Assembly: GCA_963736115.1 (NCBI GenBank)
Contig: CAVTNR010000012.1
Coordinates: forward strand, 320,001-384,000
Source of the DNA: an uncultured bacterium
GTDB taxonomy: Bacteria > Zhuqueibacterota > QNDG01 > DTFT01
Length of the DNA stretch: 64,000 nucleotides
Direction: 5' to 3'
Positions 1-64,000 of the stretch are shown here, one piece after another. Position 1 is the first letter of the stretch; every line of letters begins with the position of its first letter. The notes beneath the pieces are model-generated. The model did no database searches, was not told the origin of the DNA, and saw nothing but the letters and a program-made list of their open reading frames with translations. A program made the position numbers and the translations under genes.

Positions 1-102
1 CAGCAACGGTGTGTCTTCGCCAAAAAGAATAATACGGGGGTCATCCGCCATGGCTTGGGCAAGTGCATCATCAACGGCCTGCGTAAAAAACATGGTTCTC
101 AT
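1..102 (-). CDS. TPP-dependent 2-oxoacid/acetoin dehydrogenase E1 beta subunit, N-terminal fragment (runs off window)
   Basis: Manual translation from ATG at 102 gives MRTMFFTQAVDDALAQAMADDPRIILFGEDTPLL, a typical E1-beta start (AM..D..I...GED). ATGA overlap with the E1 alpha stop. Confidence 0.85.
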   Translation of the reverse strand, partial: MRTMFFTQAVDDALAQAMADDPRIILFGEDTPLL

Positions 103-1127
103 AACGGCACCTCCACCCACGCAGAGGCAAGCACGTTGCTTATCTCTTTCTCAACCTGGTCTTCCAGCTCCTGCAAACGGTCCGGGTCCGACTTCAGGGT
201 TGTGCGCGCATACCGGACCGGGTCATTGGCAGAATCCTGGCGTGGATCGCGCACTGTTGAGAGCACCGCCGCAAGAACGGTTTTCAGCCCTGCCAAGCGT
301 TCGGGTAAAGCAGCCCCGCCACGACTTAAGAATGATTGTGTGAGCGGAACGGCGATACCGGGCATTTCTCTGAGCGGATCGCGCACAATCCTTAACAGTT
401 GATAGCCCAAGAAATGGCCTTCGAAATGTACGCATCGGGCATGCAGGAAGGTCGGCCCCTGACCGGAACGGGCGAGTTCAATCGCCCCCTTGGCAGCCTC
501 CCACACTGCGGACACGTCGTAACCGTCCACTTCAACAGCAGGGATGCCCAGCCCGCGCGCTCGTTCATTCAAATTCCCACCAGTCACCTTTACGGACTGG
601 GTGGTTATAGACCAGCTGTCATCCTTGCAGACAAACAACACGGGCAAATTCCAAGCCGCAGACAGATTCATCGATTCCATCAACATGCCCTGGTTCATTG
701 CCCCTTCTCCGAAAAATGCAACGGCAATTGCACCTGGGTGTAAATATTGTGCCGCTAACGCAAAGCCTGCCGCAGTTGGTCCCGCTGCGCCGACGATCCC
801 TGAAGAAGCGGCCAGAGTTTCTTTCGAAAAGAGGTGCATATGCCCACCCATGCCGCCGCACAGCCCGTCTGAACAACCAAGCAGTTCACGCAGAATAAGA
901 AAAGGGTCTATGCCTCGCATGACCAAAGCTGATGTGCCACGGTGATCTAATGCCATTGCATCACCTTCACGTAAATGGGCAACAACGCCCGCAATAATCG
1001 CTTCTTCGCCTGTTCCAAGATGCATCTCGCCGGAAATCAACCCGTCGTGCCAGAGTTTGGCAATGGCTTCTTCAACTAAACGGCTTTTCAGCATCAACGT
1101 ATAAAGCGACCATAAATCAGGTGGCAT
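99..1127 (-). CDS. TPP-dependent dehydrogenase E1 alpha subunit (pyruvate/acetoin dehydrogenase-like)
   Basis: 342 aa; motifs G.MHL..GEEA, G.GGHMH, GIVGA, TPP-binding FFGEGA.NQG...E..N...W.LPV.FV, VDGYD, GPT. Confidence 0.9.
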   Translation of the reverse strand: MPPDLWSLYTLMLKSRLVEEAIAKLWHDGLISGEMHLGTGEEAIIAGVVAHLREGDAMALDHRGTSALVMRGIDPFLILRELLGCSDGLCGGMGGHMHLFSKETLAASSGIVGAAGPTAAGFALAAQYLHPGAIAVAFFGEGAMNQGMLMESMNLSAAWNLPVLFVCKDDSWSITTQSVKVTGGNLNERARGLGIPAVEVDGYDVSAVWEAAKGAIELARSGQGPTFLHARCVHFEGHFLGYQLLRIVRDPLREMPGIAVPLTQSFLSRGGAALPERLAGLKTVLAAVLSTVRDPRQDSANDPVRYARTTLKSDPDRLQELEDQVEKEISNVLASAWVEVPL

Positions 1128-1155
1128 AAATTCCTCTCTATCAACATCAATTGGC

Positions 1156-1213
1156 GGCTAACGCTCCGGTTCAGCGACGGCGGTATGCCGTCCGCTGGAA
1201 CCGGTTGTTAGCT
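1156..1213 (-). mobile_element. integron attC site (58 bp) closing the katG cassette
   Basis: Minus strand: AGCTAAC-AACCG-GTTCCAGC-GGACGGC ATACC GCCGTC-GCTGAAC-CGGAGC-GTTAGCC. R''/L''/L'/R' layout with an extra base in L'', like aadA-type attC. Confidence 0.92.
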
Positions 1214-1265
1214 GACCATTATTTTACCATACTCTCAGAAGCCTTCGAAGACGTTTATCATACGA

Positions 1266-3624
<2,359 letters not shown>

Positions 3625-3631
3625 CATATTC

Positions 3632-4414
3632 TTATAGATTGCCCCATAAACCTCCATTCATCGTCACACGCGTATTCTCTTTTTTCTCGGATTCAATGTC
3701 GGTAAAGTGACCATGTCCAGGATAAACTATTGTTTTATCAGATAGAGATAAATATAATCTGCGTACAGATTTAACAATATCTTCTTTTGGGCCACTTCCA
3801 GGTAGATCACGCCGTCCGACAGTTCGATAGAATAAAACATCTCCGGATAATAAAATATTCTGTGTGTAAAAACAAATGCTCCCACGGGAATGACCGGGAG
3901 ATAAAAATGTTTTAATTTCTAACTCCCCCAAGCTTAATGTCTGATTATCAAATAATTCGATATCCGGCTTCCCAAGAAGTGATAATTTAAAATTCATCAA
4001 TTCAACTGTGCTTGGAGATTTTTTCATTTCTTCTACCATAGAAGAATCAAGCTTGCTTTCCCATGCTTCATATAGTTTTATATCTTCATGCTCTTCGCGT
4101 GAAAAACATATTTTTACTTCAGGGTATCTCGCCATTATGGCTGGCACACCATAAACATGATCTACATGACAATGTGTACAAAATATATATTTTAACGTTA
4201 GGTTTTTATCAATAATTATTGTTAATAAAGAATCTATCGAACCCCCTACGTCAAACAAAGCTGCCTCTTTACTGTGAGCATCGTACAAGAGATAACAATT
4301 TGTTTTAATTAATCCAGTAACTTGATAATTTAGAATATATTTTTCCTGAGATAAACAGAAATTCGATAAGAAAAGTACCCAAAATAAACTTGTAAAAATA
4401 TATCGTTTTTTCAT
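3632..4414 (-). CDS. secreted MBL-fold metallo-hydrolase (glyoxalase II/YcbL-like), integron cassette gene
   Basis: Start MKKRYIFTSLFWVLFLSNFCLSQ (signal-peptide-like) with upstream GGAGAAGGA RBS; THCHVDH, PGHSRG, SGD, PGHG motifs; strongly AT-rich relative to neighbours. Confidence 0.88.
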   Translation of the reverse strand: MKKRYIFTSLFWVLFLSNFCLSQEKYILNYQVTGLIKTNCYLLYDAHSKEAALFDVGGSIDSLLTIIIDKNLTLKYIFCTHCHVDHVYGVPAIMARYPEVKICFSREEHEDIKLYEAWESKLDSSMVEEMKKSPSTVELMNFKLSLLGKPDIELFDNQTLSLGELEIKTFLSPGHSRGSICFYTQNILLSGDVLFYRTVGRRDLPGSGPKEDIVKSVRRLYLSLSDKTIVYPGHGHFTDIESEKKENTRVTMNGGLWGNL

Positions 4415-4441
4415 ATCCTTCTCCCTACCTTTTACCTTTTG

Positions 4442-4535
4442 GTATAACGGGCTAATCAATGGTTTTGCCTCAAATGATTTTAAAAAGCCTTATGAGATGG
4501 AACGAGGCAAAATCCATTGCATTAGCGGGTTAGAA
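4442..4535 (-). mobile_element. integron attC site (94 bp), first in the array
   Basis: Minus strand: TTCTAAC-CCGCT-AATGCAAT-GGATTTTGCCTC...GAGGCAAAACC-ATTGATT-AGCCC-GTTATAC. Confidence 0.88.
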
Positions 4536-4554
4536 ACATTTTTATTATTGAAGC

Positions 4555-4620
4555 TCCCCGCCGCCCGCTTCGCGGGACCAAGCTATTATATGCCTTCTGT
4601 TTGAAGGCAAGCGGCGGGGA
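4555..4620. repeat. structured repeat copy 1 (outer inverted repeat enclosing two hairpins)
   Basis: TCCCCGCCGC...GCGGCGGGGA arms; internal CCCGC-TTC-GCGGG and TGCCTTC-TGTTT-GAAGGCA; linker ACCAAGCTATTATA. Confidence 0.8.
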
Positions 4621-4664
4621 ATCTTCTATCTGTAGAGAAGAGGCATCTTATATTCGCTCGCTTA

Positions 4665-4728
4665 CCCCGGGGCCCGCTGCGCGGGATCAAGCTATTATAT
4701 GCCTGCTTGTTGAAGACAAGCCCCGGGG
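4665..4728. repeat. structured repeat copy 2
   Basis: CCCCGGGGC...GCCCCGGGG arms; CCCGC-TGC-GCGGG; linker ATCAAGCTATTATATGCCT nearly identical to copy 1. Confidence 0.8.
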
Positions 4729-4899
4729 AATGCGCTCGCTGTCAGATTCACATTCATCGACAATGATTTCCACTGTTTTAAACCGCTTGTTATTCTCATT
4801 GTCGATGCAGTACCGCAGGCAGACGAAACGGTCACCGTAAAATTCCATCCACTTCTTCGAGCCGGGCCGCCCCGGCGGTACCCTTTTGACAATATGCAT
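4687..4899 (-). CDS. small basic hypothetical protein downstream of intI
   Basis: 70 aa, PG.PG.KK....YGDR.VC.RY..D....KRFKTVE.IV pattern, protein-like composition. I recall similar ORFs next to integron integrases but have not verified this. Confidence 0.6.
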   Translation of the reverse strand: MHIVKRVPPGRPGSKKWMEFYGDRFVCLRYCIDNENNKRFKTVEIIVDECESDSERIPRGLSSTSRHIIA

Positions 4900-4973
4900 A
4901 TCTGTTTTTCATGCGTTTGGACCTCCCCGGCGCGCTCCGGTGCAACGATCTGGCGGAACCCGGGGTTGACCCT

Positions 4974-5947
4974 CTATAAATCGTACGCTGGGCTTTTCAC
5001 CCCCAGGCCCCCGCGGTTCAGAACGTGCGTATAAATCTGCGTTGTGGCCACGTTCTCGTGGCCGAGCAGTTCCTGAACCGTCCGGATGTCGCTGCCCCGC
5101 ATCAGAAGGTGCGTCGCGAACGAATGGCGCAGGCTGTGGGGGCCGGCATGCTTCAGTATGCCGGCGCCGCGGATCGCCTGCTTCACGGCCCTTTGAAGAA
5201 CGGTCCCGTCCAGATGATGCCTTCACCTGATCCCGCTTCGCGGATCGATTGAAATCTGCCGCGCGGGAAAAACATACTGCCACGCGAATTCCTTCGAGGC
5301 ATTTGGATATTTGCGTTCAAGGGCGTACGGCATATAAACCGATCCGGTTCCTTCCATTAAATCCTTTTCATGAAGGTTCTTCACTTTCACCAAATGATCC
5401 TTGAGAGGGGCTGCCAGTCTCTCGGGAAGCATGGTGACCCTGTCCTTGAACCCTTTTCCGTCATGAACGGTGATCTGGCGATAGTCAAAATCGATGTCCT
5501 TCACCCTGAGCCGCAGGCATTCCATCAACCGCAATCCGGAACCATACAGGAGCATGGCCAGGATCCAGGCTGTGCCTTTCAATCGACTCATGACCGCCTT
5601 GATTTCGGCGGGCGAGAAGACGACCGGCAGCTTCCTGGGCTTTTCGGCCCATATCAGCTCCAGGTCCCCGATCTTCTTTTCAGAACGTGTTTGTAGAGGA
5701 AAATGACCGCGCAAAGCGCCTGATTCTGGGTCGAGGCTGAAACGTTCCGGCGCACGGCCAGGTGTTTCAGAAATTCGTTGATCTGGTGTTCCCCCAGGTC
5801 CGAGGGATCCCGGTTTTCGTGAAACCTGACGAAGCCGGCCGCCCATCCGAGATAGGCGGTCTCCGTCCTCAGGCTGTAATGCATGGCCCTCAGCACGGCC
5901 CGCATCTCGCCCATCCAGAGGGGGATTTCCGGGGATTGAACGTCCAT
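4974..5947 (-). pseudogene. intI: integron integrase (tyrosine recombinase), interrupted by a homopolymer frameshift (~5678) and an in-frame TGA (5223-5225)
   Basis: [41 protein letters not shown], integron-specific [54 protein letters not shown]. Start may extend to 6070. Confidence 0.93.
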
Positions 5948-6318
5948 ACGGAAGTGTCTCCGCTTTTTTCCGCGAAGCAGCCCCCGATGCGCCGTTGATC
6001 CTGCCTGCCCGACCCGCCACGGTATCTCCTGAATACGAATGCACGGATGCGTTCGGACGGGAATGAACAAAATTTTCGATTATTTTATCGACTCAAAAGC
6101 GTGCATGCCTGCCTGAAAAAGGCGGGTGAAATTCCCCGTCTGACGGCGCCCGGCTGCGCCGCTGTCCGTTAGGAATGATTGAATAAACTCCCTGACATCG
6201 AACGGCATGAATCCCTCCCGTTGCGAGCCTGAGGATGGAAAACCCGGAGATTAATTAGTTGTCTTAATATAGAACGCCTTAAAGAATAAAACAAGAAAAA
6301 CTTTGGCGTTCAAATGCG

Positions 6319-6351
6319 AAAAAGAAAAAGCCCCGGGACACGGCCCTGGGC
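6319..6351 (-). terminator. probable intrinsic terminator of the GH130 operon
   Basis: Minus strand GCCCAGGG-CCGTGT-CCCGGGGC followed by TTTTTCTTTTT. Confidence 0.65.
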
Positions 6352-6415
6352 CTTAAAAATAATACGATTTGGGTCAGCTGTTTCGGACGATCTCAATCTT
6401 TGCGGCCATGGGCGT

Positions 6416-7606
6416 CTACCGTTTCTTTTTGAGAATTTCGAGATTCCTCGCGATGAGTTCGTTCCTCTGCGCCACGCAGGCCGCGGATCGGAGGGGATCC
6501 GGGGGCGTGTTCCGGCAATAGTCCAGGAGCTTTTCCACCGTTGTCGTTGCCACGTGCATGCGGGTGTCGGACGATCCGTAGTAGATGAGCACCCGGCCGT
6601 CCGGCCGTGCCACCCACCCGTTACTGAACACCACGTTCGACACGTCCCCGACCCGCTCCTCGCCCTCGGGCGCGAGAAAGTACCCGCCCGGCTTCCGGGT
6701 GACCCGCGTCGGGTCATTCAGGTCCGTCATCAGCAGATACAGCACGTAGCGGAGCCCGGCGGCCGTGTTCCGCACGCCGTGCGCCAGGTGCAGCCAGCCT
6801 TCGGCTGTTTTGATCGGCGCGGGCCCCTGCCCGTTCTTCACCTCATTGACGGTGTGATAGACCTTCGGGTCGATGATGGTTTCATCGGGGATGGAAGCGT
6901 GTTCGATGGACTCCGACAGGCCGAATCCGATGCCGCCGCCCGATCCGGTGCTGATGAATTCGTCCATGGGCCGTGTGTAGAAAGCGTATTTCCCATTGAC
7001 GAACTCCGGATGCAGAACCACGTTCCTCTGCTGGGGCGACGGGCTCCGGAGGTCGTCGAGCCGCTCCCAGTGCTCGAGATCGCGCGTGCGCGCGATGCCC
7101 GCCTGGGCCGTGGCCGAGGACTGGTCCGCTTGAGGCGCCTTGGGATCTTTCCGCTCCGTGCAGAACACGCCGTATATCCAGCCATCCTCATGGCGAACCA
7201 CCCGCATGTCGTAGACATTGACGTCCGGGTCGTCCGTTTCGGGCATCGAGATGGGAGTGTCCCTGAACCGGAACCGGTCGATTCCGTTCGGGCTCTCCGC
7301 GACAGCGAAGAACGACTTGCGGTCCGCCCCTTCGACCCTCACCACGAGCGCGATTTTCCCGTTGAATTCGATTGCTCCCGAATTGAACGCCGCGTTGATT
7401 CCCAGGCGCTCCATGAGGTGGGGATTGGACGCAAAATCGAAATCGTACCGCCAGAACAACGGCGTGTGTTCCGCGGTGAGCGCCGGGTATTTGTACCGCT
7501 TGAACACGCCGTTCCCGCCGGCCAGGGGCGGGTTGCGGCGCTGGATCAGCGTCTCGTGCCGGAACCGGAGCGCGGCCATCGCCCGTTTGAACTGGTTTCG
7601 GTTCAT
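6416..7606 (-). CDS. GH130 4-O-beta-D-mannosyl-D-glucose phosphorylase-like protein
   Basis: 396 aa; [78 protein letters not shown]. Confidence 0.9.
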
Positions 7607-7639
7607 GATCCTCTTTTCTCCGTCATGCGGACCCGGGCC

Positions 7640-9481
7640 TCAGTCCGAGAGCTTGTTCCACCAGGTCTTCTTCAGGATCAGGGAGGTGATGACGAGCACT
7701 GCGACCGCCTCGAAGAAGGGCGCCGCGCTGCGGATCACCAGGTAGACCGGGATCAGGATCAAACAGGTCTGCCAGATGATGCCGATCACGACATTGAAGG
7801 CGTCGCGCTTGAAATTCGCGTCGGATTTGAACTTGGGATCGGCCTTCACGACCTTATCGTGAATGGGTTTCCAGAAACCCCACGGCCGCACCTGCTTGTA
7901 GAACTGCATCAGAATCTTGTCGTCCTCGGGCCTGGTCAGAAGCGTGCCGAGGACGCACCCGGCAGTGGATAGAACGAGAATGACCGGGAACGAGTACAGG
8001 GCGTACAGGTTCGGCACGATCTCCGGGTAGACCCAGAGGTAGAGACCCGGGAACTTCGACAGCAACAGCGCCGCCGCGATGCCCGTGGCCATGCCCCAGA
8101 AATAACCGTACCCGTTGAACCGCCACCAGTACCACTTCAGGATGTTGGCCGCGGTGTACCCGCCCCACAGGGCCGAGACGATCCACTGCGTGACCTGGTT
8201 GATGTCCCTGGCGTGGAGCCCGAAGAAAATGCCGATGATGACAAACGCGAACGACACGGCGTAGCTCAGCCAGATCAGCTTCCGGTGCGAGGCATTGGGG
8301 TTGATGTAGCGTTTGTAGATGTCATTCACCACGTAGGCCGGGGCCGCGTTGACCGTGGCCGCGAACGTGGACATGAACGCGGCCAGAAGGCCCGCCAGCA
8401 CCAGGCCGAGGAGCCCGGCTGGTATGAAATTGCCCAGTACATACGGGAGCACCTTCTCGAAATCGATTCCCGTGCCCATGGCATTGAGCTGGGGACTGAA
8501 AAAGACGAGCGCCATGATCGTAATGCCGGCGATCATGAGGTAGCGCGTGGGAAACAGGCAGAGGGAGACGAACCAGCTCATCTTGGACGCTTCCTTCGGA
8601 TTCTTCGTTGCGAGCACCCTCTGCATGTCGTAATTGGGCGCAGGCCCCGCGAGGCTGACGAGTATGCCCTTGAAGAGCACCATCATGAAGAAAATGGTGA
8701 AGAGCGAATACCCGTCCTCCGCGATCTTCATGTTCACGCTCTGAATCAGCCCGGACCAGTCAAGGTTCAAATTCCACCCGAAGAAGACGTTCTTCCATCC
8801 TTCAGGCACGGCCGACGCGACCGCTTCGGGCGACGTCCTCATGATGGCCACGATGCCCACGCCCACGCACGACACGGTCATGACCACGAACTGGAGCAGT
8901 TCCGTGACCACGACGCTGTACATGCCGCCCGCCACCACGTACACGGACGTGAGCAGCATCAGGCCGGCCGCGTACCAGTTGCCGTTGGTGACCGGATCCG
9001 CGGAGAACTGCCAGGGCAGGAACATGGCCGCGAACTTGCCCACGCCCGCGAAGTCGTAGGCGATGAATCCGATCACGCTGACCAGGGCGAACACCACCAC
9101 GCTGAGATGCGACAGCACCGCGCCCCTCCCGGTTCCGAACCGGGTGTCGATCCATTCCGCCCCGGTCATGACGTTCGAGCGCCGCATCCATTTCGCGAGA
9201 AACACCATCAGGAAGATCTGGTTGAACACGGGCCAGAGCCACGGAATGAAAATGGACTTGAGGCCGTAGACGAAGGTGATGTAAACCAGCCACATGGTGC
9301 CCGTGATGTCGAACATGCCCGAGGCGTTCGACACGCCGAGTATCCAGTAGGGCAGTCCCTTATCGGCCAGAAAGTACGAATTCAGGCCCTTGGACGCCTT
9401 TTTGGTCAGAATAAAACCGATCATAACGGTCAGAATCAGGTAGACGATGATGATGCCGATGTCGACCGCACCCAGTTTCAT
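7640..9481 (-). CDS. sodium:solute symporter (Na+/sugar cotransporter)
   Basis: 613 aa multi-TM; YFLA...LP.W.LG.S.ASGMFD, GGMYSVV.T, GPAPNYDMQR, AAFMST, FY.QVRPWGFW. Confidence 0.92.
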   Translation of the reverse strand: MKLGAVDIGIIIVYLILTVMIGFILTKKASKGLNSYFLADKGLPYWILGVSNASGMFDITGTMWLVYITFVYGLKSIFIPWLWPVFNQIFLMVFLAKWMRRSNVMTGAEWIDTRFGTGRGAVLSHLSVVVFALVSVIGFIAYDFAGVGKFAAMFLPWQFSADPVTNGNWYAAGLMLLTSVYVVAGGMYSVVVTELLQFVVMTVSCVGVGIVAIMRTSPEAVASAVPEGWKNVFFGWNLNLDWSGLIQSVNMKIAEDGYSLFTIFFMMVLFKGILVSLAGPAPNYDMQRVLATKNPKEASKMSWFVSLCLFPTRYLMIAGITIMALVFFSPQLNAMGTGIDFEKVLPYVLGNFIPAGLLGLVLAGLLAAFMSTFAATVNAAPAYVVNDIYKRYINPNASHRKLIWLSYAVSFAFVIIGIFFGLHARDINQVTQWIVSALWGGYTAANILKWYWWRFNGYGYFWGMATGIAAALLLSKFPGLYLWVYPEIVPNLYALYSFPVILVLSTAGCVLGTLLTRPEDDKILMQFYKQVRPWGFWKPIHDKVVKADPKFKSDANFKRDAFNVVIGIIWQTCLILIPVYLVIRSAAPFFEAVAVLVITSLILKKTWWNKLSD

Positions 9482-9558
9482 GACATTTCTCCTGGTTGGA
9501 CGGATGAGATTGCGTAATAGCCCGTAAAGCGGATAGTATTTTCCGGGAATGAAAGCAC

Positions 9559-9587
9559 AATATAGCGATTCACTCAGAAAAAATCAA
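9559..9587 (-). promoter_or_regulatory. sigma70-type promoter for symporter operon
   Basis: TTGATT-17 nt-TATATT on the minus strand. Confidence 0.55.
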
Positions 9588-9603
9588 CCGCAATCGTTTG
9601 CGG
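9588..9603. promoter_or_regulatory. LacI/GalR-family operator-like palindrome
   Basis: CCGCAATCGTTTGCGG (one mismatch from perfect, central CG) directly abutting the -35 box. Confidence 0.6.
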
Positions 9604-9745
9604 AACCCTGATTTCCCATAAAACCATTTAAAACAGCGGAATTTAAGATCATTTCTCGCAAAATACTATAAATTTGAAGTTTATCAGTGTCGGATACTCG
9701 TCCCTCTCCGCTTCCCCGCTTCCCCGTTTCCGTCCCGCTTCTCCG

Positions 9746-10763
9746 TCACTCCGTCACTCCGTCACTCTTTCCCCGGTTCTGTTCCGAACGGATTTTCGAA
9801 AAGGAAAGCCCCTCGGAAAAGAAATAAACCAGACCCAGGGCTGTAATTGGGATGTACTGACTCAGGTGGTACAGGATGGAAAAGCTCAATGCCTGCGGCC
9901 TGGGTACGCCGAACAGTTCGAGGCTGATAACGGATACGAACTGTATGGTACCCACGAATCCGGGCGCGGATGGCGCAGCGACACCGATGCACAGGATGAC
10001 CAGAACGAAGACGGAGGCGGCCAGGGGCAGGTGAATCCCCGCGGCCATGACGCCGAAATGCAATGACAGCGCCGGAAAAACCCAGAGTGCCACGGAAAGC
10101 GCGGACGCGGCAACCACGGATTTCCAGTCGCGCAGCATGTGGAGCCCCTCCGCGAACGACTCGAGAAAGCCGAGCGCCCGGGTCCGCAGGGCCTGCGGGA
10201 AGGGCCGGAGCATCGCTCCGAAGAATCCGAGTACGGCTCCGGTTTTCGTTTTCAGCGCGATCAGCAGGCCGAGCATCAGGCCGACGGCCCCGAGAGAAAC
10301 CAGGCTCGCCTTGCGGAGCCAGCCCGGAAAAGGCAGGTCCAGGAGTCCGACCGTCACGAGCAGGAAGAGGAGAACGGTGATGCCGTCGAAAAACCCGCTC
10401 CAGGACAATGGTGGCGAATGCGGCGGACACCCGGACGCCGGTTTTCCTTCCGAGCACGAGGGCCCGCACGAACTCGCCGATACGCGCCGGAAGCAGGTTG
10501 TTGGCCATGAAACCGATCATCGTGGAGGGAAACAGGTCCTTCATGCGGACACGAGCCAGCGGCCTGAGGAGCACGCCCCAGCGGACGCACCGGATCCAGA
10601 GTCCGACGAAATTCGCGGTAATGGAAGGAATCAGCCAGACGTAACGGGCTTCCGAAAAAGCCCGGCCCACGTCCCGCAGGTCCGCTTTGCGAAAGGCCAG
10701 CCAGAGAAACAGGCCGCTGATCAGGACGCCGGCCCATAATTTCCAGTCCCGGACTCGTTTCAT
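9746..10763 (-). CDS. lysylphosphatidylglycerol synthase TM-domain / UPF0104 flippase-like membrane protein (frameshift ~10393)
   Basis: IR.VRW..LL, GFMANNLLPARIGEFVRA, TIVLER(VF)D split across two frames, PSAPG.VG. Confidence 0.85.
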
Positions 10764-12169
10764 TTCAGCGCCGCCCATTGCGTCCTGATTTCAGACAGTG
10801 ACACCGCCCGAAAAGCCAGCAGGGCGGCGGCGTACACGGCGACCGCGGCCGGGACGGCCAGGAGAACGGCCGACCCGGTCGTGGCCGAGAGAAAGACCGT
10901 CATGACGGCAGTCGCGGCCAGCACCCTGGGCCAGACGGCCCATTCCGTGATCCGCACCAGCCGCGCCAGCGCCCACCCCATCGCCGGCAGGAACATGCAT
11001 GCTTCCGTGATCAGGGTGGTCCAGGCCGCGCCCATGAAGGAGAAACGGCCGATGAGCAGGATGTTGAAAACGATGTTGCAGGCCAGCGCGCCGGCCTCGA
11101 AGGCGAGAAACAGGCGCTGGCGGTTCACCGCGTTGTACAGGCTCGCCAGATAGACATTGAAAAAATTCAGCGCCGCGGCGAAGGCCAGCACGCGGAGAGC
11201 CGCCGAGGCGGTGGCGTACCGGACATCCGCGAGCAGAAGAATCAACCGGTCCGCGGTGAGGAGCACGCCGGGGACAAGGGGCACCGCGATCATAAAGAGC
11301 ACCTTCAGTCCCAGCGTAAAAACCCGTGAGGTCTCCTCCCGGTCGGCGGACACGGCGGAAAGACGCGGGAAAAAGGCGGTCGCGAAAATCATCGGGATCA
11401 GGTTGGTGAAGCTCATGAGCTTCTGGGCCGCGCCGTACAGGCCCACGGCCGCGTCGCCCCGCATCTGCCGGAGAATGGGAACGGAAAGCTGGCCGTATGA
11501 ATAGGTGACGAACAGGGCCAGTCCGAACGGAAGCGATTCCCGGAACAGGCGGCCGCTCCGACGGACGTCCATCCGCGCGTCCGCGGGATGGAAGCGGCGG
11601 CGCAGAATCAGGAGGGAAAGTCCCAGGGAGACGGCTCCGGCCAGCGCAAAGCCGAGCGCGAAGGGAACGAGACCCAGACGGGCGCGGACGGCGGCCACGC
11701 AGAGCGCGGTCGACAGCGTCTTCTCGACCAGGATGGTCAGCGTCTCGTACTGCATGCGTTCGTGGCCGCGGAACACGGCGAAAACGAGCTGGGTGAACGA
11801 CGAGCTGAGCCCGTATACGGCCACGATCCAGATCACGCGAGTCGTTTCGGCATCGGGCTTTGTCAGGGTGGTGTAGATTCCGAGAAAAGCGAAGCTGATC
11901 GGAACGAGGAGAAGCTTGAGGCCCATCGCGCCCGCCAGAACGGACCTGCTTTCCGCGGGCCTGCGGGCGATGTCCCGCGTGACCAAAGTGGTGACGCCGA
12001 AGTCGTCGAACAGGAGGACGAAATACATCAGGGTCATGGCCAGGGTGTAGACCCCGAATCCCGATTCGCCCAGGCCCACCGTGGCCGTCTTGAACAGGAT
12101 CAGGGCCATGAGCATCTGCCAGCCCTGGGTGAGGGCGCTGAAAAAGGTGTTGCGGAAAAGCCGGGTCAT
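10760..12169 (-). CDS. Wzx-type polysaccharide flippase
   Basis: 469 aa MOP family; LG...FG.Y, DFG..T..TRDIAR, AVGLYGAA.KL, AFFPRLS, GAAWTTLITE. Confidence 0.88.
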   Translation of the reverse strand: MTRLFRNTFFSALTQGWQMLMALILFKTATVGLGESGFGVYTLAMTLMYFVLLFDDFGVTTLVTRDIARRPAESRSVLAGAMGLKLLLVPISFAFLGIYTTLTKPDAETTRVIWIVAVYGLSSSFTQLVFAVFRGHERMQYETLTILVEKTLSTALCVAAVRARLGLVPFALGFALAGAVSLGLSLLILRRRFHPADARMDVRRSGRLFRESLPFGLALFVTYSYGQLSVPILRQMRGDAAVGLYGAAQKLMSFTNLIPMIFATAFFPRLSAVSADREETSRVFTLGLKVLFMIAVPLVPGVLLTADRLILLLADVRYATASAALRVLAFAAALNFFNVYLASLYNAVNRQRLFLAFEAGALACNIVFNILLIGRFSFMGAAWTTLITEACMFLPAMGWALARLVRITEWAVWPRVLAATAVMTVFLSATTGSAVLLAVPAAVAVYAAALLAFRAVSLSEIRTQWAALK

Positions 12170-13161
12170 GTCCGGGGCCTTCGGCGGGGTTCCGGCGCGG
12201 ACGGCGGCTTTTCAGCCGCGATGAACGCGCAGGATACGTTCAGGTCTTCATCCGTCAGGGACGCGAACCGCCGGGCGAGCCGGTTGCGCGTGATGCCGGG
12301 CGGGCCGGACCGCGGGATCACGTCCAGAATCCTGAATCCCTCCCGCTCGAGCAGACGAATGTGCACGGAGAGGGGCTCCCGGTTGATCAGATAGGGCCGT
12401 TTTCCGCGGATCAGCGACCAGGCGGAATCCGGAACGCCCCAATGGCCGTTCCACGACCGCGTGAGACCGTGACTGCTGAAATCCACGACATGAGACATGC
12501 GTCCGCCCGGCTTGAGCCACAGGCGCATCGCCCGATAGGTGGCCTCGAGATCATTCACATGCTCCAGCACGGCCTGTGACAGAATCATGTCCGCGGAAGC
12601 GTCCCGGATCACGTTCGGATCCGTCCAGGGCGCGGCATACCGGATCATTCCGTTCCCGCGCTCCGCTCCCGCGCTCCGGACCGCCTGCCGGATGCGGCTG
12701 ATTCGCTCCGGGTGGAGATTCGCATCGAGTCTCTTGCCGGGAAAAAGCGGATCCGGAAAACGGTAGGAGTCGAGCCCCGGCATCACATCCGGAAATTCCG
12801 ATTCACCTGGAACGCCTGCCCGGTCGCGGAAAAGGCCGGTCAAGGCGTCCAGAACCGTTTCATTCCGGGCCGTCTCCGCGTAGCGGATGAAGTCCAGGGC
12901 CATGACCTGCTCCGCCCCGCTGAGGAGGGCCGCCAGGCCGACGCCGAGCGAATCGCCCGGCCCGATCTCCGCCACGGTAGCCGGCACTTCCCGCAGGCCG
13001 AGCCGGACATGCTGAACCCAATGCCTCAGCCAGACGGAATAGCAGTAGCGCGCCGAAACCGTGCCGCCTGTTCCGCGCCTGCGCCAACGGGTCACGCCTG
13101 GGATGAAAGTGGCCGCTCCGTACAGAAGCGGTCCGGGTCGGATGTCGAGTTTTTTTATCAT
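12166..13161 (-). CDS. class I SAM-dependent methyltransferase
   Basis: VAEIGPGDSLG, D.ILSQAVLEHV, LKPGG motifs. ATG at 13161 chosen; TTG at 13173 is possible. Confidence 0.8.
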   Translation of the reverse strand: MIKKLDIRPGPLLYGAATFIPGVTRWRRRGTGGTVSARYCYSVWLRHWVQHVRLGLREVPATVAEIGPGDSLGVGLAALLSGAEQVMALDFIRYAETARNETVLDALTGLFRDRAGVPGESEFPDVMPGLDSYRFPDPLFPGKRLDANLHPERISRIRQAVRSAGAERGNGMIRYAAPWTDPNVIRDASADMILSQAVLEHVNDLEATYRAMRLWLKPGGRMSHVVDFSSHGLTRSWNGHWGVPDSAWSLIRGKRPYLINREPLSVHIRLLEREGFRILDVIPRSGPPGITRNRLARRFASLTDEDLNVSCAFIAAEKPPSAPEPRRRPRT

Positions 13162-13230
13162 CTTGAGAGTCAAGCAATTTACATAAAAATCAACCGGGAA
13201 GCAAAAGATAAAATACCGCCGGATGAACGC

Positions 13231-13256
13231 AAGAAGCCCCGCCGACTGGGCGGGGC
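13231..13256 (-). terminator. probable intrinsic terminator
   Basis: GCCCCGCC-CAGTC-GGCGGGGC followed by TTCTT, about 50 nt after the stop at 13305. Confidence 0.6.
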
Positions 13257-13304
13257 CTCTTGAACATCGGTTCCCTTTCCGCGGTCAGCCGGCCGCGGCA
13301 CCCA

Positions 13305-15230
13305 TCAATGGACCGTGGTGACGCGGACGTCCTGCGGCGGCGCAGGCGGCGTGGTGTCGTATCCCGAAACCGGGCCTTTGTACACGAACCGGATCGCGTC
13401 CGAAAGGACGATTCCCGAAGTGTTGTTCGTGATCGTGACCTTTCCGGTTCTGCCCTTGGCGAACGGGAAAACGCCCAGCCTGTTCCACTGCCCGAAATTC
13501 CGGGTCTGGTTGATCGTAAAGGATGTGTCCTTTCCGGAGCAGACGAGCCGCGTCGGGACATTGGCCGAAAGCGGAAAGCTCGTCTCCGAGGAGCCGCGGT
13601 AGCCGTGCCATTCGGAGACCTCGTACATGCCGGGTGTTCCGATCGTGGGCGTGTACACGGCCGCGTTCTCCCCGCTCCCCGGCGGGCTCCAGGCGAATCC
13701 GTCCGGCTGGAAAGACGCGTAATTGCGGTCCGTATAAAATGCGTAAAACTTGCCGCCCTCCGAGCTCAGGACCCACCCCCCCGTGTACTGAACCGGATCC
13801 GACCCGGGCGAAGTCTGGTTGTTGACGTGATTGTCGACGATGATGGGCGTAATAAGCGTCCGCTTCGTCCGGAAGAGAAGCGCGCCGTCGCCGAACACCT
13901 CGGGGTCGCTCCAGACAGCCGCTTTGATATCTCCATCCATAAAAACCGGATTGGCGTCCGTCACCTGCTGTCCGTTGTTCCGGTCCGGGTCCTGACCCCC
14001 GAGAAAACGGTAGACCGCGCCGCCCCCGGCCGGATCCACAGCCGCCAGTTCCGCCGCCGTCACCGTCTGGTCGAGGCCCGAGGCGTTGCAGATACTGATG
14101 CCGTTGTCGAAGAACCGGACCCAGACGCCGCTGGCCCAGGGCGTGGACGCGAGCGGTTTACCCGAGAGTTTGACGGGCGCGGCCAGGGGGTATCCGAGCA
14201 ATCCCTTGGCCTCGAATTCGTCGTAGATGTGCACGTTGCCGTGGTGCCCCAGATTGTTTCCCTCGTCCACATAGAAGAAGGACTGAGACAGCAGGCAGGT
14301 CGCCAGTCCGTACCGTACGGACCGGTAATTGTTCTTGTAGGGTTCGACCGGAAAATTCTCCCAGAAAAACCGGTGCGCGGAGTCGAAGATGTTGAGGGTT
14401 GGCTTCTTCTTGGTCGTGGCGGCGTCGGCATAGGCGTTGATCCAGTACCCGAAGGGGCCGTTGTAGAAGGGGAAATCCTCGAAAACGCCTCCGTTCACAT
14501 TGGGCCAGGGCACGCCGCCGATCTGCACCACGATGTATTTCAGGCCGGGGATCTGGTATTCCCGCTCGTGATAGGCGTGAACGGCGCGCCACCAGACCGC
14601 ATTGACGGAATCCACGCCGCCCCATTCATCCTTGTCCGCGGTGCCGTTGTTGTTGAAATCCCCGGTCCGTGCCTGGGACCAGCCGGGATTGTTCCACCAC
14701 CAGTCGTGCCAGACGCCGTCGAATGCCGTGAAGTCCACATGCTCCTTCACCCAGCGGAGCGCGAAATCAGTGTACCGCACCGCACCCTGCCCGTCTCCCC
14801 GGTCGACGGTCGGGCAGTACGGCGAAATGTTCATCTGGTAGACGTCGTTCCACAGCTGGAAGCGCTGTCCCGAAACATCGTGGTAGAACCAGGCCTCGGG
14901 CAGGTTCTGGACCCCGTTCAGCAGGAGCCGTTCGTTGATGAACATGGCGGTCGTGGCCAGCATGATCACGTTCGGATTCTGCGCCTTGTATTTCCGGGCC
15001 TGATCGGCGTTCGGCGTGATCGCGATGACGTCGAAGGGCTTCAGAATGTCGAGACTCGCGTGGGTCTGTCCGCTGAACGTGGTGATGCCGAACCGCGGGT
15101 AGGGCGGGTTGAAATCCTGGGTCCGGGCGCCGGGAGCCGCGGTCAGGATCAGGGCCGCGAAACCGGACGCGAATGCCCGGTGGAGCCGGACGGCCCGGCT
15201 GTTCCGTTCAGAGAATGACATCCGATTCAT
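13305..15230 (-). CDS. secreted putative glycoside hydrolase (GHL15-like) with golvesin/Xly CBM-like domain and C-terminal DTTPPAPPQDVRV tag
   Basis: Signal-like N-terminus; K..NPN..ML, PEAWF.HD..G, FDGVWHD, GVWVRFFDNG; IIVDN...G.W...Y.V..W...NQ....GQW..LG.F.F...DAIRF. Confidence 0.65.
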   Translation of the reverse strand: MNRMSFSERNSRAVRLHRAFASGFAALILTAAPGARTQDFNPPYPRFGITTFSGQTHASLDILKPFDVIAITPNADQARKYKAQNPNVIMLATTAMFINERLLLNGVQNLPEAWFYHDVSGQRFQLWNDVYQMNISPYCPTVDRGDGQGAVRYTDFALRWVKEHVDFTAFDGVWHDWWWNNPGWSQARTGDFNNNGTADKDEWGGVDSVNAVWWRAVHAYHEREYQIPGLKYIVVQIGGVPWPNVNGGVFEDFPFYNGPFGYWINAYADAATTKKKPTLNIFDSAHRFFWENFPVEPYKNNYRSVRYGLATCLLSQSFFYVDEGNNLGHHGNVHIYDEFEAKGLLGYPLAAPVKLSGKPLASTPWASGVWVRFFDNGISICNASGLDQTVTAAELAAVDPAGGGAVYRFLGGQDPDRNNGQQVTDANPVFMDGDIKAAVWSDPEVFGDGALLFRTKRTLITPIIVDNHVNNQTSPGSDPVQYTGGWVLSSEGGKFYAFYTDRNYASFQPDGFAWSPPGSGENAAVYTPTIGTPGMYEVSEWHGYRGSSETSFPLSANVPTRLVCSGKDTSFTINQTRNFGQWNRLGVFPFAKGRTGKVTITNNTSGIVLSDAIRFVYKGPVSGYDTTPPAPPQDVRVTTVH

Positions 15231-16375
15231 GTTGCACCTCGCGAGAGAAGAAGTTCCTGATACAATGCATGAAAAGCGTCCACTTGCCGGTCGACCCCGT
15301 GTCCGCCGACCGCCCGCCGCCGGGCTTCCCGCCCCATGCGTTTCCGGAGCCGGGCGTTGCCGGCCAGCTTCAGCAGGGCTTCCGAGAGCCGCGCCGGATC
15401 GCGGGGCGGCACGAGCAGTCCGGTGACGCCGTCTTCCACAACCTCGGGCGTCCCGTCCACGGCCGTGGCCACAACCGGCCTGCCGCACGCCATGGCCTCG
15501 AGCACCGCGTTCGGAAGCCCTTCGTACAGGGAGGGCAGGACAAAAACATCGAACGCGGCCAGCAGAGCCGGCACATCGTCGCGGAAACCGAGGAACCGGA
15601 CCCGGTCCCCGATTCCGAGACTGCGGGCCTGCGCCTCCAGCGATTCGCGCAGTGGCCCGTCGCCCGCGAAAACGAATTGCAGGTCCGGCCTGCGCCGGAG
15701 CGCGGCCGACGCGGCTTCAAGCAGGAACCGGTGACCCTTTTGTTCGGTGAGCCGGGCGATGACGCCGAATACCGTGCCCTTGTCCGTCAGGCCGAGTCCG
15801 CGGCCGCGCCGGCCGGCGCCGGCCGGCATGGGTCTGAATCGGTCCGTGTCCACGCCGTAGAGAATGGCCCGCGTCTTTGAAACCGGTACGCGGCGCTCCT
15901 CCGAAACCTGGCGCCGGATGGCCTCCGAAACCGCGACCGAAAGCGAAAACCACTTCGACGCGAGCCGGTACGCGGCGAGATGAAGAGGGCCGTACGGCTG
16001 GGTGACGGCTTCCCACGACACGACGGCCTTCACGCCCGTCAGCCGCGAGGCTGCGGCCCCGATCACATCCGCGTAGAACAGCGTCGTCTGCACCAGATCA
16101 ATTCGCTCCTCGCGGATCAGCCCGGCGACCCGCCGGATCAGGCCCGCGTCCCAGGCGCGCCGCTTGGGATACACCGTCACGCGGTCCGCGGCTTCCCGGA
16201 ACCGTTCTTCCAGAACCCCGCCCTGGCCCACGGAACAGACCACGCAGCGGTAGGCGCCCGGAAAGCGGATCCGGAGCCGTTCCACCAGCTCCAGCAGTTT
16301 CAGCTCGCCCCCGCCGGGGGCGAATCCGTTGACAATGAAAAGAACGCGGGCCGGTTTTCCGGCATCGGCTGTCAT
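15227..16375 (-). CDS. GT4 glycosyltransferase
   Basis: GGGE, ARL..QKG, LGFRDDV, DVFVLPS.YEGLPNAVLEAMA.G.PVVAT.V.G..E. Confidence 0.93.
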   Translation of the reverse strand: MTADAGKPARVLFIVNGFAPGGGELKLLELVERLRIRFPGAYRCVVCSVGQGGVLEERFREAADRVTVYPKRRAWDAGLIRRVAGLIREERIDLVQTTLFYADVIGAAASRLTGVKAVVSWEAVTQPYGPLHLAAYRLASKWFSLSVAVSEAIRRQVSEERRVPVSKTRAILYGVDTDRFRPMPAGAGRRGRGLGLTDKGTVFGVIARLTEQKGHRFLLEAASAALRRRPDLQFVFAGDGPLRESLEAQARSLGIGDRVRFLGFRDDVPALLAAFDVFVLPSLYEGLPNAVLEAMACGRPVVATAVDGTPEVVEDGVTGLLVPPRDPARLSEALLKLAGNARLRKRMGREARRRAVGGHGVDRQVDAFHALYQELLLSRGAT

Positions 16376-16399
16376 CCGAATCCGATCTCCGGCTTCCGG

Positions 16400-18244
16400 T
16401 CAGCGCACATTCACGCCGGTCGGCGCGGCGGGTGGAATGGCGTCGTCTCCCGCGGCCGTATCCGTCCAGGTCCAGGCGCTGAAGTCGTATGTGCGCTGGC
16501 GGCCGTGGCGCTTGACGATCATTTTATTCCCCTCCCAGCGCACGATCGACTGATTGCGGTAATCGACGGTCTGGATGCGCTGAAACGGATAGGGCCAGAC
16601 ATAGGAATAATCGGCGTCGCCCGGCCGAGTGACTACGGCGTCCCAGTCCTGCTTGCCTGGCAGAACCTTGCAGCTGATCTTGTTGCCCCGGCTCGTGGTA
16701 TAGCTCCAGACCGCCAGTGAGGCGCTCCCGCGCACGGCCCGCTTGAAGTCGTCCCAGGTGGCGTAATCGGCGCCTTCAATGCCGACCTCCATGCCCGACA
16801 CCTTGTTGACGGTGTCCCGGATCACGGCCACCATGGTCCGCCCTTCCTTGAAGAACTGCCAGGACCCCTCCTTCTGATTGAGGTCCCAGGCGTTCGGGGA
16901 AACGGCCTGGTGCCATTTGTATCCCCAGCTGAACAGGGCGTTCCGGTACTGGAAACCGTATTCGCCCTGGGTGATGTATGTCTCGCCCTGGGCGGGTGTG
17001 GAGGTGCCGCCTCCGGTGTCATAGGTGTTGATCCAGGAGATGAAAGGCGTTCCCGCGTGATTGAACGATCCGGGCGTATCCGTGGACTTGACGCAGAGCT
17101 GCCATCCCGCGCCGACGCGGCCGCCCAGATTGTAGAACTTGGTGACATAGTTCCATTTGCCCGTGTTCGTGCAATAGACGATGCTGTTGTTCAATTCCAT
17201 GTTGATGTGGTGGTAATTGTCGGGCTCGTCGTTCAGGTCGATGGCGTCCCAGATCACGTCCGGGAGGCGGTAATCGGAAGCCAGCACGGAGTAGCTGGGC
17301 TCGTATCCCGTGGCCACGGCCCCTTCGAAGAAGAAGTCCCAGTAAAAACGCGTCCGCCCGCCGTAAATCGTGACGTTGTAGACGCGGCCCAGCGCGCCGC
17401 CCCAGTGATTGCCGCTGTAATCCATTCCGGATTCCAGGAACATGAAATCGAGCATCATCCGGGCCTTCTTTTTCATGGTTTCGTCCAGCGCCAGATCGTA
17501 CAGGGCCCAGTAGGCGTAGACCAGGCACCAGGTGTAATGGGGGCTGTCGAACTCGGCGTTTCCGCTGGAGACCCACCGATCCATGAAGTAATAGATGTAA
17601 TCGCTGGCCAGCTGATAGGCGGGATAGGTGTTGCCGGGCGTGTACGTGCGGCCTCCCCAGCTGAAGGCGTAAATATTGGTCGTCGGCGGAGGATTGTACG
17701 ACCAGGTGACATTGGCCGACTTGTAATACTGCGCCCAGAGATACCGGCCCACCATGTCGAACATCCGGCTGTTCTCGGAGCCGGGACTGAAATCGCGGGA
17801 GGTGATGGCGTTGCTGTAGACGGTCTGGATGAAGAGACGGTCCGCGCTGGTGAGAACGCTGTTGTACTCCAGGTACATGTAGATCAGCGCGAGATTGGCG
17901 TACCATTCGCCGAAATACCACGCGTATCCGTACGTGGGGTAGCCGCTGGCCGACCAGGTGGTGCCCCAGCAGCGGATGATCTTGCTGATGACCTCGCTGA
18001 CGGGCCGGTATACGCCGCCGACGTCCTTCACCTGCTGGGTGGGACTCATGGTGCCGTTCCGGATTTTTTCGAGCCACCCCCACACGCGCTCATGGTACAT
18101 GAGCAGGGTTTCGCCGTCGGTGGAGAGGTAGTGGCTCTTCTTGGCCTGAAACACCTGTTCCTGGGTCATCGCGGCCCAACCGGTTCCCGCGGCGGCCAGC
18201 AGACTCAGCGCCAGTATCCCCCTGATGGTGCGACGCATCCTCAT
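16400..18244 (-). CDS. secreted hypothetical protein (Trp/Tyr-rich, possibly alpha/alpha-toroid polysaccharide-acting) with C-terminal DAIPPAAPTGVNVR tag
   Basis: Signal peptide MRRTIRGILALSLLAAAGTGWA; SEN, G..EFDSPHY motifs; function not recognisable. Confidence 0.7.
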   Translation of the reverse strand: MRMRRTIRGILALSLLAAAGTGWAAMTQEQVFQAKKSHYLSTDGETLLMYHERVWGWLEKIRNGTMSPTQQVKDVGGVYRPVSEVISKIIRCWGTTWSASGYPTYGYAWYFGEWYANLALIYMYLEYNSVLTSADRLFIQTVYSNAITSRDFSPGSENSRMFDMVGRYLWAQYYKSANVTWSYNPPPTTNIYAFSWGGRTYTPGNTYPAYQLASDYIYYFMDRWVSSGNAEFDSPHYTWCLVYAYWALYDLALDETMKKKARMMLDFMFLESGMDYSGNHWGGALGRVYNVTIYGGRTRFYWDFFFEGAVATGYEPSYSVLASDYRLPDVIWDAIDLNDEPDNYHHINMELNNSIVYCTNTGKWNYVTKFYNLGGRVGAGWQLCVKSTDTPGSFNHAGTPFISWINTYDTGGGTSTPAQGETYITQGEYGFQYRNALFSWGYKWHQAVSPNAWDLNQKEGSWQFFKEGRTMVAVIRDTVNKVSGMEVGIEGADYATWDDFKRAVRGSASLAVWSYTTSRGNKISCKVLPGKQDWDAVVTRPGDADYSYVWPYPFQRIQTVDYRNQSIVRWEGNKMIVKRHGRQRTYDFSAWTWTDTAAGDDAIPPAAPTGVNVR

Positions 18245-18459
18245 GAGAATTTCCTCCGGATCGTTGCGGCTCCGCCGGCGGCGGAGCGGAATGAACAAAC
18301 TGAACCTCTAAATGGTGAACCGATGACGCCCGAACCGGGTTCCGCGGGAACCGGCCGATGCGGCCTGAAACCCGCGGAAAACGTTTCGTCCGGCCGCGGA
18401 CGGCCGAGGCGCGTCTCCGGGTTGGATGACCTTTCGGATGCCGGTCCGCCTGCCTCCGC

Positions 18460-19713
18460 TCACGGCCGGCTTTTCCCCCGGTCGATCAGCTCCCGGTAGA
18501 TGCCGGACAGCTCCCGGTAATGATGCTCCGGCGAAAAGAGTCTTTCGGCTTTGCGCCGGCCGGCCCGCCCCATGGCGGAGAGCCCGCTCCCGCGTCGGAC
18601 AAATTCGGAGAGGCGCCGGCCGAGGGCTTCGGCGTCACCGGCCGGGTACAGAGCGCCGTCCACGCCGTCCGAGATGAGCTCCGGTATGCCGCCCATGGCC
18701 GCACCGATGACCGGCTTCGCCATGGCGAACGACTCATAAATGACCAGCGGCGAGTTCTCGTGCCATTCGGACGGCACCACGACGAAACCCGCGCCGTCGA
18801 TCGTCTTTCTCAGTTTCTCCCCGTCAAGACGGCCCGCGAAACGCACCTGCTTGAGGCCCCGTTCGGATGCGAACGCTTCGAGCTCAGCGCGTTGCGGCCC
18901 TTCGCCTGCGATGACGAGCGGCCATTCGAATCCGGTTTCCACGGCCCGGAGAAGGGTTTTCAGGCCCTTCTCCGCGGACAGCCGCCCCATGTACAGGCCA
19001 TAGCGTCCCGGCCGGAACGAAGGGCGGTACGCGGAGAGATCGATCGTATAGGGCAGGTGCCGGATCCGGTCCCGCCGGATGCCGCCCTGCTCGAGCTTGC
19101 GGCCCATGAACCGGCTCGGCACGAGAAAGCGGTCGATGCCGCGTTCGTAGAACCGGCCCGCCTTGTGGAACGACGTTTCAGCCGCAAGCAGAAGCGTCGC
19201 CCAGAACGAATCCTTGTGACACCGCTCCGCGAGCGCGCGGCAGTAGAATCCGCCGAGACATTTCTCGCAGACCCGGTTCTGGCCCATGTGGTAGAGGCGG
19301 TAGGTCGGGCACACCAGTTTGTACGTGTGAACCGTCTGCACCACGGGGATGCCCGCCCTCCGCAGGACCGGGAGTATCGAGGGCGAAATCTGATGATCGA
19401 TCATGTGCAGATGCGCGATGTCGGGCCGTGTGTCCCGGACCAGGCGCGCCAGCCGGTCCGCGGCCTGGGTCGACCAGAAGATGCGGCCGAGGGACCGCAG
19501 GCCGACCCGCGCCTTCTGCGCCGGTCCCCGCGCGTCGAATTCGATGCGGTCCACGAAATACCGGGCATACGGCGTCTGGAAATTGTCCGGATGCTTCATG
19601 GAAAAAGGAATGACCGTATGGCCGTTCGCCTCCAGCACGGCCTTCAGGTCGAAGAAATACCGTTCCGCTCCCCCCCGAACGAAATAATATTTGTCGGACA
19701 GGAGCACTTTCAT
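18460..19713 (-). CDS. GT4 glycosyltransferase
   Basis: GGAERY, YKLVCP, GRLSAEKG, PSEWHENSPLVIYESFA..KPVIG...GG..E. Confidence 0.93.
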   Translation of the reverse strand: MKVLLSDKYYFVRGGAERYFFDLKAVLEANGHTVIPFSMKHPDNFQTPYARYFVDRIEFDARGPAQKARVGLRSLGRIFWSTQAADRLARLVRDTRPDIAHLHMIDHQISPSILPVLRRAGIPVVQTVHTYKLVCPTYRLYHMGQNRVCEKCLGGFYCRALAERCHKDSFWATLLLAAETSFHKAGRFYERGIDRFLVPSRFMGRKLEQGGIRRDRIRHLPYTIDLSAYRPSFRPGRYGLYMGRLSAEKGLKTLLRAVETGFEWPLVIAGEGPQRAELEAFASERGLKQVRFAGRLDGEKLRKTIDGAGFVVVPSEWHENSPLVIYESFAMAKPVIGAAMGGIPELISDGVDGALYPAGDAEALGRRLSEFVRRGSGLSAMGRAGRRKAERLFSPEHHYRELSGIYRELIDRGKSRP

Positions 19714-20408
19714 GGGGACTGCTTGAACGCCTCCACATAGAGCGATTCCTCGGGCCGGTTGTCCAGCATTCCGGCGTCGGGGGTGACTCCCTGGCGGTAC
19801 GGCCGGCGCTGGACTTCCGCGAATCCGCCTTTTTTCAGCGCGTCCGTCAGGAGTTCCTCGTCGTACAGGTAACGGTGATAGGTGTAGCCGTCCTGTTTCG
19901 ACTCATTGAAGAAATATCCGAGAGAAAGGCGTTTCTCGCCCTTCCGGTAAAGGTCCATGGCATGCGACAGGTCCGGCACGGCCACGCGGAAAACGCCGCC
20001 CGGCTTGAGCACCCGCACCGCCTCCCGGATCAGCCGTTCCGCCTCGTCCCGGTGCAGATGCTCGAGGAGGTGGGAGGCATACAGAAAATCCACGCTTCCG
20101 TCCCGGAACGGTATTCCATAGGTCAGATCATGATGGATATACCGGTTGTCTTTCAGGATGCGCGTATACGCATCCCGGGTGAACTCCTGATTCGAGGTCT
20201 GGATGACGCGATACAGCCAGTGGATCACAAAATCAGGCCATGTGGAAAAAAATGCCCGCAGGTGCCCGTCCACATTATACCAGCCCGGAGCGACATGCAG
20301 ACCCGCCCCGAGGTTGACTTTTACAACCCCTTGATCGGGTTGAATTTGACGACCCCGTTTCAGCCAGGTAATCGCCTGCGTCAATTTATCGTGTATCATT
20401 TTGAGCAT
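19710..20408 (-). CDS. SAM-dependent methyltransferase (type 11-like)
   Basis: VNLGAG, PF.DGSVD..YASH.LEHL, RVLKPGG.FR..VPD. Confidence 0.85.
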   Translation of the reverse strand: MLKMIHDKLTQAITWLKRGRQIQPDQGVVKVNLGAGLHVAPGWYNVDGHLRAFFSTWPDFVIHWLYRVIQTSNQEFTRDAYTRILKDNRYIHHDLTYGIPFRDGSVDFLYASHLLEHLHRDEAERLIREAVRVLKPGGVFRVAVPDLSHAMDLYRKGEKRLSLGYFFNESKQDGYTYHRYLYDEELLTDALKKGGFAEVQRRPYRQGVTPDAGMLDNRPEESLYVEAFKQSP

Positions 20409-20428
20409 ATGATAACCCCTTAATTATG

Positions 20429-20446
20429 ATGCAATTTTCCTGCCAG
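20429..20446 (-). promoter_or_regulatory. possible sigma54 (-24/-12) promoter
   Basis: Minus strand CTGGCAGGAAAATTGCAT: GG-N10-GC with TGGCA and TTGCA boxes, in a short AT-rich gap. Confidence 0.45.
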
Positions 20447-20469
20447 ATTTTCGAAAAAAGGAGGGGATT

Positions 20470-21855
20470 TCAGGAAAGCGAATCGTCCTTGACCGGGGAG
20501 GTCCCGGCTGGGCCGGCTTTGCCGCGGAGCATCCGGGCCTGCTCGGCCCGGTTGAGTATGTTCTTCGCGGCCAGCAGCATGCCGCTGTACAAACAGATCT
20601 GGTACATCAGCGAATACTCATGGATGTCCGGACCGGCCATGAGAAAAATCATCATGGAAAGAATGCCCCCCAGAATGCCCATGGTCATATGAATGATGAA
20701 GGGGTGGCCGAGCCTGTGGTTCAGCAATTTCCAGAGGACGAACAGGATGCTCAGGAACCAACCAACAAAGATAATGCCGCCCGGGATCCCGAGCTCGGCG
20801 GCGATGAGCAGATAGGAATTGTGCACCATCCAGGCCCAGACATAGGCGAGATAATGCGTTTTTTCCTCCGGGGTCAGATAGTCCCAGGCGTTCTCCTGGT
20901 AATTGCCGAGGCCCACGCCGTTCACCGGGTGATCGCCGATCATCCGGTAGGCGACCTGGTATTGCGAGATCCGGGATTCATAGGAGTCATGCCGGCCTTC
21001 TCCGAACTGGTCCAGTATCTGGGTGTGATACCGGAACAGAAAAGCCGCCAGGAACAGAAACAGAACGGCGGAGGTCCACTTCACCTGCGACCGCAGGCGG
21101 TGGCGGATGGAACTCAGGAGCGCGACGAGCACGAATCCCGAAACCGCGCCGATCCAGGGACCGCGGGCATAGGTGGTGTACAGGGCGATCACGCCGAATA
21201 CGGACACCGCTCCGTAATACGCGGTCCAAGCGATTTTGGAGGGTTTGTAGTACAGAAACATTCGGAGCCCGAGGCTCAGCGCCATGGCCAGGTAATTGGC
21301 GTAAAAGGCGGGAACATAAAACGTGCCGAACGTCCGCCAGTCCACGCGCCACGAAGGCCGCTCCCCGAGGAACCAGACCCCCAGCGCGCCGAACTTCCAC
21401 TGGTAGACGCCGAGCAATGCCTCGATCAGCAGGCCGGCCAGCATGCCGTTCACGACGAGCCGCAGGTCCCGCAGATCACGAATGTTGTGGACCAGCACGA
21501 TGATGAGCAGATATCCCCGCATGTATTTTGAAATCTCGGCAACGGCCCAGCCGGGCTGTTTGCTCCAGGCGGCCGACAGCAGGCCCAGGGCGATGATGGC
21601 CAGCAGAAAGTGCCCGATCGGCGGATGCGAGAGCTTGACCCGCCTGCCGGAGAGCAGGCTGGCCACCAGCAGGGCGAGTAGGGGAAGGTCCGCCAGCATC
21701 AGCCCCGTGTAATGGTAGAATACCCACCCCGAAGTGAAAACGTACACGAACGATGCCAGCCCCAGAAAGTAGCGCCGCACGTCCTTCAGAAACAGGGGCA
21801 CCACGGCAAACAGCCCGAGCGAGAAAATCAGATAAATTATTTTCGAGGAATCCAT
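20470..21855 (-). CDS. O-antigen ligase / Wzy polymerase family protein
   Basis: Multi-TM; R..GTF....YANYL, TYARG.W, R......A..M..DHP..GVGLGNY, VHNSYL..AAELGI.G. Confidence 0.85.
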   Translation of the reverse strand: MDSSKIIYLIFSLGLFAVVPLFLKDVRRYFLGLASFVYVFTSGWVFYHYTGLMLADLPLLALLVASLLSGRRVKLSHPPIGHFLLAIIALGLLSAAWSKQPGWAVAEISKYMRGYLLIIVLVHNIRDLRDLRLVVNGMLAGLLIEALLGVYQWKFGALGVWFLGERPSWRVDWRTFGTFYVPAFYANYLAMALSLGLRMFLYYKPSKIAWTAYYGAVSVFGVIALYTTYARGPWIGAVSGFVLVALLSSIRHRLRSQVKWTSAVLFLFLAAFLFRYHTQILDQFGEGRHDSYESRISQYQVAYRMIGDHPVNGVGLGNYQENAWDYLTPEEKTHYLAYVWAWMVHNSYLLIAAELGIPGGIIFVGWFLSILFVLWKLLNHRLGHPFIIHMTMGILGGILSMMIFLMAGPDIHEYSLMYQICLYSGMLLAAKNILNRAEQARMLRGKAGPAGTSPVKDDSLS

Positions 21856-21857
21856 GC

Positions 21858-23130
21858 CTACCTGCTTGAACGGGTTCGCCCGCGAAGCCCGCGGAGCGGG
21901 GGGATACGCACCGCCGCGGCCGACGCGAACAGGATGAGAAACGGAATCAGGGGAATGCGGTACCGCGGCACGAAATGAACGGCCGAATAGAGAAGCACCG
22001 CGTATGCGAAAAAGCCGGTCAGGGGAAGCCAGAGCCGCCACTGACGCCGCGTGATCCAGAGGCCCGCGGCTCCCAGGACGAGAAGGGGATAATAGAAGAA
22101 GCCGAGCGCCGCAAGAACGAGCGGATTCACGGGCCGGCTTCTGCCGGTCGGGACATTTTCATAAATTTGAAAAATCGTCCGGAAGGCCTTGCTGAGGCAT
22201 ACCTTTATCCAGCCGAGCGGCCGGCCGCGGATGTTCCGGATCGCGTCCGCGATGAGCATGCGATCCTTTTCGGTTTCCGATTTCGCGCCCGCGGTGAGCG
22301 CCGTAATGGCTTCAGTCGATTCGCCGTGTCGGTACCGGCCGCCGCGCGGAACGTCGCTTCCGATCCAGATCTCCGCGCCCGCGCCCGTGGTCACCGGAAT
22401 GAATTCATGGAAGACCAGAGCGTTCCGGACCGTCCAGGGCAGGATCACCGCGGCCATGACCGCGGCCATCAGGATGAACCGCCTCCACCGGGCCCGGAGT
22501 CGGCGGTCGAGCAGGCAGAGCGCGAACAGAAAACCCGGGAAAAAGATAGAGGAGATTCCGGATCAGGACGCTGAGGCCCAGGAACAGGCCGGCCAGGGCC
22601 CAGTCGCGCCGCTTGTCGTCCCGGAAAGCGTCCAGCAGAAACCGGAAAGCGACCGCGGCCGCGAGCATGAAAAACGTTTCCGTGTACAGGTATCCGGTGA
22701 TCACGATCAGCTCCGGATAGAACGCGGTCCAGGCCGCGGCCAGCAGAGCGGCCCGATCCCCGAGGGTGCGCCGTCCGGTCGCGAAAACGGCCCACGGGAG
22801 CAGACCGCCGGCAATGGCCTGGATGATTTTAACGGCGAGCGCATGGAATCCGAACAGGCCGTAGACGCCGGCCAGAAAGGCGGGATAGAGAGGCGGCGCG
22901 AAGGCCGTGGGCCTCCGGACATACTCCCAGAACGCGTGCCGCTCCAGCATGAACTTCGCGACCCGGTTGTAGCGCACCGAATCCCCGAGGTCCTGCTCCG
23001 TGAAGCCGGAGAAGAACAGCACGAAGACCAGCCGGATCAGAACAGCCGCCGCGATGATCCACAGGAGCCGCCGGCCGGTCCGAGCCGCTTCCGCGGCCGG
23101 CCGCCCGGCGCTTTCGGACGCGTGCGTCAT
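21858..23130 (-). CDS. GT-C glycosyltransferase (ArnT/PMT-2, GT39/83-like), frameshift ~22535
   Basis: GDS..Y...A, PPLYP.FLA, L.TE..F, LAGL.LGL..L.R; second frame PWTVRN, PRYR.P..P. Confidence 0.8.
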
Positions 23131-23525
23131 GAACGGGCCTTTCGGCGGCCGGCCGGCCGTTTCCGGCCGGCGGACCGGCCGGCGGCCAGGCGGTCCACCT
23201 CCTCGCGCAGAAGGGCGATCTCCTGCGCGAGCGTCTTGTTCTGGCTGGTCAGGGTCGAAAGCACCACCGAATAATGGAGGGCGATGACCAGTCCGCAGAA
23301 GACCGCGGCCGCGAACAGGGCCGAGGGCGGGTAGAAAATCCCGATCCATGCGGCAAAGCCCTTCAACAGCTGTGTCCACACCGAAAGCACCACCATCACC
23401 ACGGCCGAGGCGATCCAGAGAATGGAGTACTTTTCCTGAAGCCGGTTCTTCCGGATGAGCTGGAAGATCACGGCCAGGAGAATGACCCCGAGGCCCAGGG
23501 CGGCGATTGTCATGCGGGTCTGCAT
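23127..23525 (-). CDS. DUF2304-family small membrane protein
   Basis: LIRK..L.EKYS.LW, GI.YPP.ALF, LAQE.AL; typically paired with the adjacent GT2. Confidence 0.82.
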   Translation of the reverse strand: MQTRMTIAALGLGVILLAVIFQLIRKNRLQEKYSILWIASAVVMVVLSVWTQLLKGFAAWIGIFYPPSALFAAAVFCGLVIALHYSVVLSTLTSQNKTLAQEIALLREEVDRLAAGRSAGRKRPAGRRKARS

Positions 23526-23532
23526 AATCCCT

Positions 23533-24255
23533 CTATCGGTTGGTTCTGGCCTTGAAACAGTCCACGAATATCGCGAGCAGGACCTTGATCATGTAATAGA
23601 CCGAGCGGAACGAGGAGATGGAAGAGCGGCCGTGCCCGCGCTCGCGCATGCGGATCGGCACCTCCCGGATGCGGAACCCGTTGCGGCCGAGCAGGACCAC
23701 CGATTCCGGCTCGGGATAGTCCTGCGGGTAATGCTCCGACAGAAAGGCGAGCGCCTTCCGGTTGTAGGCCCGGAACCCGGATGTGTTGTCCGTAATGGTC
23801 TGACCCAGCACCCATGAATTGACGCGCTCGAAAACACGCGTGCCCACCCGTCTCAGCCGCGTGGTCGTATACCCCCCGGCGCTCAGGAACCGGGAGCCGA
23901 TCACGACGTCCGCTCCGTCCGGCCCCAGGGCCGCGAGCAGGGCCGGGATTTCGGACGGCACGTGCTGTCCGTCACCGTCGACCTGCACCGCGGCATCGTA
24001 CCCGTTCCGCACCGCGTAGCGGAATCCGGTCTGCACCGCGCCGCCGATGCCGAGATTGTAGGGCAGGCGGACCACGGTCGCGCCAGCCGCGGCCGCCTTC
24101 TCCGCGGTCCGGTCCGACGATCCGTCGTCCACCACCAGCACGTCAACGGCCGGCCGCACCGCGAGCAGTTCGCGGACCACGTCCGAGACGCCGCCGGCTT
24201 CATTGAAGGCGGGGACCACGGCAAGCACGGCCGGAGCCGGGGCTTTCCGTTTCAT
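23533..24255 (-). CDS. GT2 polyprenol-phosphate glycosyltransferase (DPM1-like)
   Basis: VPAFNE, VVDDGS.D.T, NLGIGGAVQTG, VDGDGQH, GSRF, D.TSGFRA, DYPEPE. Confidence 0.92.
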   Translation of the reverse strand: MKRKAPAPAVLAVVPAFNEAGGVSDVVRELLAVRPAVDVLVVDDGSSDRTAEKAAAAGATVVRLPYNLGIGGAVQTGFRYAVRNGYDAAVQVDGDGQHVPSEIPALLAALGPDGADVVIGSRFLSAGGYTTTRLRRVGTRVFERVNSWVLGQTITDNTSGFRAYNRKALAFLSEHYPQDYPEPESVVLLGRNGFRIREVPIRMRERGHGRSSISSFRSVYYMIKVLLAIFVDCFKARTNR

Positions 24256-26177
24256 GGTCCCTCCTCCCCCGGCGCCGACGGTCCCGCCGGCTCGACGCGG
24301 TACACCACCGTGCGTATCCCGCCCGGCTGGTCGGACGCGTACACAAGACGGAGTCCCTCGGGCGGCCCGCCCTCCGTGAGGAGAGGCGCGAGATTGGGGA
24401 ACCAGAACAGGGTTCTGGAACTGAACACCATGTATTCCACGCCCCGGTTCCGGGCATAGGCCAGGTTCCTGGAAACGTCGTCATAGGAGAAGGACGCGCC
24501 CTTGCGCATGTCATACTGGCCGGCGTAAAAGTCCACAGCCTTGTTGAGGCTCATCAGAACCGGCGGCCGGCCGTTCTCCCGGAGCAGCCAGCGGCCCGCT
24601 TCCTTCAATTCGACGGGGTCCGCCCAGGCGCCGGTTGAATCGGTCCGGATGCCGGCCAGACGCGCGGTTTCAGGCAGCAGGCCGAAAACGAAAATCACGG
24701 CCGCGGTCGCAAAGGCCGCGGCCCTTCCTGCAACCGCGGAACCGGTATTCCTGCTTTTCCGCTGAGCGAAACGCCTCGGGAAGGAATCGGACAGAAAATG
24801 CGCCGTTCTTTCCGCAACGAAAACAGTTCCCCGCCCGATCCACGGCAGCATGAGCGGAAAAAGGGGCAGAAAATACCGTTCATTCACATGGAACATCGGG
24901 ATCACGGCCAGCCAGAAAAACGCCGGAAAGGCCAGACCGTAAACCGCGAAATCCCAACGCCGGAAATCGGAAACGCCTCCGAGCAGACCGGCCGCGAAAA
25001 GCGCCAGCAGCAGGGCCGAAAAAAGCTGGGGAATGAACTGCTTGAGGACGCGGTAATAATTCTTCGCGAACTTGACAGCGGTCTGCGAGAGTGGAATCTC
25101 GGCAACGCGTTCACGGCCGCCCTCCACGGCCGCCAGTTCCCGGAGCGTGCCGGAATGATACGCCATGTCCACCGGCAGATGCCGGTTGTCCGGCGTCAGG
25201 TGATAGAAGGGATCCGGGTTGGATTCGTCCTGGAAATAGACCGCGGACTCGAACTGCTGGTTCACCGAGCCCTTGGACGACAGGGTCCACGCGCCTGTCT
25301 CGGCGCGCAGATAAACCCAGTACGGCGCCGCCAGAATCAGGAATCCGGCCGACGCGCATGCCGCGGCCGCGATCGCGCGGTTGCGGGCCGGAGAGCGGAA
25401 CAGGAAGAAGAAAAACGCGGCCGCCAGAAAGACCAGGAGAAATCCGATGCCTTCAGGCCGGACGAGATACGCCGCGCCCCAGAGGAGACCCGCACCGGCT
25501 GCATGGAGTCCCGGGTTCAGCCTTTCAAGAATCCCGGACGGATGTCCGGGCCCCGTCCGGTCGGTCATGCGGCCCCGAAGGACGGGCTCCGGCTTCGAAC
25601 CCGTTCCGCGGCCGGTTTTCCCGCCCGCGGTCAGCGCCTTCCATGCGATCCAGATCCCTCCCAGTCCGAGAGCGGAAAACAGGGATTCGGGCATGACATT
25701 GGTGGAGACGAAAGCCAAAGGCGGGTAAAAGGCCGCGAATCCGGCCGCGATCAGAGATTCCTTTTTCCCGAACAGGACGCCGGACATGCGGAACACCAGC
25801 CATACGGTGACGCATGCGGACACCAGGTTCACCAGCCGGCCCGCGGTTTCCAGGTCTCCGGTCAGAGGCTTGAAAAAAGCGATTACCAGCGGAAAAAAAG
25901 GCGGCCAGTACGGATGCAGAAGCCCGGTGAACCCGCGCTCGAGAAAGGATCCGGCCAGCCGCAGGTAATGGGGCTCGTCAAAGCTCACCGCCTGCCTGAA
26001 TGCGAGAATGAGCACGATGCGGAAAATCGCGGCGCCGAGCAGAATGGCCGCGGGCCGGGTGTCGATCCCGGCGAATGGCCGGGCCGGGACGGACGCATCC
26101 CGCTTCGCGGCTGGGACGGGACGGACCGGCCGCTGTGCGGGCCCTGTCCCGGTTTTTTTTCGAACGATGGACTTCAT
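24252..26177 (-). CDS. GT-C glycosyltransferase (PMT/ArnT-like)
   Basis: FDE..Y...A, WPP.FP, N..PE.LF, AYL.RPEG, ERY.LP; multi-TM. Start chosen at the ATGA overlap with rfbD. Confidence 0.8.
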   Translation of the reverse strand: MKSIVRKKTGTGPAQRPVRPVPAAKRDASVPARPFAGIDTRPAAILLGAAIFRIVLILAFRQAVSFDEPHYLRLAGSFLERGFTGLLHPYWPPFFPLVIAFFKPLTGDLETAGRLVNLVSACVTVWLVFRMSGVLFGKKESLIAAGFAAFYPPLAFVSTNVMPESLFSALGLGGIWIAWKALTAGGKTGRGTGSKPEPVLRGRMTDRTGPGHPSGILERLNPGLHAAGAGLLWGAAYLVRPEGIGFLLVFLAAAFFFFLFRSPARNRAIAAAACASAGFLILAAPYWVYLRAETGAWTLSSKGSVNQQFESAVYFQDESNPDPFYHLTPDNRHLPVDMAYHSGTLRELAAVEGGRERVAEIPLSQTAVKFAKNYYRVLKQFIPQLFSALLLALFAAGLLGGVSDFRRWDFAVYGLAFPAFFWLAVIPMFHVNERYFLPLFPLMLPWIGRGTVFVAERTAHFLSDSFPRRFAQRKSRNTGSAVAGRAAAFATAAVIFVFGLLPETARLAGIRTDSTGAWADPVELKEAGRWLLRENGRPPVLMSLNKAVDFYAGQYDMRKGASFSYDDVSRNLAYARNRGVEYMVFSSRTLFWFPNLAPLLTEGGPPEGLRLVYASDQPGGIRTVVYRVEPAGPSAPGEEGP

Positions 26178-27091
26178 GAAAGAGGTCTCCATTGTCCCGC
26201 GGCTTCCATCTGCCCTCGGACGATTTTCAACGCCTCCTCGGCGGACGAAAGCGTGAAACCGAATTCGGCTTTCAGCTTTCCGGAATCCAGGCCGGAACGG
26301 AGCGGACGGGGCGCGGGCTGTCGGAAGGACGCGCTCGTCACGGGCCGAATGAGCGAAGCGTCCAGCCCGAACACGGACGCGGCCTTGACCGCGAAATCGT
26401 ACCGGTTCAACCATTCCGACCCGGCCGTGTGGTACAGGCCCGAGGCGCCGCGATCCACCAGCAGGAGGACGGCCCGCGCCAGGTCGTCCGCGAGCGTCGG
26501 GTGGCCGACCTGGTCGGTGACGATGGAAACCGGCTCCCCGGCCGACAGCTTGCGGACCAGCCACGTGACGAAATTATCCCGTATCCCCGGGGCGAAACCG
26601 AACAGCACCATGGTCCTCGCGATCACCGCGTCCGGGAGCTCGGTCCGAACGGCCCGCTCGCCTTCGAGCTTGGTCCGGCCGTAATGGCTGAGGGGATTCG
26701 TCTCATCCGTCTCGGTGTAGGGGCCCGCGGTTCCGTCGAACACGTAATCCGTGGAAATGTGCGCCATCCGCAGTCCCTGTTTCCGGCACGCGGCCGCGAC
26801 GTTCCGGGCGCCGTCCACGTTGACGGCCCATGATTCCTCCCGCCGCGTTTCGCATCCGTCCACGTCCGTGAACGCTGCCGTGTGGATCACGGCGTCCGGA
26901 CGCGTGCGCTCCAGAACGCCCGCGACCTGTTCCGCGGAGGTCACGTCGCACCGGGCATAGACTTCCGCGGAGGACCCGGCGGCCGGGCTTTCCTGGATGT
27001 CCAGCGAAACGGCGCGGAACCGGGATGCGGCCGCTTCCAGGACCTTCAGTCCCAGCAGGCCGTTTCCGCCCGTGACGGCCAGCGTCTTCAT
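26174..27091 (-). CDS. rfbD: dTDP-4-dehydrorhamnose reductase
   Basis: VTGGNGLLG, HTAAFTDVD.CE, ISTDYVFDG, YGRTKLEGE, DQ.G.PT, APRP. Confidence 0.92.
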   Translation of the reverse strand: MKTLAVTGGNGLLGLKVLEAAASRFRAVSLDIQESPAAGSSAEVYARCDVTSAEQVAGVLERTRPDAVIHTAAFTDVDGCETRREESWAVNVDGARNVAAACRKQGLRMAHISTDYVFDGTAGPYTETDETNPLSHYGRTKLEGERAVRTELPDAVIARTMVLFGFAPGIRDNFVTWLVRKLSAGEPVSIVTDQVGHPTLADDLARAVLLLVDRGASGLYHTAGSEWLNRYDFAVKAASVFGLDASLIRPVTSASFRQPAPRPLRSGLDSGKLKAEFGFTLSSAEEALKIVRGQMEAAGQWRPLS

Positions 27092-28188
27092 CGCTTGCCC
27101 GACAGGGAGCGGAACAGCCGCTCGTACTGCGCGGCGACGCCGTCCCATGAATACCGCTCTTCCGCGCGCCGCTTCGCCGCCCGGCCGTAGTCCCGGACCT
27201 CGGAGGGCCGCGCCAGCATTCTCTGCATTTTGTCGGTCAGCGAGGGGACATCGGACGCGCGGAAATACTCGCCCGCGTTCCCCAGCACCTCGCGGTGCTC
27301 CGGCACGTCGTTGGCGAGAATGCAGTTGCCGTGCGCCATGGCTTCGATCAGGGCCGGATGCGTGCCCCCCACCTCGGTGGCCTGGATGTAGGCGTAGGCG
27401 TGCGATTGGAACTCGCGGTAGCCCCGGCCGAACACGTATCCCGTGAACACGATCCGTTTGTCGGCCGTGGCCTTCAGCTCCCGGATGTAATCGGAGCTGA
27501 AGGGCGCGTCGCCCACGATCACCAGGCGGCGATCCGTAGCCACCCGCTCAAAGGCGCGGATCACGGCCAGGGCGTTGTTCTCCGGCTCGAGCCGGCTGAC
27601 ATACAGAAAATACCGGCCCGGCCTGACACCGAAGCGGTCAAGCGCGCCCGTGGTTTTGATCCGCTCCGCCTGCGCGCCGTAGGGGATGAAGACGCTTTCG
27701 CGTCCGAACCGGCTCAGGTAGTACTGCCGCACCACCTCCGCGTCCGTCACCACCGCGTGCGGAAGCAGGGTCGACAGGTATTCGGACATGCGGTACACCG
27801 CGCGGCCGAAAGAATTCCACTTGGCCCTCTGCCACTCCAGACCGTCGACGTTGAGGGCGACCCGGTGACCGGTCAGCCGCGGCCCGATCGTGCAGATGGC
27901 GTTCGCGCTGTTGCAGAACAGCAGAGCGTCGTACCGGCGCCACATGACGTGGCCCGCGGACAGCGCCGTGTGCACGGGCGTATCCAGGTACTTGTGCATG
28001 AGGGTCGGCAGAAGAACGAGCCGGACGCCGCGGTACCGCCTGTCTTTGGTCCGGATGTAATTCGAGCGGCCGTACACGGTCACGTCATGCCCGCGTTCGG
28101 CCAGACGCACGGACAATTCCTCCGCGAAGGTCTCGAATCCGCCGTAATTCGCCGGTATGCCCCGGGTTCCGAGAATGGCGATGCGCAT
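27088..28188 (-). CDS. GT4 glycosyltransferase with DUF1972-like N-terminus (rhamnosyltransferase-like)
   Basis: MRIAILGTRGIPANYGGFETFAEEL, NVDGLEW.R.KW, RLEPENN, EVGGTHPALIEAM. Confidence 0.92.
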   Translation of the reverse strand: MRIAILGTRGIPANYGGFETFAEELSVRLAERGHDVTVYGRSNYIRTKDRRYRGVRLVLLPTLMHKYLDTPVHTALSAGHVMWRRYDALLFCNSANAICTIGPRLTGHRVALNVDGLEWQRAKWNSFGRAVYRMSEYLSTLLPHAVVTDAEVVRQYYLSRFGRESVFIPYGAQAERIKTTGALDRFGVRPGRYFLYVSRLEPENNALAVIRAFERVATDRRLVIVGDAPFSSDYIRELKATADKRIVFTGYVFGRGYREFQSHAYAYIQATEVGGTHPALIEAMAHGNCILANDVPEHREVLGNAGEYFRASDVPSLTDKMQRMLARPSEVRDYGRAAKRRAEERYSWDGVAAQYERLFRSLSGKR

Positions 28189-28200
28189 GCGGCGGCCTCC

Positions 28201-29643
28201 CTATGCCGATTCCGGAGGCGGGGACGGCGCCGGGCCCGGAGACCGCGAAAAAATCTTCAGGTCGTCGCGCCGCAGTTCGCCCGTGGCCAGCAGAATGCCG
28301 GCGAAAGCGGCGGTTCCCGCGGCCCCGGCCGCGATGAACCACGGCCCCCGGACGGGCAGAAAGAACAGGCAGATCAGAAGCCCGGCGGTCGCCAGCCCGA
28401 TGCGGCCGATCGAGGCGGGACCCGGGAAGGCCGCGTATTTGCGGAGCACGTCGGCCGCGCCCCAGACGCAGGCGAGTCCGATGGAGACCAGCGCCGCGTA
28501 GGCCGGGCCCCGGGCGCCGAGCCGGGGCGCCAGAACCGCGATCAGGACCAGGTCGACGGCCACTGAAGCGGCCGCGATTTTGGAGGCCTGACGGGGCCGT
28601 CCGTCCGCGCTGATCAGAGTCAGGAGCATGTTCAGCACGGCCATGGCCGTCATGGCCAGGACCAGAATGCCGAGCAGAGGCGCCGCGGGCAGATACGCGT
28701 CCGGGAACAGAAGGAGCAGGATCTCCCGCTTGTACACGGTTATCATCACGCAGAGGGGAATGAGCATGAACGCCGCGAACCGGACGGCGTTGGCAATGGT
28801 CCGACCCGCCCGTTCGACCGCGCCCGAGGCAAGCGCCTCGGAAATGACCGGCATGAGTACGGCCGAAAGCCCGGCCAGGCCGTAATAGGGAATTCGGGAC
28901 AAAGTCGCGGCCACGTAGTAATGCCCGCTGGCCTGGTCCCCGAAAAGAGTCCGGACCGACCAGAGATCGACGGACATCAGCAGTTGGGTCATCAGGGAAT
29001 ACAGGAGCGCGGGCAGTGCGAAGCGGACCAGTTCACGGCCGTACGCCGGCGGCCGGACGCGGCGGTCGTCCACCAGAGCCCAGGCGAAGGCAAGGGAAAG
29101 GGCGGAACCGAGAATATTGCCCGCGAATGCGGAGTCCAGAGCCGGATGAAGCCGGTACAGCAGGATAATGGAACCGAGCTTGGCCAGGCCGTAAAATACG
29201 TAACAGACGCCCTGCCTGCCGAATGCGCGCCTGCCGTTGTGATACGCGACGATCAGGTGGAAGAATCCGTAAAAAGGCAGGTTCAGGAAAGCCAGCCGGA
29301 AATACGGCGTCAGATGCGGATCCCTGAAAAAACCGGCGAAGAGCGGCGCGGCCAGGACGAGCAGAACCGTCAGGCCGAGAGTCACGGCCGCCTGTATCCG
29401 CAGCGCGGCCTGGAGTATGGAACGGGATTCGCTTTCATGCGCGGACGTGTACTTCTGCACGGCGAACGGCAGTCCGGTGATGACCAGAATCTCGATCCAG
29501 AGCAGGACGGTCATTACGGTGCCGTAATCGCCGAAGGACCCCAGGGGGAACCAGCGCGCGAGAACGAGATTGAGACCGTACCCGGTGACGAGAATGGCGA
29601 ACCATCCGGCCATCAGGTACAGGGCGCCCCGCTTGAGGTTCAC
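28201..29643 (-). CDS. Wzx-type polysaccharide flippase
   Basis: MOP-like multi-TM; FG.YG.V, D...V, G.Y..A..L, L.P.IS, GA.G.A.A. Confidence 0.8.
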   Translation of the reverse strand: MNLKRGALYLMAGWFAILVTGYGLNLVLARWFPLGSFGDYGTVMTVLLWIEILVITGLPFAVQKYTSAHESESRSILQAALRIQAAVTLGLTVLLVLAAPLFAGFFRDPHLTPYFRLAFLNLPFYGFFHLIVAYHNGRRAFGRQGVCYVFYGLAKLGSIILLYRLHPALDSAFAGNILGSALSLAFAWALVDDRRVRPPAYGRELVRFALPALLYSLMTQLLMSVDLWSVRTLFGDQASGHYYVAATLSRIPYYGLAGLSAVLMPVISEALASGAVERAGRTIANAVRFAAFMLIPLCVMITVYKREILLLLFPDAYLPAAPLLGILVLAMTAMAVLNMLLTLISADGRPRQASKIAAASVAVDLVLIAVLAPRLGARGPAYAALVSIGLACVWGAADVLRKYAAFPGPASIGRIGLATAGLLICLFFLPVRGPWFIAAGAAGTAAFAGILLATGELRRDDLKIFSRSPGPAPSPPPESA

Positions 29644-31292
29644 GGACGGCCCTCCGCATCCTTCGGCCACTTGAAGGTCAGCACGGTGCCGTTCGCCGTG
29701 GCCGCGGCAGGACCCAGGCGCTCCGTCAGCCAGGCGCGGACATCAGGCGTGATATGGGCCGTGTTCTCGAAGTGGAAGGACGTGACGAGAATCCACCCGC
29801 GGTCACGGCCCTCCACCAGGGCCCGGAGCGAATCGAGGGAAGCGACGCAGGGCACGCCCGCGTACACATCCAGAATGCGGCCCCGGCCGTCCTTCGAAAA
29901 ATTCTCCATGACGGACTGTTCGGCGACGGCCCGGTTCAGGCACCAATCGGAACGGAGACCGTAGTAAAGCGCGGCCTGCGGCAGGCTGGTGATCACGCAA
30001 TCACCCTCCTGCATCGCGGCCCGGGCGGCCGCGGACGCCTCGCGCCATTCCTCGGGCGTGACCGCGGTGTTGGTGACGCCGTCCGGCAGAAAGGGGATGT
30101 GCGCCGTGATGCGGAGCCAGGGCGAGATGATAAAAACGGAACACGCGGCCGCGGCGAGCAGAAAGCGCGCAGGCCGGCGGTCCTTTCCGATCCGTTCCAG
30201 CTCGCCTTCAACCAGCCGGACGAATCCATAGGCCGCGATCATGAGAAAAAACGGATACACGAAAAACAGGTACGTCGGCTCGCGGTGACTGAACACCAGT
30301 GTCAGCATGGCCAGGGGCGCGGCGAATAGGCACCAGACCAGCCAGCCGCCGCGGACCGGCCTGGAGATGAGCATCAGCGTGCCGATGAAGAACAGGGCCG
30401 CCAGCGGAAAGCGCTGTCCGGAGACAAGAAAGTCGAGCAGAAGCGTCCGGATCCGGGCCGCGGATTCACCGGCCGCCCAGGGCGGCGTATAAAACAGAAA
30501 ATAAGATGCGGTCGATCGCAGTCCCGGAAGCAGAAGCAGGGCCGCGGCCGAGGCGAGGATGGAAAGCGCGGCCGCGATCGTGTATTTATTCAGGAGCCGG
30601 TTCCGGCCCCTCGCGACCGAACCTTCAACCGCGGCCGAGGCGAACCAGTACAGAAGAACGCCCGGCAGGAGAAGCGCGACCAGGGGATGGACCCAGAAGA
30701 AAGCAGTCGCGGTCAGAACAACGAATCCCGCCAGCCACGGCAGGGAAAGACCTTCACCGCGAATCCGCTTCAGCAGGCTGGACGCAACCCGGCCCGGTTC
30801 GCTTTTCTTCTCGAAACCGTTCAGGAACATCCACGCAAGGCACAGTGTCACAGCCTGCAGGAGGGTGTACATGCGGGCGGTGCGGGACCATCCGACCTCG
30901 AAGTGAGAGAATGCGACAAAGAAAGCGGTGAGCAGACCGGTGTTCGTCCCGAATAAGCGGCGGGCCAGGCTGTACGCGATCCAGATGGACAGGATGCCGA
31001 ACAGGGCCGACGGAAGCCGCGTCGCCGCTTCGTTCATCCCGAACAGGCGGTAGGTCAGGGCCGTGGTCAGGGTCAGCGCCTGGGCCCGGCCGTCCTGCTT
31101 GCCCGATGGAAAGAGGTCCTTCCCGGCCTCATTCCAGGACCGGGCGGAGAAATGCGTGTTGAACTCGTCGACCCAGAGGCTGGCCGTGCCCAGGTTCCAG
31201 AGGCGGAGAAAGCCGCCCGCTGCGAGCAGACCGGCCAGAATCAGGATGCGGATAGTCCGGTTCTCCGTTGTCCATCGGACGGATGGGTTCAT
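29640..31292 (-). CDS. GT-C glycosyltransferase (GT39-like)
   Basis: LRL.NLG..SLWVDE, E...RLPSA.FG, S..ARMY; multi-TM. Confidence 0.85.
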   Translation of the reverse strand: MNPSVRWTTENRTIRILILAGLLAAGGFLRLWNLGTASLWVDEFNTHFSARSWNEAGKDLFPSGKQDGRAQALTLTTALTYRLFGMNEAATRLPSALFGILSIWIAYSLARRLFGTNTGLLTAFFVAFSHFEVGWSRTARMYTLLQAVTLCLAWMFLNGFEKKSEPGRVASSLLKRIRGEGLSLPWLAGFVVLTATAFFWVHPLVALLLPGVLLYWFASAAVEGSVARGRNRLLNKYTIAAALSILASAAALLLLPGLRSTASYFLFYTPPWAAGESAARIRTLLLDFLVSGQRFPLAALFFIGTLMLISRPVRGGWLVWCLFAAPLAMLTLVFSHREPTYLFFVYPFFLMIAAYGFVRLVEGELERIGKDRRPARFLLAAAACSVFIISPWLRITAHIPFLPDGVTNTAVTPEEWREASAAARAAMQEGDCVITSLPQAALYYGLRSDWCLNRAVAEQSVMENFSKDGRGRILDVYAGVPCVASLDSLRALVEGRDRGWILVTSFHFENTAHITPDVRAWLTERLGPAAATANGTVLTFKWPKDAEGRP

Positions 31293-32257
31293 TTAATTTT
31301 TCCCTCTTTGGATAGGCTCGGATTCTCAGTGCTCAGCCCGGAACGGTGCGGACCCCGGATGAATCCCCAGGTGTACCACAGGAGACCCAGGAAAATAGGG
31401 GGATACAACGCGACATACTGCAGAAACAGGCGGCGGTCCGATTTCAGGAACCGCAGACCGATGGCCGCGGTGCGGAAAGCCGGGATGAAAACGATCAGGA
31501 ACGGCCACCGGATCAGGAAATGGCCGTGGCGCCGTGTGAGCCGCCGCGTCTCGGATGCGCCTTCGCCCAAAGCGGTCTGGTTCCTGAGGAAATGCAGGAA
31601 TCCGGTCCGGTTCATGTGCGTGATCCGCGCCTCCGGCACGAAACGGATGCGGTGGCCCAGGGCCCGGGCCCGGTCGCAGAAAATGGTGTCCTCCCCCTTC
31701 ATGAAATCCGGGAACCCGCCGACCGCATCGAACACCGGCCGTTCCACGCCGAGATTGCACGAGGGCAGGGCGCCGATCTCCCGCCCGGGCATGCCGGGAT
31801 TGATCTCGTTGAATTCCAGAAGGTATTCGGCCGTGCCCACCCCACTGCGGGGCGTGCCGTTCGCCACACTGCCACCCGCCACCCGGTACCCGCTGATCAC
31901 GGTTTTCCACAACCGGTCCAGCCACTCGACATCCGGGATGCAGTCAGTGTCCGTGAAGCACACCACCCGGCCAAGGGCCATGCGACCGCCGATGGTCCGG
32001 GCCCGTCCGGGCAGGGTCCGTTTCGCGAGTTGAACCACGGTCACGTCCGGATGACGGCTGTGTATCATCGCTTCCACAGGCTCAGGCGAACTGTCGACCA
32101 CGATCACCTCGATCGAGAGCCGGGCCGACTGGCGCCGGACCGCGTCCAGGCAGTGGAGCACGGATTCCCCCGGCTTGTAGGAAGGAATGACGACGGACAC
32201 ATCCGGCTTTCCCGGACGGGGGATGCGGCGGTTTTTTTTTGTGCGGGCCTTTTTCAA
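31289..32257 (-). CDS. GT2 glycosyltransferase
   Basis: VSVVIPSY, EVIVVDSS, AR..G, FTDTDC, GGF......GED. Start (TTG overlap) uncertain. Confidence 0.88.
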   Translation of the reverse strand: MKKARTKKNRRIPRPGKPDVSVVIPSYKPGESVLHCLDAVRRQSARLSIEVIVVDSSPEPVEAMIHSRHPDVTVVQLAKRTLPGRARTIGGRMALGRVVCFTDTDCIPDVEWLDRLWKTVISGYRVAGGSVANGTPRSGVGTAEYLLEFNEINPGMPGREIGALPSCNLGVERPVFDAVGGFPDFMKGEDTIFCDRARALGHRIRFVPEARITHMNRTGFLHFLRNQTALGEGASETRRLTRRHGHFLIRWPFLIVFIPAFRTAAIGLRFLKSDRRLFLQYVALYPPIFLGLLWYTWGFIRGPHRSGLSTENPSLSKEGKIK

Positions 32258-33390
32258 TCGGCCCCTTTTCCGGCCGATACCGGCCGGCTGAGCGTCTCGA
32301 TGGCGGAGACGGTGTCGGCCCAGGCCGGGTCCGGCCCTTTCGGACGCGCCGGTTCCGGGCCCGCGGCCGCGGACAGCATGGCGCGGGCCAGGGCCGCGGA
32401 ATCCCCGGGCGGGACGACGCGGCCCATGCCGGTCCGTTTCACGTTCTCGGCGAGACCGCCGACATCCGTGACCACGGCCGGCCTTCCCAGAGCCGCGGCC
32501 ATCTGGGGCACGCCGCTCTGCGTGGCGCTCCGGTAGGGCAGGACAACCACGTCGCACGCCGCGAAATAAACGCCGACCTCCTCATTTCCCACGTACCGGT
32601 CGATGATGCGCACTGCGTCTTCGAGTTTCAATTCCCGGATTCTCCTGCGGGTTTTTTCAACCGGCTCCCAGAATTCGCCCACCACCAGTAGAACTGCCGC
32701 GGGCCGCCGGGCCGCGACAATCGTCATGGCGTCCAGCAGGAGATCCAGCCCCTTGTAGGGACGGACGAATCCGAAAAACAGGAAGACCGGTGAGCGGCCG
32801 CCGATGCCCAGTTCGGTCCGCGCTTGCCGCCGGCTCCCGCGGAACGGGGGAAGGCTGGGATGCGGGGCGATGGGACAGCGGATCACCGCCGCGTCCGGCC
32901 GCAGGCCGAACAGACGGCCGCGGTCCGCCTCGCTGTGCACGACGAAGCCGTCGGCCGCGCCGAGGGCGGAACGGACGATCCGCTCCAGCACGGCATTCGT
33001 CTCATGCGGCAGAACATTGTGGCAGACGAAAATCACCGGCACGCGGAGCCGGGCGCGCACCCGCCGGACGATGAACCACCACGCGGGCGCGAAAAACGGA
33101 ACCCACCACACCAGCACCAGGGCGTCCGGCCGGAATCCCGCGGCGCGCCGCGCCGCGGGCTCCCACGTGGAGGGATCGGCCGCGTCCAGGATGCGGGCGC
33201 AGGGCTCAACGTCCGGAAACCGGCTGGGATCCCGGTCCGTTTTTCCGGGAAACAGCCATTGCGGATACTGCCGCCGGAACGAGATGAAATCGACTTCGTG
33301 GGACCGCCTGAGGTGCCTGCAGAGCAGAGTGGTGTGCTGCGACACGCCCCCGCGGTACGGATGGGTCGGACCGATCAGCGCGATTCTCAT
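32254..33390 (-). CDS. GT4 glycosyltransferase
   Basis: GP.HPYRGG, FFGFVRPYKG, VLPYRSATQSGV, VTDVGGL.E. Confidence 0.92.
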   Translation of the reverse strand: MRIALIGPTHPYRGGVSQHTTLLCRHLRRSHEVDFISFRRQYPQWLFPGKTDRDPSRFPDVEPCARILDAADPSTWEPAARRAAGFRPDALVLVWWVPFFAPAWWFIVRRVRARLRVPVIFVCHNVLPHETNAVLERIVRSALGAADGFVVHSEADRGRLFGLRPDAAVIRCPIAPHPSLPPFRGSRRQARTELGIGGRSPVFLFFGFVRPYKGLDLLLDAMTIVAARRPAAVLLVVGEFWEPVEKTRRRIRELKLEDAVRIIDRYVGNEEVGVYFAACDVVVLPYRSATQSGVPQMAAALGRPAVVTDVGGLAENVKRTGMGRVVPPGDSAALARAMLSAAAGPEPARPKGPDPAWADTVSAIETLSRPVSAGKGAD

Positions 33391-34355
33391 GCCCGGGGAC
33401 GCTTCTTCCTTTCCCCGTCCCCGAATTCGAGCTTCTTCATCCGGTACAGCACATCCTCGATCAGCCTGCGGTTGGCCGCGATCAGGTCGGACAGGAGCCC
33501 GATCATGGCCACCTGGAACCCGACGATCATGAGCACCGCGGCCAGAATCAGCGACTGAATGTGCCCCGTCCCGGACCCCGTGAAATAGTACCAGAGGAAG
33601 CGGAGCCCGAGCAGGAAGCCGAGCCCGAACACGGCGCCCCCGATGGAGAGGAATATCTTCAGCGGCTCATACAGGGCGTAGATGCGGATCATCGTGGTCA
33701 GGGACCTCTTGAGGTACGAGCCGATGTTCGAGAACAGGCGCGAGGGCCGCATCTGGGCGTTGGTGCGGACCGGGACATGCGTGACCGCGATGTTCTTCTT
33801 GCCGGCCTGGATCACGGTCTCGAGCGTGTAGGTGAAGCGCGAGAGGATGTTCAGCCGCATCGCGGCATCCCGGCTCATCGCCCGGAAGCCGCTCGTCACG
33901 TCCGGGATGTCCGTTCCGGAGAGCCGGCGCACCGTCCAGCTCCCCCACTTCTGGAGCCGCTTTTTGATGAAGGAGAAATGCCGGATGGTCTCCACCCGCC
34001 GGTCGCCGATCACCATGTCCGCCTCGCCCGACAGGATGGGATCGATCAGGGACTGGATGTCCGCGGCCGCGTACTGGTTGTCGGCGTCCGTGTTCACGAT
34101 GATGTCCGCGCCGAGGCGGACACAGGCGTCGAGCCCCGCCGAAAAGGCGTCGGCCAAACCCCGGTGGTTTTTGAAATGGACGACATGCGCCGCCTTTCCG
34201 CCTCGTGCCGCGCGGACCGTGCCGTCGGACGACCCGTCGTCGATAACGACCACCTCGATGCGGTCCACGCCTCGAAGTCTGCGCGGCAGGGCGCGGAGGG
34301 TCACGGGCAGTGTCTGTTCCTCGTTGTAGCAGGGGATCTGAATGATGAGTTTCAC
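33387..34355 (-). CDS. GT2 polyprenol-phosphate glycosyltransferase with C-terminal TM helices
   Basis: KLIIQIPCYNEE, IDDGS.D, NTDADNQY, D.TSGFRA, YTLET.IQ; GTG start. Confidence 0.9.
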   Translation of the reverse strand: MKLIIQIPCYNEEQTLPVTLRALPRRLRGVDRIEVVVIDDGSSDGTVRAARGGKAAHVVHFKNHRGLADAFSAGLDACVRLGADIIVNTDADNQYAAADIQSLIDPILSGEADMVIGDRRVETIRHFSFIKKRLQKWGSWTVRRLSGTDIPDVTSGFRAMSRDAAMRLNILSRFTYTLETVIQAGKKNIAVTHVPVRTNAQMRPSRLFSNIGSYLKRSLTTMIRIYALYEPLKIFLSIGGAVFGLGFLLGLRFLWYYFTGSGTGHIQSLILAAVLMIVGFQVAMIGLLSDLIAANRRLIEDVLYRMKKLEFGDGERKKRPRA

Positions 34356-34369
34356 CGGACCGCGCTCCG

Positions 34370-35320
34370 TCAGTTGAGGGTTTCTTCGATGTTGTAGGGC
34401 TCCATCTCGCCCGCATGCGTGAAGATGATCATCTCGCCGAGCAGGCCGATGGAGATCATCTGGACGCCGATCACGAGGAGCAGTGCGCCGAGCACCAGCA
34501 GGGGCCGCCCCGCGATGGCGCCGAATCCGAGGATCCGGTACACGAACAGGTAGAGTTCGATGACGAGCCCGGCCGCGGCGAATCCGGTGCCGACGAATCC
34601 CATGAAGTGGATGGGCTTCCGCGAATACCGGGTGAGAAAGAAAACGGTGAGCACGTCGAGCAGGCGCTGGACGTATTCCCCCGGGTACCGCGACTGCCGG
34701 AAAGTCCCCGGCAGCTGCCCGATATCCTCCTCGGCCACGGCGTAGCCCTGCTGGGCGGCGAGCACGGGGATGAAGTTCACGAGGTCGCCGTACAGGGGCA
34801 CACGGTCGAGCACGTCCCGGCGCGAGACGAACACGCCGCTGTTGACGTCGCGAAGTCTCAGCCCGGTGGCGCGCGACACGAGGCGGTTGAAGCCCCGCGA
34901 CACCCACTGGTTGAGCCGGGAGTCGGCCCGGGGATGCCGGCGGCCGACGACGAAATCCGCGCCCGCGTCGAGCCGTTTCACCAGAGCCGGCAGTCCGTCG
35001 GGGTCGACGCGCACGCGGCCGCTGAGATAAGCGACGGCGCGGCCCCGCGACGCCTGAATGCCCGCGTGGAGCGCGGCCGCCTCGCCGAATTCGGTGCGGA
35101 GCCGGATGAGCCGCAGACGGCGGTCGCGCCGCGCCGCGGTCGCGAGCCGGCGCCAGGTGTCGTCCGTACTGCCGTCGTCCACGGCCACGATTTCATAGGG
35201 CCGTTTCAGCCGGTCACACGCGGCCCGGAGCGACGTGAAGGTCTGCGGCACGTCTTCGGCCTGGTTGCGGAGACCCACGACGACGGAGAGGTCCGGTCGC
35301 CGGGTGCGGTTCGATTTCAT
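34370..35320 (-). CDS. GT2 ArnC/GtrB-like protein, possibly catalytically atypical
   Basis: VDDGSTD.T, FG..AAL.AG, D.NSG, LYG....FIP, IGLLGE. The usual D.D motif reads YLSGR. Confidence 0.82.
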   Translation of the reverse strand: MKSNRTRRPDLSVVVGLRNQAEDVPQTFTSLRAACDRLKRPYEIVAVDDGSTDDTWRRLATAARRDRRLRLIRLRTEFGEAAALHAGIQASRGRAVAYLSGRVRVDPDGLPALVKRLDAGADFVVGRRHPRADSRLNQWVSRGFNRLVSRATGLRLRDVNSGVFVSRRDVLDRVPLYGDLVNFIPVLAAQQGYAVAEEDIGQLPGTFRQSRYPGEYVQRLLDVLTVFFLTRYSRKPIHFMGFVGTGFAAAGLVIELYLFVYRILGFGAIAGRPLLVLGALLLVIGVQMISIGLLGEMIIFTHAGEMEPYNIEETLN

Positions 35321-35354
35321 GGTCTTTCCTCGCGGTCGAACGCCCTTGGGGCGT

Positions 35355-35717
35355 TTATTTTTTGAGCATGGTGAATGCGCCGGCGGCGATCAGAAAGGCG
35401 CCGAAGACGCGCCGGAGAACATCATTCGAAACGCCGATCGCGGCACGGCTTCCCGCCAGCGCGCCGAAAATGAAACCGAGGCAGATGAGCCCCGCGATCT
35501 TCACATTGACGTGACCCGCCCGGTAATAGGTCCAGGCCGCCAGCAGGCCGACAGGCGGAATGAGAACAGCCAGCGAAGTGCCCTGGGCCTGGTGCTGGGT
35601 GAAGCCGAAAATCAGCGTCATCGCGGGAACGAGGAGCAGTCCGCCCCCGATGCCCATGAATCCGCTGGCGACGCCAGCGGCCAGGCCGAGCAGGATGTAC
35701 GGGACAATGGCATTCAT
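35355..35717 (-). CDS. half-size TauE/SafE (TSUP, DUF81) membrane protein
   Basis: 120 aa; GLAAG..SG..GIGGG...VP, QH.AQGTSLA.L.PP, G...GA..G, LRR.FG. Confidence 0.85.
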   Translation of the reverse strand: MNAIVPYILLGLAAGVASGFMGIGGGLLLVPAMTLIFGFTQHQAQGTSLAVLIPPVGLLAAWTYYRAGHVNVKIAGLICLGFIFGALAGSRAAIGVSNDVLRRVFGAFLIAAGAFTMLKK

Positions 35718-36697
35718 GCGCGACGCCTTTCCGATCGGGCCGGCGTTACGGCCGGCGGCCACGCGGACGCCAGGCCCCTTCCCCGGCGCCGGCCGGTTGC
35801 GACGATGAGACTCGCCACGGCTCCGAGAAAAATCCACTGGAAGGCGGCGGCGAGAAACAGAAAAACGATGGTGACCGCGATGTTCCGGCTCTCTGGCGGC
35901 AGTCCGCCGTTCATCCCGCGGGCCGCGATCCAGAGAGCGGCGGCGGCGCCGATGATGAAAAAAACGAGGCCGGTGCCCGCGAAAAACCGTAGCGGGTTGC
36001 GCAGGTGCTTCAGAAACAGATTCAGGCTGGACAGATCCATCAGCACGCGGAACGTCCGTGTCAGGTTGTACTTGGATTGACCGTACTGACGGGCGTGGTG
36101 CCGGACGGCAAGCTCGGAGATGCGGGCGCCCTCGACCCTGGCCAGGGCCGGCAGAAAACGGTGCAGTTCCCCGTACACGCGTATCCGCTCCACGACTTCG
36201 CGGCGGAACGCCTTGAGCGAGCACCCCGTGTCGTGCAGACGCACGTCCGTCACCGAGCAGATCAGGCGGTTGGCGATGCGGGACGGAATTTTCCGGATGA
36301 AGAGCTTGTCCCGGCGGTGTTTGCGCCATCCGCTGACCACGTCGTATCCCTCGCGTACCTTCTCGAGCAGGGCCGGTATGTCCCGCGGATCGTTCTGCAG
36401 ATCCCCGTCCATGGTGACCACGATTTCGCCGCGGCTCGCTCGAAACCCCGCGTCCATGGCCGCGGACTGCCCGAAATTCCTCCGGAGCAGGACGACCCGG
36501 AGCTTCCGGTCTCCGGCCGCGAGCCGCCGCAGGACGTCCCGAGTGCCGTCCTGGCTGCCGTCGTCCACAATCACGGTCTCGGTGGCCGGCCCGATGCGGT
36601 CCAGTACTTCCCGTATGGACCGGACGAGAATCGGTACGCTCTCCCGCTCATTGTACACGGGAACGACCACGGACACTTCGATTTTCCCGGCCTTCAC
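35714..36697 (-). CDS. GT2 ArnC/GtrB-like undecaprenyl-phosphate glycosyltransferase
   Basis: VVPVYNE, VDDGSQDGT, RNFGQSAA, MDGDLQNDP, VVSGWR, HDTGCSLKA, YGELHRF.P, HH.R..G.SKY. Confidence 0.93.
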   Translation of the reverse strand: MKAGKIEVSVVVPVYNERESVPILVRSIREVLDRIGPATETVIVDDGSQDGTRDVLRRLAAGDRKLRVVLLRRNFGQSAAMDAGFRASRGEIVVTMDGDLQNDPRDIPALLEKVREGYDVVSGWRKHRRDKLFIRKIPSRIANRLICSVTDVRLHDTGCSLKAFRREVVERIRVYGELHRFLPALARVEGARISELAVRHHARQYGQSKYNLTRTFRVLMDLSSLNLFLKHLRNPLRFFAGTGLVFFIIGAAAALWIAARGMNGGLPPESRNIAVTIVFLFLAAAFQWIFLGAVASLIVATGRRRGRGLASAWPPAVTPARSERRRA

Positions 36698-38568
36698 GCT
36701 TTTCCTCCAGCCCCGGCCCGTTGCGGACGGTCCACGTGCCGGGTCAGCCAGAGTTCCAACACCATGAGCGCCCACAGCCGGTGGGCGTGGTTCTCCCTTT
36801 TTTCGAGATGCTCGCGGATCATGGCCTGCACGCGGCCGGAGTCGAACAGCCCGCGCCGCCGCACCGTTTCTTCGGACAGGAGGTCGGTCATGAAGGACCG
36901 GACCCCGGCGTGGTCGCGCATCCAGTTTTTCAGCGGGATGCTGTGGCCCAGCTTGTCCTTGCGGTGCACGATCGCGTGCGGGAGCAGGGGCTCAACCGCC
37001 AGTTTCTCGATGCGCTTGACTTCCCCGCCCCGGATCTTGAAGCGCGACGGCATCTCCGCGCATGCCTGCACCAGGCCGGGGTCGAGGAGGGGAAATTTCG
37101 GCCGTATGCCGAAAGGCCGCACCAGACCCATCCGGCTCAGGTAGAAATGCACCACGGTCGCATAGTCCGCGGCCAGGGAGCGCGCCAATGCGTCGGAGCC
37201 CTCGGCTTCGCGGTTGAAGGTCAGCATGTCCTCGAAAGACGCGGTCCGGTACGCATCCTCCCAGCGGCCGGGCAGAATCAGGCCGGCCAGGTCATCGGGC
37301 CGGTAATAGGCGCGCCAGCGCTGGGTGCCGAGGCTGGCAGGAAAACCGGCGCTCGCGGAGAAACGCTTGACCTTGACTCTCAGGTCCTTCTTATGGTCGG
37401 AATCGCGCAAGTTCCGGCCCCAGGCGAAAACCGGCTTCTGCACCCAGGACGGGACGAAGCGGAGAAAAGCCGCGGCCCGGTCCGCCAGGTACACCGGATG
37501 GCCCGCGAACAGCTCATCCCCGCCGTCTCCGGTGAACAGTTCGTCCACCTTGCCTTCGGCCTCCCGGCCGAGCAGAAGCGTCGCGATGTTGATGCCCGCG
37601 TCACAGAATGGTTCGTCCTGCAGTTCCACCAGACCCTCAAGGCCGAGCACGTCCTCTGGTCTGTACTCCACCAGCGTGTGGCGGGTTCCGAACGCGTCCG
37701 CCACCATCTGCGCGTAATGCGATTCGTCGAAAGACAGCCCCCGGCAGCGGAAGGAAAAGGTCCGGAGCTCGGACACCCCCGCGCGGGACAGAAGCGACAC
37801 GACGGACGAGGAATCGAGCCCGCCGCTCAGAAACACGCCCGTCCTGCGGTCCTTCCGGACGCGGATGCGGACCGCCTCGGCCATCCTCTGCCGCACGTCC
37901 TCCGCCCATTCCGCTTCGGTGCGGCGAACCGGTTCCGTGAAACGCGGCCGCCAGAAGGGCCGGGATTCGGTTTTTCCGTCCCGGAACACCAGGCAGTCGC
38001 CGGGCCGCAGGCGGCGGACGCCCCGGTACATCGTCTGGAATCCGGGGTTGTAGCAGAAGGTCAGGAATTTGGTGATCACCCGGAGGTCCGGCTCCGGCCG
38101 CAGCTTCGCCAGTCTGAGCGCGAGTTCGGGGATGTTCGCGAATGCCAGACCGCCGCCGAAAACCGCGTAATAAACCGGCATGATGCCGAGTGGGTCGCCG
38201 GCCAGAACGCCGGTGCCGTCCGATCCGTCCCAGGCCGCGACCGTGAACGCGCCGTTCACTTCCGCGAACCCGTCAGGCCCCTTGCGTTTCCAGAGGTCCC
38301 AGAGCCTTTGAGCTTCGGTGACGCCGGCCGGTTCTCCGGCCCCGAACCATTCGCCGGTCCAGACCAGGCCGCTCCGGCCGTCTTCGGACCGCCACGACCG
38401 GGATAAGGCATCCGGTTTCCCGTCCGGAGACAGTCCGTCCGAAGTCAGCAGGGCCGAATCACATTCGAATACGGCCGGCTGTCCCGTAGCCCGCACGTTC
38501 TCGAAAATCGAGCCGAGTTCGTCCCGTATACCGGGAACTTCCGAATGTCCGAATACGCCGCACCACAT
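36694..38568 (-). CDS. asparagine synthase-like ATP-dependent amidoligase with degenerate Ntn glutaminase domain
   Basis: FLSGGLDSS, DEP..D, TGDGGDELFAG, FP.LD, R.K.G..P...W. N-terminus is MWCG and lacks HxRL and NGEIYN. Confidence 0.88.
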   Translation of the reverse strand: MWCGVFGHSEVPGIRDELGSIFENVRATGQPAVFECDSALLTSDGLSPDGKPDALSRSWRSEDGRSGLVWTGEWFGAGEPAGVTEAQRLWDLWKRKGPDGFAEVNGAFTVAAWDGSDGTGVLAGDPLGIMPVYYAVFGGGLAFANIPELALRLAKLRPEPDLRVITKFLTFCYNPGFQTMYRGVRRLRPGDCLVFRDGKTESRPFWRPRFTEPVRRTEAEWAEDVRQRMAEAVRIRVRKDRRTGVFLSGGLDSSSVVSLLSRAGVSELRTFSFRCRGLSFDESHYAQMVADAFGTRHTLVEYRPEDVLGLEGLVELQDEPFCDAGINIATLLLGREAEGKVDELFTGDGGDELFAGHPVYLADRAAAFLRFVPSWVQKPVFAWGRNLRDSDHKKDLRVKVKRFSASAGFPASLGTQRWRAYYRPDDLAGLILPGRWEDAYRTASFEDMLTFNREAEGSDALARSLAADYATVVHFYLSRMGLVRPFGIRPKFPLLDPGLVQACAEMPSRFKIRGGEVKRIEKLAVEPLLPHAIVHRKDKLGHSIPLKNWMRDHAGVRSFMTDLLSEETVRRRGLFDSGRVQAMIREHLEKRENHAHRLWALMVLELWLTRHVDRPQRAGAGGKA

Positions 38569-38577
38569 GAGGGTTCG

Positions 38578-41316
38578 TCAATCCGCCTTGATCATTTTGA
38601 TGGCTTGAACGCGACCGTTGGATTCCAGGCGGCAGATGTATACGCCCGCCGCCGCATCGGAACCGGACTCATCCCGGCCGTCCCAGTCCGCGCGGTATTC
38701 GCCCGCGGGCCGCCATCCGGCCACCAGCTCCCGCACGCGCCTGCCCCGCACATCGTAAACCGTCAATCCCGCATCGCCCGGCTTGTCCAGGCGGTAATGC
38801 ACCGAGGTCCCGGGGTTGAACGGATTCGGATAATTCCAGTCCAGGCCGAATCCCGTTGGATTCGGCCTTCCGCTGCCGACACCGGTCACAACCGTCGGCG
38901 CAAGCAGTGTCTCCCGCTCGTTCAGACTGAAACGCTCCCACACCACGGTCCCGCCCTCATCCGCACAGCGGAACCTCAGTTTCAGGAACACGCCTGCCTC
39001 GTTCACAGGACTCGCTCCGTACAGTGCGATCTTCCACAGGCCGTCCGAGGGGCCGCTGGCTTCTGTCTGATACCCTTCCGTCAGCTCCGTTGTCTCAGCG
39101 CCTTCGAATGTCAGGCCCGATCCCTCGAGCCGGAACCAAACGTCCGCGGCGAGAAGGCCCGAATTCGCCTCCACGGTCAGCGGGACTTCCACAATCTTTT
39201 CGGACAAAGCCGCCCCGACCCGCGACGGCGCGGCCGCACTACCTGCATCGGCCTTTTCAGCGCCGGATGTCGAACCCCAGTTCTCGCTCACATCCCCGGT
39301 CACCCAGCAGGCGAAATTCTGGTTCCGGTAGCCCCTGTCCATCACGGGGTATGTGTATTTTCCCGGATTGAACCGCCAGCGGCCGATTTTGGAAGCCGCG
39401 TCGTTCTTTTTACCCACCGCGTACCGCGCGATATAAGTCGCGTCCAGCGCGTTCACATCAAGGCTGGAATCCGCGTCCGCCGCCATCTTCTGTGTGGCGG
39501 ACAGAGTGTCCAGGCCCGCGCACTTCAGCAGAACCAGGGACGCGTCATAGGCTGTGATCACGCCGGTGCCGAGGTCCTCGGCTCTCGGCTTGGACGGCGT
39601 CACGGTCAGGTTGGTGACGCCGTAATTGATGGGATAGAAGCCGTAGAGGCCCGCGACATCCGTGTAATCGGTCTGGGTCATGGATCCGGTCAATTTCACC
39701 GCGGCCTGGATGACGGGCCGGTTCGTCCGGACATGCTTCGCTTCACCCTCAACTGCCACCACGCCGTATTGGGTCGAGTTTTCCTCCGTGATGGTCATGA
39801 ACTGGTCAGCCATGAGCCCGATCCAACGCTGGACAATGCCGCTCGGCCAGTGGATGCGGACGGAATCGACGCTGACGCTTGAGCCGAGGCCGAAATGCAC
39901 CCAAAAGCTGTCGGTCTTGTACCCGCCGCCGCCCAGCACCTGCCGCATCTGCTTCTTTCCGCCATCGTAGTAGAGCACCACGCGCGCGCCCACGGCCATG
40001 CGGTTCGACTGCACACCGACGAGCTTGAACTGGATCCAGTGGTTGGGGCCTCCGTCGTTCATGAACAGGGTCGCGGAAATGCCCTCCAGCACGGGCCCCT
40101 TGGTCATGTAAATGTCCAGGTACCCGTCACGGTTGTAGTCTCCAATCGGCGTGCTCCAGTACCATTCGTAATCCTCGCGCACGCCGGCCGCGGCCGAGCA
40201 CTCCGTGAACGTGCCGTCGCCGTTGTTGTTGAAGAGCAGGAGCCGCAGTCCGTTCCGGGTGACGATGAACAGCTCCTGGTCCCCGTCATTGTCGAAATCG
40301 CCGGTGGAAAGACCGCCGCCGAACACCGAGCCCTCACGGTAGATCACGACCGAGTCAACGCCCGCGGCGGGCGCCACGTTGGCGAAGATGTTGGAGCCGT
40401 TGTTCCGGTAGAGCTGGCAGGCATAAGCCTGCCTGCGGATGAACAGGTCCCAGTCAAGGTCATTGTCATAGTCAAAGAAAATGGCGCCCACATTGTAGCT
40501 GTCGCGCGGAATGTTGTAACGCGCCGACTCTTCCCACAATGTGGCGTTTCCGTTGTTGCGCAGCAGCATCGACCCCGCGTCATACCTCGGCACATAGATG
40601 TCCGTGTCTCCGTCGAGGTCGACGTCGGCCATGGCGAATCCGTACAGGTCCTTGAACGTCGGCACGTGGTTCCAGAGGTCCGCCTCTCGTGTCCGGTCAT
40701 AGAACCACCCGTTCCGGTCATTGCGGTACATGAGAAAAAGCGTGTTGTCGTCGCCCTGGGGATAGGAGTCACGCGTGCCGAACACGTCGACATACCCGTC
40801 GTTATTGTAATCAATGAAAGCGATGGACCGGCAGTGAAAGGTGCGGGGGCTCACGTCCAGACCGCATTTCTGGTCCACGAAAGTCCCGTTGCCCAGGTTC
40901 CGGTACATCAGCGCCTCGTTCTCCTGGTTCCCCATACCGATCAGCATGTCCGGATGGCCGTCATTGTCGTAGTCCGCCACCGCGAATCCCTGGGCGCTGG
41001 GGAAACGATACCCCTCCACGCCCGCCGCAACCGTGACGTTCTCGAACAAACCCAGGTTTTTCGGGTTCTTGAGGAGGGTGTGCGGGAGGTTGATCCAGTT
41101 CCCCTCGCTCGTGTTGTGGACGACGAAGATGTCCTCCCACCCGTCGTTGTTGTAGTCCACGAACCCGGATCCATGCGTGTTGCAGACCACCACGGTGTTG
41201 GTGGCCAGTCCGACATCCGTGAAATGGAACGGCCCCGAGACAGCGACGGCCGCGCCATGCGCCAGAAGGCAGGCGCCAGCGAGGCGCAAGCGTTTGATTC
41301 CGGTGAGAGTGGTCAT
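38578..41316 (-). CDS. secreted FG-GAP/ASPIC-UnbV protein with dockerin-like, cohesin-like and FlgD/T9SS-like C-terminal domains (paralog 1)
   Basis: Repeated D(Y/F)DNDG..D+L..N.G.G.F; SN..AVGARV...QMRQV.GG.GY...HFGLG...WPSG; TAYDA..AAD.D...NALDA..WRF..GDVS.NW; NYPNPFNP...WDGRD..G...GVY. Confidence 0.9.
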   Translation of the reverse strand: MTTLTGIKRLRLAGACLLAHGAAVAVSGPFHFTDVGLATNTVVVCNTHGSGFVDYNNDGWEDIFVVHNTSEGNWINLPHTLLKNPKNLGLFENVTVAAGVEGYRFPSAQGFAVADYDNDGHPDMLIGMGNQENEALMYRNLGNGTFVDQKCGLDVSPRTFHCRSIAFIDYNNDGYVDVFGTRDSYPQGDDNTLFLMYRNDRNGWFYDRTREADLWNHVPTFKDLYGFAMADVDLDGDTDIYVPRYDAGSMLLRNNGNATLWEESARYNIPRDSYNVGAIFFDYDNDLDWDLFIRRQAYACQLYRNNGSNIFANVAPAAGVDSVVIYREGSVFGGGLSTGDFDNDGDQELFIVTRNGLRLLLFNNNGDGTFTECSAAAGVREDYEWYWSTPIGDYNRDGYLDIYMTKGPVLEGISATLFMNDGGPNHWIQFKLVGVQSNRMAVGARVVLYYDGGKKQMRQVLGGGGYKTDSFWVHFGLGSSVSVDSVRIHWPSGIVQRWIGLMADQFMTITEENSTQYGVVAVEGEAKHVRTNRPVIQAAVKLTGSMTQTDYTDVAGLYGFYPINYGVTNLTVTPSKPRAEDLGTGVITAYDASLVLLKCAGLDTLSATQKMAADADSSLDVNALDATYIARYAVGKKNDAASKIGRWRFNPGKYTYPVMDRGYRNQNFACWVTGDVSENWGSTSGAEKADAGSAAAPSRVGAALSEKIVEVPLTVEANSGLLAADVWFRLEGSGLTFEGAETTELTEGYQTEASGPSDGLWKIALYGASPVNEAGVFLKLRFRCADEGGTVVWERFSLNERETLLAPTVVTGVGSGRPNPTGFGLDWNYPNPFNPGTSVHYRLDKPGDAGLTVYDVRGRRVRELVAGWRPAGEYRADWDGRDESGSDAAAGVYICRLESNGRVQAIKMIKAD

Positions 41317-41317
41317 G

Positions 41318-42310
41318 TCATGCTTCTCCCGTCTGGGGTGAACGGCCGTCCCGCATGGGAATCCGCGTGATGGTATACCCGGCATCCGGGTGAATGGTCC
41401 TCGTCCACCTGAACATTTTCGAAAACACAACTCCGGCCACGGGCAGACGTTTGAGGCCGTCCAGAATACGGGCGGCCGAACGGCTGTAGTCGAAAGGCGG
41501 CTTCGTGTAATCGTACGCGTGCATGTCCTGAAAACGGTCCTCGAATCCGAACCGCGTTACCAGCATGTCCGGATGCTGGGACTCAAAGGCTTCGATCATC
41601 CGCCGCTTCATCCGGAGCTGTTCTTCCGTCATGGCCAGGCGGTACACGGGATCCGGACGCACCGGCTCCGGCGGATAGCCGGTTGCGGTGAAAGGGACGA
41701 ACCGGATCAGGCCGGACAGGATCTTCTCCGGAGTCGTGCGGAACGACAGATAAAAATTGTATTCCGGCGATTCGAACACGCGTCCCTTGAATCCGGAACT
41801 GCGGACGGCCTCGGCTGTCATGTAATTCACGACATCGTGCTGATAATGACCGCCTTCGTACAGCGGTATAAAAATCGTTTCCGGTTTACGGTTCCGGATT
41901 TCCGCTTCGATTATCCCGATGCAGGCGTCGATTTCCTCCCTTGCGGTCAGGCCGGTCAGGGAAGAATACTCCAGAAACCGGATGTCTGTCTCTTTCACGC
42001 CGGCCAGAGCCCAGGCGGCCAGGGCCTCGGACCGTCTTGCAGGAGTCCCATTCTCCATTCCGTCGGTCACATAAAGGACGCGAACGTTTCCGCCTTTCTC
42101 TTTCGTCTGCAGGCCGTAACCGCCGGCAATGGCCACGCAATCATCCTGATGGGGCGCGATGATGAGGATGTCTTCTCCGCCTGCCTCGATCGGCCTGAAC
42201 CGGCGCTTCCGCAACCGGGTCCGCACCCACAGCAGGAAAGCTGCAACCATAATCGCGGCATAAAGAACCGCGAGGATAATGAGAACCGTCCAGAGCATCC
42301 GGAGTATCAT
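41318..42310 (-). CDS. membrane-anchored PIG-L/LmbE family deacetylase
   Basis: N-terminal TM; IIAPHQDD, VTDG, RR.EA, EGGH.QHD, F.SQ. Confidence 0.85.
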   Translation of the reverse strand: MILRMLWTVLIILAVLYAAIMVAAFLLWVRTRLRKRRFRPIEAGGEDILIIAPHQDDCVAIAGGYGLQTKEKGGNVRVLYVTDGMENGTPARRSEALAAWALAGVKETDIRFLEYSSLTGLTAREEIDACIGIIEAEIRNRKPETIFIPLYEGGHYQHDVVNYMTAEAVRSSGFKGRVFESPEYNFYLSFRTTPEKILSGLIRFVPFTATGYPPEPVRPDPVYRLAMTEEQLRMKRRMIEAFESQHPDMLVTRFGFEDRFQDMHAYDYTKPPFDYSRSAARILDGLKRLPVAGVVFSKMFRWTRTIHPDAGYTITRIPMRDGRSPQTGEA

Positions 42311-42326
42311 ATTCCAAAAATGCCAA

Positions 42327-45089
42327 TCACTGCATTTTCACCATCTTGATTGTCCGGACGCGTCCGCCGGACTCCAGACGGCAGACATAGACGCCTGCCG
42401 CAGTCTCAAGCCCGGAATCGTCCCGGCCGTCCCAGTCCGCGCTGTATAAACCGGCCGACCGCCAGCCCTGGACCAGCTCCCGGACACGCCGGCCCCGCAC
42501 GTCGAATACCGTCAAACCCGCATCGCCCGGTTTGTCCAGCCGGTAATGAACCGAAGTCCCCGGGTTGAACGGGTTCGGATAATTCCAATCCAGACCGAAT
42601 CCCCGAGGAACCGCACCCCTATCCCCGACTCCGGAAACCAGCGTCTCCGGGAGCCGCATCTCCCGCTCGTTCAGGGCGAAACGCTCCCACACCACGGTCC
42701 CGCCCTCGTCCGTGCAGCGGAACCTCAGATTCAGGAACACACCCGTCTCGTTCACCGGACGCGCCCCGTACAGCGCGATCTTCCACAAACCGTCCGACGG
42801 GCCATGCCATTCCGTCTGATAATCCTGCGTCAGTTCCGTTGTCTCCAAGCCTTCGAATGTCACGCCCGATCCTTCCAGCCGGAACCACACGTCCGCGGCC
42901 AGTAGACCCGAGTTCGCCTCCACGGTCAGCGGGACCTCCACGATTCCTTCGGACGCAACCGCCCCGATCCCCGACGGCGCGGCCGCGCTGCCTGCGCCGG
43001 ACTTCACCGGGCCGGGCGTCGAACCCCAGTTCCCGCTGACATCCCCGATCACCCGTCCGGCGAAATCCCGGCCGAACAGGGGTTCGGTCATGACCGGAAT
43101 GGACAGGCTGTCCGGGCTGAAAACCCATTCCCCCACAAACGACAGGCCCTGGTCCGTCAGGCCGACGGCGTGTCGCGCGATCAGGGCCGCGTCCAGGACA
43201 CTCAGCGTGTCGTCCCGGTCCGCGTCCGCTCCGTTCCTTCTCGCCGCTCCCATGGTGTCGAGCCCGACCAGGGCGCGGAGGACCAGGGCCGCGTCATAGG
43301 CCGTGATCACAGTATCCCGCACATCCTCACCCGCGTGTTTCACCGGAGTCAGGACGAGCTTCTCGGTGCCTGCGGGAACGGGATAAAAACGGTATCCGCC
43401 GTTTTCATCCGTTGTGTCCGAGACGGACATCCCGCCCGTCAGCCGCAGAACGGTACGTGAAACCGGCCGTCCGGACGGCGCTTGTCGGACCGCGCCTTCG
43501 ATGAAAAGATTCTCGTACCCGAGATCCGGATCGCCTTCCGTGACGGAAACGAACTGGCCCGGCGCGATGCCCGTCCACTTCTGCACGGTCCCGGCAGGCC
43601 AGTGGATGATCAGGCTGTCCACGACCGAAGCCGACCCGAGCCCGAAATGAACCCAGGTGCTGTTGGTCTTGTAACCCTCGCCGCCCAGCACCTGGCGCAT
43701 CTGCTTCTTTCCGTCCGCGACCAGGACAAGACGGCTGCCGACCGCGGAGCGGTTGCTGGTGACCCCGGTCAGGTGAAATTGGATCCACTGATTCGAAGAG
43801 AAGGCGCCGCTGGTGTTCCGGTACAGATGCCCCCCGCCCTTGGGATCGGAGGAATTGCTCCTGGCCATGTACACGTCCAAAAATCCGTCATGGTCGTAAT
43901 CCGCGACAGGCGCGGTCCAGTAATCCCAGAGGTCCTCGCGCAGGCCCGCGGACTCTGCAATTTCCGTGAACGTGCCGTCTCCGTTGTTCCGGTACAGCAG
44001 GAGTTCCATGGCCCACCGGGTGATCACCAGCAGGTCGACGTCTCCGTCATTGTCGAAATCGCCGGTGGACAAACCGCCGCCGAACACATTGTCGCTGACA
44101 TACTGGACGGTATGATTGACGCCCGCGGACGCGCCGACCTCGGTGAACCGGCCGTTCCCGTTGTTCCGGAAAAGCAACGCGGGCCTGAACGCGCGGCGGA
44201 CGTAGAGATCCCAATCCCCGTCGTTGTCATAATCGAAAAACACGGCGCCCACGAAATAGGTTTCGCCGTAAGTGGGAGCCGGAAAACCCCAGTCCCGAAA
44301 CCGGTCCTGCAGTCCGCCTTTTCCGTCGTTGATGAGCATGACGGAGGCTGCTTCGCGGCGCGGCACGAAAATGTCCTGATCCCCGTCCAGGTCCACGTCC
44401 GCCGTGGCGAATCCGTACAGGTCGCCGGGCGTGGCGAAGAGGGTGTTCAGACCCGCGTGGCCACGCTCAAAGGCCCACCGGCCCACGTTCATGTACGTGA
44501 CCACGAGCGGCAGTTCAGGCGGATACTCGGGCAGTCTGGAACAGGAGATGAAGAACAGATCCAGCAGACCGTTGTTGTCGAGATCGATGAACGAGACACC
44601 CCTCGCCCGGTAGGTATAAGCGCCGTCCAGCTGGCCCACATCCACGGCCGTGAACGTGTTGTTTCCGTCGTTATGGTACACGAGCGCCCTGTCGAAATTG
44701 CTCCCGCATGCGACCACCATGTCCATGGCGCCGTCATTGTCATAGTCCGCGGCCGCGAATCCCTGCGCGGACTGGGTGAGCAGGCCCTGGACCCCCGCCT
44801 GCCCGGCCACATCGATGAACCTTCCGTCCTTCTGATTCTCCAGCAGGGCGTGCGGAAACGATCTCCATGAGCCGATGCTGGAATTGTGCACGACAAAGAT
44901 GTCGTCCCATCCGTCCCCGTTGTAATCGAAAAATCCGGAACCATGCAGATTGACCCGCACAACGGAGTTCGTGGATTCACCCACGTCTTCGAACGTGATC
45001 TGTGCCCGGGTCTGCCCGAAAAGCATGGAAATAAATATTCCCAGCATAGCCGTCAACCAGGGCCTTCCGGAAATGAAGCGGGTGATCAT
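42327..45089 (-). CDS. secreted FG-GAP/ASPIC-UnbV dockerin-cohesin protein (paralog 2)
   Basis: 920 aa; same architecture as paralog 1; signal peptide ending TRAQ. Confidence 0.9.
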   Translation of the reverse strand: MITRFISGRPWLTAMLGIFISMLFGQTRAQITFEDVGESTNSVVRVNLHGSGFFDYNGDGWDDIFVVHNSSIGSWRSFPHALLENQKDGRFIDVAGQAGVQGLLTQSAQGFAAADYDNDGAMDMVVACGSNFDRALVYHNDGNNTFTAVDVGQLDGAYTYRARGVSFIDLDNNGLLDLFFISCSRLPEYPPELPLVVTYMNVGRWAFERGHAGLNTLFATPGDLYGFATADVDLDGDQDIFVPRREAASVMLINDGKGGLQDRFRDWGFPAPTYGETYFVGAVFFDYDNDGDWDLYVRRAFRPALLFRNNGNGRFTEVGASAGVNHTVQYVSDNVFGGGLSTGDFDNDGDVDLLVITRWAMELLLYRNNGDGTFTEIAESAGLREDLWDYWTAPVADYDHDGFLDVYMARSNSSDPKGGGHLYRNTSGAFSSNQWIQFHLTGVTSNRSAVGSRLVLVADGKKQMRQVLGGEGYKTNSTWVHFGLGSASVVDSLIIHWPAGTVQKWTGIAPGQFVSVTEGDPDLGYENLFIEGAVRQAPSGRPVSRTVLRLTGGMSVSDTTDENGGYRFYPVPAGTEKLVLTPVKHAGEDVRDTVITAYDAALVLRALVGLDTMGAARRNGADADRDDTLSVLDAALIARHAVGLTDQGLSFVGEWVFSPDSLSIPVMTEPLFGRDFAGRVIGDVSGNWGSTPGPVKSGAGSAAAPSGIGAVASEGIVEVPLTVEANSGLLAADVWFRLEGSGVTFEGLETTELTQDYQTEWHGPSDGLWKIALYGARPVNETGVFLNLRFRCTDEGGTVVWERFALNEREMRLPETLVSGVGDRGAVPRGFGLDWNYPNPFNPGTSVHYRLDKPGDAGLTVFDVRGRRVRELVQGWRSAGLYSADWDGRDDSGLETAAGVYVCRLESGGRVRTIKMVKMQ

Positions 45090-45120
45090 GACCGCTTTTC
45101 TTTAACGTAAGGCATTTTTA

Positions 45121-45149
45121 AATATACACCTTCTATATTAAAAAAACAA
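45121..45149 (-). promoter_or_regulatory. sigma70-type promoter for paralog 2
   Basis: TTGTTT-17 nt-TATATT in an AT-rich gap; inverted repeat TTAAGT-AATA-ACTTAA upstream at 45182-45197. Confidence 0.45.
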
Positions 45150-45228
45150 ACAAACACCACTTAAATTGCGCTATGTTGTTGTTAAGTAATAACTTAATTC
45201 ATTTTTAAGACCGGATTCCCGGTTCAGT

Positions 45229-47990
45229 TCACTGTATTTTGATCATCTTGATCGTCCGGACGCGTCCACCGGATCCCAGGCGGCAGATGTACACACCCGC
45301 CGAAGCCTCAAGTCCGGACTCATCCCGGCCGTCCCAGTCCGCTCGGAATTCACCCGCGGGCCGCCATCCAGCCACCAGCTTCCGCACGCGCCGGCCCCGC
45401 ACATCATAAACCGTCAAACCCGCATCGCCCGGCTTGTCCAGCCGGTAATGAACCGAGGTCCCGGGATTGAACGGGTTCGGGTAATTCCAGCCCAAACCGA
45501 ATCCCGAAGGAACCGGCCTGCCGCTCCCCACGCCGGTCACAACCGTCGGCGCAAGCATCGTCTCCCGCTCGTTCAAGGCGAAACGCTCCCACACCACGGT
45601 CCCGCCATCATCCGTACAGCGGAACCTCAGCTTCAGGAACACGCCCGCCACTTTCACCGGACGGGATCCGTACAGGGCGATCTTCCACAGGCCGTCCGTG
45701 GGACCGCTGGTTTCCGTCTGATAGTCCTTCGTCAGCTCCGTTGTCTCAACGCTTTCGAATGTCAGGCCCGATCCCTCCAGCCGGAACCACCCGTCCGCGG
45801 CGAGAAGACCGGAGTTCGACTCCACAGTCAGTGGAACCTCCACCGCGTCTCCGGACAGAGGACCGCTGATCCGCGACGGCGCGGCCGCTTTCACAGAACC
45901 CGTTTTCCCGGGACTCAGCGGCACGCCCCAGTTCGCGCTGACATCGCCGATGACCCGGCATTGGAAATCCTGGCCGGTCACGGATCCGCTGAGGACCTCG
46001 ATGAAACGGACGGCCGGATCGAAGAGCCAGCCTCCTGCAAACGAAATTCCGTCAATGCGCCTGCCCACGGCATAACGCGCGATAAAAGCCGCGTCCAGCG
46101 CATTCACGTTTCCGTCGCGGTCCGCGTCCGCGGCAGCGGTCTCGTCCGAATCCAGCCTTTCCAGCCCCGCCACATGGCGAAGAACCAGTGACGCGTCATA
46201 GGCGGTGACTGTGTTGAAACCCACATCCTCGCCGACCGTTTTCAATGGCGTCAGCACCAGATCCCGGGTGCCGTCCAGAACCGTGGTGAAACGGAATGTG
46301 CCGTCCGGGCCTGTCGGGACAGCCGCGGCCATGCCGCCTGTCATGCGCAGGGTCGCGCGGTTGACGGGATACCCGGTCGGGTTGTGCCGTACACGCCCCT
46401 CCACGGATCCGGCCGCATATTCCGGTTCGGGGGCACCCTCGGTCACGGAAATGAAATGGCAGGCCGGGATGCTGTTCAGGCGCTGAACCGCCCCGCTCGG
46501 CCAGGTGATGGTCAGGTTGTCCACAGTGGATGCCGTCCCGAGTCCGAAATGGACCCAGGAGCTGTTGGTCATGTACCCCGCGCCGCCCAGCACCTGGCGC
46601 ATCTGCTTTTTTCCGCCCGCGGTCAGCAACAGCCGGCTCCCGACCGCGGACCGGTTGCTCGCCACACCGGTCAGGCGGATCTGGATCCACTTGTTGGCCG
46701 GGGTTCGAGCGCTGGTGTTCCGGTACAGGTGGCCTCCGCCCCTGGGATCGGAGGAATTGCTCCTCGCGAAATAAATATCCAGGAATCCGTCCCGGTCATA
46801 GTCCCCGACCGGCGCGCTCCAGTAATCGTAGAGATCCTCGCGCAGACCCGCGGATTCGGCGGTTTCCGTGAACGTGCCGTTCCCGTTGTTCCGGAAGAGC
46901 AGGAGCTCCATGCCCCACTCGGTGATCACGAGCAGATCCACGTCCCCGTCATTGTCGAAGTCGCCCGTGGAAAGGCCCCCGCCGAAACAGCTGTTGCCCG
47001 TGTACGGAACGGTCAGGCCGACACCGGCTGACGCGCCGACTTCCGTGAACCGTCCGGCGCCTGTGTTTCTGAAGAGCAGGGCCGGCCTGTAGGCGCGGCG
47101 TACGAACAGATCCCAGAAACCGTCATTGTCGAAATCCAGGAAAACCGCGCCCGTGTAATAGGTCTCGCCCGCGGAAGGGGACGGCAGTCCCCACGCGATG
47201 AACCGGTCCGTGAAGGACCCGCTCCCGTCGTTGATCAGCAACAGGGATTGCGTGTCGCGCCGCGGGACGAAAATGTCGGGGTCGCCGTCCAGGTCCACAT
47301 CCGCGACCGCGAACCCGTACAGGTCGCCGTCCGTCGCGAGCCAGGAGCCCAGCCCCGCGTTCCGTGCGGGTGAAGGAACCGTCTCCGTTGTTCCGGTACG
47401 CCACGCATGCGGGCAGTTCAGGCGTGTAATCCGGCGTCCGCGTGGAGCAGAAGAAGAACAGGTCCAGCCGGCCGTCATTGTCGATGTCAATGAACGCGAC
47501 ATTCCGGGCCCCGGTAGGTGTAATGCCCGGCCGTCAGCCCCGCGTCCGCGATCGCGTACGTGCCGTCGCCGCGATTGCGGTAGAGAAGCGCCTTGTCATT
47601 GTTGTTGCCGCATGCGATCATCAGGTCCGTGTGCCCGTCATTGTCGTAATCAGCGGCCGCGAATCCCTGCGCGGACTGGACCCACAGTCCCTGACAGCCG
47701 GCGGCTTCGGCGACGTCTTCAAACCGGTTGTTCCGCAGGTTCTTCAGCAGGGCGTTCGGAAAACTCCTCCAGGCGCCCAGGCTGGAATTGTGCACGACAT
47801 AGATGTCGTCCCACCCGTCTCCGTCGGCATCGAAAAATCCGGAGCCGTGCAGGTTGACCCGCACAATCGAGTTCGTGGATTCACCCGCATCCTGGAACGT
47901 GATCTGGGCCTGGGCCGGACGGAGAACCGGCAGGCACCCGATCCAGACCAGGGCCAGGATCCGGAATCCCGCGGGAACGCGGCGGTTCAC
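45229..47990 (-). CDS. secreted FG-GAP/ASPIC-UnbV dockerin-cohesin protein (paralog 3), two 1-nt frameshifts (~47510, ~47363)
   Basis: ORFs 47487-48071, 47123-47404 and 45229-47502 join into one protein collinear with paralog 2 after removing two extra G. Confidence 0.88.
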
Positions 47991-48080
47991 GGTAATGGTT
48001 CCCGTCGTGAGTTGATCACCCGATACGCGCCTTCCTGACCGGGAAACCTGAAACGTCCTTCCGGTTTCCACCGGTCATTT

Positions 48081-51000
48081 CTATCTGATCTTGACCGCTT
48101 TCCGAAAGCTCGTCCTGTCCCCGGCCGTCATCCGGATCACATAGAGTCCGGACGGCGCCTCCATTCCGGATCCGTCCCTGCCGTCCCATTCAATCCTGAA
48201 TTCGCCCGCGCTTTTGCGTCCCTCGAACAGCACGGCCGTTTCCCTTCCGTACGCATCCAGGACGCGTATTGAAACCGGACCGGTCTTATCCAACCCGAAC
48301 AGGATGGTCACGGCCGGATTGAAAGGATTCGGGTAAACGGCGGACACTCCGAAAGACGAGGGCCCGGAGTTTCGCGCAGGACGCAATGCCGTGGTGTCAT
48401 GCGAGGTTGTGTCCGGCCGAATGATGCGGACAGCCGTGATGCCGCCCGCGGCCGGATGGTCGTCAAAGGCCAGTCCTGACCATTCGAGGCCGGAGCGCTC
48501 CGGGCCGTCCAATTTCGGCGCGAACCGCAGAATCATGAAGGGTCCGGAACGCGCCTTCGGCCGGCCGGAGTACAGGGCGGCGCGTATCCGTCCTTTCTCA
48601 GGTTCCCGGCAAGCCATCGCCAGGACGTCCATGGAATCAGCCTGTATCGCTTCAACGAATGAAACCGCGGACGTATCGTAATTGACTTCCAGGGACGCGG
48701 AACTGAAACCGAATCCGGCCGGAGCGGAAAGCGCCGCCTCCAGTACGACATCACCGGAATCCGCGGTCAACGCGTCCGGAAAGAGCCCGGCCGCGTCCAG
48801 AGAATCGGGCCGCCGGTTCCAGTTTCCGCTGGCATCTCCGATGACAATGGCCGTGTAATCCTCGGAATAATGGGACCGCCGCAGTTCCGGGTAAATCCGT
48901 TGATCCGGTATGAAACGCCATTCTCCGAGGGGGATGGTTGAGGCATCCGCGGACCCGACCGTCCATGCGGCGATCCGATCGGCATCCGCGGGCTCGATCA
49001 GGCCGTTGCCGTCCGCGTCCGCGGCCGTGCGCCGCTCCGCAGGGAGCGCGTCTCCGGACAAATGGCGCATCACTTCAGCCGCGTCCAATGCCGTGACCGC
49101 GGCCGCTCCGACGCCCTCCCATGCCGCCTTGAAAGGCAGCACTTCCAGGTCGGACACCCCGTATGGAAGGGGCGCCAGCTGATAGAAGCCGGCCGCGTCC
49201 GTTGCGACCGTGTCCGCCAGCGGGCCCCGGGCTTCGACCGAAACGCCGGCCACGGGGTCGCCTGTCCCCGCATAACGGCTGTTCCCCTGTATGGAGAGAT
49301 CCCGGCCGGTCACGACGGACCGTCCGGCCCGCACGGGGTTTTCGTTCAATATGAGCCCGGTCCATTCAATGACAGTCGGCGGAATGGGATACCGGAGCAT
49401 TCGGAACGAAACCGTAAACAGGGCTCCGGAGGCGGGAACGGGATCCTCCGAATAGAGCGCGACCCCAACCCGGCCGCGGACCGTCTCGGACGCAAGCACG
49501 CGGCAGCCGGCGGCTTCGGAAGACGGAATCGCGGAGAGGAAAGCCAGCGCCGTGGTGTCATACTCAAAGAAGCAATTCGCTGAGCGCAGGTCCGTCCGAT
49601 CCCCTGTTCCCACTGGAACCGCAACCGTCTGCTTGAAGCGTTCCGCCACGACCGAATCGGGGAAAACAACAGCCGCATCGGCTGTGTCTGCCTGCCGCCA
49701 TCCGTTTCCGCTCGCGTCCCCGGACAGAGCGGCCTCGAAATCCTGTCCGGTATGGGAATGGGTGATCGCGGAAAAGGTCCTGGACACGGGAGTGAAACGC
49801 CATTCGCCGATGGATGGAACGGATCCGCTCTCACATCCGGCTGAAAACGCCGCGACCAGGGCCGCATCCGTGGTATCGATGCGGCCGTCCGCATTGACGT
49901 CCGCGGCCGCCTGAAGCGCAAGGGGGAGCACGGCCGATCCGGCAGCATGCCGGAGGATGCATGCTGCGTCGAATGCGTTGACAGCTCCCGGCGGGACATC
50001 CGCGCCCGCGGGCTTGGACGGCGTTAAAACCAGGTTCGGTGCGCCGTACGGGATCCACCCGGTCCGGAAATCGCCCGACGCGCCTGTCACGGCGTCCGGA
50101 TTCAGAAGTCCGGCCGATCCGATCACCGCGCCGGAGACGCCAGTGGCGGTTCCGGCATAGGTGACCACGCCGGAGACAGTCAAGTCCACGCCGTTCACGG
50201 CCGTGGTCGCGGTTCCGTACCGGACCTCATTGAATGCGAGCCGTGTCCATGTCAGGGCCGACGCCGGTTCCGGGAACTGCAGCATGCGGAATTTCAGAGT
50301 CAGGAAAGCGGATCCAGGGGAAAGCGGCCGAGTGCCGTACAGAGCGAAGGCGAGCCGGCCGGGTGTCTCCGAATTCGTCACCAGATTGAAGTCTGAGATC
50401 GAAGACGCCTTGTCGGCCCGCACGAATTCAAGCGCGGACGAATTGGTTTCGAGCCGGATGTCGGCTGAATACGCGTTCTGGATATCCGGGACGTTCAGTG
50501 TGACATCAAACAGTCCGGTGTTTCGATACAACGCGACCGCTTCCGGGACGATGCCGCCGGATGCCGCGTCCGAAGGATCCGCTCCCCAATTGCCTGACGC
50601 GTCGCCTGAAAGCAAGGCGGTAAAGTCCTGTCCCGCAACGGAGGCGATGACATTCGAATAGCTCCGGCTGGCGGGCGAGAACCGCCATTCGGATATGCGG
50701 ACACCCGCGGCCGGCGCAAGGCCCGCAGAGACCCTGGCCGCGGCGGCCGCGTCCAAGCTGTTGATCGTTCCGTTTCCGTCCGCGTCCGCGGCCGCCTGCA
50801 GGGCCTGCGGGATGGCACTGCCCGCGGCGTGCCGGAGCATCAGAGCGGCGTCATACGCGGTCAGAACGCCTTCTTCAACCGGAACACCCCCGGTCTTTCC
50901 GGGACGGATAACCAGAGCGGGTTCATTGTACAGAATGGGCCTGAACGCGTATTCCCCTGTTGCGTCCGACCGGACGGAAACCGGGGGGCCGTCTCTCCGG

Positions 51001-52628
51001 ACTTCCACGTCCGGAACCGGCCGGCCCGAGGCGACGTACCGGAACGCGCCCGAAACCGCGAGATCGCCGAAATACTGCACGCCGTCCTGCTCACGGACGT
51101 CGTAGAACAGGCCTGCGGGGATTCCCATGATTTTCTGCACCGCGCCGCTCGGCCAGTGGACGATCAGCGTGTCCACCCTCGCTGCGTTTCCCAGTCCGAA
51201 ATGCACGGTGAAACTGTTGACCTTGTAACCCTCCCCGCCCGTCACCTGCCGCATCTGGCGCCGGCCGTCCGAGAACACTTCGAGACGCGCACCCACGCCG
51301 GACCGGTTGCTCCGCACGCCCGTGAGGCGGAACTGGATCCAGTTGAGGCTTCCCCCGGTGTTCCGGTACAGGGACGCGAACTGCGCAGGGACGTACGGGT
51401 TGAGGCTTCTGCCCATGTAGATGTCGACATACCCGTCATGGTTGTAGTCCGCGACCGGCGCGGACCAGTACCAGCGGTACGCGCCTTCGTCGATCCCCGC
51501 GCGGTAGGCCATGTCCGCGAACTTGCCGTTTCCCCAGTTCCGCAGGAGCGCGGCGTCGCCGCCCCACTCGTTGATGGACAGGATGTCCGTCCATCCGTCA
51601 TTGTCGAAGTCCGCGGCCGTGAGCCCGCCTCCGAACACATTGTCGAGGTGGTACCAGCCCAGGTTCAAGCCGATGCCCGCCTGCTCGGTGACGTCCGTGA
51701 ATGTGCCGTCGCCGTCGTTGCGGAACAACCGGCCGAACACATTGCCCGGATTGTCCGCGAACTCGCGCTTGAGGAACAGATCCCACCATCCGTCATTGTC
51801 GTAGTCGAGAAACAGGGCGCCGAGACAGCGGGTGTCGGAGGGGAGGCCCCGGTCGGCGGTGCGCTCGGTGAAGGCGCCGTTTCCGTTGTTGGACAGGAAA
51901 ACCGAAGGCGCGTCGTATCCCGGCGCGTAGATGTCGACGAAACCGTCGTTGTCCACGTCCGCGGCCGCGAATCCGTACTTGTTCTCGGGCGTGGGCCTGT
52001 AGTCCCAGATGCCGGCTTCCCGCGTCTTTTCCTCGAATCCGCCCCGGCCGTTGTTCATGAACACGAGAAACCGGGGGTCGTAGGCGAGGTTCTCCGGCCA
52101 GGTGTCACGGGTCGCGAACAGGTCGACGAACCCGTCGTTGTCGATGTCCATGAAGGCGAGGTTCCGGGCGCGGATCGTCATGCCTTGCGGATCATAGACG
52201 CGGTCCACGTCTCCGAAGGTCCCGTTCCCCCGGTTCTCGTAAAAGAGGATCCGGTTGTACTTGCCCATGGCCACGGTCATGTCCATGTCGCCGTCATTGT
52301 CGAAATCCGCGGCCGCCAGGCCCTGGGCGCTGGACCGGTCGTATCCCCTCGTCTCGGACGCACCCGTGACGTTGATGAAAGCGCCGTTGCCCTTGTTCCT
52401 CAGCAGAGAGTGATCGGTGTCGGCCTGGCCCGTGCTGTAGTTGTGGATGACGTAGATATCGTCCCATCCGTCCCCGTTAGTGTCGAAAAATCCGGAGCCG
52501 TGTGTGTTGCACAGCACCTGGGTGCCGGAGGCAACTCCGACGTCGTTGAACGACGCCTGGCCGAAGGCGGAAGCGGTCAGGCCGAACGCCAGCAGGACGA
52601 GGCATGCATGCCGGGAGTGTCGGGACAT
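48081..52628 (-). CDS. large secreted FG-GAP/ASPIC-UnbV protein with three tandem [Ig-dockerin]-[cohesin] modules and FlgD-like tail (paralog 4)
   Basis: About 1515 aa; three copies of A.DAA..(L/M)RH..G..AAD...(N/D)G.I...DA..WRF.P..D(F/Y).A...GDASGN, each followed by a beta-sandwich with ALY and F; YPNPFNP tail. Start may be 52679. Confidence 0.9.
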   Translation of the reverse strand: MSRHSRHACLVLLAFGLTASAFGQASFNDVGVASGTQVLCNTHGSGFFDTNGDGWDDIYVIHNYSTGQADTDHSLLRNKGNGAFINVTGASETRGYDRSSAQGLAAADFDNDGDMDMTVAMGKYNRILFYENRGNGTFGDVDRVYDPQGMTIRARNLAFMDIDNDGFVDLFATRDTWPENLAYDPRFLVFMNNGRGGFEEKTREAGIWDYRPTPENKYGFAAADVDNDGFVDIYAPGYDAPSVFLSNNGNGAFTERTADRGLPSDTRCLGALFLDYDNDGWWDLFLKREFADNPGNVFGRLFRNDGDGTFTDVTEQAGIGLNLGWYHLDNVFGGGLTAADFDNDGWTDILSINEWGGDAALLRNWGNGKFADMAYRAGIDEGAYRWYWSAPVADYNHDGYVDIYMGRSLNPYVPAQFASLYRNTGGSLNWIQFRLTGVRSNRSGVGARLEVFSDGRRQMRQVTGGEGYKVNSFTVHFGLGNAARVDTLIVHWPSGAVQKIMGIPAGLFYDVREQDGVQYFGDLAVSGAFRYVASGRPVPDVEVRRDGPPVSVRSDATGEYAFRPILYNEPALVIRPGKTGGVPVEEGVLTAYDAALMLRHAAGSAIPQALQAAADADGNGTINSLDAAAAARVSAGLAPAAGVRISEWRFSPASRSYSNVIASVAGQDFTALLSGDASGNWGADPSDAASGGIVPEAVALYRNTGLFDVTLNVPDIQNAYSADIRLETNSSALEFVRADKASSISDFNLVTNSETPGRLAFALYGTRPLSPGSAFLTLKFRMLQFPEPASALTWTRLAFNEVRYGTATTAVNGVDLTVSGVVTYAGTATGVSGAVIGSAGLLNPDAVTGASGDFRTGWIPYGAPNLVLTPSKPAGADVPPGAVNAFDAACILRHAAGSAVLPLALQAAADVNADGRIDTTDAALVAAFSAGCESGSVPSIGEWRFTPVSRTFSAITHSHTGQDFEAALSGDASGNGWRQADTADAAVVFPDSVVAERFKQTVAVPVGTGDRTDLRSANCFFEYDTTALAFLSAIPSSEAAGCRVLASETVRGRVGVALYSEDPVPASGALFTVSFRMLRYPIPPTVIEWTGLILNENPVRAGRSVVTGRDLSIQGNSRYAGTGDPVAGVSVEARGPLADTVATDAAGFYQLAPLPYGVSDLEVLPFKAAWEGVGAAAVTALDAAEVMRHLSGDALPAERRTAADADGNGLIEPADADRIAAWTVGSADASTIPLGEWRFIPDQRIYPELRRSHYSEDYTAIVIGDASGNWNRRPDSLDAAGLFPDALTADSGDVVLEAALSAPAGFGFSSASLEVNYDTSAVSFVEAIQADSMDVLAMACREPEKGRIRAALYSGRPKARSGPFMILRFAPKLDGPERSGLEWSGLAFDDHPAAGGITAVRIIRPDTTSHDTTALRPARNSGPSSFGVSAVYPNPFNPAVTILFGLDKTGPVSIRVLDAYGRETAVLFEGRKSAGEFRIEWDGRDGSGMEAPSGLYVIRMTAGDRTSFRKAVKIR

Positions 52629-52686
52629 CGCCTTTCGACCTCCTCGTTTATCCGTTTTCCGCATCAATTCGTGTCCCATTTTTATC

Positions 52687-53538
52687 CTAAATATTCAGCA
52701 ACGGGAACTCGGAATACAAATTGTCCACATCCCCGGCTTCGAGATCCGCTGAACGAAACAGCCTCGGCCGTTTCAGCGCCAGCCGGAAGGAACCCGGAAT
52801 CCGCACTCCCTTCAGCATCCTCTCGTCCGCGTACAGGGACGTGACGCGGAGACTCAGGCACAGCTTCGCGACCGCGCGTCCGGAACACCGGCTGAATACC
52901 TCCGGATTTCCGAGGTGGTGGATCGAGCCGAGCCAGAACGGCTTTTTCCTCCGGACCATGCGGCTGATCACGCAGAAACAGCGTCCCCCTCCGGATGTGA
53001 TCAGAAAGCCATGGCATCCGGGAAACCGGTGATCGTCCCTGAGCCTGCGCTCCTCCGGAGTCAGAATGTCCTCCTCCCCTTCGTCCGCCTCGGTCACCCG
53101 GCACGCAGGCCCGGAGGGAAAACGGGGCATGAGCACGGATGTGCCGGTTTCCAGTTCACGGAACCCGGCTTTCAGCAGAAGCCCGGACACTTCGGCCGAG
53201 GGCGTGAGATCCACAATGTCCGTTCCCTTTTCCTTCAGCAGGGGCAGGAGCATGAATACACTCCGGCCCCGGAACGGTTCCCGCACGATCCAGCTGGTCA
53301 GGCTGCAACTCCTGCGCTCCCGGCCGGCCAGAACACGACGGCTGAATAAAGCGCCCAGGAATCCCACGGGGCTCTCGCCATCCAGCATCAAGGTGCCGCA
53401 AAACGGCTCTCCGGATCGGAACGGATCAGTGAAGATCAGGCGCCAGCCTTCGTCCGCCACATAGGGGTTGCGGAATTCCCTCAACAGGGGGAGCGCGGCG
53501 TCGAAATCAGCCGGCCCCGCGTTCCGCACGGTCACCAA
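52687..53538 (-). CDS. GNAT-family acyltransferase-like protein
   Basis: VR.A...D, VGFLG, SWIVREPFRGRS, DLTPS..V...L.K.GF. Confidence 0.65.
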   Translation of the reverse strand: MVTVRNAGPADFDAALPLLREFRNPYVADEGWRLIFTDPFRSGEPFCGTLMLDGESPVGFLGALFSRRVLAGRERRSCSLTSWIVREPFRGRSVFMLLPLLKEKGTDIVDLTPSAEVSGLLLKAGFRELETGTSVLMPRFPSGPACRVTEADEGEEDILTPEERRLRDDHRFPGCHGFLITSGGGRCFCVISRMVRRKKPFWLGSIHHLGNPEVFSRCSGRAVAKLCLSLRVTSLYADERMLKGVRIPGSFRLALKRPRLFRSADLEAGDVDNLYSEFPLLNI

Positions 53539-54821
53539 GCCGCGGCTCCGGATTCCGTGAGCCGGTCCAGGCGGCGCACCGTTCCGTCCGGGTCCGCGGC
53601 ATATTCGTCCGGCCGCGGGTGGGACAGGAACAGGAGCGGGCTGGCGGAGTACGCGTACGCCCCGGAGTTGAATATCCCGATCCAGTCGCCGATTTCGGGT
53701 TTCGCGAGCCGGATCCGGTCTCCCATGACGTCGATCGACGTGCAGAGCGGCCCGACGGCCGTCACTTCAACCGTCTCCGCGTCAGCCGGTTTCGACAGGT
53801 TGCGAGCCCTGAAATTCTTCCGTATGACCTGCCCGAAATTGCCGCTGGCCGCGAGGTGATGGTTCATTCCGCCCTCGAGCACGACATAGTCGCGGCCGCG
53901 CGACGATTTTACGTCCACGACGGCCGCTGCGTACAGGCCGGACTGGGCCGTGAGCCAGCGGCCGAGCTCGATGATCGCGGCCGGCGCATCCGCCGGGTTG
54001 AGCTCCTTTTTCAGGCCGGCCCATTCCGCGTTCAGCGCCGCGCATGCGGATGTGGCGTCGAGTTCCGCCTGTCCCTCATGATAAGGGACGCCGAATCCGC
54101 CGCCGAAATTCACGATGCGCAGGAGCGGGGCCATGCCTCCGGCCAGGGTCCTGCGGACGATGTCCGCCGTGTGTTTGAAATTCGCGGCCAGAGCCTCCGC
54201 ATTCAGGCACTGGGTGCCCGCGTAGACGTGAATGCCCCTCGGCCGCACATGGGGCATGCGGCTGAACAGGTCCAGGATTTCCGGCAGGCGTTCCTCGTCC
54301 GTGCCGAAGGCCGAGGATTTGCCGCCCATCTTGATCGCGAATTCCCGAATCAGCAGGGAGGGATTGACGCGCACGGACGCGTCCGCGATCCTGCTCTCCG
54401 CGGAGGCCGCGGCCTCGAGTCGTTTGAGCTCGTTCGGCGATTCGACGCTGAGGCCGCCGATTCCGGCCCGGACCGCGAAGCGGAGTTCGGCGTCCGTCTT
54501 GCCCGGACCCGCGAAATGGATGCGTTCGGGTTTGAACCCGGCTTTCAGCGCTGCCGCCAGCTCGCCCCCGGAGGACACATCCGCGCCGTCCGTCCAGGCG
54601 GCCATGGCACCGAGCAGGTCCGGATTCGGATTGGCCTTGACCGCGTAATAGACGAGTATGGAAGGATCGAGCAGATTCCGGAGCCGCGCCGCGCGCTCCC
54701 GGATCAGGCCCAGATCGTACAGATAGAAGGGCCTTTCAGCGGAAGCAAGCAGCCCGGCGAAAGCGTCCGTTTCCCAGAACGGGATCCGGCCCGTTGCCGG
54801 TTCAGGATTTCCGTTTCGCAT
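53532..54821 (-). CDS. PLP-dependent decarboxylase (Orn/DAP/Arg family; exosortase A system-associated type)
   Basis: PFYLYD, YAVKANP (PLP Lys), DVSSGGE, FAGPGK, KMGG..S.FG.DEE, H.YAG.Q, GGGFG, ELGR, GGMNHHLAASGN.GQV.RKN, GPLCT..D, GAY. Confidence 0.9.
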   Translation of the reverse strand: MRNGNPEPATGRIPFWETDAFAGLLASAERPFYLYDLGLIRERAARLRNLLDPSILVYYAVKANPNPDLLGAMAAWTDGADVSSGGELAAALKAGFKPERIHFAGPGKTDAELRFAVRAGIGGLSVESPNELKRLEAAASAESRIADASVRVNPSLLIREFAIKMGGKSSAFGTDEERLPEILDLFSRMPHVRPRGIHVYAGTQCLNAEALAANFKHTADIVRRTLAGGMAPLLRIVNFGGGFGVPYHEGQAELDATSACAALNAEWAGLKKELNPADAPAAIIELGRWLTAQSGLYAAAVVDVKSSRGRDYVVLEGGMNHHLAASGNFGQVIRKNFRARNLSKPADAETVEVTAVGPLCTSIDVMGDRIRLAKPEIGDWIGIFNSGAYAYSASPLLFLSHPRPDEYAADPDGTVRRLDRLTESGAAAW

Positions 54822-56457
54822 CCGAATGCTCCCTGACGGTCCGCGTGCGGTCGATCTTCCCGTTCGCGGTCAGCGGGAAGGCGGACAGCACGACCACGTC
54901 GTCCGGCACCAGGTAGAAGGGGAAATTCCGTTTACAGTGGCCGATCACGGTTTCAGCCGTTGCGGCCGGCGAGGACAGGGTCATGAAAACGCGGAGCCTG
55001 ATTTCGTCCTCCTCCTCGTATGCCGCGGCCACGCATTCCGCGACGCCCGGTATGGCCGTGACGCGCTCCTCCACCTCGGTCGGGCTGACGCGGTATCCCT
55101 TGGTCTTGATCATGGCATCGCGCCGGCCCACGTAATACAGAAAACCTTCGGCGTCGCGCTTCACGATGTCGCCGGAGAAAACCACGGTTTCCAGGTGGCG
55201 GTTGGACGGATCGAGCAGGGGATTCGGACGAAACACTTCGGCCGTCTTTTCCGGATTGTTCCAGTATCCGCGGGTGATGAGGGCTCCGCGGTGCACGAGT
55301 TCTCCCTCTTCGTCCGGGCCGCATTCGCGTCCCTGTCCGTCCACCACGAAAACCTCGACACCGGGGATTGCCTTGCCGATCGAATCCGGCCTGCGGTCGA
55401 TCTGGTCCGGATCCAGAAAGGTGGAGCGGAAGGCCTCCGTGAGGCCGTACATGAGGAAGATCCGGGTGCGTGGGAAAAGGCCGCGCAGTTTTCCGACCAC
55501 GGGCACCGGCACCTTGCCGCCCGAATTCGTGATCACCCGGAGGCGCGAGAAATCATGCGGCTTGGACGTGTCGCAGAGTCTGGGGTTGAAAATCTTGAGC
55601 CATACGGGCGGCATGCCGGCGAACACTGTGATCGCCCGGGTCTCGAGCGTTCGGAGCAGGTCGTTCGGCATGAAGAACTGGTGCAGAACAAAAGTGCCGC
55701 CGAGCAGAACCGCGTCCATGAGCTGGTTGAACCCGTAGTCGAAGTTGAGGGGAAGCAGGCCGAGAATCCGGTCCTCCCCGGACAGGCCGGTGTACGCGCT
55801 CACGATTTTCGCGCCGTCAATTGAATTGCGGTGCGTCACCACGATGCCCTTGGGCAGTCCGGTGGAGCCGGAAGTGTAGATGATGTGCGAAACGTCGTCC
55901 GTGATCCGTCCCGGTTCGACTGCCGCGGCCGGCATGGCCTCGGGCCTGAAGGCGCGGTTGAACGCTGCGTCCGGGCCGCAGTTCGCGTGTCCGGGGTCCC
56001 GCTTGCCGCCGCCCGGGGAACCGGGGTTCTCTGCCCCGCCGCCGAAGGTCACCGCGCCCGCAACACCCGCTTCCATCCACCGGTCCGGTGTAATGCGGTC
56101 CCGGCCGCGTCCGTTCGGCATCAGCATGTCCTGCGAGACGGCCAAAGTCCGGATGCCGCAGTCCTTCACGATGTGCAGCACCTGGTCCTCGGCCAGAATG
56201 GGGTTGAGGAGCACCACCACGCCGCCCGCCATCCAGACACCGAACATGGCCAGGACCTGATCGATGGTCTTGTCCATGTAAATGCCCGCGGGAGCGCCCG
56301 GCTCCAGTCCGGCTTCGATGAGCGCGGCTGCCGTGCGCCTGGCCCCTTCGACCGTTGCCGCATAGGACAATGTCCGCCCCGGCTCCTCGAGGCAGGGCTT
56401 GTCCGGAAAGCGGCTTGCGCTGTCCTCCAGGAGATGATGGTTCAGCCAGGGTCTCAT
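54802..56457 (-). CDS. AMP-forming acyl/amino acid-[carrier] ligase (exosortase A system-associated type)
   Basis: IIYTSGSTGLPKG, LP..FDYG.NQ, MYGLTEAFRST.L, RPDSIGKAIP, ELVHRG, GYRVSPTEVE, NGKIDR. Confidence 0.9.
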   Translation of the reverse strand: MRPWLNHHLLEDSASRFPDKPCLEEPGRTLSYAATVEGARRTAAALIEAGLEPGAPAGIYMDKTIDQVLAMFGVWMAGGVVVLLNPILAEDQVLHIVKDCGIRTLAVSQDMLMPNGRGRDRITPDRWMEAGVAGAVTFGGGAENPGSPGGGKRDPGHANCGPDAAFNRAFRPEAMPAAAVEPGRITDDVSHIIYTSGSTGLPKGIVVTHRNSIDGAKIVSAYTGLSGEDRILGLLPLNFDYGFNQLMDAVLLGGTFVLHQFFMPNDLLRTLETRAITVFAGMPPVWLKIFNPRLCDTSKPHDFSRLRVITNSGGKVPVPVVGKLRGLFPRTRIFLMYGLTEAFRSTFLDPDQIDRRPDSIGKAIPGVEVFVVDGQGRECGPDEEGELVHRGALITRGYWNNPEKTAEVFRPNPLLDPSNRHLETVVFSGDIVKRDAEGFLYYVGRRDAMIKTKGYRVSPTEVEERVTAIPGVAECVAAAYEEEDEIRLRVFMTLSSPAATAETVIGHCKRNFPFYLVPDDVVVLSAFPLTANGKIDRTRTVREHSDAKRKS

Positions 56458-56705
56458 CCGTCCGTCCGCATGTTCCGGAGTACCAGGTCGGCCACGGATT
56501 GGATCGTGGAAAACTGGGCTTCAGTAACGTCTTCAATGGCAATGGCCGCCCCAAACCGGGTCTCCAGGAATGTCAGAAATTCGACCACCCCGAACGAATC
56601 CAGCGCGCCCTTGTCGAACAGGTTGTCCGAGTCCGAGGGCTCGAATCCGACCGTGGTTTTGAAATGACCACGAAGTTCCTGCCTGATTTCTTGAATATTC
56701 GGCAT
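56454..56705 (-). CDS. acyl carrier protein
   Basis: 83 aa acidic; LF..GALDSFG phosphopantetheine Ser motif; LE..FG..I. Confidence 0.88.
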   Translation of the reverse strand: MPNIQEIRQELRGHFKTTVGFEPSDSDNLFDKGALDSFGVVEFLTFLETRFGAAIAIEDVTEAQFSTIQSVADLVLRNMRTDG

Positions 56706-56775
56706 GACAGCCCTTTTTATTACGGATTGGACCATTTTACGGATAGATCAATCACTTGCCGCCTAACTAATTGAA

Positions 56776-56804
56776 AATATAGCAAATTCTTCACTTTTTG
56801 GCAA
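56776..56804 (-). promoter_or_regulatory. sigma70-type promoter for the ACP-ligase-decarboxylase-GNAT unit
   Basis: TTGCCA-17 nt-TATATT with extended -10 TG. Confidence 0.6.
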
Positions 56805-58281
56805 TCCGAAACAGCTTTCCCGCCTTCCCTGCCAGGCTTTTCCGGAACCATTCCAACTCGCTCCTGTCAAAAAGGCCGAACGCCGTGATCAGAACGGCGT
56901 ATAGGGGAAGCAGTATCGTGCATTGAATCACAGGATGGGCCCCTTTTATAAGCAAATATACAGGGGCCATCAAAGTCAATGCAGCAAAAGGTTTGCCGAG
57001 TACTGCGAGCTGGGAACGAACGACGAATCCGGCCTTTTCAAGAATTCTCCAATACAGGATGACGATGAAAACATCCGTCAAGGCCGTAGCCGCGGCCGCG
57101 CCGATAATGCCGTATCGCCGTATGAGAATGATATTGACCGCGATGTTGAAAACGCTCCTGACCGCGGACGCGGCGATCTCGCGCGTCTGCAGATTCACCG
57201 CGATCAGTGTATTGCCGAAGAGGTAGCGGAGATAAGCCGGGACCACGGCCAGGCCGAGCACCGCGAGCGCGGCGCCGCCCTCCCGGTAGTCCGGACCGAA
57301 CCAACTCATCACGGTTCCGGCCATCAGCACCGTTCCCACGGCCACGGCGAATGCCGCGGCCGTCAGGTACCGGATCGCGCGGCCGAGCAGGGTCCGGACC
57401 AGGTCCTTGGACACGAGAGTACGACCCGCGATTTCTGGATAGGTCGCCTCGGTGAGCACATTCGGCACCAGCCAGAGACTTTCCAGAATTTTGCGGGCGA
57501 CGCCGTAAACGCCGGCCGGTCCGAAACCGATGGTCAGCAGGGACACCAGCACGGTGTCGATGTAGTCGTACACGCGCCAGAGCGCGGACTGGGCCACGTA
57601 TATCCACGATTCCGAAAGCAGGGAAGCCGACACTTTCACGCTCGGCCGGCTGTATCCGTCCGGGCAGAGACGCCGGACCGCGAAAAACAGCCAGATAAAA
57701 CTGATCAGGCGCGAGCCCGCGAACACCCAGGCCGCGGCGAAAACGCCCCGCCCCGACACCAGCAGGCCGCCGCCGATGACGAGCAGGACCACGCGCTCCG
57801 CGTTCATGGCCACGGTGTCGTGGTGAAATCCGCCGAGCGCCTTGACCGCCGCGCGGAGCGTCAACGTATAGCTCTTCAGGGATTCGGCCGCGAACACCAC
57901 GAGCAGAAGCAGACGGAACGACAACGTGTACTTTTCGCGGAACACCAGGGCCGCGCCGTAGCACAGTCCCAGCGTCAGGACCGTGAGCCCCGCCTGGAGC
58001 CAGAGCGCGTTCGAGACGAAAACGCCGGCCTCCCGCGGCCGCCGGACAATGACCTTGGTGATCGAGTATGAAAAACCGAACAGAATCAGCATCGCGAACA
58101 GGCCGGTGAAGCCCATGGCGGTGTTGAACTGGCCCCAGACATCCTTGCCGAGCCGGTTGGCCGCGAGAAAAAAGAAGGCGGCCGTGAACAGCATGCTCAG
58201 TTCCGAGAAGGCGCTGAACACGGTGTTCCAGACAATGCGCCGCGGCGGGGAAACCCGTCCCGTGGTCCCGGCATCGCTCAC
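56791..58281 (-). CDS. Wzx-type polysaccharide flippase
   Basis: 496 aa MOP family; LG...WG.F, YIDT.L.S, G.Y..A, A.YP, YGIIGAA.AT. Confidence 0.87.
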   Translation of the reverse strand: MSDAGTTGRVSPPRRIVWNTVFSAFSELSMLFTAAFFFLAANRLGKDVWGQFNTAMGFTGLFAMLILFGFSYSITKVIVRRPREAGVFVSNALWLQAGLTVLTLGLCYGAALVFREKYTLSFRLLLLVVFAAESLKSYTLTLRAAVKALGGFHHDTVAMNAERVVLLVIGGGLLVSGRGVFAAAWVFAGSRLISFIWLFFAVRRLCPDGYSRPSVKVSASLLSESWIYVAQSALWRVYDYIDTVLVSLLTIGFGPAGVYGVARKILESLWLVPNVLTEATYPEIAGRTLVSKDLVRTLLGRAIRYLTAAAFAVAVGTVLMAGTVMSWFGPDYREGGAALAVLGLAVVPAYLRYLFGNTLIAVNLQTREIAASAVRSVFNIAVNIILIRRYGIIGAAAATALTDVFIVILYWRILEKAGFVVRSQLAVLGKPFAALTLMAPVYLLIKGAHPVIQCTILLPLYAVLITAFGLFDRSELEWFRKSLAGKAGKLFRIAKK

Positions 58282-59439
58282 GCGTCCCTCCTTCGGCTCT
58301 CAAGCAGGGACTCGAAACCACGGACCATGCGTTCGACCGAAAACTGTTCGACCGCGGTCCTGCGGCCGGCAGTCGGAAAGCCGCGAGGCAAGGCGCTTGT
58401 CCCGGAGGATCCGGATCAGGGCCGCGGCCAGGCCACCGGCATCGTCCGGATCGAAGAGAAGCCCGTTCTCTCCGTCGCGGATGATTTCGGGTATGCCGCC
58501 GACAGCGGGCGCGGCCACGGGCACGCCCGCGGCCATCATCTCGATGAGCGCGATGCCGTGCGTTTCCATGTGCGAGCAGAGCAGGCCCGCGTCGAGAAGG
58601 GGAATCAGGTCCCGCACGTCGCTGCGGTATCCCAAAAAGCGGACCGCGGATGAAACCCCGAACGATTCCGCCAGGGCCCGGAGTTCGGACTTGAGCGGTC
58701 CCTCACCGATGAGCAGGAAACGCGCACGGGGCACGGCCTTGAGGACAATAGGCACAGCCTCGAGCAGAAGCCTGTGGTTTTTCACCGGAACCAGGTTGGC
58801 GGTGATGCCGACCAGCCTGTCCCCCGGGCCGAAGCCGAGGCTTGCGGCCAGGCCGGGTTTCGGCCGGACGGACCGGAACCGCGACAGGTCGATGCCGTTG
58901 GGAATCACATCGATGCGTCCGGGCCGTACGCCGAGGCCGCGGATGATGGCCGCTTTGAGGAAAGCGGACGGAACCACGATGCGGTCCGTGTCTTTCAGAA
59001 GCAGGCGATCCGCCGGCCTGAGCGGCGCGGGATAAAGGCCTTCGAGCACCGTGTCCTGGGCGCGACTGACGGCCGGAACGCCCGCCAGCCGCGCCGCGGC
59101 CGGACCCGCGAAAGTGCCCGGACCGAGGGCGAAGTAGAGCATGACATCCGGCCGCATGCGGCGGAGCGTCAAAGCCGATCGCGCGATTGCGGAGAGGTCG
59201 AAGCGCCCCCGCATGGCGATTTCCACGGTTTCGATTCCCGGCCATTGAAAAAAGGCCCGCTGTCGGACGCGGACGGCTTCGTCCGTGCGGCGGGCCTTGT
59301 AACCCGGGTAGAGGAGGATGACGGACGGCTGAACGCGCCTGCGGTCCAGGTGCCGCATCAGGTGATCCAGTTTAGTCTCGAATCCCCCGATGTCGTGGCA
59401 CGCGACCAGAAAAGCGGCCCGTACGGGCCTGCGGTTCAC
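58278..59439 (-). CDS. GT4 glycosyltransferase (frameshift ~58370 near C-terminus)
   Basis: GG.E, IPNGID, L.P.KNH, LGYRSDV, E.MAAG.PV....GG..E. The alternative frame gives GRRTAVEQFSVERMV, ending at a GTGA overlap. Confidence 0.88.
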
Positions 59440-61415
59440 GGAACCCCGCCCGGAAACAGCCGGGCCATGGCTTCATCGAGCCGGCCGAGCCGGTTTTCCC
59501 AGAGAAACTCTTTCTTCAGCGCCTCGAAATCCGCACCGTCCACGGGTCTGTTTTCCTTCAGGATTCGGACGATCGCTTCAGGGAATTCTTCGATCGGGCA
59601 CACCGTCAGCCTGGAAAATCCGCGCGGCACGGCCCGGGCGCCGGTTTCCGTGGCCACGACAGGCTTGCCGCAGGCCAGGGATTCAACGACCTTGGTCGGC
59701 ATGCCCCAGCCGCCGGTCATGGGCGAAATCACGACGTCGGCCCGCCGGATGAGGTCGGCCACGGATTCCACGAATCCGGTGAATTCAAAAGCCGGATGGC
59801 TGAGTTCAAGCGGCGGATGCGCGCCCGCGAATTGAAAGCGGACTCGGGGAGATTCCTTCAGAACCCGGTCCGCGATTCGGTCGCGCACTGCAGCCACCGC
59901 TTCCCGGTTCGTGGAAATGGCGTAATTGCCGAAGAACAGGATGATTTTCGGGTTGTTCTTTTTCGGCTTGTACCGGGGGTTGAGTACCGTATCGTCAAAG
60001 CCCTGCGGCACGACCGTGATTTTGTCCGGCTTGGTCCACCGGCTGTAGAATGCCGCATCCTCTTCCGAGATCGCGACGAGCAGGCGGCATTTTTTCACGG
60101 CCTTTTTCTCCGCGGACCGGACCAGCGGCACCAGGGGCAAGCGCCTGAAGTCGGACTTCGCCTTGCCGAGATACTGCCGATACTCGATGTTGTGCGAGGC
60201 ATACACGAAAGGCACGCCGAAACGCTTGGAGAGCTTCACTCCGTATTTGCCTGCCAGGCCGTAATCGCAGAAGATCAGGTCGTAGCGGTTCTTTTCGAGA
60301 AGCCGGGCCGCCGCGCTATACAGGGGTTTACTGAATAGAAAATATCCCTTCTGTGAAAAAGGAATCGCGATTTTTTCTCCGACCCCTTTCAGTCGGTTCC
60401 CGTACTTTTCCTCGAGAGCCGGATCGCCGGGATGCCCGGATCCGGTCATGTACACCAAGTCCAGGCTGTGCCGCCGGCTGAGAAAATTGACGAACTCGCC
60501 GCCACGCGCGCCGGCTCCAGTGTAGGGCACGGCCGGGTCGTACATGGAGAGGTACAGGATGCGTTTGGAATGCGGCGACCACAGCATGCCGGACTTCCCC
60601 GCGAATGCTGTTTTGGATTGCGGCGGCTGTGTCGCCGCTTTTCGATCCGCGGCGTTTTTCTGCCCGCCCTTGACGGCTCCGAGTTTCCGTTGGCGGACCA
60701 CCTTCGCGGGCACGCCGGCCGCGATGGCATAATCAGCCACGTCGCGGTTGACCACCGATCCTGCGCCGATCACCGCGTGCCTGCCCACGGACACGCCGTC
60801 GAATACCGTGACGTGCGCGCCGATCCACCCGCCGGGCCCGATCCGGATGCCTTTGGACTCGCGGCCCTGGTTCAGGACCGGAACCGCGGGATCATCGAAC
60901 CGGTGCGTGCCGCCGACCAGGTACACGTACGCGGCCAGCAATTCCTCCGCGCCCACAACCACTTCGCTCGCGCTGAAAATCGTGCAGTTCGAGCCGATAT
61001 TGGCGCGGTCTTCGAGTGTGATGTCGCCGTTCTTGCAGTTGAGTATGGTGTTCCGGCCGAGAAACACGCCGTCGCCGATCCGGATGCCGTTGTTGTCCTG
61101 ACCCTTTGCGTCGAGCACGCATCCGTCGTCGATCACCGCGCCGTCACCGATCTCGATTTTTCCGGGATGACGCAGTACGACGCCGCGGCCGAACGTCACG
61201 CCGCGGCCCGTACGGCCGAGAAGTTTCGGGTAGAGTTTGGATCGAAGCAACAGCCCGGCCGCTCCCGGCATGGAGCCGCAGAGCGCGGTGATACACTCGA
61301 ACCGGATCAGCTTCAGCAGGCTCCGCTCGCCCAGGATGAGGTCCTGGTATTTCGCGAGCTTGCCTCCGCCTGAGGCGAATTCCTTCTGAATTTCGATGGT
61401 TTCGGTTTTGGCCAT
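59436..61415 (-). CDS. fusion of hexapeptide-repeat (LbH) acyltransferase and GT4 glycosyltransferase
   Basis: N-half with IG.G..I repeats and IGAGSVV..DV....IAAGVPAKV; K/A/Q linker; C-half RILYLS, SHN.E, FTGFV, G...KV.E.LA.GKPVVAT. Confidence 0.85.
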   Translation of the reverse strand: MAKTETIEIQKEFASGGGKLAKYQDLILGERSLLKLIRFECITALCGSMPGAAGLLLRSKLYPKLLGRTGRGVTFGRGVVLRHPGKIEIGDGAVIDDGCVLDAKGQDNNGIRIGDGVFLGRNTILNCKNGDITLEDRANIGSNCTIFSASEVVVGAEELLAAYVYLVGGTHRFDDPAVPVLNQGRESKGIRIGPGGWIGAHVTVFDGVSVGRHAVIGAGSVVNRDVADYAIAAGVPAKVVRQRKLGAVKGGQKNAADRKAATQPPQSKTAFAGKSGMLWSPHSKRILYLSMYDPAVPYTGAGARGGEFVNFLSRRHSLDLVYMTGSGHPGDPALEEKYGNRLKGVGEKIAIPFSQKGYFLFSKPLYSAAARLLEKNRYDLIFCDYGLAGKYGVKLSKRFGVPFVYASHNIEYRQYLGKAKSDFRRLPLVPLVRSAEKKAVKKCRLLVAISEEDAAFYSRWTKPDKITVVPQGFDDTVLNPRYKPKKNNPKIILFFGNYAISTNREAVAAVRDRIADRVLKESPRVRFQFAGAHPPLELSHPAFEFTGFVESVADLIRRADVVISPMTGGWGMPTKVVESLACGKPVVATETGARAVPRGFSRLTVCPIEEFPEAIVRILKENRPVDGADFEALKKEFLWENRLGRLDEAMARLFPGGVP

Positions 61416-61470
61416 AGCGACTCTTCCGCTCCCGAACATACATACGGATTTCATAAATTTATTTCGTCAT

Positions 61471-61522
61471 GTCATCCCCGCGTACGTGTCTTTTTCATCC
61501 GCGTCAGCGGACGGGGATCCAG
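61471..61522. repeat. REP-like intergenic palindrome
   Basis: GTCATCCCCGCG...CGGGGATCCAG arms with an internal TCCGC-GTCA-GCGGA hairpin; single copy in this window. Confidence 0.45.
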
Positions 61523-61541
61523 TCACTTTTTACACAATCTC

Positions 61542-62516
61542 CTACAACAGCCCCTGCTCCTTGTACCACGCCCCCGTCCTCGCGAGACCCTCGGCAAGAT
61601 CGATCTTCGGGTCATACCCGAGAATCCGTTTCGCCTTGGCAATGTCGAATGCCCTGTCCTTCACAAAAAATTCCACGCGCCTGGGGTAGATCGGCGGGGG
61701 AATACGGAAGGGACGGCAGACCTTCTCGCAGACCGCGGCGGCCGCGAGGAACGGCCCCACGGGAATGTGGATGCGTGACGGTTTCGTGCCGAGCACGGCC
61801 GCGATTGCGGCGTAGAGCTCGTTGAGCGTCGTGTACCGCGGACCGGCCAGGGTGAAGATCTGTCCCTCAATGCCTGCCGTTTCCCCGACGAGGCGTATCC
61901 CTTCAACAAGATCGTCGATAAAGGTCAGATGGTAGAGAACGTTTCCCGATCCGATCATGGGCTTGCGTACGTTCCGGAACAGCTTCAAAAAGCGCGTGTC
62001 ACCCGGCCCGTAAATGCCCACCGGCCGGAACACGGCGATGGGCGCTCCCTTCTCCCTGAAATACCGGAGCGCGAGAATCTCGCCCTCCATTTTGGATTCC
62101 TGGTAATGGTCGCCTGGATTGTACGGCGCCTCTTCCGTGGCTGGCGGATTCGAGATGTCGCCCTGCACGCCGACCGTACTGCAGTGCACGAAGCGCTTCA
62201 CCCCGGACCTCATCGAGGCCTCGATGAGGTTCTTCGTGCCGCCGACATTGACGTTGAAGAACAACCGCCTCGGCACATTCTCCTCGCGGTACACGGCCGC
62301 GATGTGGTACACGGTTTCAACGTCCCGGACAGCGGCGTCCAGGGTCTCCGGTTTGGTCAGGTCCCCGATGACCGGCTCGATGCCGGCCTGGACCAGCGCA
62401 CCGGTGTCGCTTCCCGGAAGCACCAGGGTCCGCACCTGAAGGCCACGGCCCGCGAGATGCCGGCACAGATGCCCGCCCGTGTAACCGGCGCCGCCTGTCA
62501 CGAGTACGCGACTCAT
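61542..62516 (-). CDS. NAD-dependent epimerase/dehydratase (extended SDR)
   Basis: VLVTGGAGYTG, YHIAA, NV.GT.N, CST.GV, Y..SK, RP..IYGPGD. Confidence 0.9.
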   Translation of the reverse strand: MSRVLVTGGAGYTGGHLCRHLAGRGLQVRTLVLPGSDTGALVQAGIEPVIGDLTKPETLDAAVRDVETVYHIAAVYREENVPRRLFFNVNVGGTKNLIEASMRSGVKRFVHCSTVGVQGDISNPPATEEAPYNPGDHYQESKMEGEILALRYFREKGAPIAVFRPVGIYGPGDTRFLKLFRNVRKPMIGSGNVLYHLTFIDDLVEGIRLVGETAGIEGQIFTLAGPRYTTLNELYAAIAAVLGTKPSRIHIPVGPFLAAAAVCEKVCRPFRIPPPIYPRRVEFFVKDRAFDIAKAKRILGYDPKIDLAEGLARTGAWYKEQGLL

Positions 62517-64000
62517 GCGGCGGGCTCCCGTGCCGGCACGTATGCGGCTTCCGCGTCCCGGATTTCGCTTTTCAGCCTGGCCTCGTCCCATCCGAGTTCC
62601 GCGGCCATGAGCCGTCCGCAGGCCTCCAGCGCCTCCGCGCCCGGATGCTTCGCGGACCCCAGGCCCGTCCTCCGCCGCACCACATCGGCCAGCCGCACCG
62701 CGGCCTCCTCACGCACCGCGTGCACGATCTGTCCGCCGATCACTTCAACGGAGCCGGGCAGGGTTTTCCCCAGCTCCGGCCGGCCTTCGATGAGTTTCAG
62801 CACCGCGGGGTAATCCGTGCCGTACTGCGACAGCAGATGGTTCAGGACGGCCGGCGCAAGTCCGAACGGTGCGCTGGTCCTGACGTTCTCAGCGAAGGAG
62901 TCGAACCGCCGGATGTCCCCGCCGCGCAGGGGCGTATTCCGGGAAACCGACTGCCCGACCGGCGCATGCAGTTTCTTCACCAGGAGCTTCACGGTCCTTT
63001 CCGCCACGTCACGGGCCGTTGTGTATTTGACCCCGACCACGGATACGATGCCCTCCACGCCGTTCTCAATGGAATGGTCGTGAATGCGGTAATGCGGCGT
63101 CAGCCGCACTTCGCCCGTTTTCGGGTTCACTCCCTCCATGGGCAGGAATCCCTTGTGGAAGAAGGACACATCCTCGCGCCGGAACGCGGCGCCCGGAACC
63201 GCCCGGCCGATCTCGGCGAGAGCCGATTCGATGTCCGATTCGGTGACCGCCATGGCCTCAGGATCGCCCGTGTACGGCTTGTGAAAGGTGCCGGCCAGAG
63301 TGACGCCCTGCCAGGGCGCGACGAACAGCACCCGGCTGCCGCGGTATTCACTGCCGTCCGCCCGTCGGTGGGTGAAACGCCCGCTCACTCCCGCGGCGCA
63401 TCCCGGGAGCAGTCCGCGGTTCAGTACGAGATTCATGGCCGTGGACAACCGGATCATTTTATTCTGGATGCCCGGGACGGCCCTGGCAAGCACCGGGTCC
63501 GCGAATCCGCCCGAGGCGTTCAGGACCATGCGTGACCGCACTTCGAATTCCGTGCCCGTGAGGGTATCCTTCACCATCGCGCCTGAGATGCGGTTTTTGA
63601 CCCGCAGAAAATCAACCGCCTGCGTGTAATTCGCGCACACCGCTCCGGCCTGATCGGCCGACAGAACGAAGGCCAGCAGGAGCCGCTCTGAATTGACCAT
63701 CTGGGCGTCGGACCAGTAAGCGCCGCCCGTGACCCGGCCGCCGTCGATGCCCGGCACCAGGCCGATGCAGGTTTCCCTTGAAACGACCCGGCCACGCGGG
63801 ATCCGGTGTTCCGGGTCCAGCCCGTGGTTCCGGTCGAAACTCAGGATGTCGTTCGCGATCATGCCGAACCGCATCACCCACTTGCTTTTCATCATCAGGC
63901 CGTAGGTCGGCATGACGCAACACATGGGCCTCACCAGATGCGGCGCAACGGCCAACAGGATGCGCCTTTCGCGCACCGACTCGCGCACGCGGGCCAGGTC
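62513..64000 (-). CDS. FAD-dependent glycerol-3-phosphate dehydrogenase/oxidase-like protein (5' end outside window)
   Basis: RES..ER..L...APHLV.P, DAQ...ER, NA.G, F..PW....L.GT, G.KYTT.R..AE, E.A..L.DV..RRT. Confidence 0.85.
   Translation of the reverse strand, partial: DLARVRESVRERRILLAVAPHLVRPMCCVMPTYGLMMKSKWVMRFGMIANDILSFDRNHGLDPEHRIPRGRVVSRETCIGLVPGIDGGRVTGGAYWSDAQMVNSERLLLAFVLSADQAGAVCANYTQAVDFLRVKNRISGAMVKDTLTGTEFEVRSRMVLNASGGFADPVLARAVPGIQNKMIRLSTAMNLVLNRGLLPGCAAGVSGRFTHRRADGSEYRGSRVLFVAPWQGVTLAGTFHKPYTGDPEAMAVTESDIESALAEIGRAVPGAAFRREDVSFFHKGFLPMEGVNPKTGEVRLTPHYRIHDHSIENGVEGIVSVVGVKYTTARDVAERTVKLLVKKLHAPVGQSVSRNTPLRGGDIRRFDSFAENVRTSAPFGLAPAVLNHLLSQYGTDYPAVLKLIEGRPELGKTLPGSVEVIGGQIVHAVREEAAVRLADVVRRRTGLGSAKHPGAEALEACGRLMAAELGWDEARLKSEIRDAEAAYVPAREPAA

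Follow-up and report, generated by a model that had tools for sequence, protein, structure and literature searches.

Four tandem paralogs within a glycan locus

The window, that is, the whole 64,000-nt stretch of DNA of an uncultured bacterium analysed here, carries four tandem paralogs (P1-P4) on its minus strand at 38578-52679 (Table 1). A sequence-only reading of this DNA had described them as a signal peptide, a propeller, an ASPIC/UnbV domain, one or three sets of modules and a tail, and all of these parts were found where it had placed them. Its tandem array stands as far as the four paralogs are concerned, but a PIG-L gene lies between P1 and P2, and P3 is split by a frameshift. The triple module of P4 is likewise present, with coordinates 48360-51062 instead of about 48420-51065. 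The flanks were also correctly named: AsnB lies on one side of the array and the ligase, acyl carrier protein (ACP) and decarboxylase genes on the other.

Table 1. Features of the propeller array and its flanks (window coordinates)
Feature	Position	Strand	Remarks
AsnB-type amidotransferase	36694..38568	-	9 nt downstream of P1; Asn_synthase 227 bits
Paralog 1 (P1)	38578..41430	-	950-aa ORF; signal peptide, 7-bladed-type FG-GAP propeller, UnbV_ASPIC, one cassette, T9SS CTD
P1 T9SS type A C-terminal sorting domain (CTD)	38587..38832	-	YPNPFNP motif; TIGR04183 at residues 867-948; FlgD_ig
P1 cassette	38857..39756	-	Ig (CarboxypepD_reg/transthyretin-like) with loop-inserted dockerin, ~25-aa linker, cohesin
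PIG-L family de-N-acetylase	41318..42310	-	between P1 and P2; PF02585 54.6 bits
Paralog 2 (P2)	42327..45089	-	920 aa; P1-like layout; one cassette 42606-43505; CTD 42336-42581
Paralog 3 (P3)	45229..48071	-	frameshift-split; cassette 45508-46407; CTD 45238-45483
Paralog 4 (P4)	48081..52679	-	1532-aa ORF; propeller, UnbV_ASPIC, three cassettes, CTD 48090-48338
P4 cassette 3	48360..49292	-	module alignment
P4 cassette 2	49293..50177	-	module alignment
P4 cassette 1	50178..51062	-	module alignment
283-aa protein	52687..53538	-	possibly GNAT-like acyltransferase
PLP-dependent decarboxylase, AMP-forming ligase, 93-aa acyl carrier protein	53532..56735	-	NCBIfam; PP-binding 28.4 bits

The start of P1 is most likely Met39 (41316), one base after the PIG-L stop, and that of P4 is likely Met18 (52628), the position at which the earlier reading had ended the array. 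P3 consists of two ORFs, 47487-48071 (194 aa) and 45229-47502 (757 aa), with a one-base frameshift at a G/C run near 47490-47510. The P3 ortholog is intact in a metagenome-assembled genome (MAG) of the same genus (L004), and a 935-aa open frame is found in G001. When sequencing runs were searched with positions 46800-48200, the best run contained at most 0.16 of the sampled words and no RNA run was listed. Orthologs of P4 with three cassettes, 1509-1522 aa long, are encoded in three genomes of the same order. Spacing between genes is operon-like (-20 to 16 nt), with two exceptions, 139 nt before P2 and 55 nt at the Wzx3-ACP gene junction.

Besides PIG-L and the AsnB-type amidotransferase, the locus contains the ligase/ACP/decarboxylase genes and GT2s. 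The 283-aa protein gave no Pfam or NCBIfam match; its nearest ESM Atlas clusters are named N-acetyltransferase domain proteins (score 0.98, a lead only), and it is conserved at 38% in two relatives (L105 and L107). The analogy with PEP-CTERM systems made in the sequence-only reading proved apt, since exosortase-A/PEP-CTERM-associated families are the best NCBIfam matches of all three flanking enzymes (ligase, decarboxylase and amidotransferase). AsnB scored 249 bits with TIGR03108 (XrtA/PEP-CTERM system amidotransferase), under the family cut-off, and the exosortase-A-system-associated families TIGR03099 (427 bits, cut-off 478) and TIGR03098 (564 bits, cut-off 592) were also matched below their cut-offs. 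The 87%-complete genome gave no match to exosortase (PF09721) or to the PEP-CTERM domain (PF07589), the latter a weak blank, as that model was silent in control genomes too. XrtA/PEP-CTERM systems likewise encode C-terminally tagged secreted proteins together with an EPS locus. In contrast, the tag here is a T9SS CTD and the sortase PorU, and the three enzyme scores all fall below the family cut-offs.

CRTAC1-like propeller heads

Pfam analysis of the paralogs identified FG-GAP_3 (E 1e-27 to 9e-39) and UnbV_ASPIC (56-63 bits), and the head of each intact paralog contains 6-7 DxDxDG loops. Pfam, loops and fold together thus revealed the arrangement that defines the CRTAC1/ASPIC-UnbV family, a Ca-binding FG-GAP propeller followed by a UnbV_ASPIC domain. 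The AF2 model of P1 residues 60-558 (pLDDT 91.4, pTM 0.93) had murine CRTAC1 as its best Foldseek match (9etn_A, E 6.8e-30, TMq 0.77), and the fungal GlcNAc-binding propeller lectins AAL2 and PVL ranked next (E about 1e-10). Domain and fold matches therefore agree with the FG-GAP/UnbV, CRTAC1- or lectin-like propeller recognized earlier. The FG-GAP propeller plus UnbV_ASPIC head is common to murine CRTAC1 (PDB 9etn) and the paralogs, but animal CRTAC1 lacks cohesin, dockerin and T9SS tail, and sequence identity is only 19%. The glycan produced by the locus is the most likely ligand of the propeller, which would be a lectin or adhesin; for the lectin role, the analogy comes from the fold alone.

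We also considered that the FG-GAP/ASPIC head might be a lyase, hydrolase or modifying enzyme acting on the polysaccharide of the locus, the cassettes serving only as tethers. Periplasmic or surface enzymes are encoded in many EPS operons, the position of the propeller gene inside the biosynthetic operon, beside sugar-tailoring enzymes, is conserved, and the cassette is often joined to enzymes on other carriers. Two propeller enzymes, rhamnogalacturonan lyase YesW (2zux_A, E 1.6e-7) and aldos-2-ulose dehydratase (4a7y), are among the weaker fold matches. However, CRTAC1 is by far the best match, followed by lectins, neither Pfam nor NCBIfam detected a catalytic family in the paralogs, and four diverged tandem paralogs fit binding diversity better than one catalytic task. 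An enzymatic head is, accordingly, quite improbable.

Predicted export by the type IX secretion system

The tail of the paralogs, previously described as YPNPFNP/FlgD-like, is the T9SS type A sorting domain: TIGR04183 was found above its cut-off of 23 bits in all four (25.4-33.9 bits; 32.4 in P1), and FlgD_ig scored 33-37 bits. The genome also encodes the secretion machinery, with PorU at 840 bits (cut-off 420) and SprA_N at 151 bits, and contains 96 matches to Por_Secre_tail. With a CTD above cut-off and the machinery in the same genome, the four proteins have the attributes of T9SS type A cargo, and their sequences show them to be predicted Sec- and T9SS-exported proteins. PorU cleaves the CTD of T9SS cargo and tethers the cargo to a surface glycan.

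A widespread cassette of Ig, inserted dockerin and cohesin

The cassette spans ~295 aa: a transthyretin-like Ig domain, one loop of which accommodates a dockerin, is joined by a linker to a cohesin fold. All six cassettes are homologous, with 58-59% identity among those of P1-P3 and 27-37% between the P4 modules and the others. The AF2 model of the P1 cassette reached pLDDT 91.9 and pTM 0.89 over all 300 residues, the linker being of low confidence. In this model, strands at 2-55 and 127-152 flank helices at 69-79, 87-93 and 103-113, and the cohesin strands occupy 179-291. The Ig part aligned with domain II of carboxypeptidase D (1qmu_A, VIA Z 9.0).

Pfam Cohesin (PF00963) matched P4 with 27.4 bits, above its cut-off of 24.1, and P3 with 17.9 bits, below it, and did not match P1 or P2 at E<=0.01. 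Among 57 scanned carriers found by a profile of the six cassettes, 45 have Pfam Cohesin at E<=1e-5, with scores of up to 158 bits. The P1 model, Foldseek and VIA all revealed the nine-stranded jelly-roll beta-sandwich of cohesins. Cohesin chains made up 23 of the 24 Foldseek matches listed within ranks 1-25 (2ccl_A, E 1.4e-8), the other being the cohesin-like module 2jh2_A, and the best 15 VIA-align rows were all cohesins (Z 9.8-11.6). What had been called a cohesin-like beta-sandwich is thus a true cohesin fold. Its best structural match is the non-cellulosomal cohesin of Archaeoglobus fulgidus (2xdh_A; VIA Z 11.6, rmsd 3.5 over 126 residues; Foldseek E 4.9e-7). The array cohesins are likewise non-cellulosomal, but the A. 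fulgidus domain is archaeal and lies outside any Ig-dockerin-cohesin cassette; its parent protein presumably also bears a dockerin.

Regarding the dockerin, the suggestion of an Ig domain with dockerin-like EF-hand helices was borne out by Pfam and by the P1 model. Dockerin_1 (PF00404) matched P4 in three stretches (66.7 bits) and P3 (34.2 bits) above the gathering score, and P2 (22.3 bits) and P1 (20.5 bits) fell just under the cut-off of 22.9 bits. A profile search of the PDB also retrieved dockerins (8x39_A, 2e-8; 1ohz_B, 5e-3). The first Ca loop is degenerate in all six dockerins, lacking a DxDxDG-type pattern, and the second is canonical in four and degenerate in P1 and P2. None of the six modules has the duplicated 22-residue segment with two Ca-binding F-hand loops of type I dockerins, and three helices are predicted. 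Judged by these loops, the dockerins of the array are dockerin-derived single-site variants.

The cassette profile retrieved 12118, 3660 and 829 representative proteins at E<=1e-3, 1e-10 and 1e-30, respectively, mostly covering positions 2-290 of 300; the 829 are clusters at 50% identity and a lower bound. Carriers include GH88, GH114+peptidase C1, FGE-sulfatase, PD40, WD40, TIG, PKD and BACON proteins. Among the enzyme carriers scanned, the cassette is C-terminal to the GH88, GH114/peptidase C1 or FGE-sulfatase domain. It precedes a FlgD_ig/Por_Secre_tail match in P0029 and P0107, and no tail match was found in P0093 and P0068 at E<=1e-5. The genome contains no further copies outside the four genes. 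Judging from its homologs, the cassette is a widespread, mobile unit present on many unrelated extracellular carriers of several phyla and is not special to the array. The searchable part of the literature on cohesin and dockerin with FG-GAP, type IX secretion or the same polypeptide contained no description of an Ig(dockerin insert)+cohesin cassette. As a widespread unit, the cassette is new.

Conserved linkage to the glycan locus in relatives

The sequence-only reading had placed the array inside an EPS locus, and a synteny analysis showed that this linkage holds in related genomes. A propeller-cassette-CTD gene, with a propeller-like head taken as 5-8 DxDxDG loops, lies among homologs of the glycan genes of the window in 11 of 16 relatives outside the genus, and gene order is identical in three contigs of same-genus MAGs. 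In seven of the 11 the gene directly adjoins PIG-L and/or AsnB, at 41-52% identity. PIG-L neighbours the propeller gene in L105-L110 (46-52%), and AsnB does so in L108-L110, L112 and L114. These results show the predicted propeller-cassette-CTD gene to be a conserved member of the glycan locus in the bacterial order of this genome. This conserved embedding is new, and it links bacterial CRTAC1-like propellers to a concrete partner in the genome, namely a specific glycan.

We rejected the idea that FG-GAP/UnbV proteins or the cassette are in general linked to EPS genes. When 83 loci of other lineages carrying FG-GAP/UnbV or cassette relatives were searched (tblastn, E<=1e-8), only one had any homolog of the glycan genes of the window, so that the linkage is lineage-specific. 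As to the lineage itself, the best named matches of RecA, a protein too conserved to settle the phylum, are an uncultured Deferribacteres MAG (74%) and a candidate division KSB1 MAG (75%), and a search of the MAG for rpoB gave no match.

The array is a variant of the non-cellulosomal cohesin-dockerin proteins, real and new, and its conserved association with a glycan locus is notable. Array and linkage together point to a putative undescribed surface glycoprotein system. Veith et al. tied the T9SS linking-sugar enzymes WbpS and VimA to PEP-CTERM-associated families (PMC7468200). The conserved position of T9SS cargo genes beside genes for enzymes that resemble exosortase-associated and linking-sugar enzymes offers a testable route to cargo anchoring outside Bacteroidota.

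A possible glycan-tethered layer on cis-packed stalks and its alternatives

The explanation that we favour, with a probability of about 0.45, is that of an exported, glycan-tethered and glycan-binding protein layer whose cassettes are spacer stalks packed in cis. After export, PorU would remove the CTD and tether the proteins to surface glycan. Each cassette would be a single compact, Ca-stabilised unit in which the cohesin packs on its own Ig-dockerin, acting as a rigid spacer that keeps the propeller away from the cell, and three in series would make a longer stalk. The propeller, probably a lectin or adhesin, would bind the glycan made by the locus, resulting in a protein layer both tethered to glycan and binding it. 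Cohesin-dockerin bonds between molecules may add cross-links and would not be required.

Modelling favours the cis-packed stalk. A freely placed cohesin should give a pTM near the largest rigid share, about 0.5, and the pTM of 0.89 therefore suggests that the cassette is one compact unit. Mean-field DCA was performed on 184 cassettes (Meff 171) with columns of <5% gaps and provides weak evidence. Its strongest pair (57-118) marks the neck of the dockerin insert, and the couplings 211/212-269 agree with a beta3-beta8 pairing. The inter-domain couplings formed two Ig-cohesin patches, 25-27/40-43 with 229-236 and 53-58 with 185-191; the best dockerin-cohesin pair scored 3.2, compared to 7.5 for Ig-cohesin. 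DCA on all 300 columns was discarded, since most of its signal came from gap artefacts at the termini and the first dockerin loop.

Three observations go against the cis reading, namely orphan cohesins, homogenisation of the P1-P3 cohesins and the precedent of Amy4. Among the best 150 representatives of the cassette, 73 have one Ig-dockerin and one cohesin unit and 63 have more cohesin than Ig-dockerin units (1:2 in 58 of them). Many cohesins of this family are thus without a partner in cis, an indication that some members bind in trans. In P1-P3 the cohesin segment is homogenised, with 75-81% amino acid identity and dS 0.34-0.47; dS is 0.51-1.16 in the short Ig_C segment and reaches 0.9-2.6 in propeller, Ig_N and dockerin. 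Scaffoldin cohesins that need one common specificity show such homogenisation. Amy4 of the Ruminococcus bromii amylosome (GH13) also carries cohesin and dockerin on one secreted chain; according to PMC4611034, its dockerin recognises the chain's own cohesin, and multimerisation was proposed. Amy4, however, is a Firmicute amylase encoded outside a glycan biosynthesis locus, its dockerin is C-terminal and not Ig-inserted, and its anchoring is sortase/ScaE-like, not T9SS.

These observations would fit the mesh proposed in the sequence-only reading, in which dockerins pair with cohesins of other chains, giving head-to-tail polymers, branched by the three-cassette protein, that display propellers and cross-link the polysaccharide in a Ca-dependent manner. 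Both modules are real, relatives share the linkage to the glycan locus, orphan cohesins are common, and homogenisation of cohesins relative to dockerins is expected if all chains are cross-compatible. On the other hand, the monomer cassette is predicted as one compact unit, the linker of ~25 residues would permit cis binding at very high effective concentration, and the strongest inter-domain couplings join Ig, not the dockerin helices, to the cohesin. Ca loop 1 is degenerate throughout and loop 2 in P1 and P2, and across the order, conservation is lower in the cassette (28-32%) than in the propeller (41-50%). We consider the mesh unlikely. A complex prediction with two copies of the P1 cassette gave ipSAE 0.00 in both runs and counts neither for nor against. 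A decision between self-clasping stalk and self-assembling connector would account for how thousands of surface proteins are built, and the cassette could give protein engineers a compact Ca-dependent connector.

A bolder version of trans bonding, which we regard as rather doubtful, is a T9SS counterpart of exosortase/PEP-CTERM EPS systems, with an amine-bearing linking sugar, propellers attached by PorU and a trans-bonded, branching, Ca-dependent lectin mesh. The tailoring genes of such a system would be the polyprenyl-P-sugar GT2s, PIG-L, the GNAT-like protein, the amino-acid-type ligase/ACP/decarboxylase and the AsnB-type amidotransferase. The linking sugar would sit on a dedicated surface polysaccharide and the attachment of propellers by PorU would be covalent. 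If so, a covalently glycan-anchored mesh would make the cell envelope or floc matrix.

Finally, the six cohesins might be sockets for the canonical double-loop C-terminal dockerin proteins of the cell, in a T9SS-anchored, cellulosome-like display of enzymes. Such dockerins occur outside the array (five Pfam matches, seven with a 75-aa query), no cohesins were detected in the genome beyond those of the four paralogs, and a candidate client is a papain-like peptidase with a lectin-like domain, as one of the dockerins is on a Peptidase_C1+Lectin_like protein. A GH114+Peptidase_C1+Lectin_like protein of another organism (P0068) bears the cassette instead. Co-occurrence, however, is weak: C-terminal dockerins were found in 16 of 40 relatives and the cassette in 34 (dockerins in 15 of the 34 cassette-positive and 1 of the 6 cassette-negative genomes), counts that come from a single-protein 75-aa query and may miss divergent dockerins. 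No C-terminal dockerin was matched in eight of the 11 relatives with a propeller-cassette gene in the glycan locus, and one genome has 13 C-terminal dockerins and zero cassettes. In the MAG, three of the five Pfam-detected dockerin genes look split just upstream of the dockerin, and none of the dockerin-bearing proteins examined is a glycoside hydrolase. Altogether, dockerin clients are very unlikely. According to PMC8542988, a T9SS-CTD scaffoldin with dockerin enzymes has been proposed for Candidatus Stygibacter (Cloacimonadota, FCB group), where tandem cohesins likewise reside on a T9SS-CTD protein in a non-cellulolytic setting. There, the scaffoldin carries the cohesins and the enzymes carry the dockerins, whereas in the array each cohesin has an Ig-inserted dockerin as 1:1 partner on its own chain, and a propeller takes the place of CBMs as the head.

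Cassette architecture

The array proteins are a variant of non-cellulosomal cohesin-dockerin proteins with two previously undescribed features that merit follow-up: a widespread cassette that combines an Ig-inserted dockerin with a cohesin, and, in an organism with a T9SS, an order-wide tie of this cassette to an exosortase-like glycan locus. Every gene from ~10.7 kb to the end of the window, including the four paralogs (P1-P4), lies on the minus strand. Pfam searches of the array proteins matched FG-GAP_3 (E 1e-27 to 9e-39), UnbV_ASPIC (56-63 bits) and FlgD_ig; Dockerin_1 scored 66.7 bits over three stretches in P4 and 34.2 bits in P3, and Cohesin scored 27.4 bits, above its cut-off, in P4 and 17.9 bits in P3. 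CarboxypepD_reg scored 22-35 bits, with P4 alone passing the 32.3-bit cut-off and no match in P1 at E<=0.01. The NCBIfam model TIGR04183 (T9SS type A sorting domain) was above cut-off in all four paralogs.

The six ~295-aa repeats of the array could be aligned over their whole length. In the AlphaFold2 model of the P1 cassette (31-row alignment; pLDDT 91.9, pTM 0.89), the dockerin, made up of three helices (69-79, 87-93 and 103-113), splits a single Ig domain composed of beta strands 2-55 and 127-152; a low-confidence linker (~155-178) and a nine-strand sandwich (179-291) come next. The modelled sandwich is a cohesin: 23 of the 24 Foldseek matches listed (ranks 1-25) were cohesin chains, the remaining one being the cohesin-like module 2jh2_A, and the cohesin 2ccl_A matched at E 1.4e-8. 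A search independent of Foldseek against 48,161 representative chains returned cohesins as all of its best 15 matches, led by 2xdh_A, a non-cellulosomal cohesin of Archaeoglobus fulgidus (Z 11.6, rmsd 3.5 over 126 residues). The Ig part resembles transthyretin-like and carboxypeptidase regulatory domains (1qmu_A, Z 9.0), and because ~80 of its residues align across model range 1-154, the dockerin is confirmed as an insertion in the Ig. Calcium loop 1 is degenerate in all six copies and loop 2 is canonical in four, being degenerate in P1 and P2, so that by its sequence this is a reduced dockerin. The anatomy that the sequence-only reading had assigned to the four paralogs was thus confirmed by Pfam, NCBIfam and predicted structures, and its cohesin-like sandwich was upheld in two structure searches.

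P3 is split by a single-base frameshift within a run of G/C near 47490-47510; since a same-genus MAG has the ortholog in one continuous frame, the split reflects either recent pseudogene formation or an error of assembly. Translation of P1 likely starts at Met39 (41316), one base past the PIG-L stop. Intergenic gaps from the ACP gene through AsnB measure -20 to 16 nt, with the exception of 139 nt before P2, and with gaps this short the block looks co-transcribed. A fifth UnbV_ASPIC protein (1131-aa frame), without a cassette, is encoded in the window's own MAG (G000).

Coordinates of the features, in the window or, where prefixed, in the window's own MAG (G000)
Feature	Location	Strand	Remarks
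Paralog 1	38578-41430	minus	950-aa ORF
PIG-L de-N-acetylase	41318-42310	minus	between paralogs 1 and 2
Paralog 2	42327-45089	minus	920 aa
Paralog 3, two ORFs	47487-48071; 45229-47502	minus	194 aa; 757 aa
Paralog 4	48081-52679	minus	1532 aa
Cohesin + CTD part, P1	38578-39370		
Cohesin + CTD part, P2	42327-43120		
Cohesin + CTD part, P3	45229-46020		
Two PMT_2 genes	24252-26564; 29640-31292		GT-C, ArnT / protein-mannosyltransferase-like
Three GT2 genes	33387-36775		ArnC/AglJ-like, polyprenyl-phosphate-sugar
Golvesin_C ORF	13305-15488		727 aa
ORF without family match	16400-18298		632 aa
Low-GC3 ORF	3632-4459		275 aa
Fifth UnbV_ASPIC protein	G000:C17:86081-86311		
Split dockerin genes (L092-L094)	G000 C17:7076-7366; C7:19178-19921; C31:18162-18443		

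Distribution of the cassette

A profile built from the six cassette copies was compared with 1.84 billion representative proteins and matched 12118 of them at E<=1e-3, 3660 at 1e-10 and 829 at 1e-30, the majority of matches covering positions 2-290 of 300. Among the best 150 matches, 34 carried at least three FG-GAP-type Ca motifs and 59 ended in a YPNPF-type tail. A Pfam scan of 57 of the 116 proteins among these 150 that had two or fewer such motifs (the first 57 of up to 1350 aa) found, among the carriers, GH88, GH114 with peptidase C1 and a lectin-like domain, FGE-sulfatase with CBM60, PD40 and WD40 propellers, and TIG, PKD, BACON and HYDIN-like Ig proteins. Pfam Cohesin was detected at E<=1e-5 in 45 of these 57 carriers (top score 158 bits), which ties the weakly scoring cohesins of the window to the Cohesin family. 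Cassette-bearing genome records included Chloracidobacterium, Planctomycetia, Clostridia, Verrucomicrobiales and Fibrobacteria MAGs, and the database names of the matches were generic only (VCBS repeat, FG-GAP-like, "enediyne biosynthesis protein E4", T9SS sorting domain protein). The window's genome (MAG of 3.34 Mb in 31 contigs, 87% complete) showed no cassette outside the four genes.

Binding within or between chains

The pTM of 0.89 across the three subdomains supports a compact, self-contained cassette in the model and speaks against the idea, put forward in the sequence-only reading, that dockerin-cohesin bonds between chains build a polymer mesh that cross-links the EPS. A coupling analysis of 184 cassettes, whose leading pairs were plausible ones, 57-118 (neck of the insert) and 211/212-269 (beta3-beta8), points, weakly, the same way: couplings between domains chiefly linked Ig loops with the cohesin, in two patches, and those between dockerin and cohesin were few and weaker. 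Several observations do favour binding in trans in some part of the family. Orphan cohesins are common, cohesins outnumbering Ig-dockerins in 63 of the best 150 matches (1:2 in 58), with equal counts in 79 (1:1 in 73) and the reverse in 8. The cohesins of P1-P3 are homogenised, with a dS of 0.34-0.47 as against 0.9-2.6 for propeller, Ig_N and dockerin and 0.51-1.16 for the short Ig_C segment, and with 75-81% amino acid identity as against 33-56% for Ig and dockerin. There is also the precedent of R. bromii Amy4, whose dockerin, according to PMC4611034, binds the chain's own cohesin type, with multimerisation proposed and further such pairs in other microbes mentioned. For the array proteins we regard a mesh bonded between chains as unlikely.

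Our preferred reading, to which we give a probability of about 0.45, is that the proteins would be tethered to a glycan and would present a glycan-binding propeller as their head, with compact cohesin-dockerin cassettes as its stalk. The predicted structure of P1 residues 60-558 (pLDDT 91.4, pTM 0.93) matched murine CRTAC1 (9etn_A; E 6.8e-30, TMq 0.77), followed far behind by the fungal GlcNAc-binding propeller lectins AAL2 and PVL (E ~1e-10) and then by integrin alpha chains. The intact heads contain 6-7 DxDxDG loops apiece.

The 3′ ~650 nt of P1-P3 (cohesin and CTD) share 77-88% nucleotide identity, the rest having a dS of ~0.9 or more; this likeness suggests past gene conversion or a shared constraint on cohesin and CTD.

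The glycan locus and its conservation

The window contains a large glycan locus with three Wzx-type flippases, a Wzy-like protein, two PMT_2 GT-C enzymes and many GT2 and GT4 genes, and the genes closest to the array encode tailoring enzymes. The best NCBIfam match of the AsnB-type enzyme was TIGR03108 (XrtA/PEP-CTERM system amidotransferase; 249 bits, below cut-off), and those of the decarboxylase and the ligase were the exosortase-A-system-associated models TIGR03099 (427 bits, cut-off 478) and TIGR03098 (564 bits, cut-off 592); a 93-aa ACP follows the ligase gene. The 283-aa protein beside P4 had no match in Pfam or NCBIfam, and its closest ESM Atlas clusters, a lead only, are named N-acetyltransferase-domain proteins. 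Neither an exosortase nor a PEP-CTERM domain was found in the 87%-complete genome, the PEP-CTERM model giving no match in control genomes either. T9SS parts comprised PorU (840 bits), SprA and 96 sorting-tail matches.

[quoted passage not shown] The window has the same kinds of activity beside its T9SS cargo genes: its block encodes a de-N-acetylase and a possible GNAT, together with an AsnB-type amidotransferase and an amino-acid-type ligase that is accompanied by ACP and decarboxylase. Family by family there are differences, with PIG-L in place of CE4. By this analogy, the locus could possibly specify a dedicated anchor glycan together with its dedicated cargo. The genome also has a weak FemAB-like gene, away from this block.

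The cassette was present in 34 of 40 relatives (same genus 3/3, same family 1/1, same order 25/26, rest of the phylum 5/10). Three same-genus MAGs keep the gene order decarboxylase, 283-aa gene, P4, P3 or P2, PIG-L, P1, AsnB and GT2; paralog copy number varies among them, P2 or P3 being absent in some. When cassette neighbourhoods were examined in 16 relatives outside the genus, the YPNPF tail ended all 20 cassette-bearing frames. Eleven of these 16 relatives had, amid homologs of the window's glycan genes, a gene that combined 5-8 Ca loops with cassette and tail; in 7 of the 11 it directly adjoined PIG-L and/or AsnB (41-52% identity). Three of these genes (in L105, L106 and L107) are tri-cassette genes preceded by PIG-L, with ligase, decarboxylase and 283-aa gene upstream in L105 and L107, and decarboxylase and ACP upstream in L106, where the contig ends. 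The other five relatives showed no glycan-gene neighbours of this kind at the cassette. Among 83 loci of other lineages (74 with FG-GAP/UnbV relatives and 9 with cassettes), any homolog of the window's glycan genes occurred within the flanks in only one. Judged from these neighbourhoods, 11 of 16 against 1 of 83, the linkage of propeller-cassette gene and glycan locus is real, conserved and specific to this order. The glycan-locus context proposed from the sequence was right.

The PMT_2 genes and the nearby ArnC/AglJ-like genes may allow the locus to add single sugars to a glycan or to proteins on the membrane's outer face. The locus also holds a 727-aa ORF whose sole family match is Golvesin_C and a 632-aa ORF without family match. 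A 275-aa ORF with a very low GC3 (0.26), within a stretch of 50% GC (4001-6000; window 64%), may be foreign DNA.

Dockerins elsewhere in the genome

Alternatively, the array could act as a scaffoldin, its cohesins being sockets for separate proteins with C-terminal dockerins. Canonical dockerins of this kind do occur elsewhere in the genome, one on a peptidase C1 and lectin-like protein, and for Cloacimonadota a scaffoldin anchored through T9SS has been proposed (PMC8542988); yet this dockerin type was matched in just 16 of 40 relatives, 8 of the 11 relatives with a propeller-cassette gene in the glycan locus had no match, and one genome had 13 such dockerins and no cassette. Given such patchy co-occurrence, a scaffoldin function cannot, by these counts, be the conserved role of the array, the counts resting on one 75-aa query that may miss divergent dockerins. 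We consider this model highly improbable, and favour the glycan-tethered propeller on a cassette stalk.

Outside the array, Pfam detected five genes with C-terminal dockerins, of which three look split, each with a short ORF of only beta-sandwich and dockerin overlapped by an upstream ORF. Frameshifts could account for the splits, as could misjoined assembly within a conserved 3′ segment.
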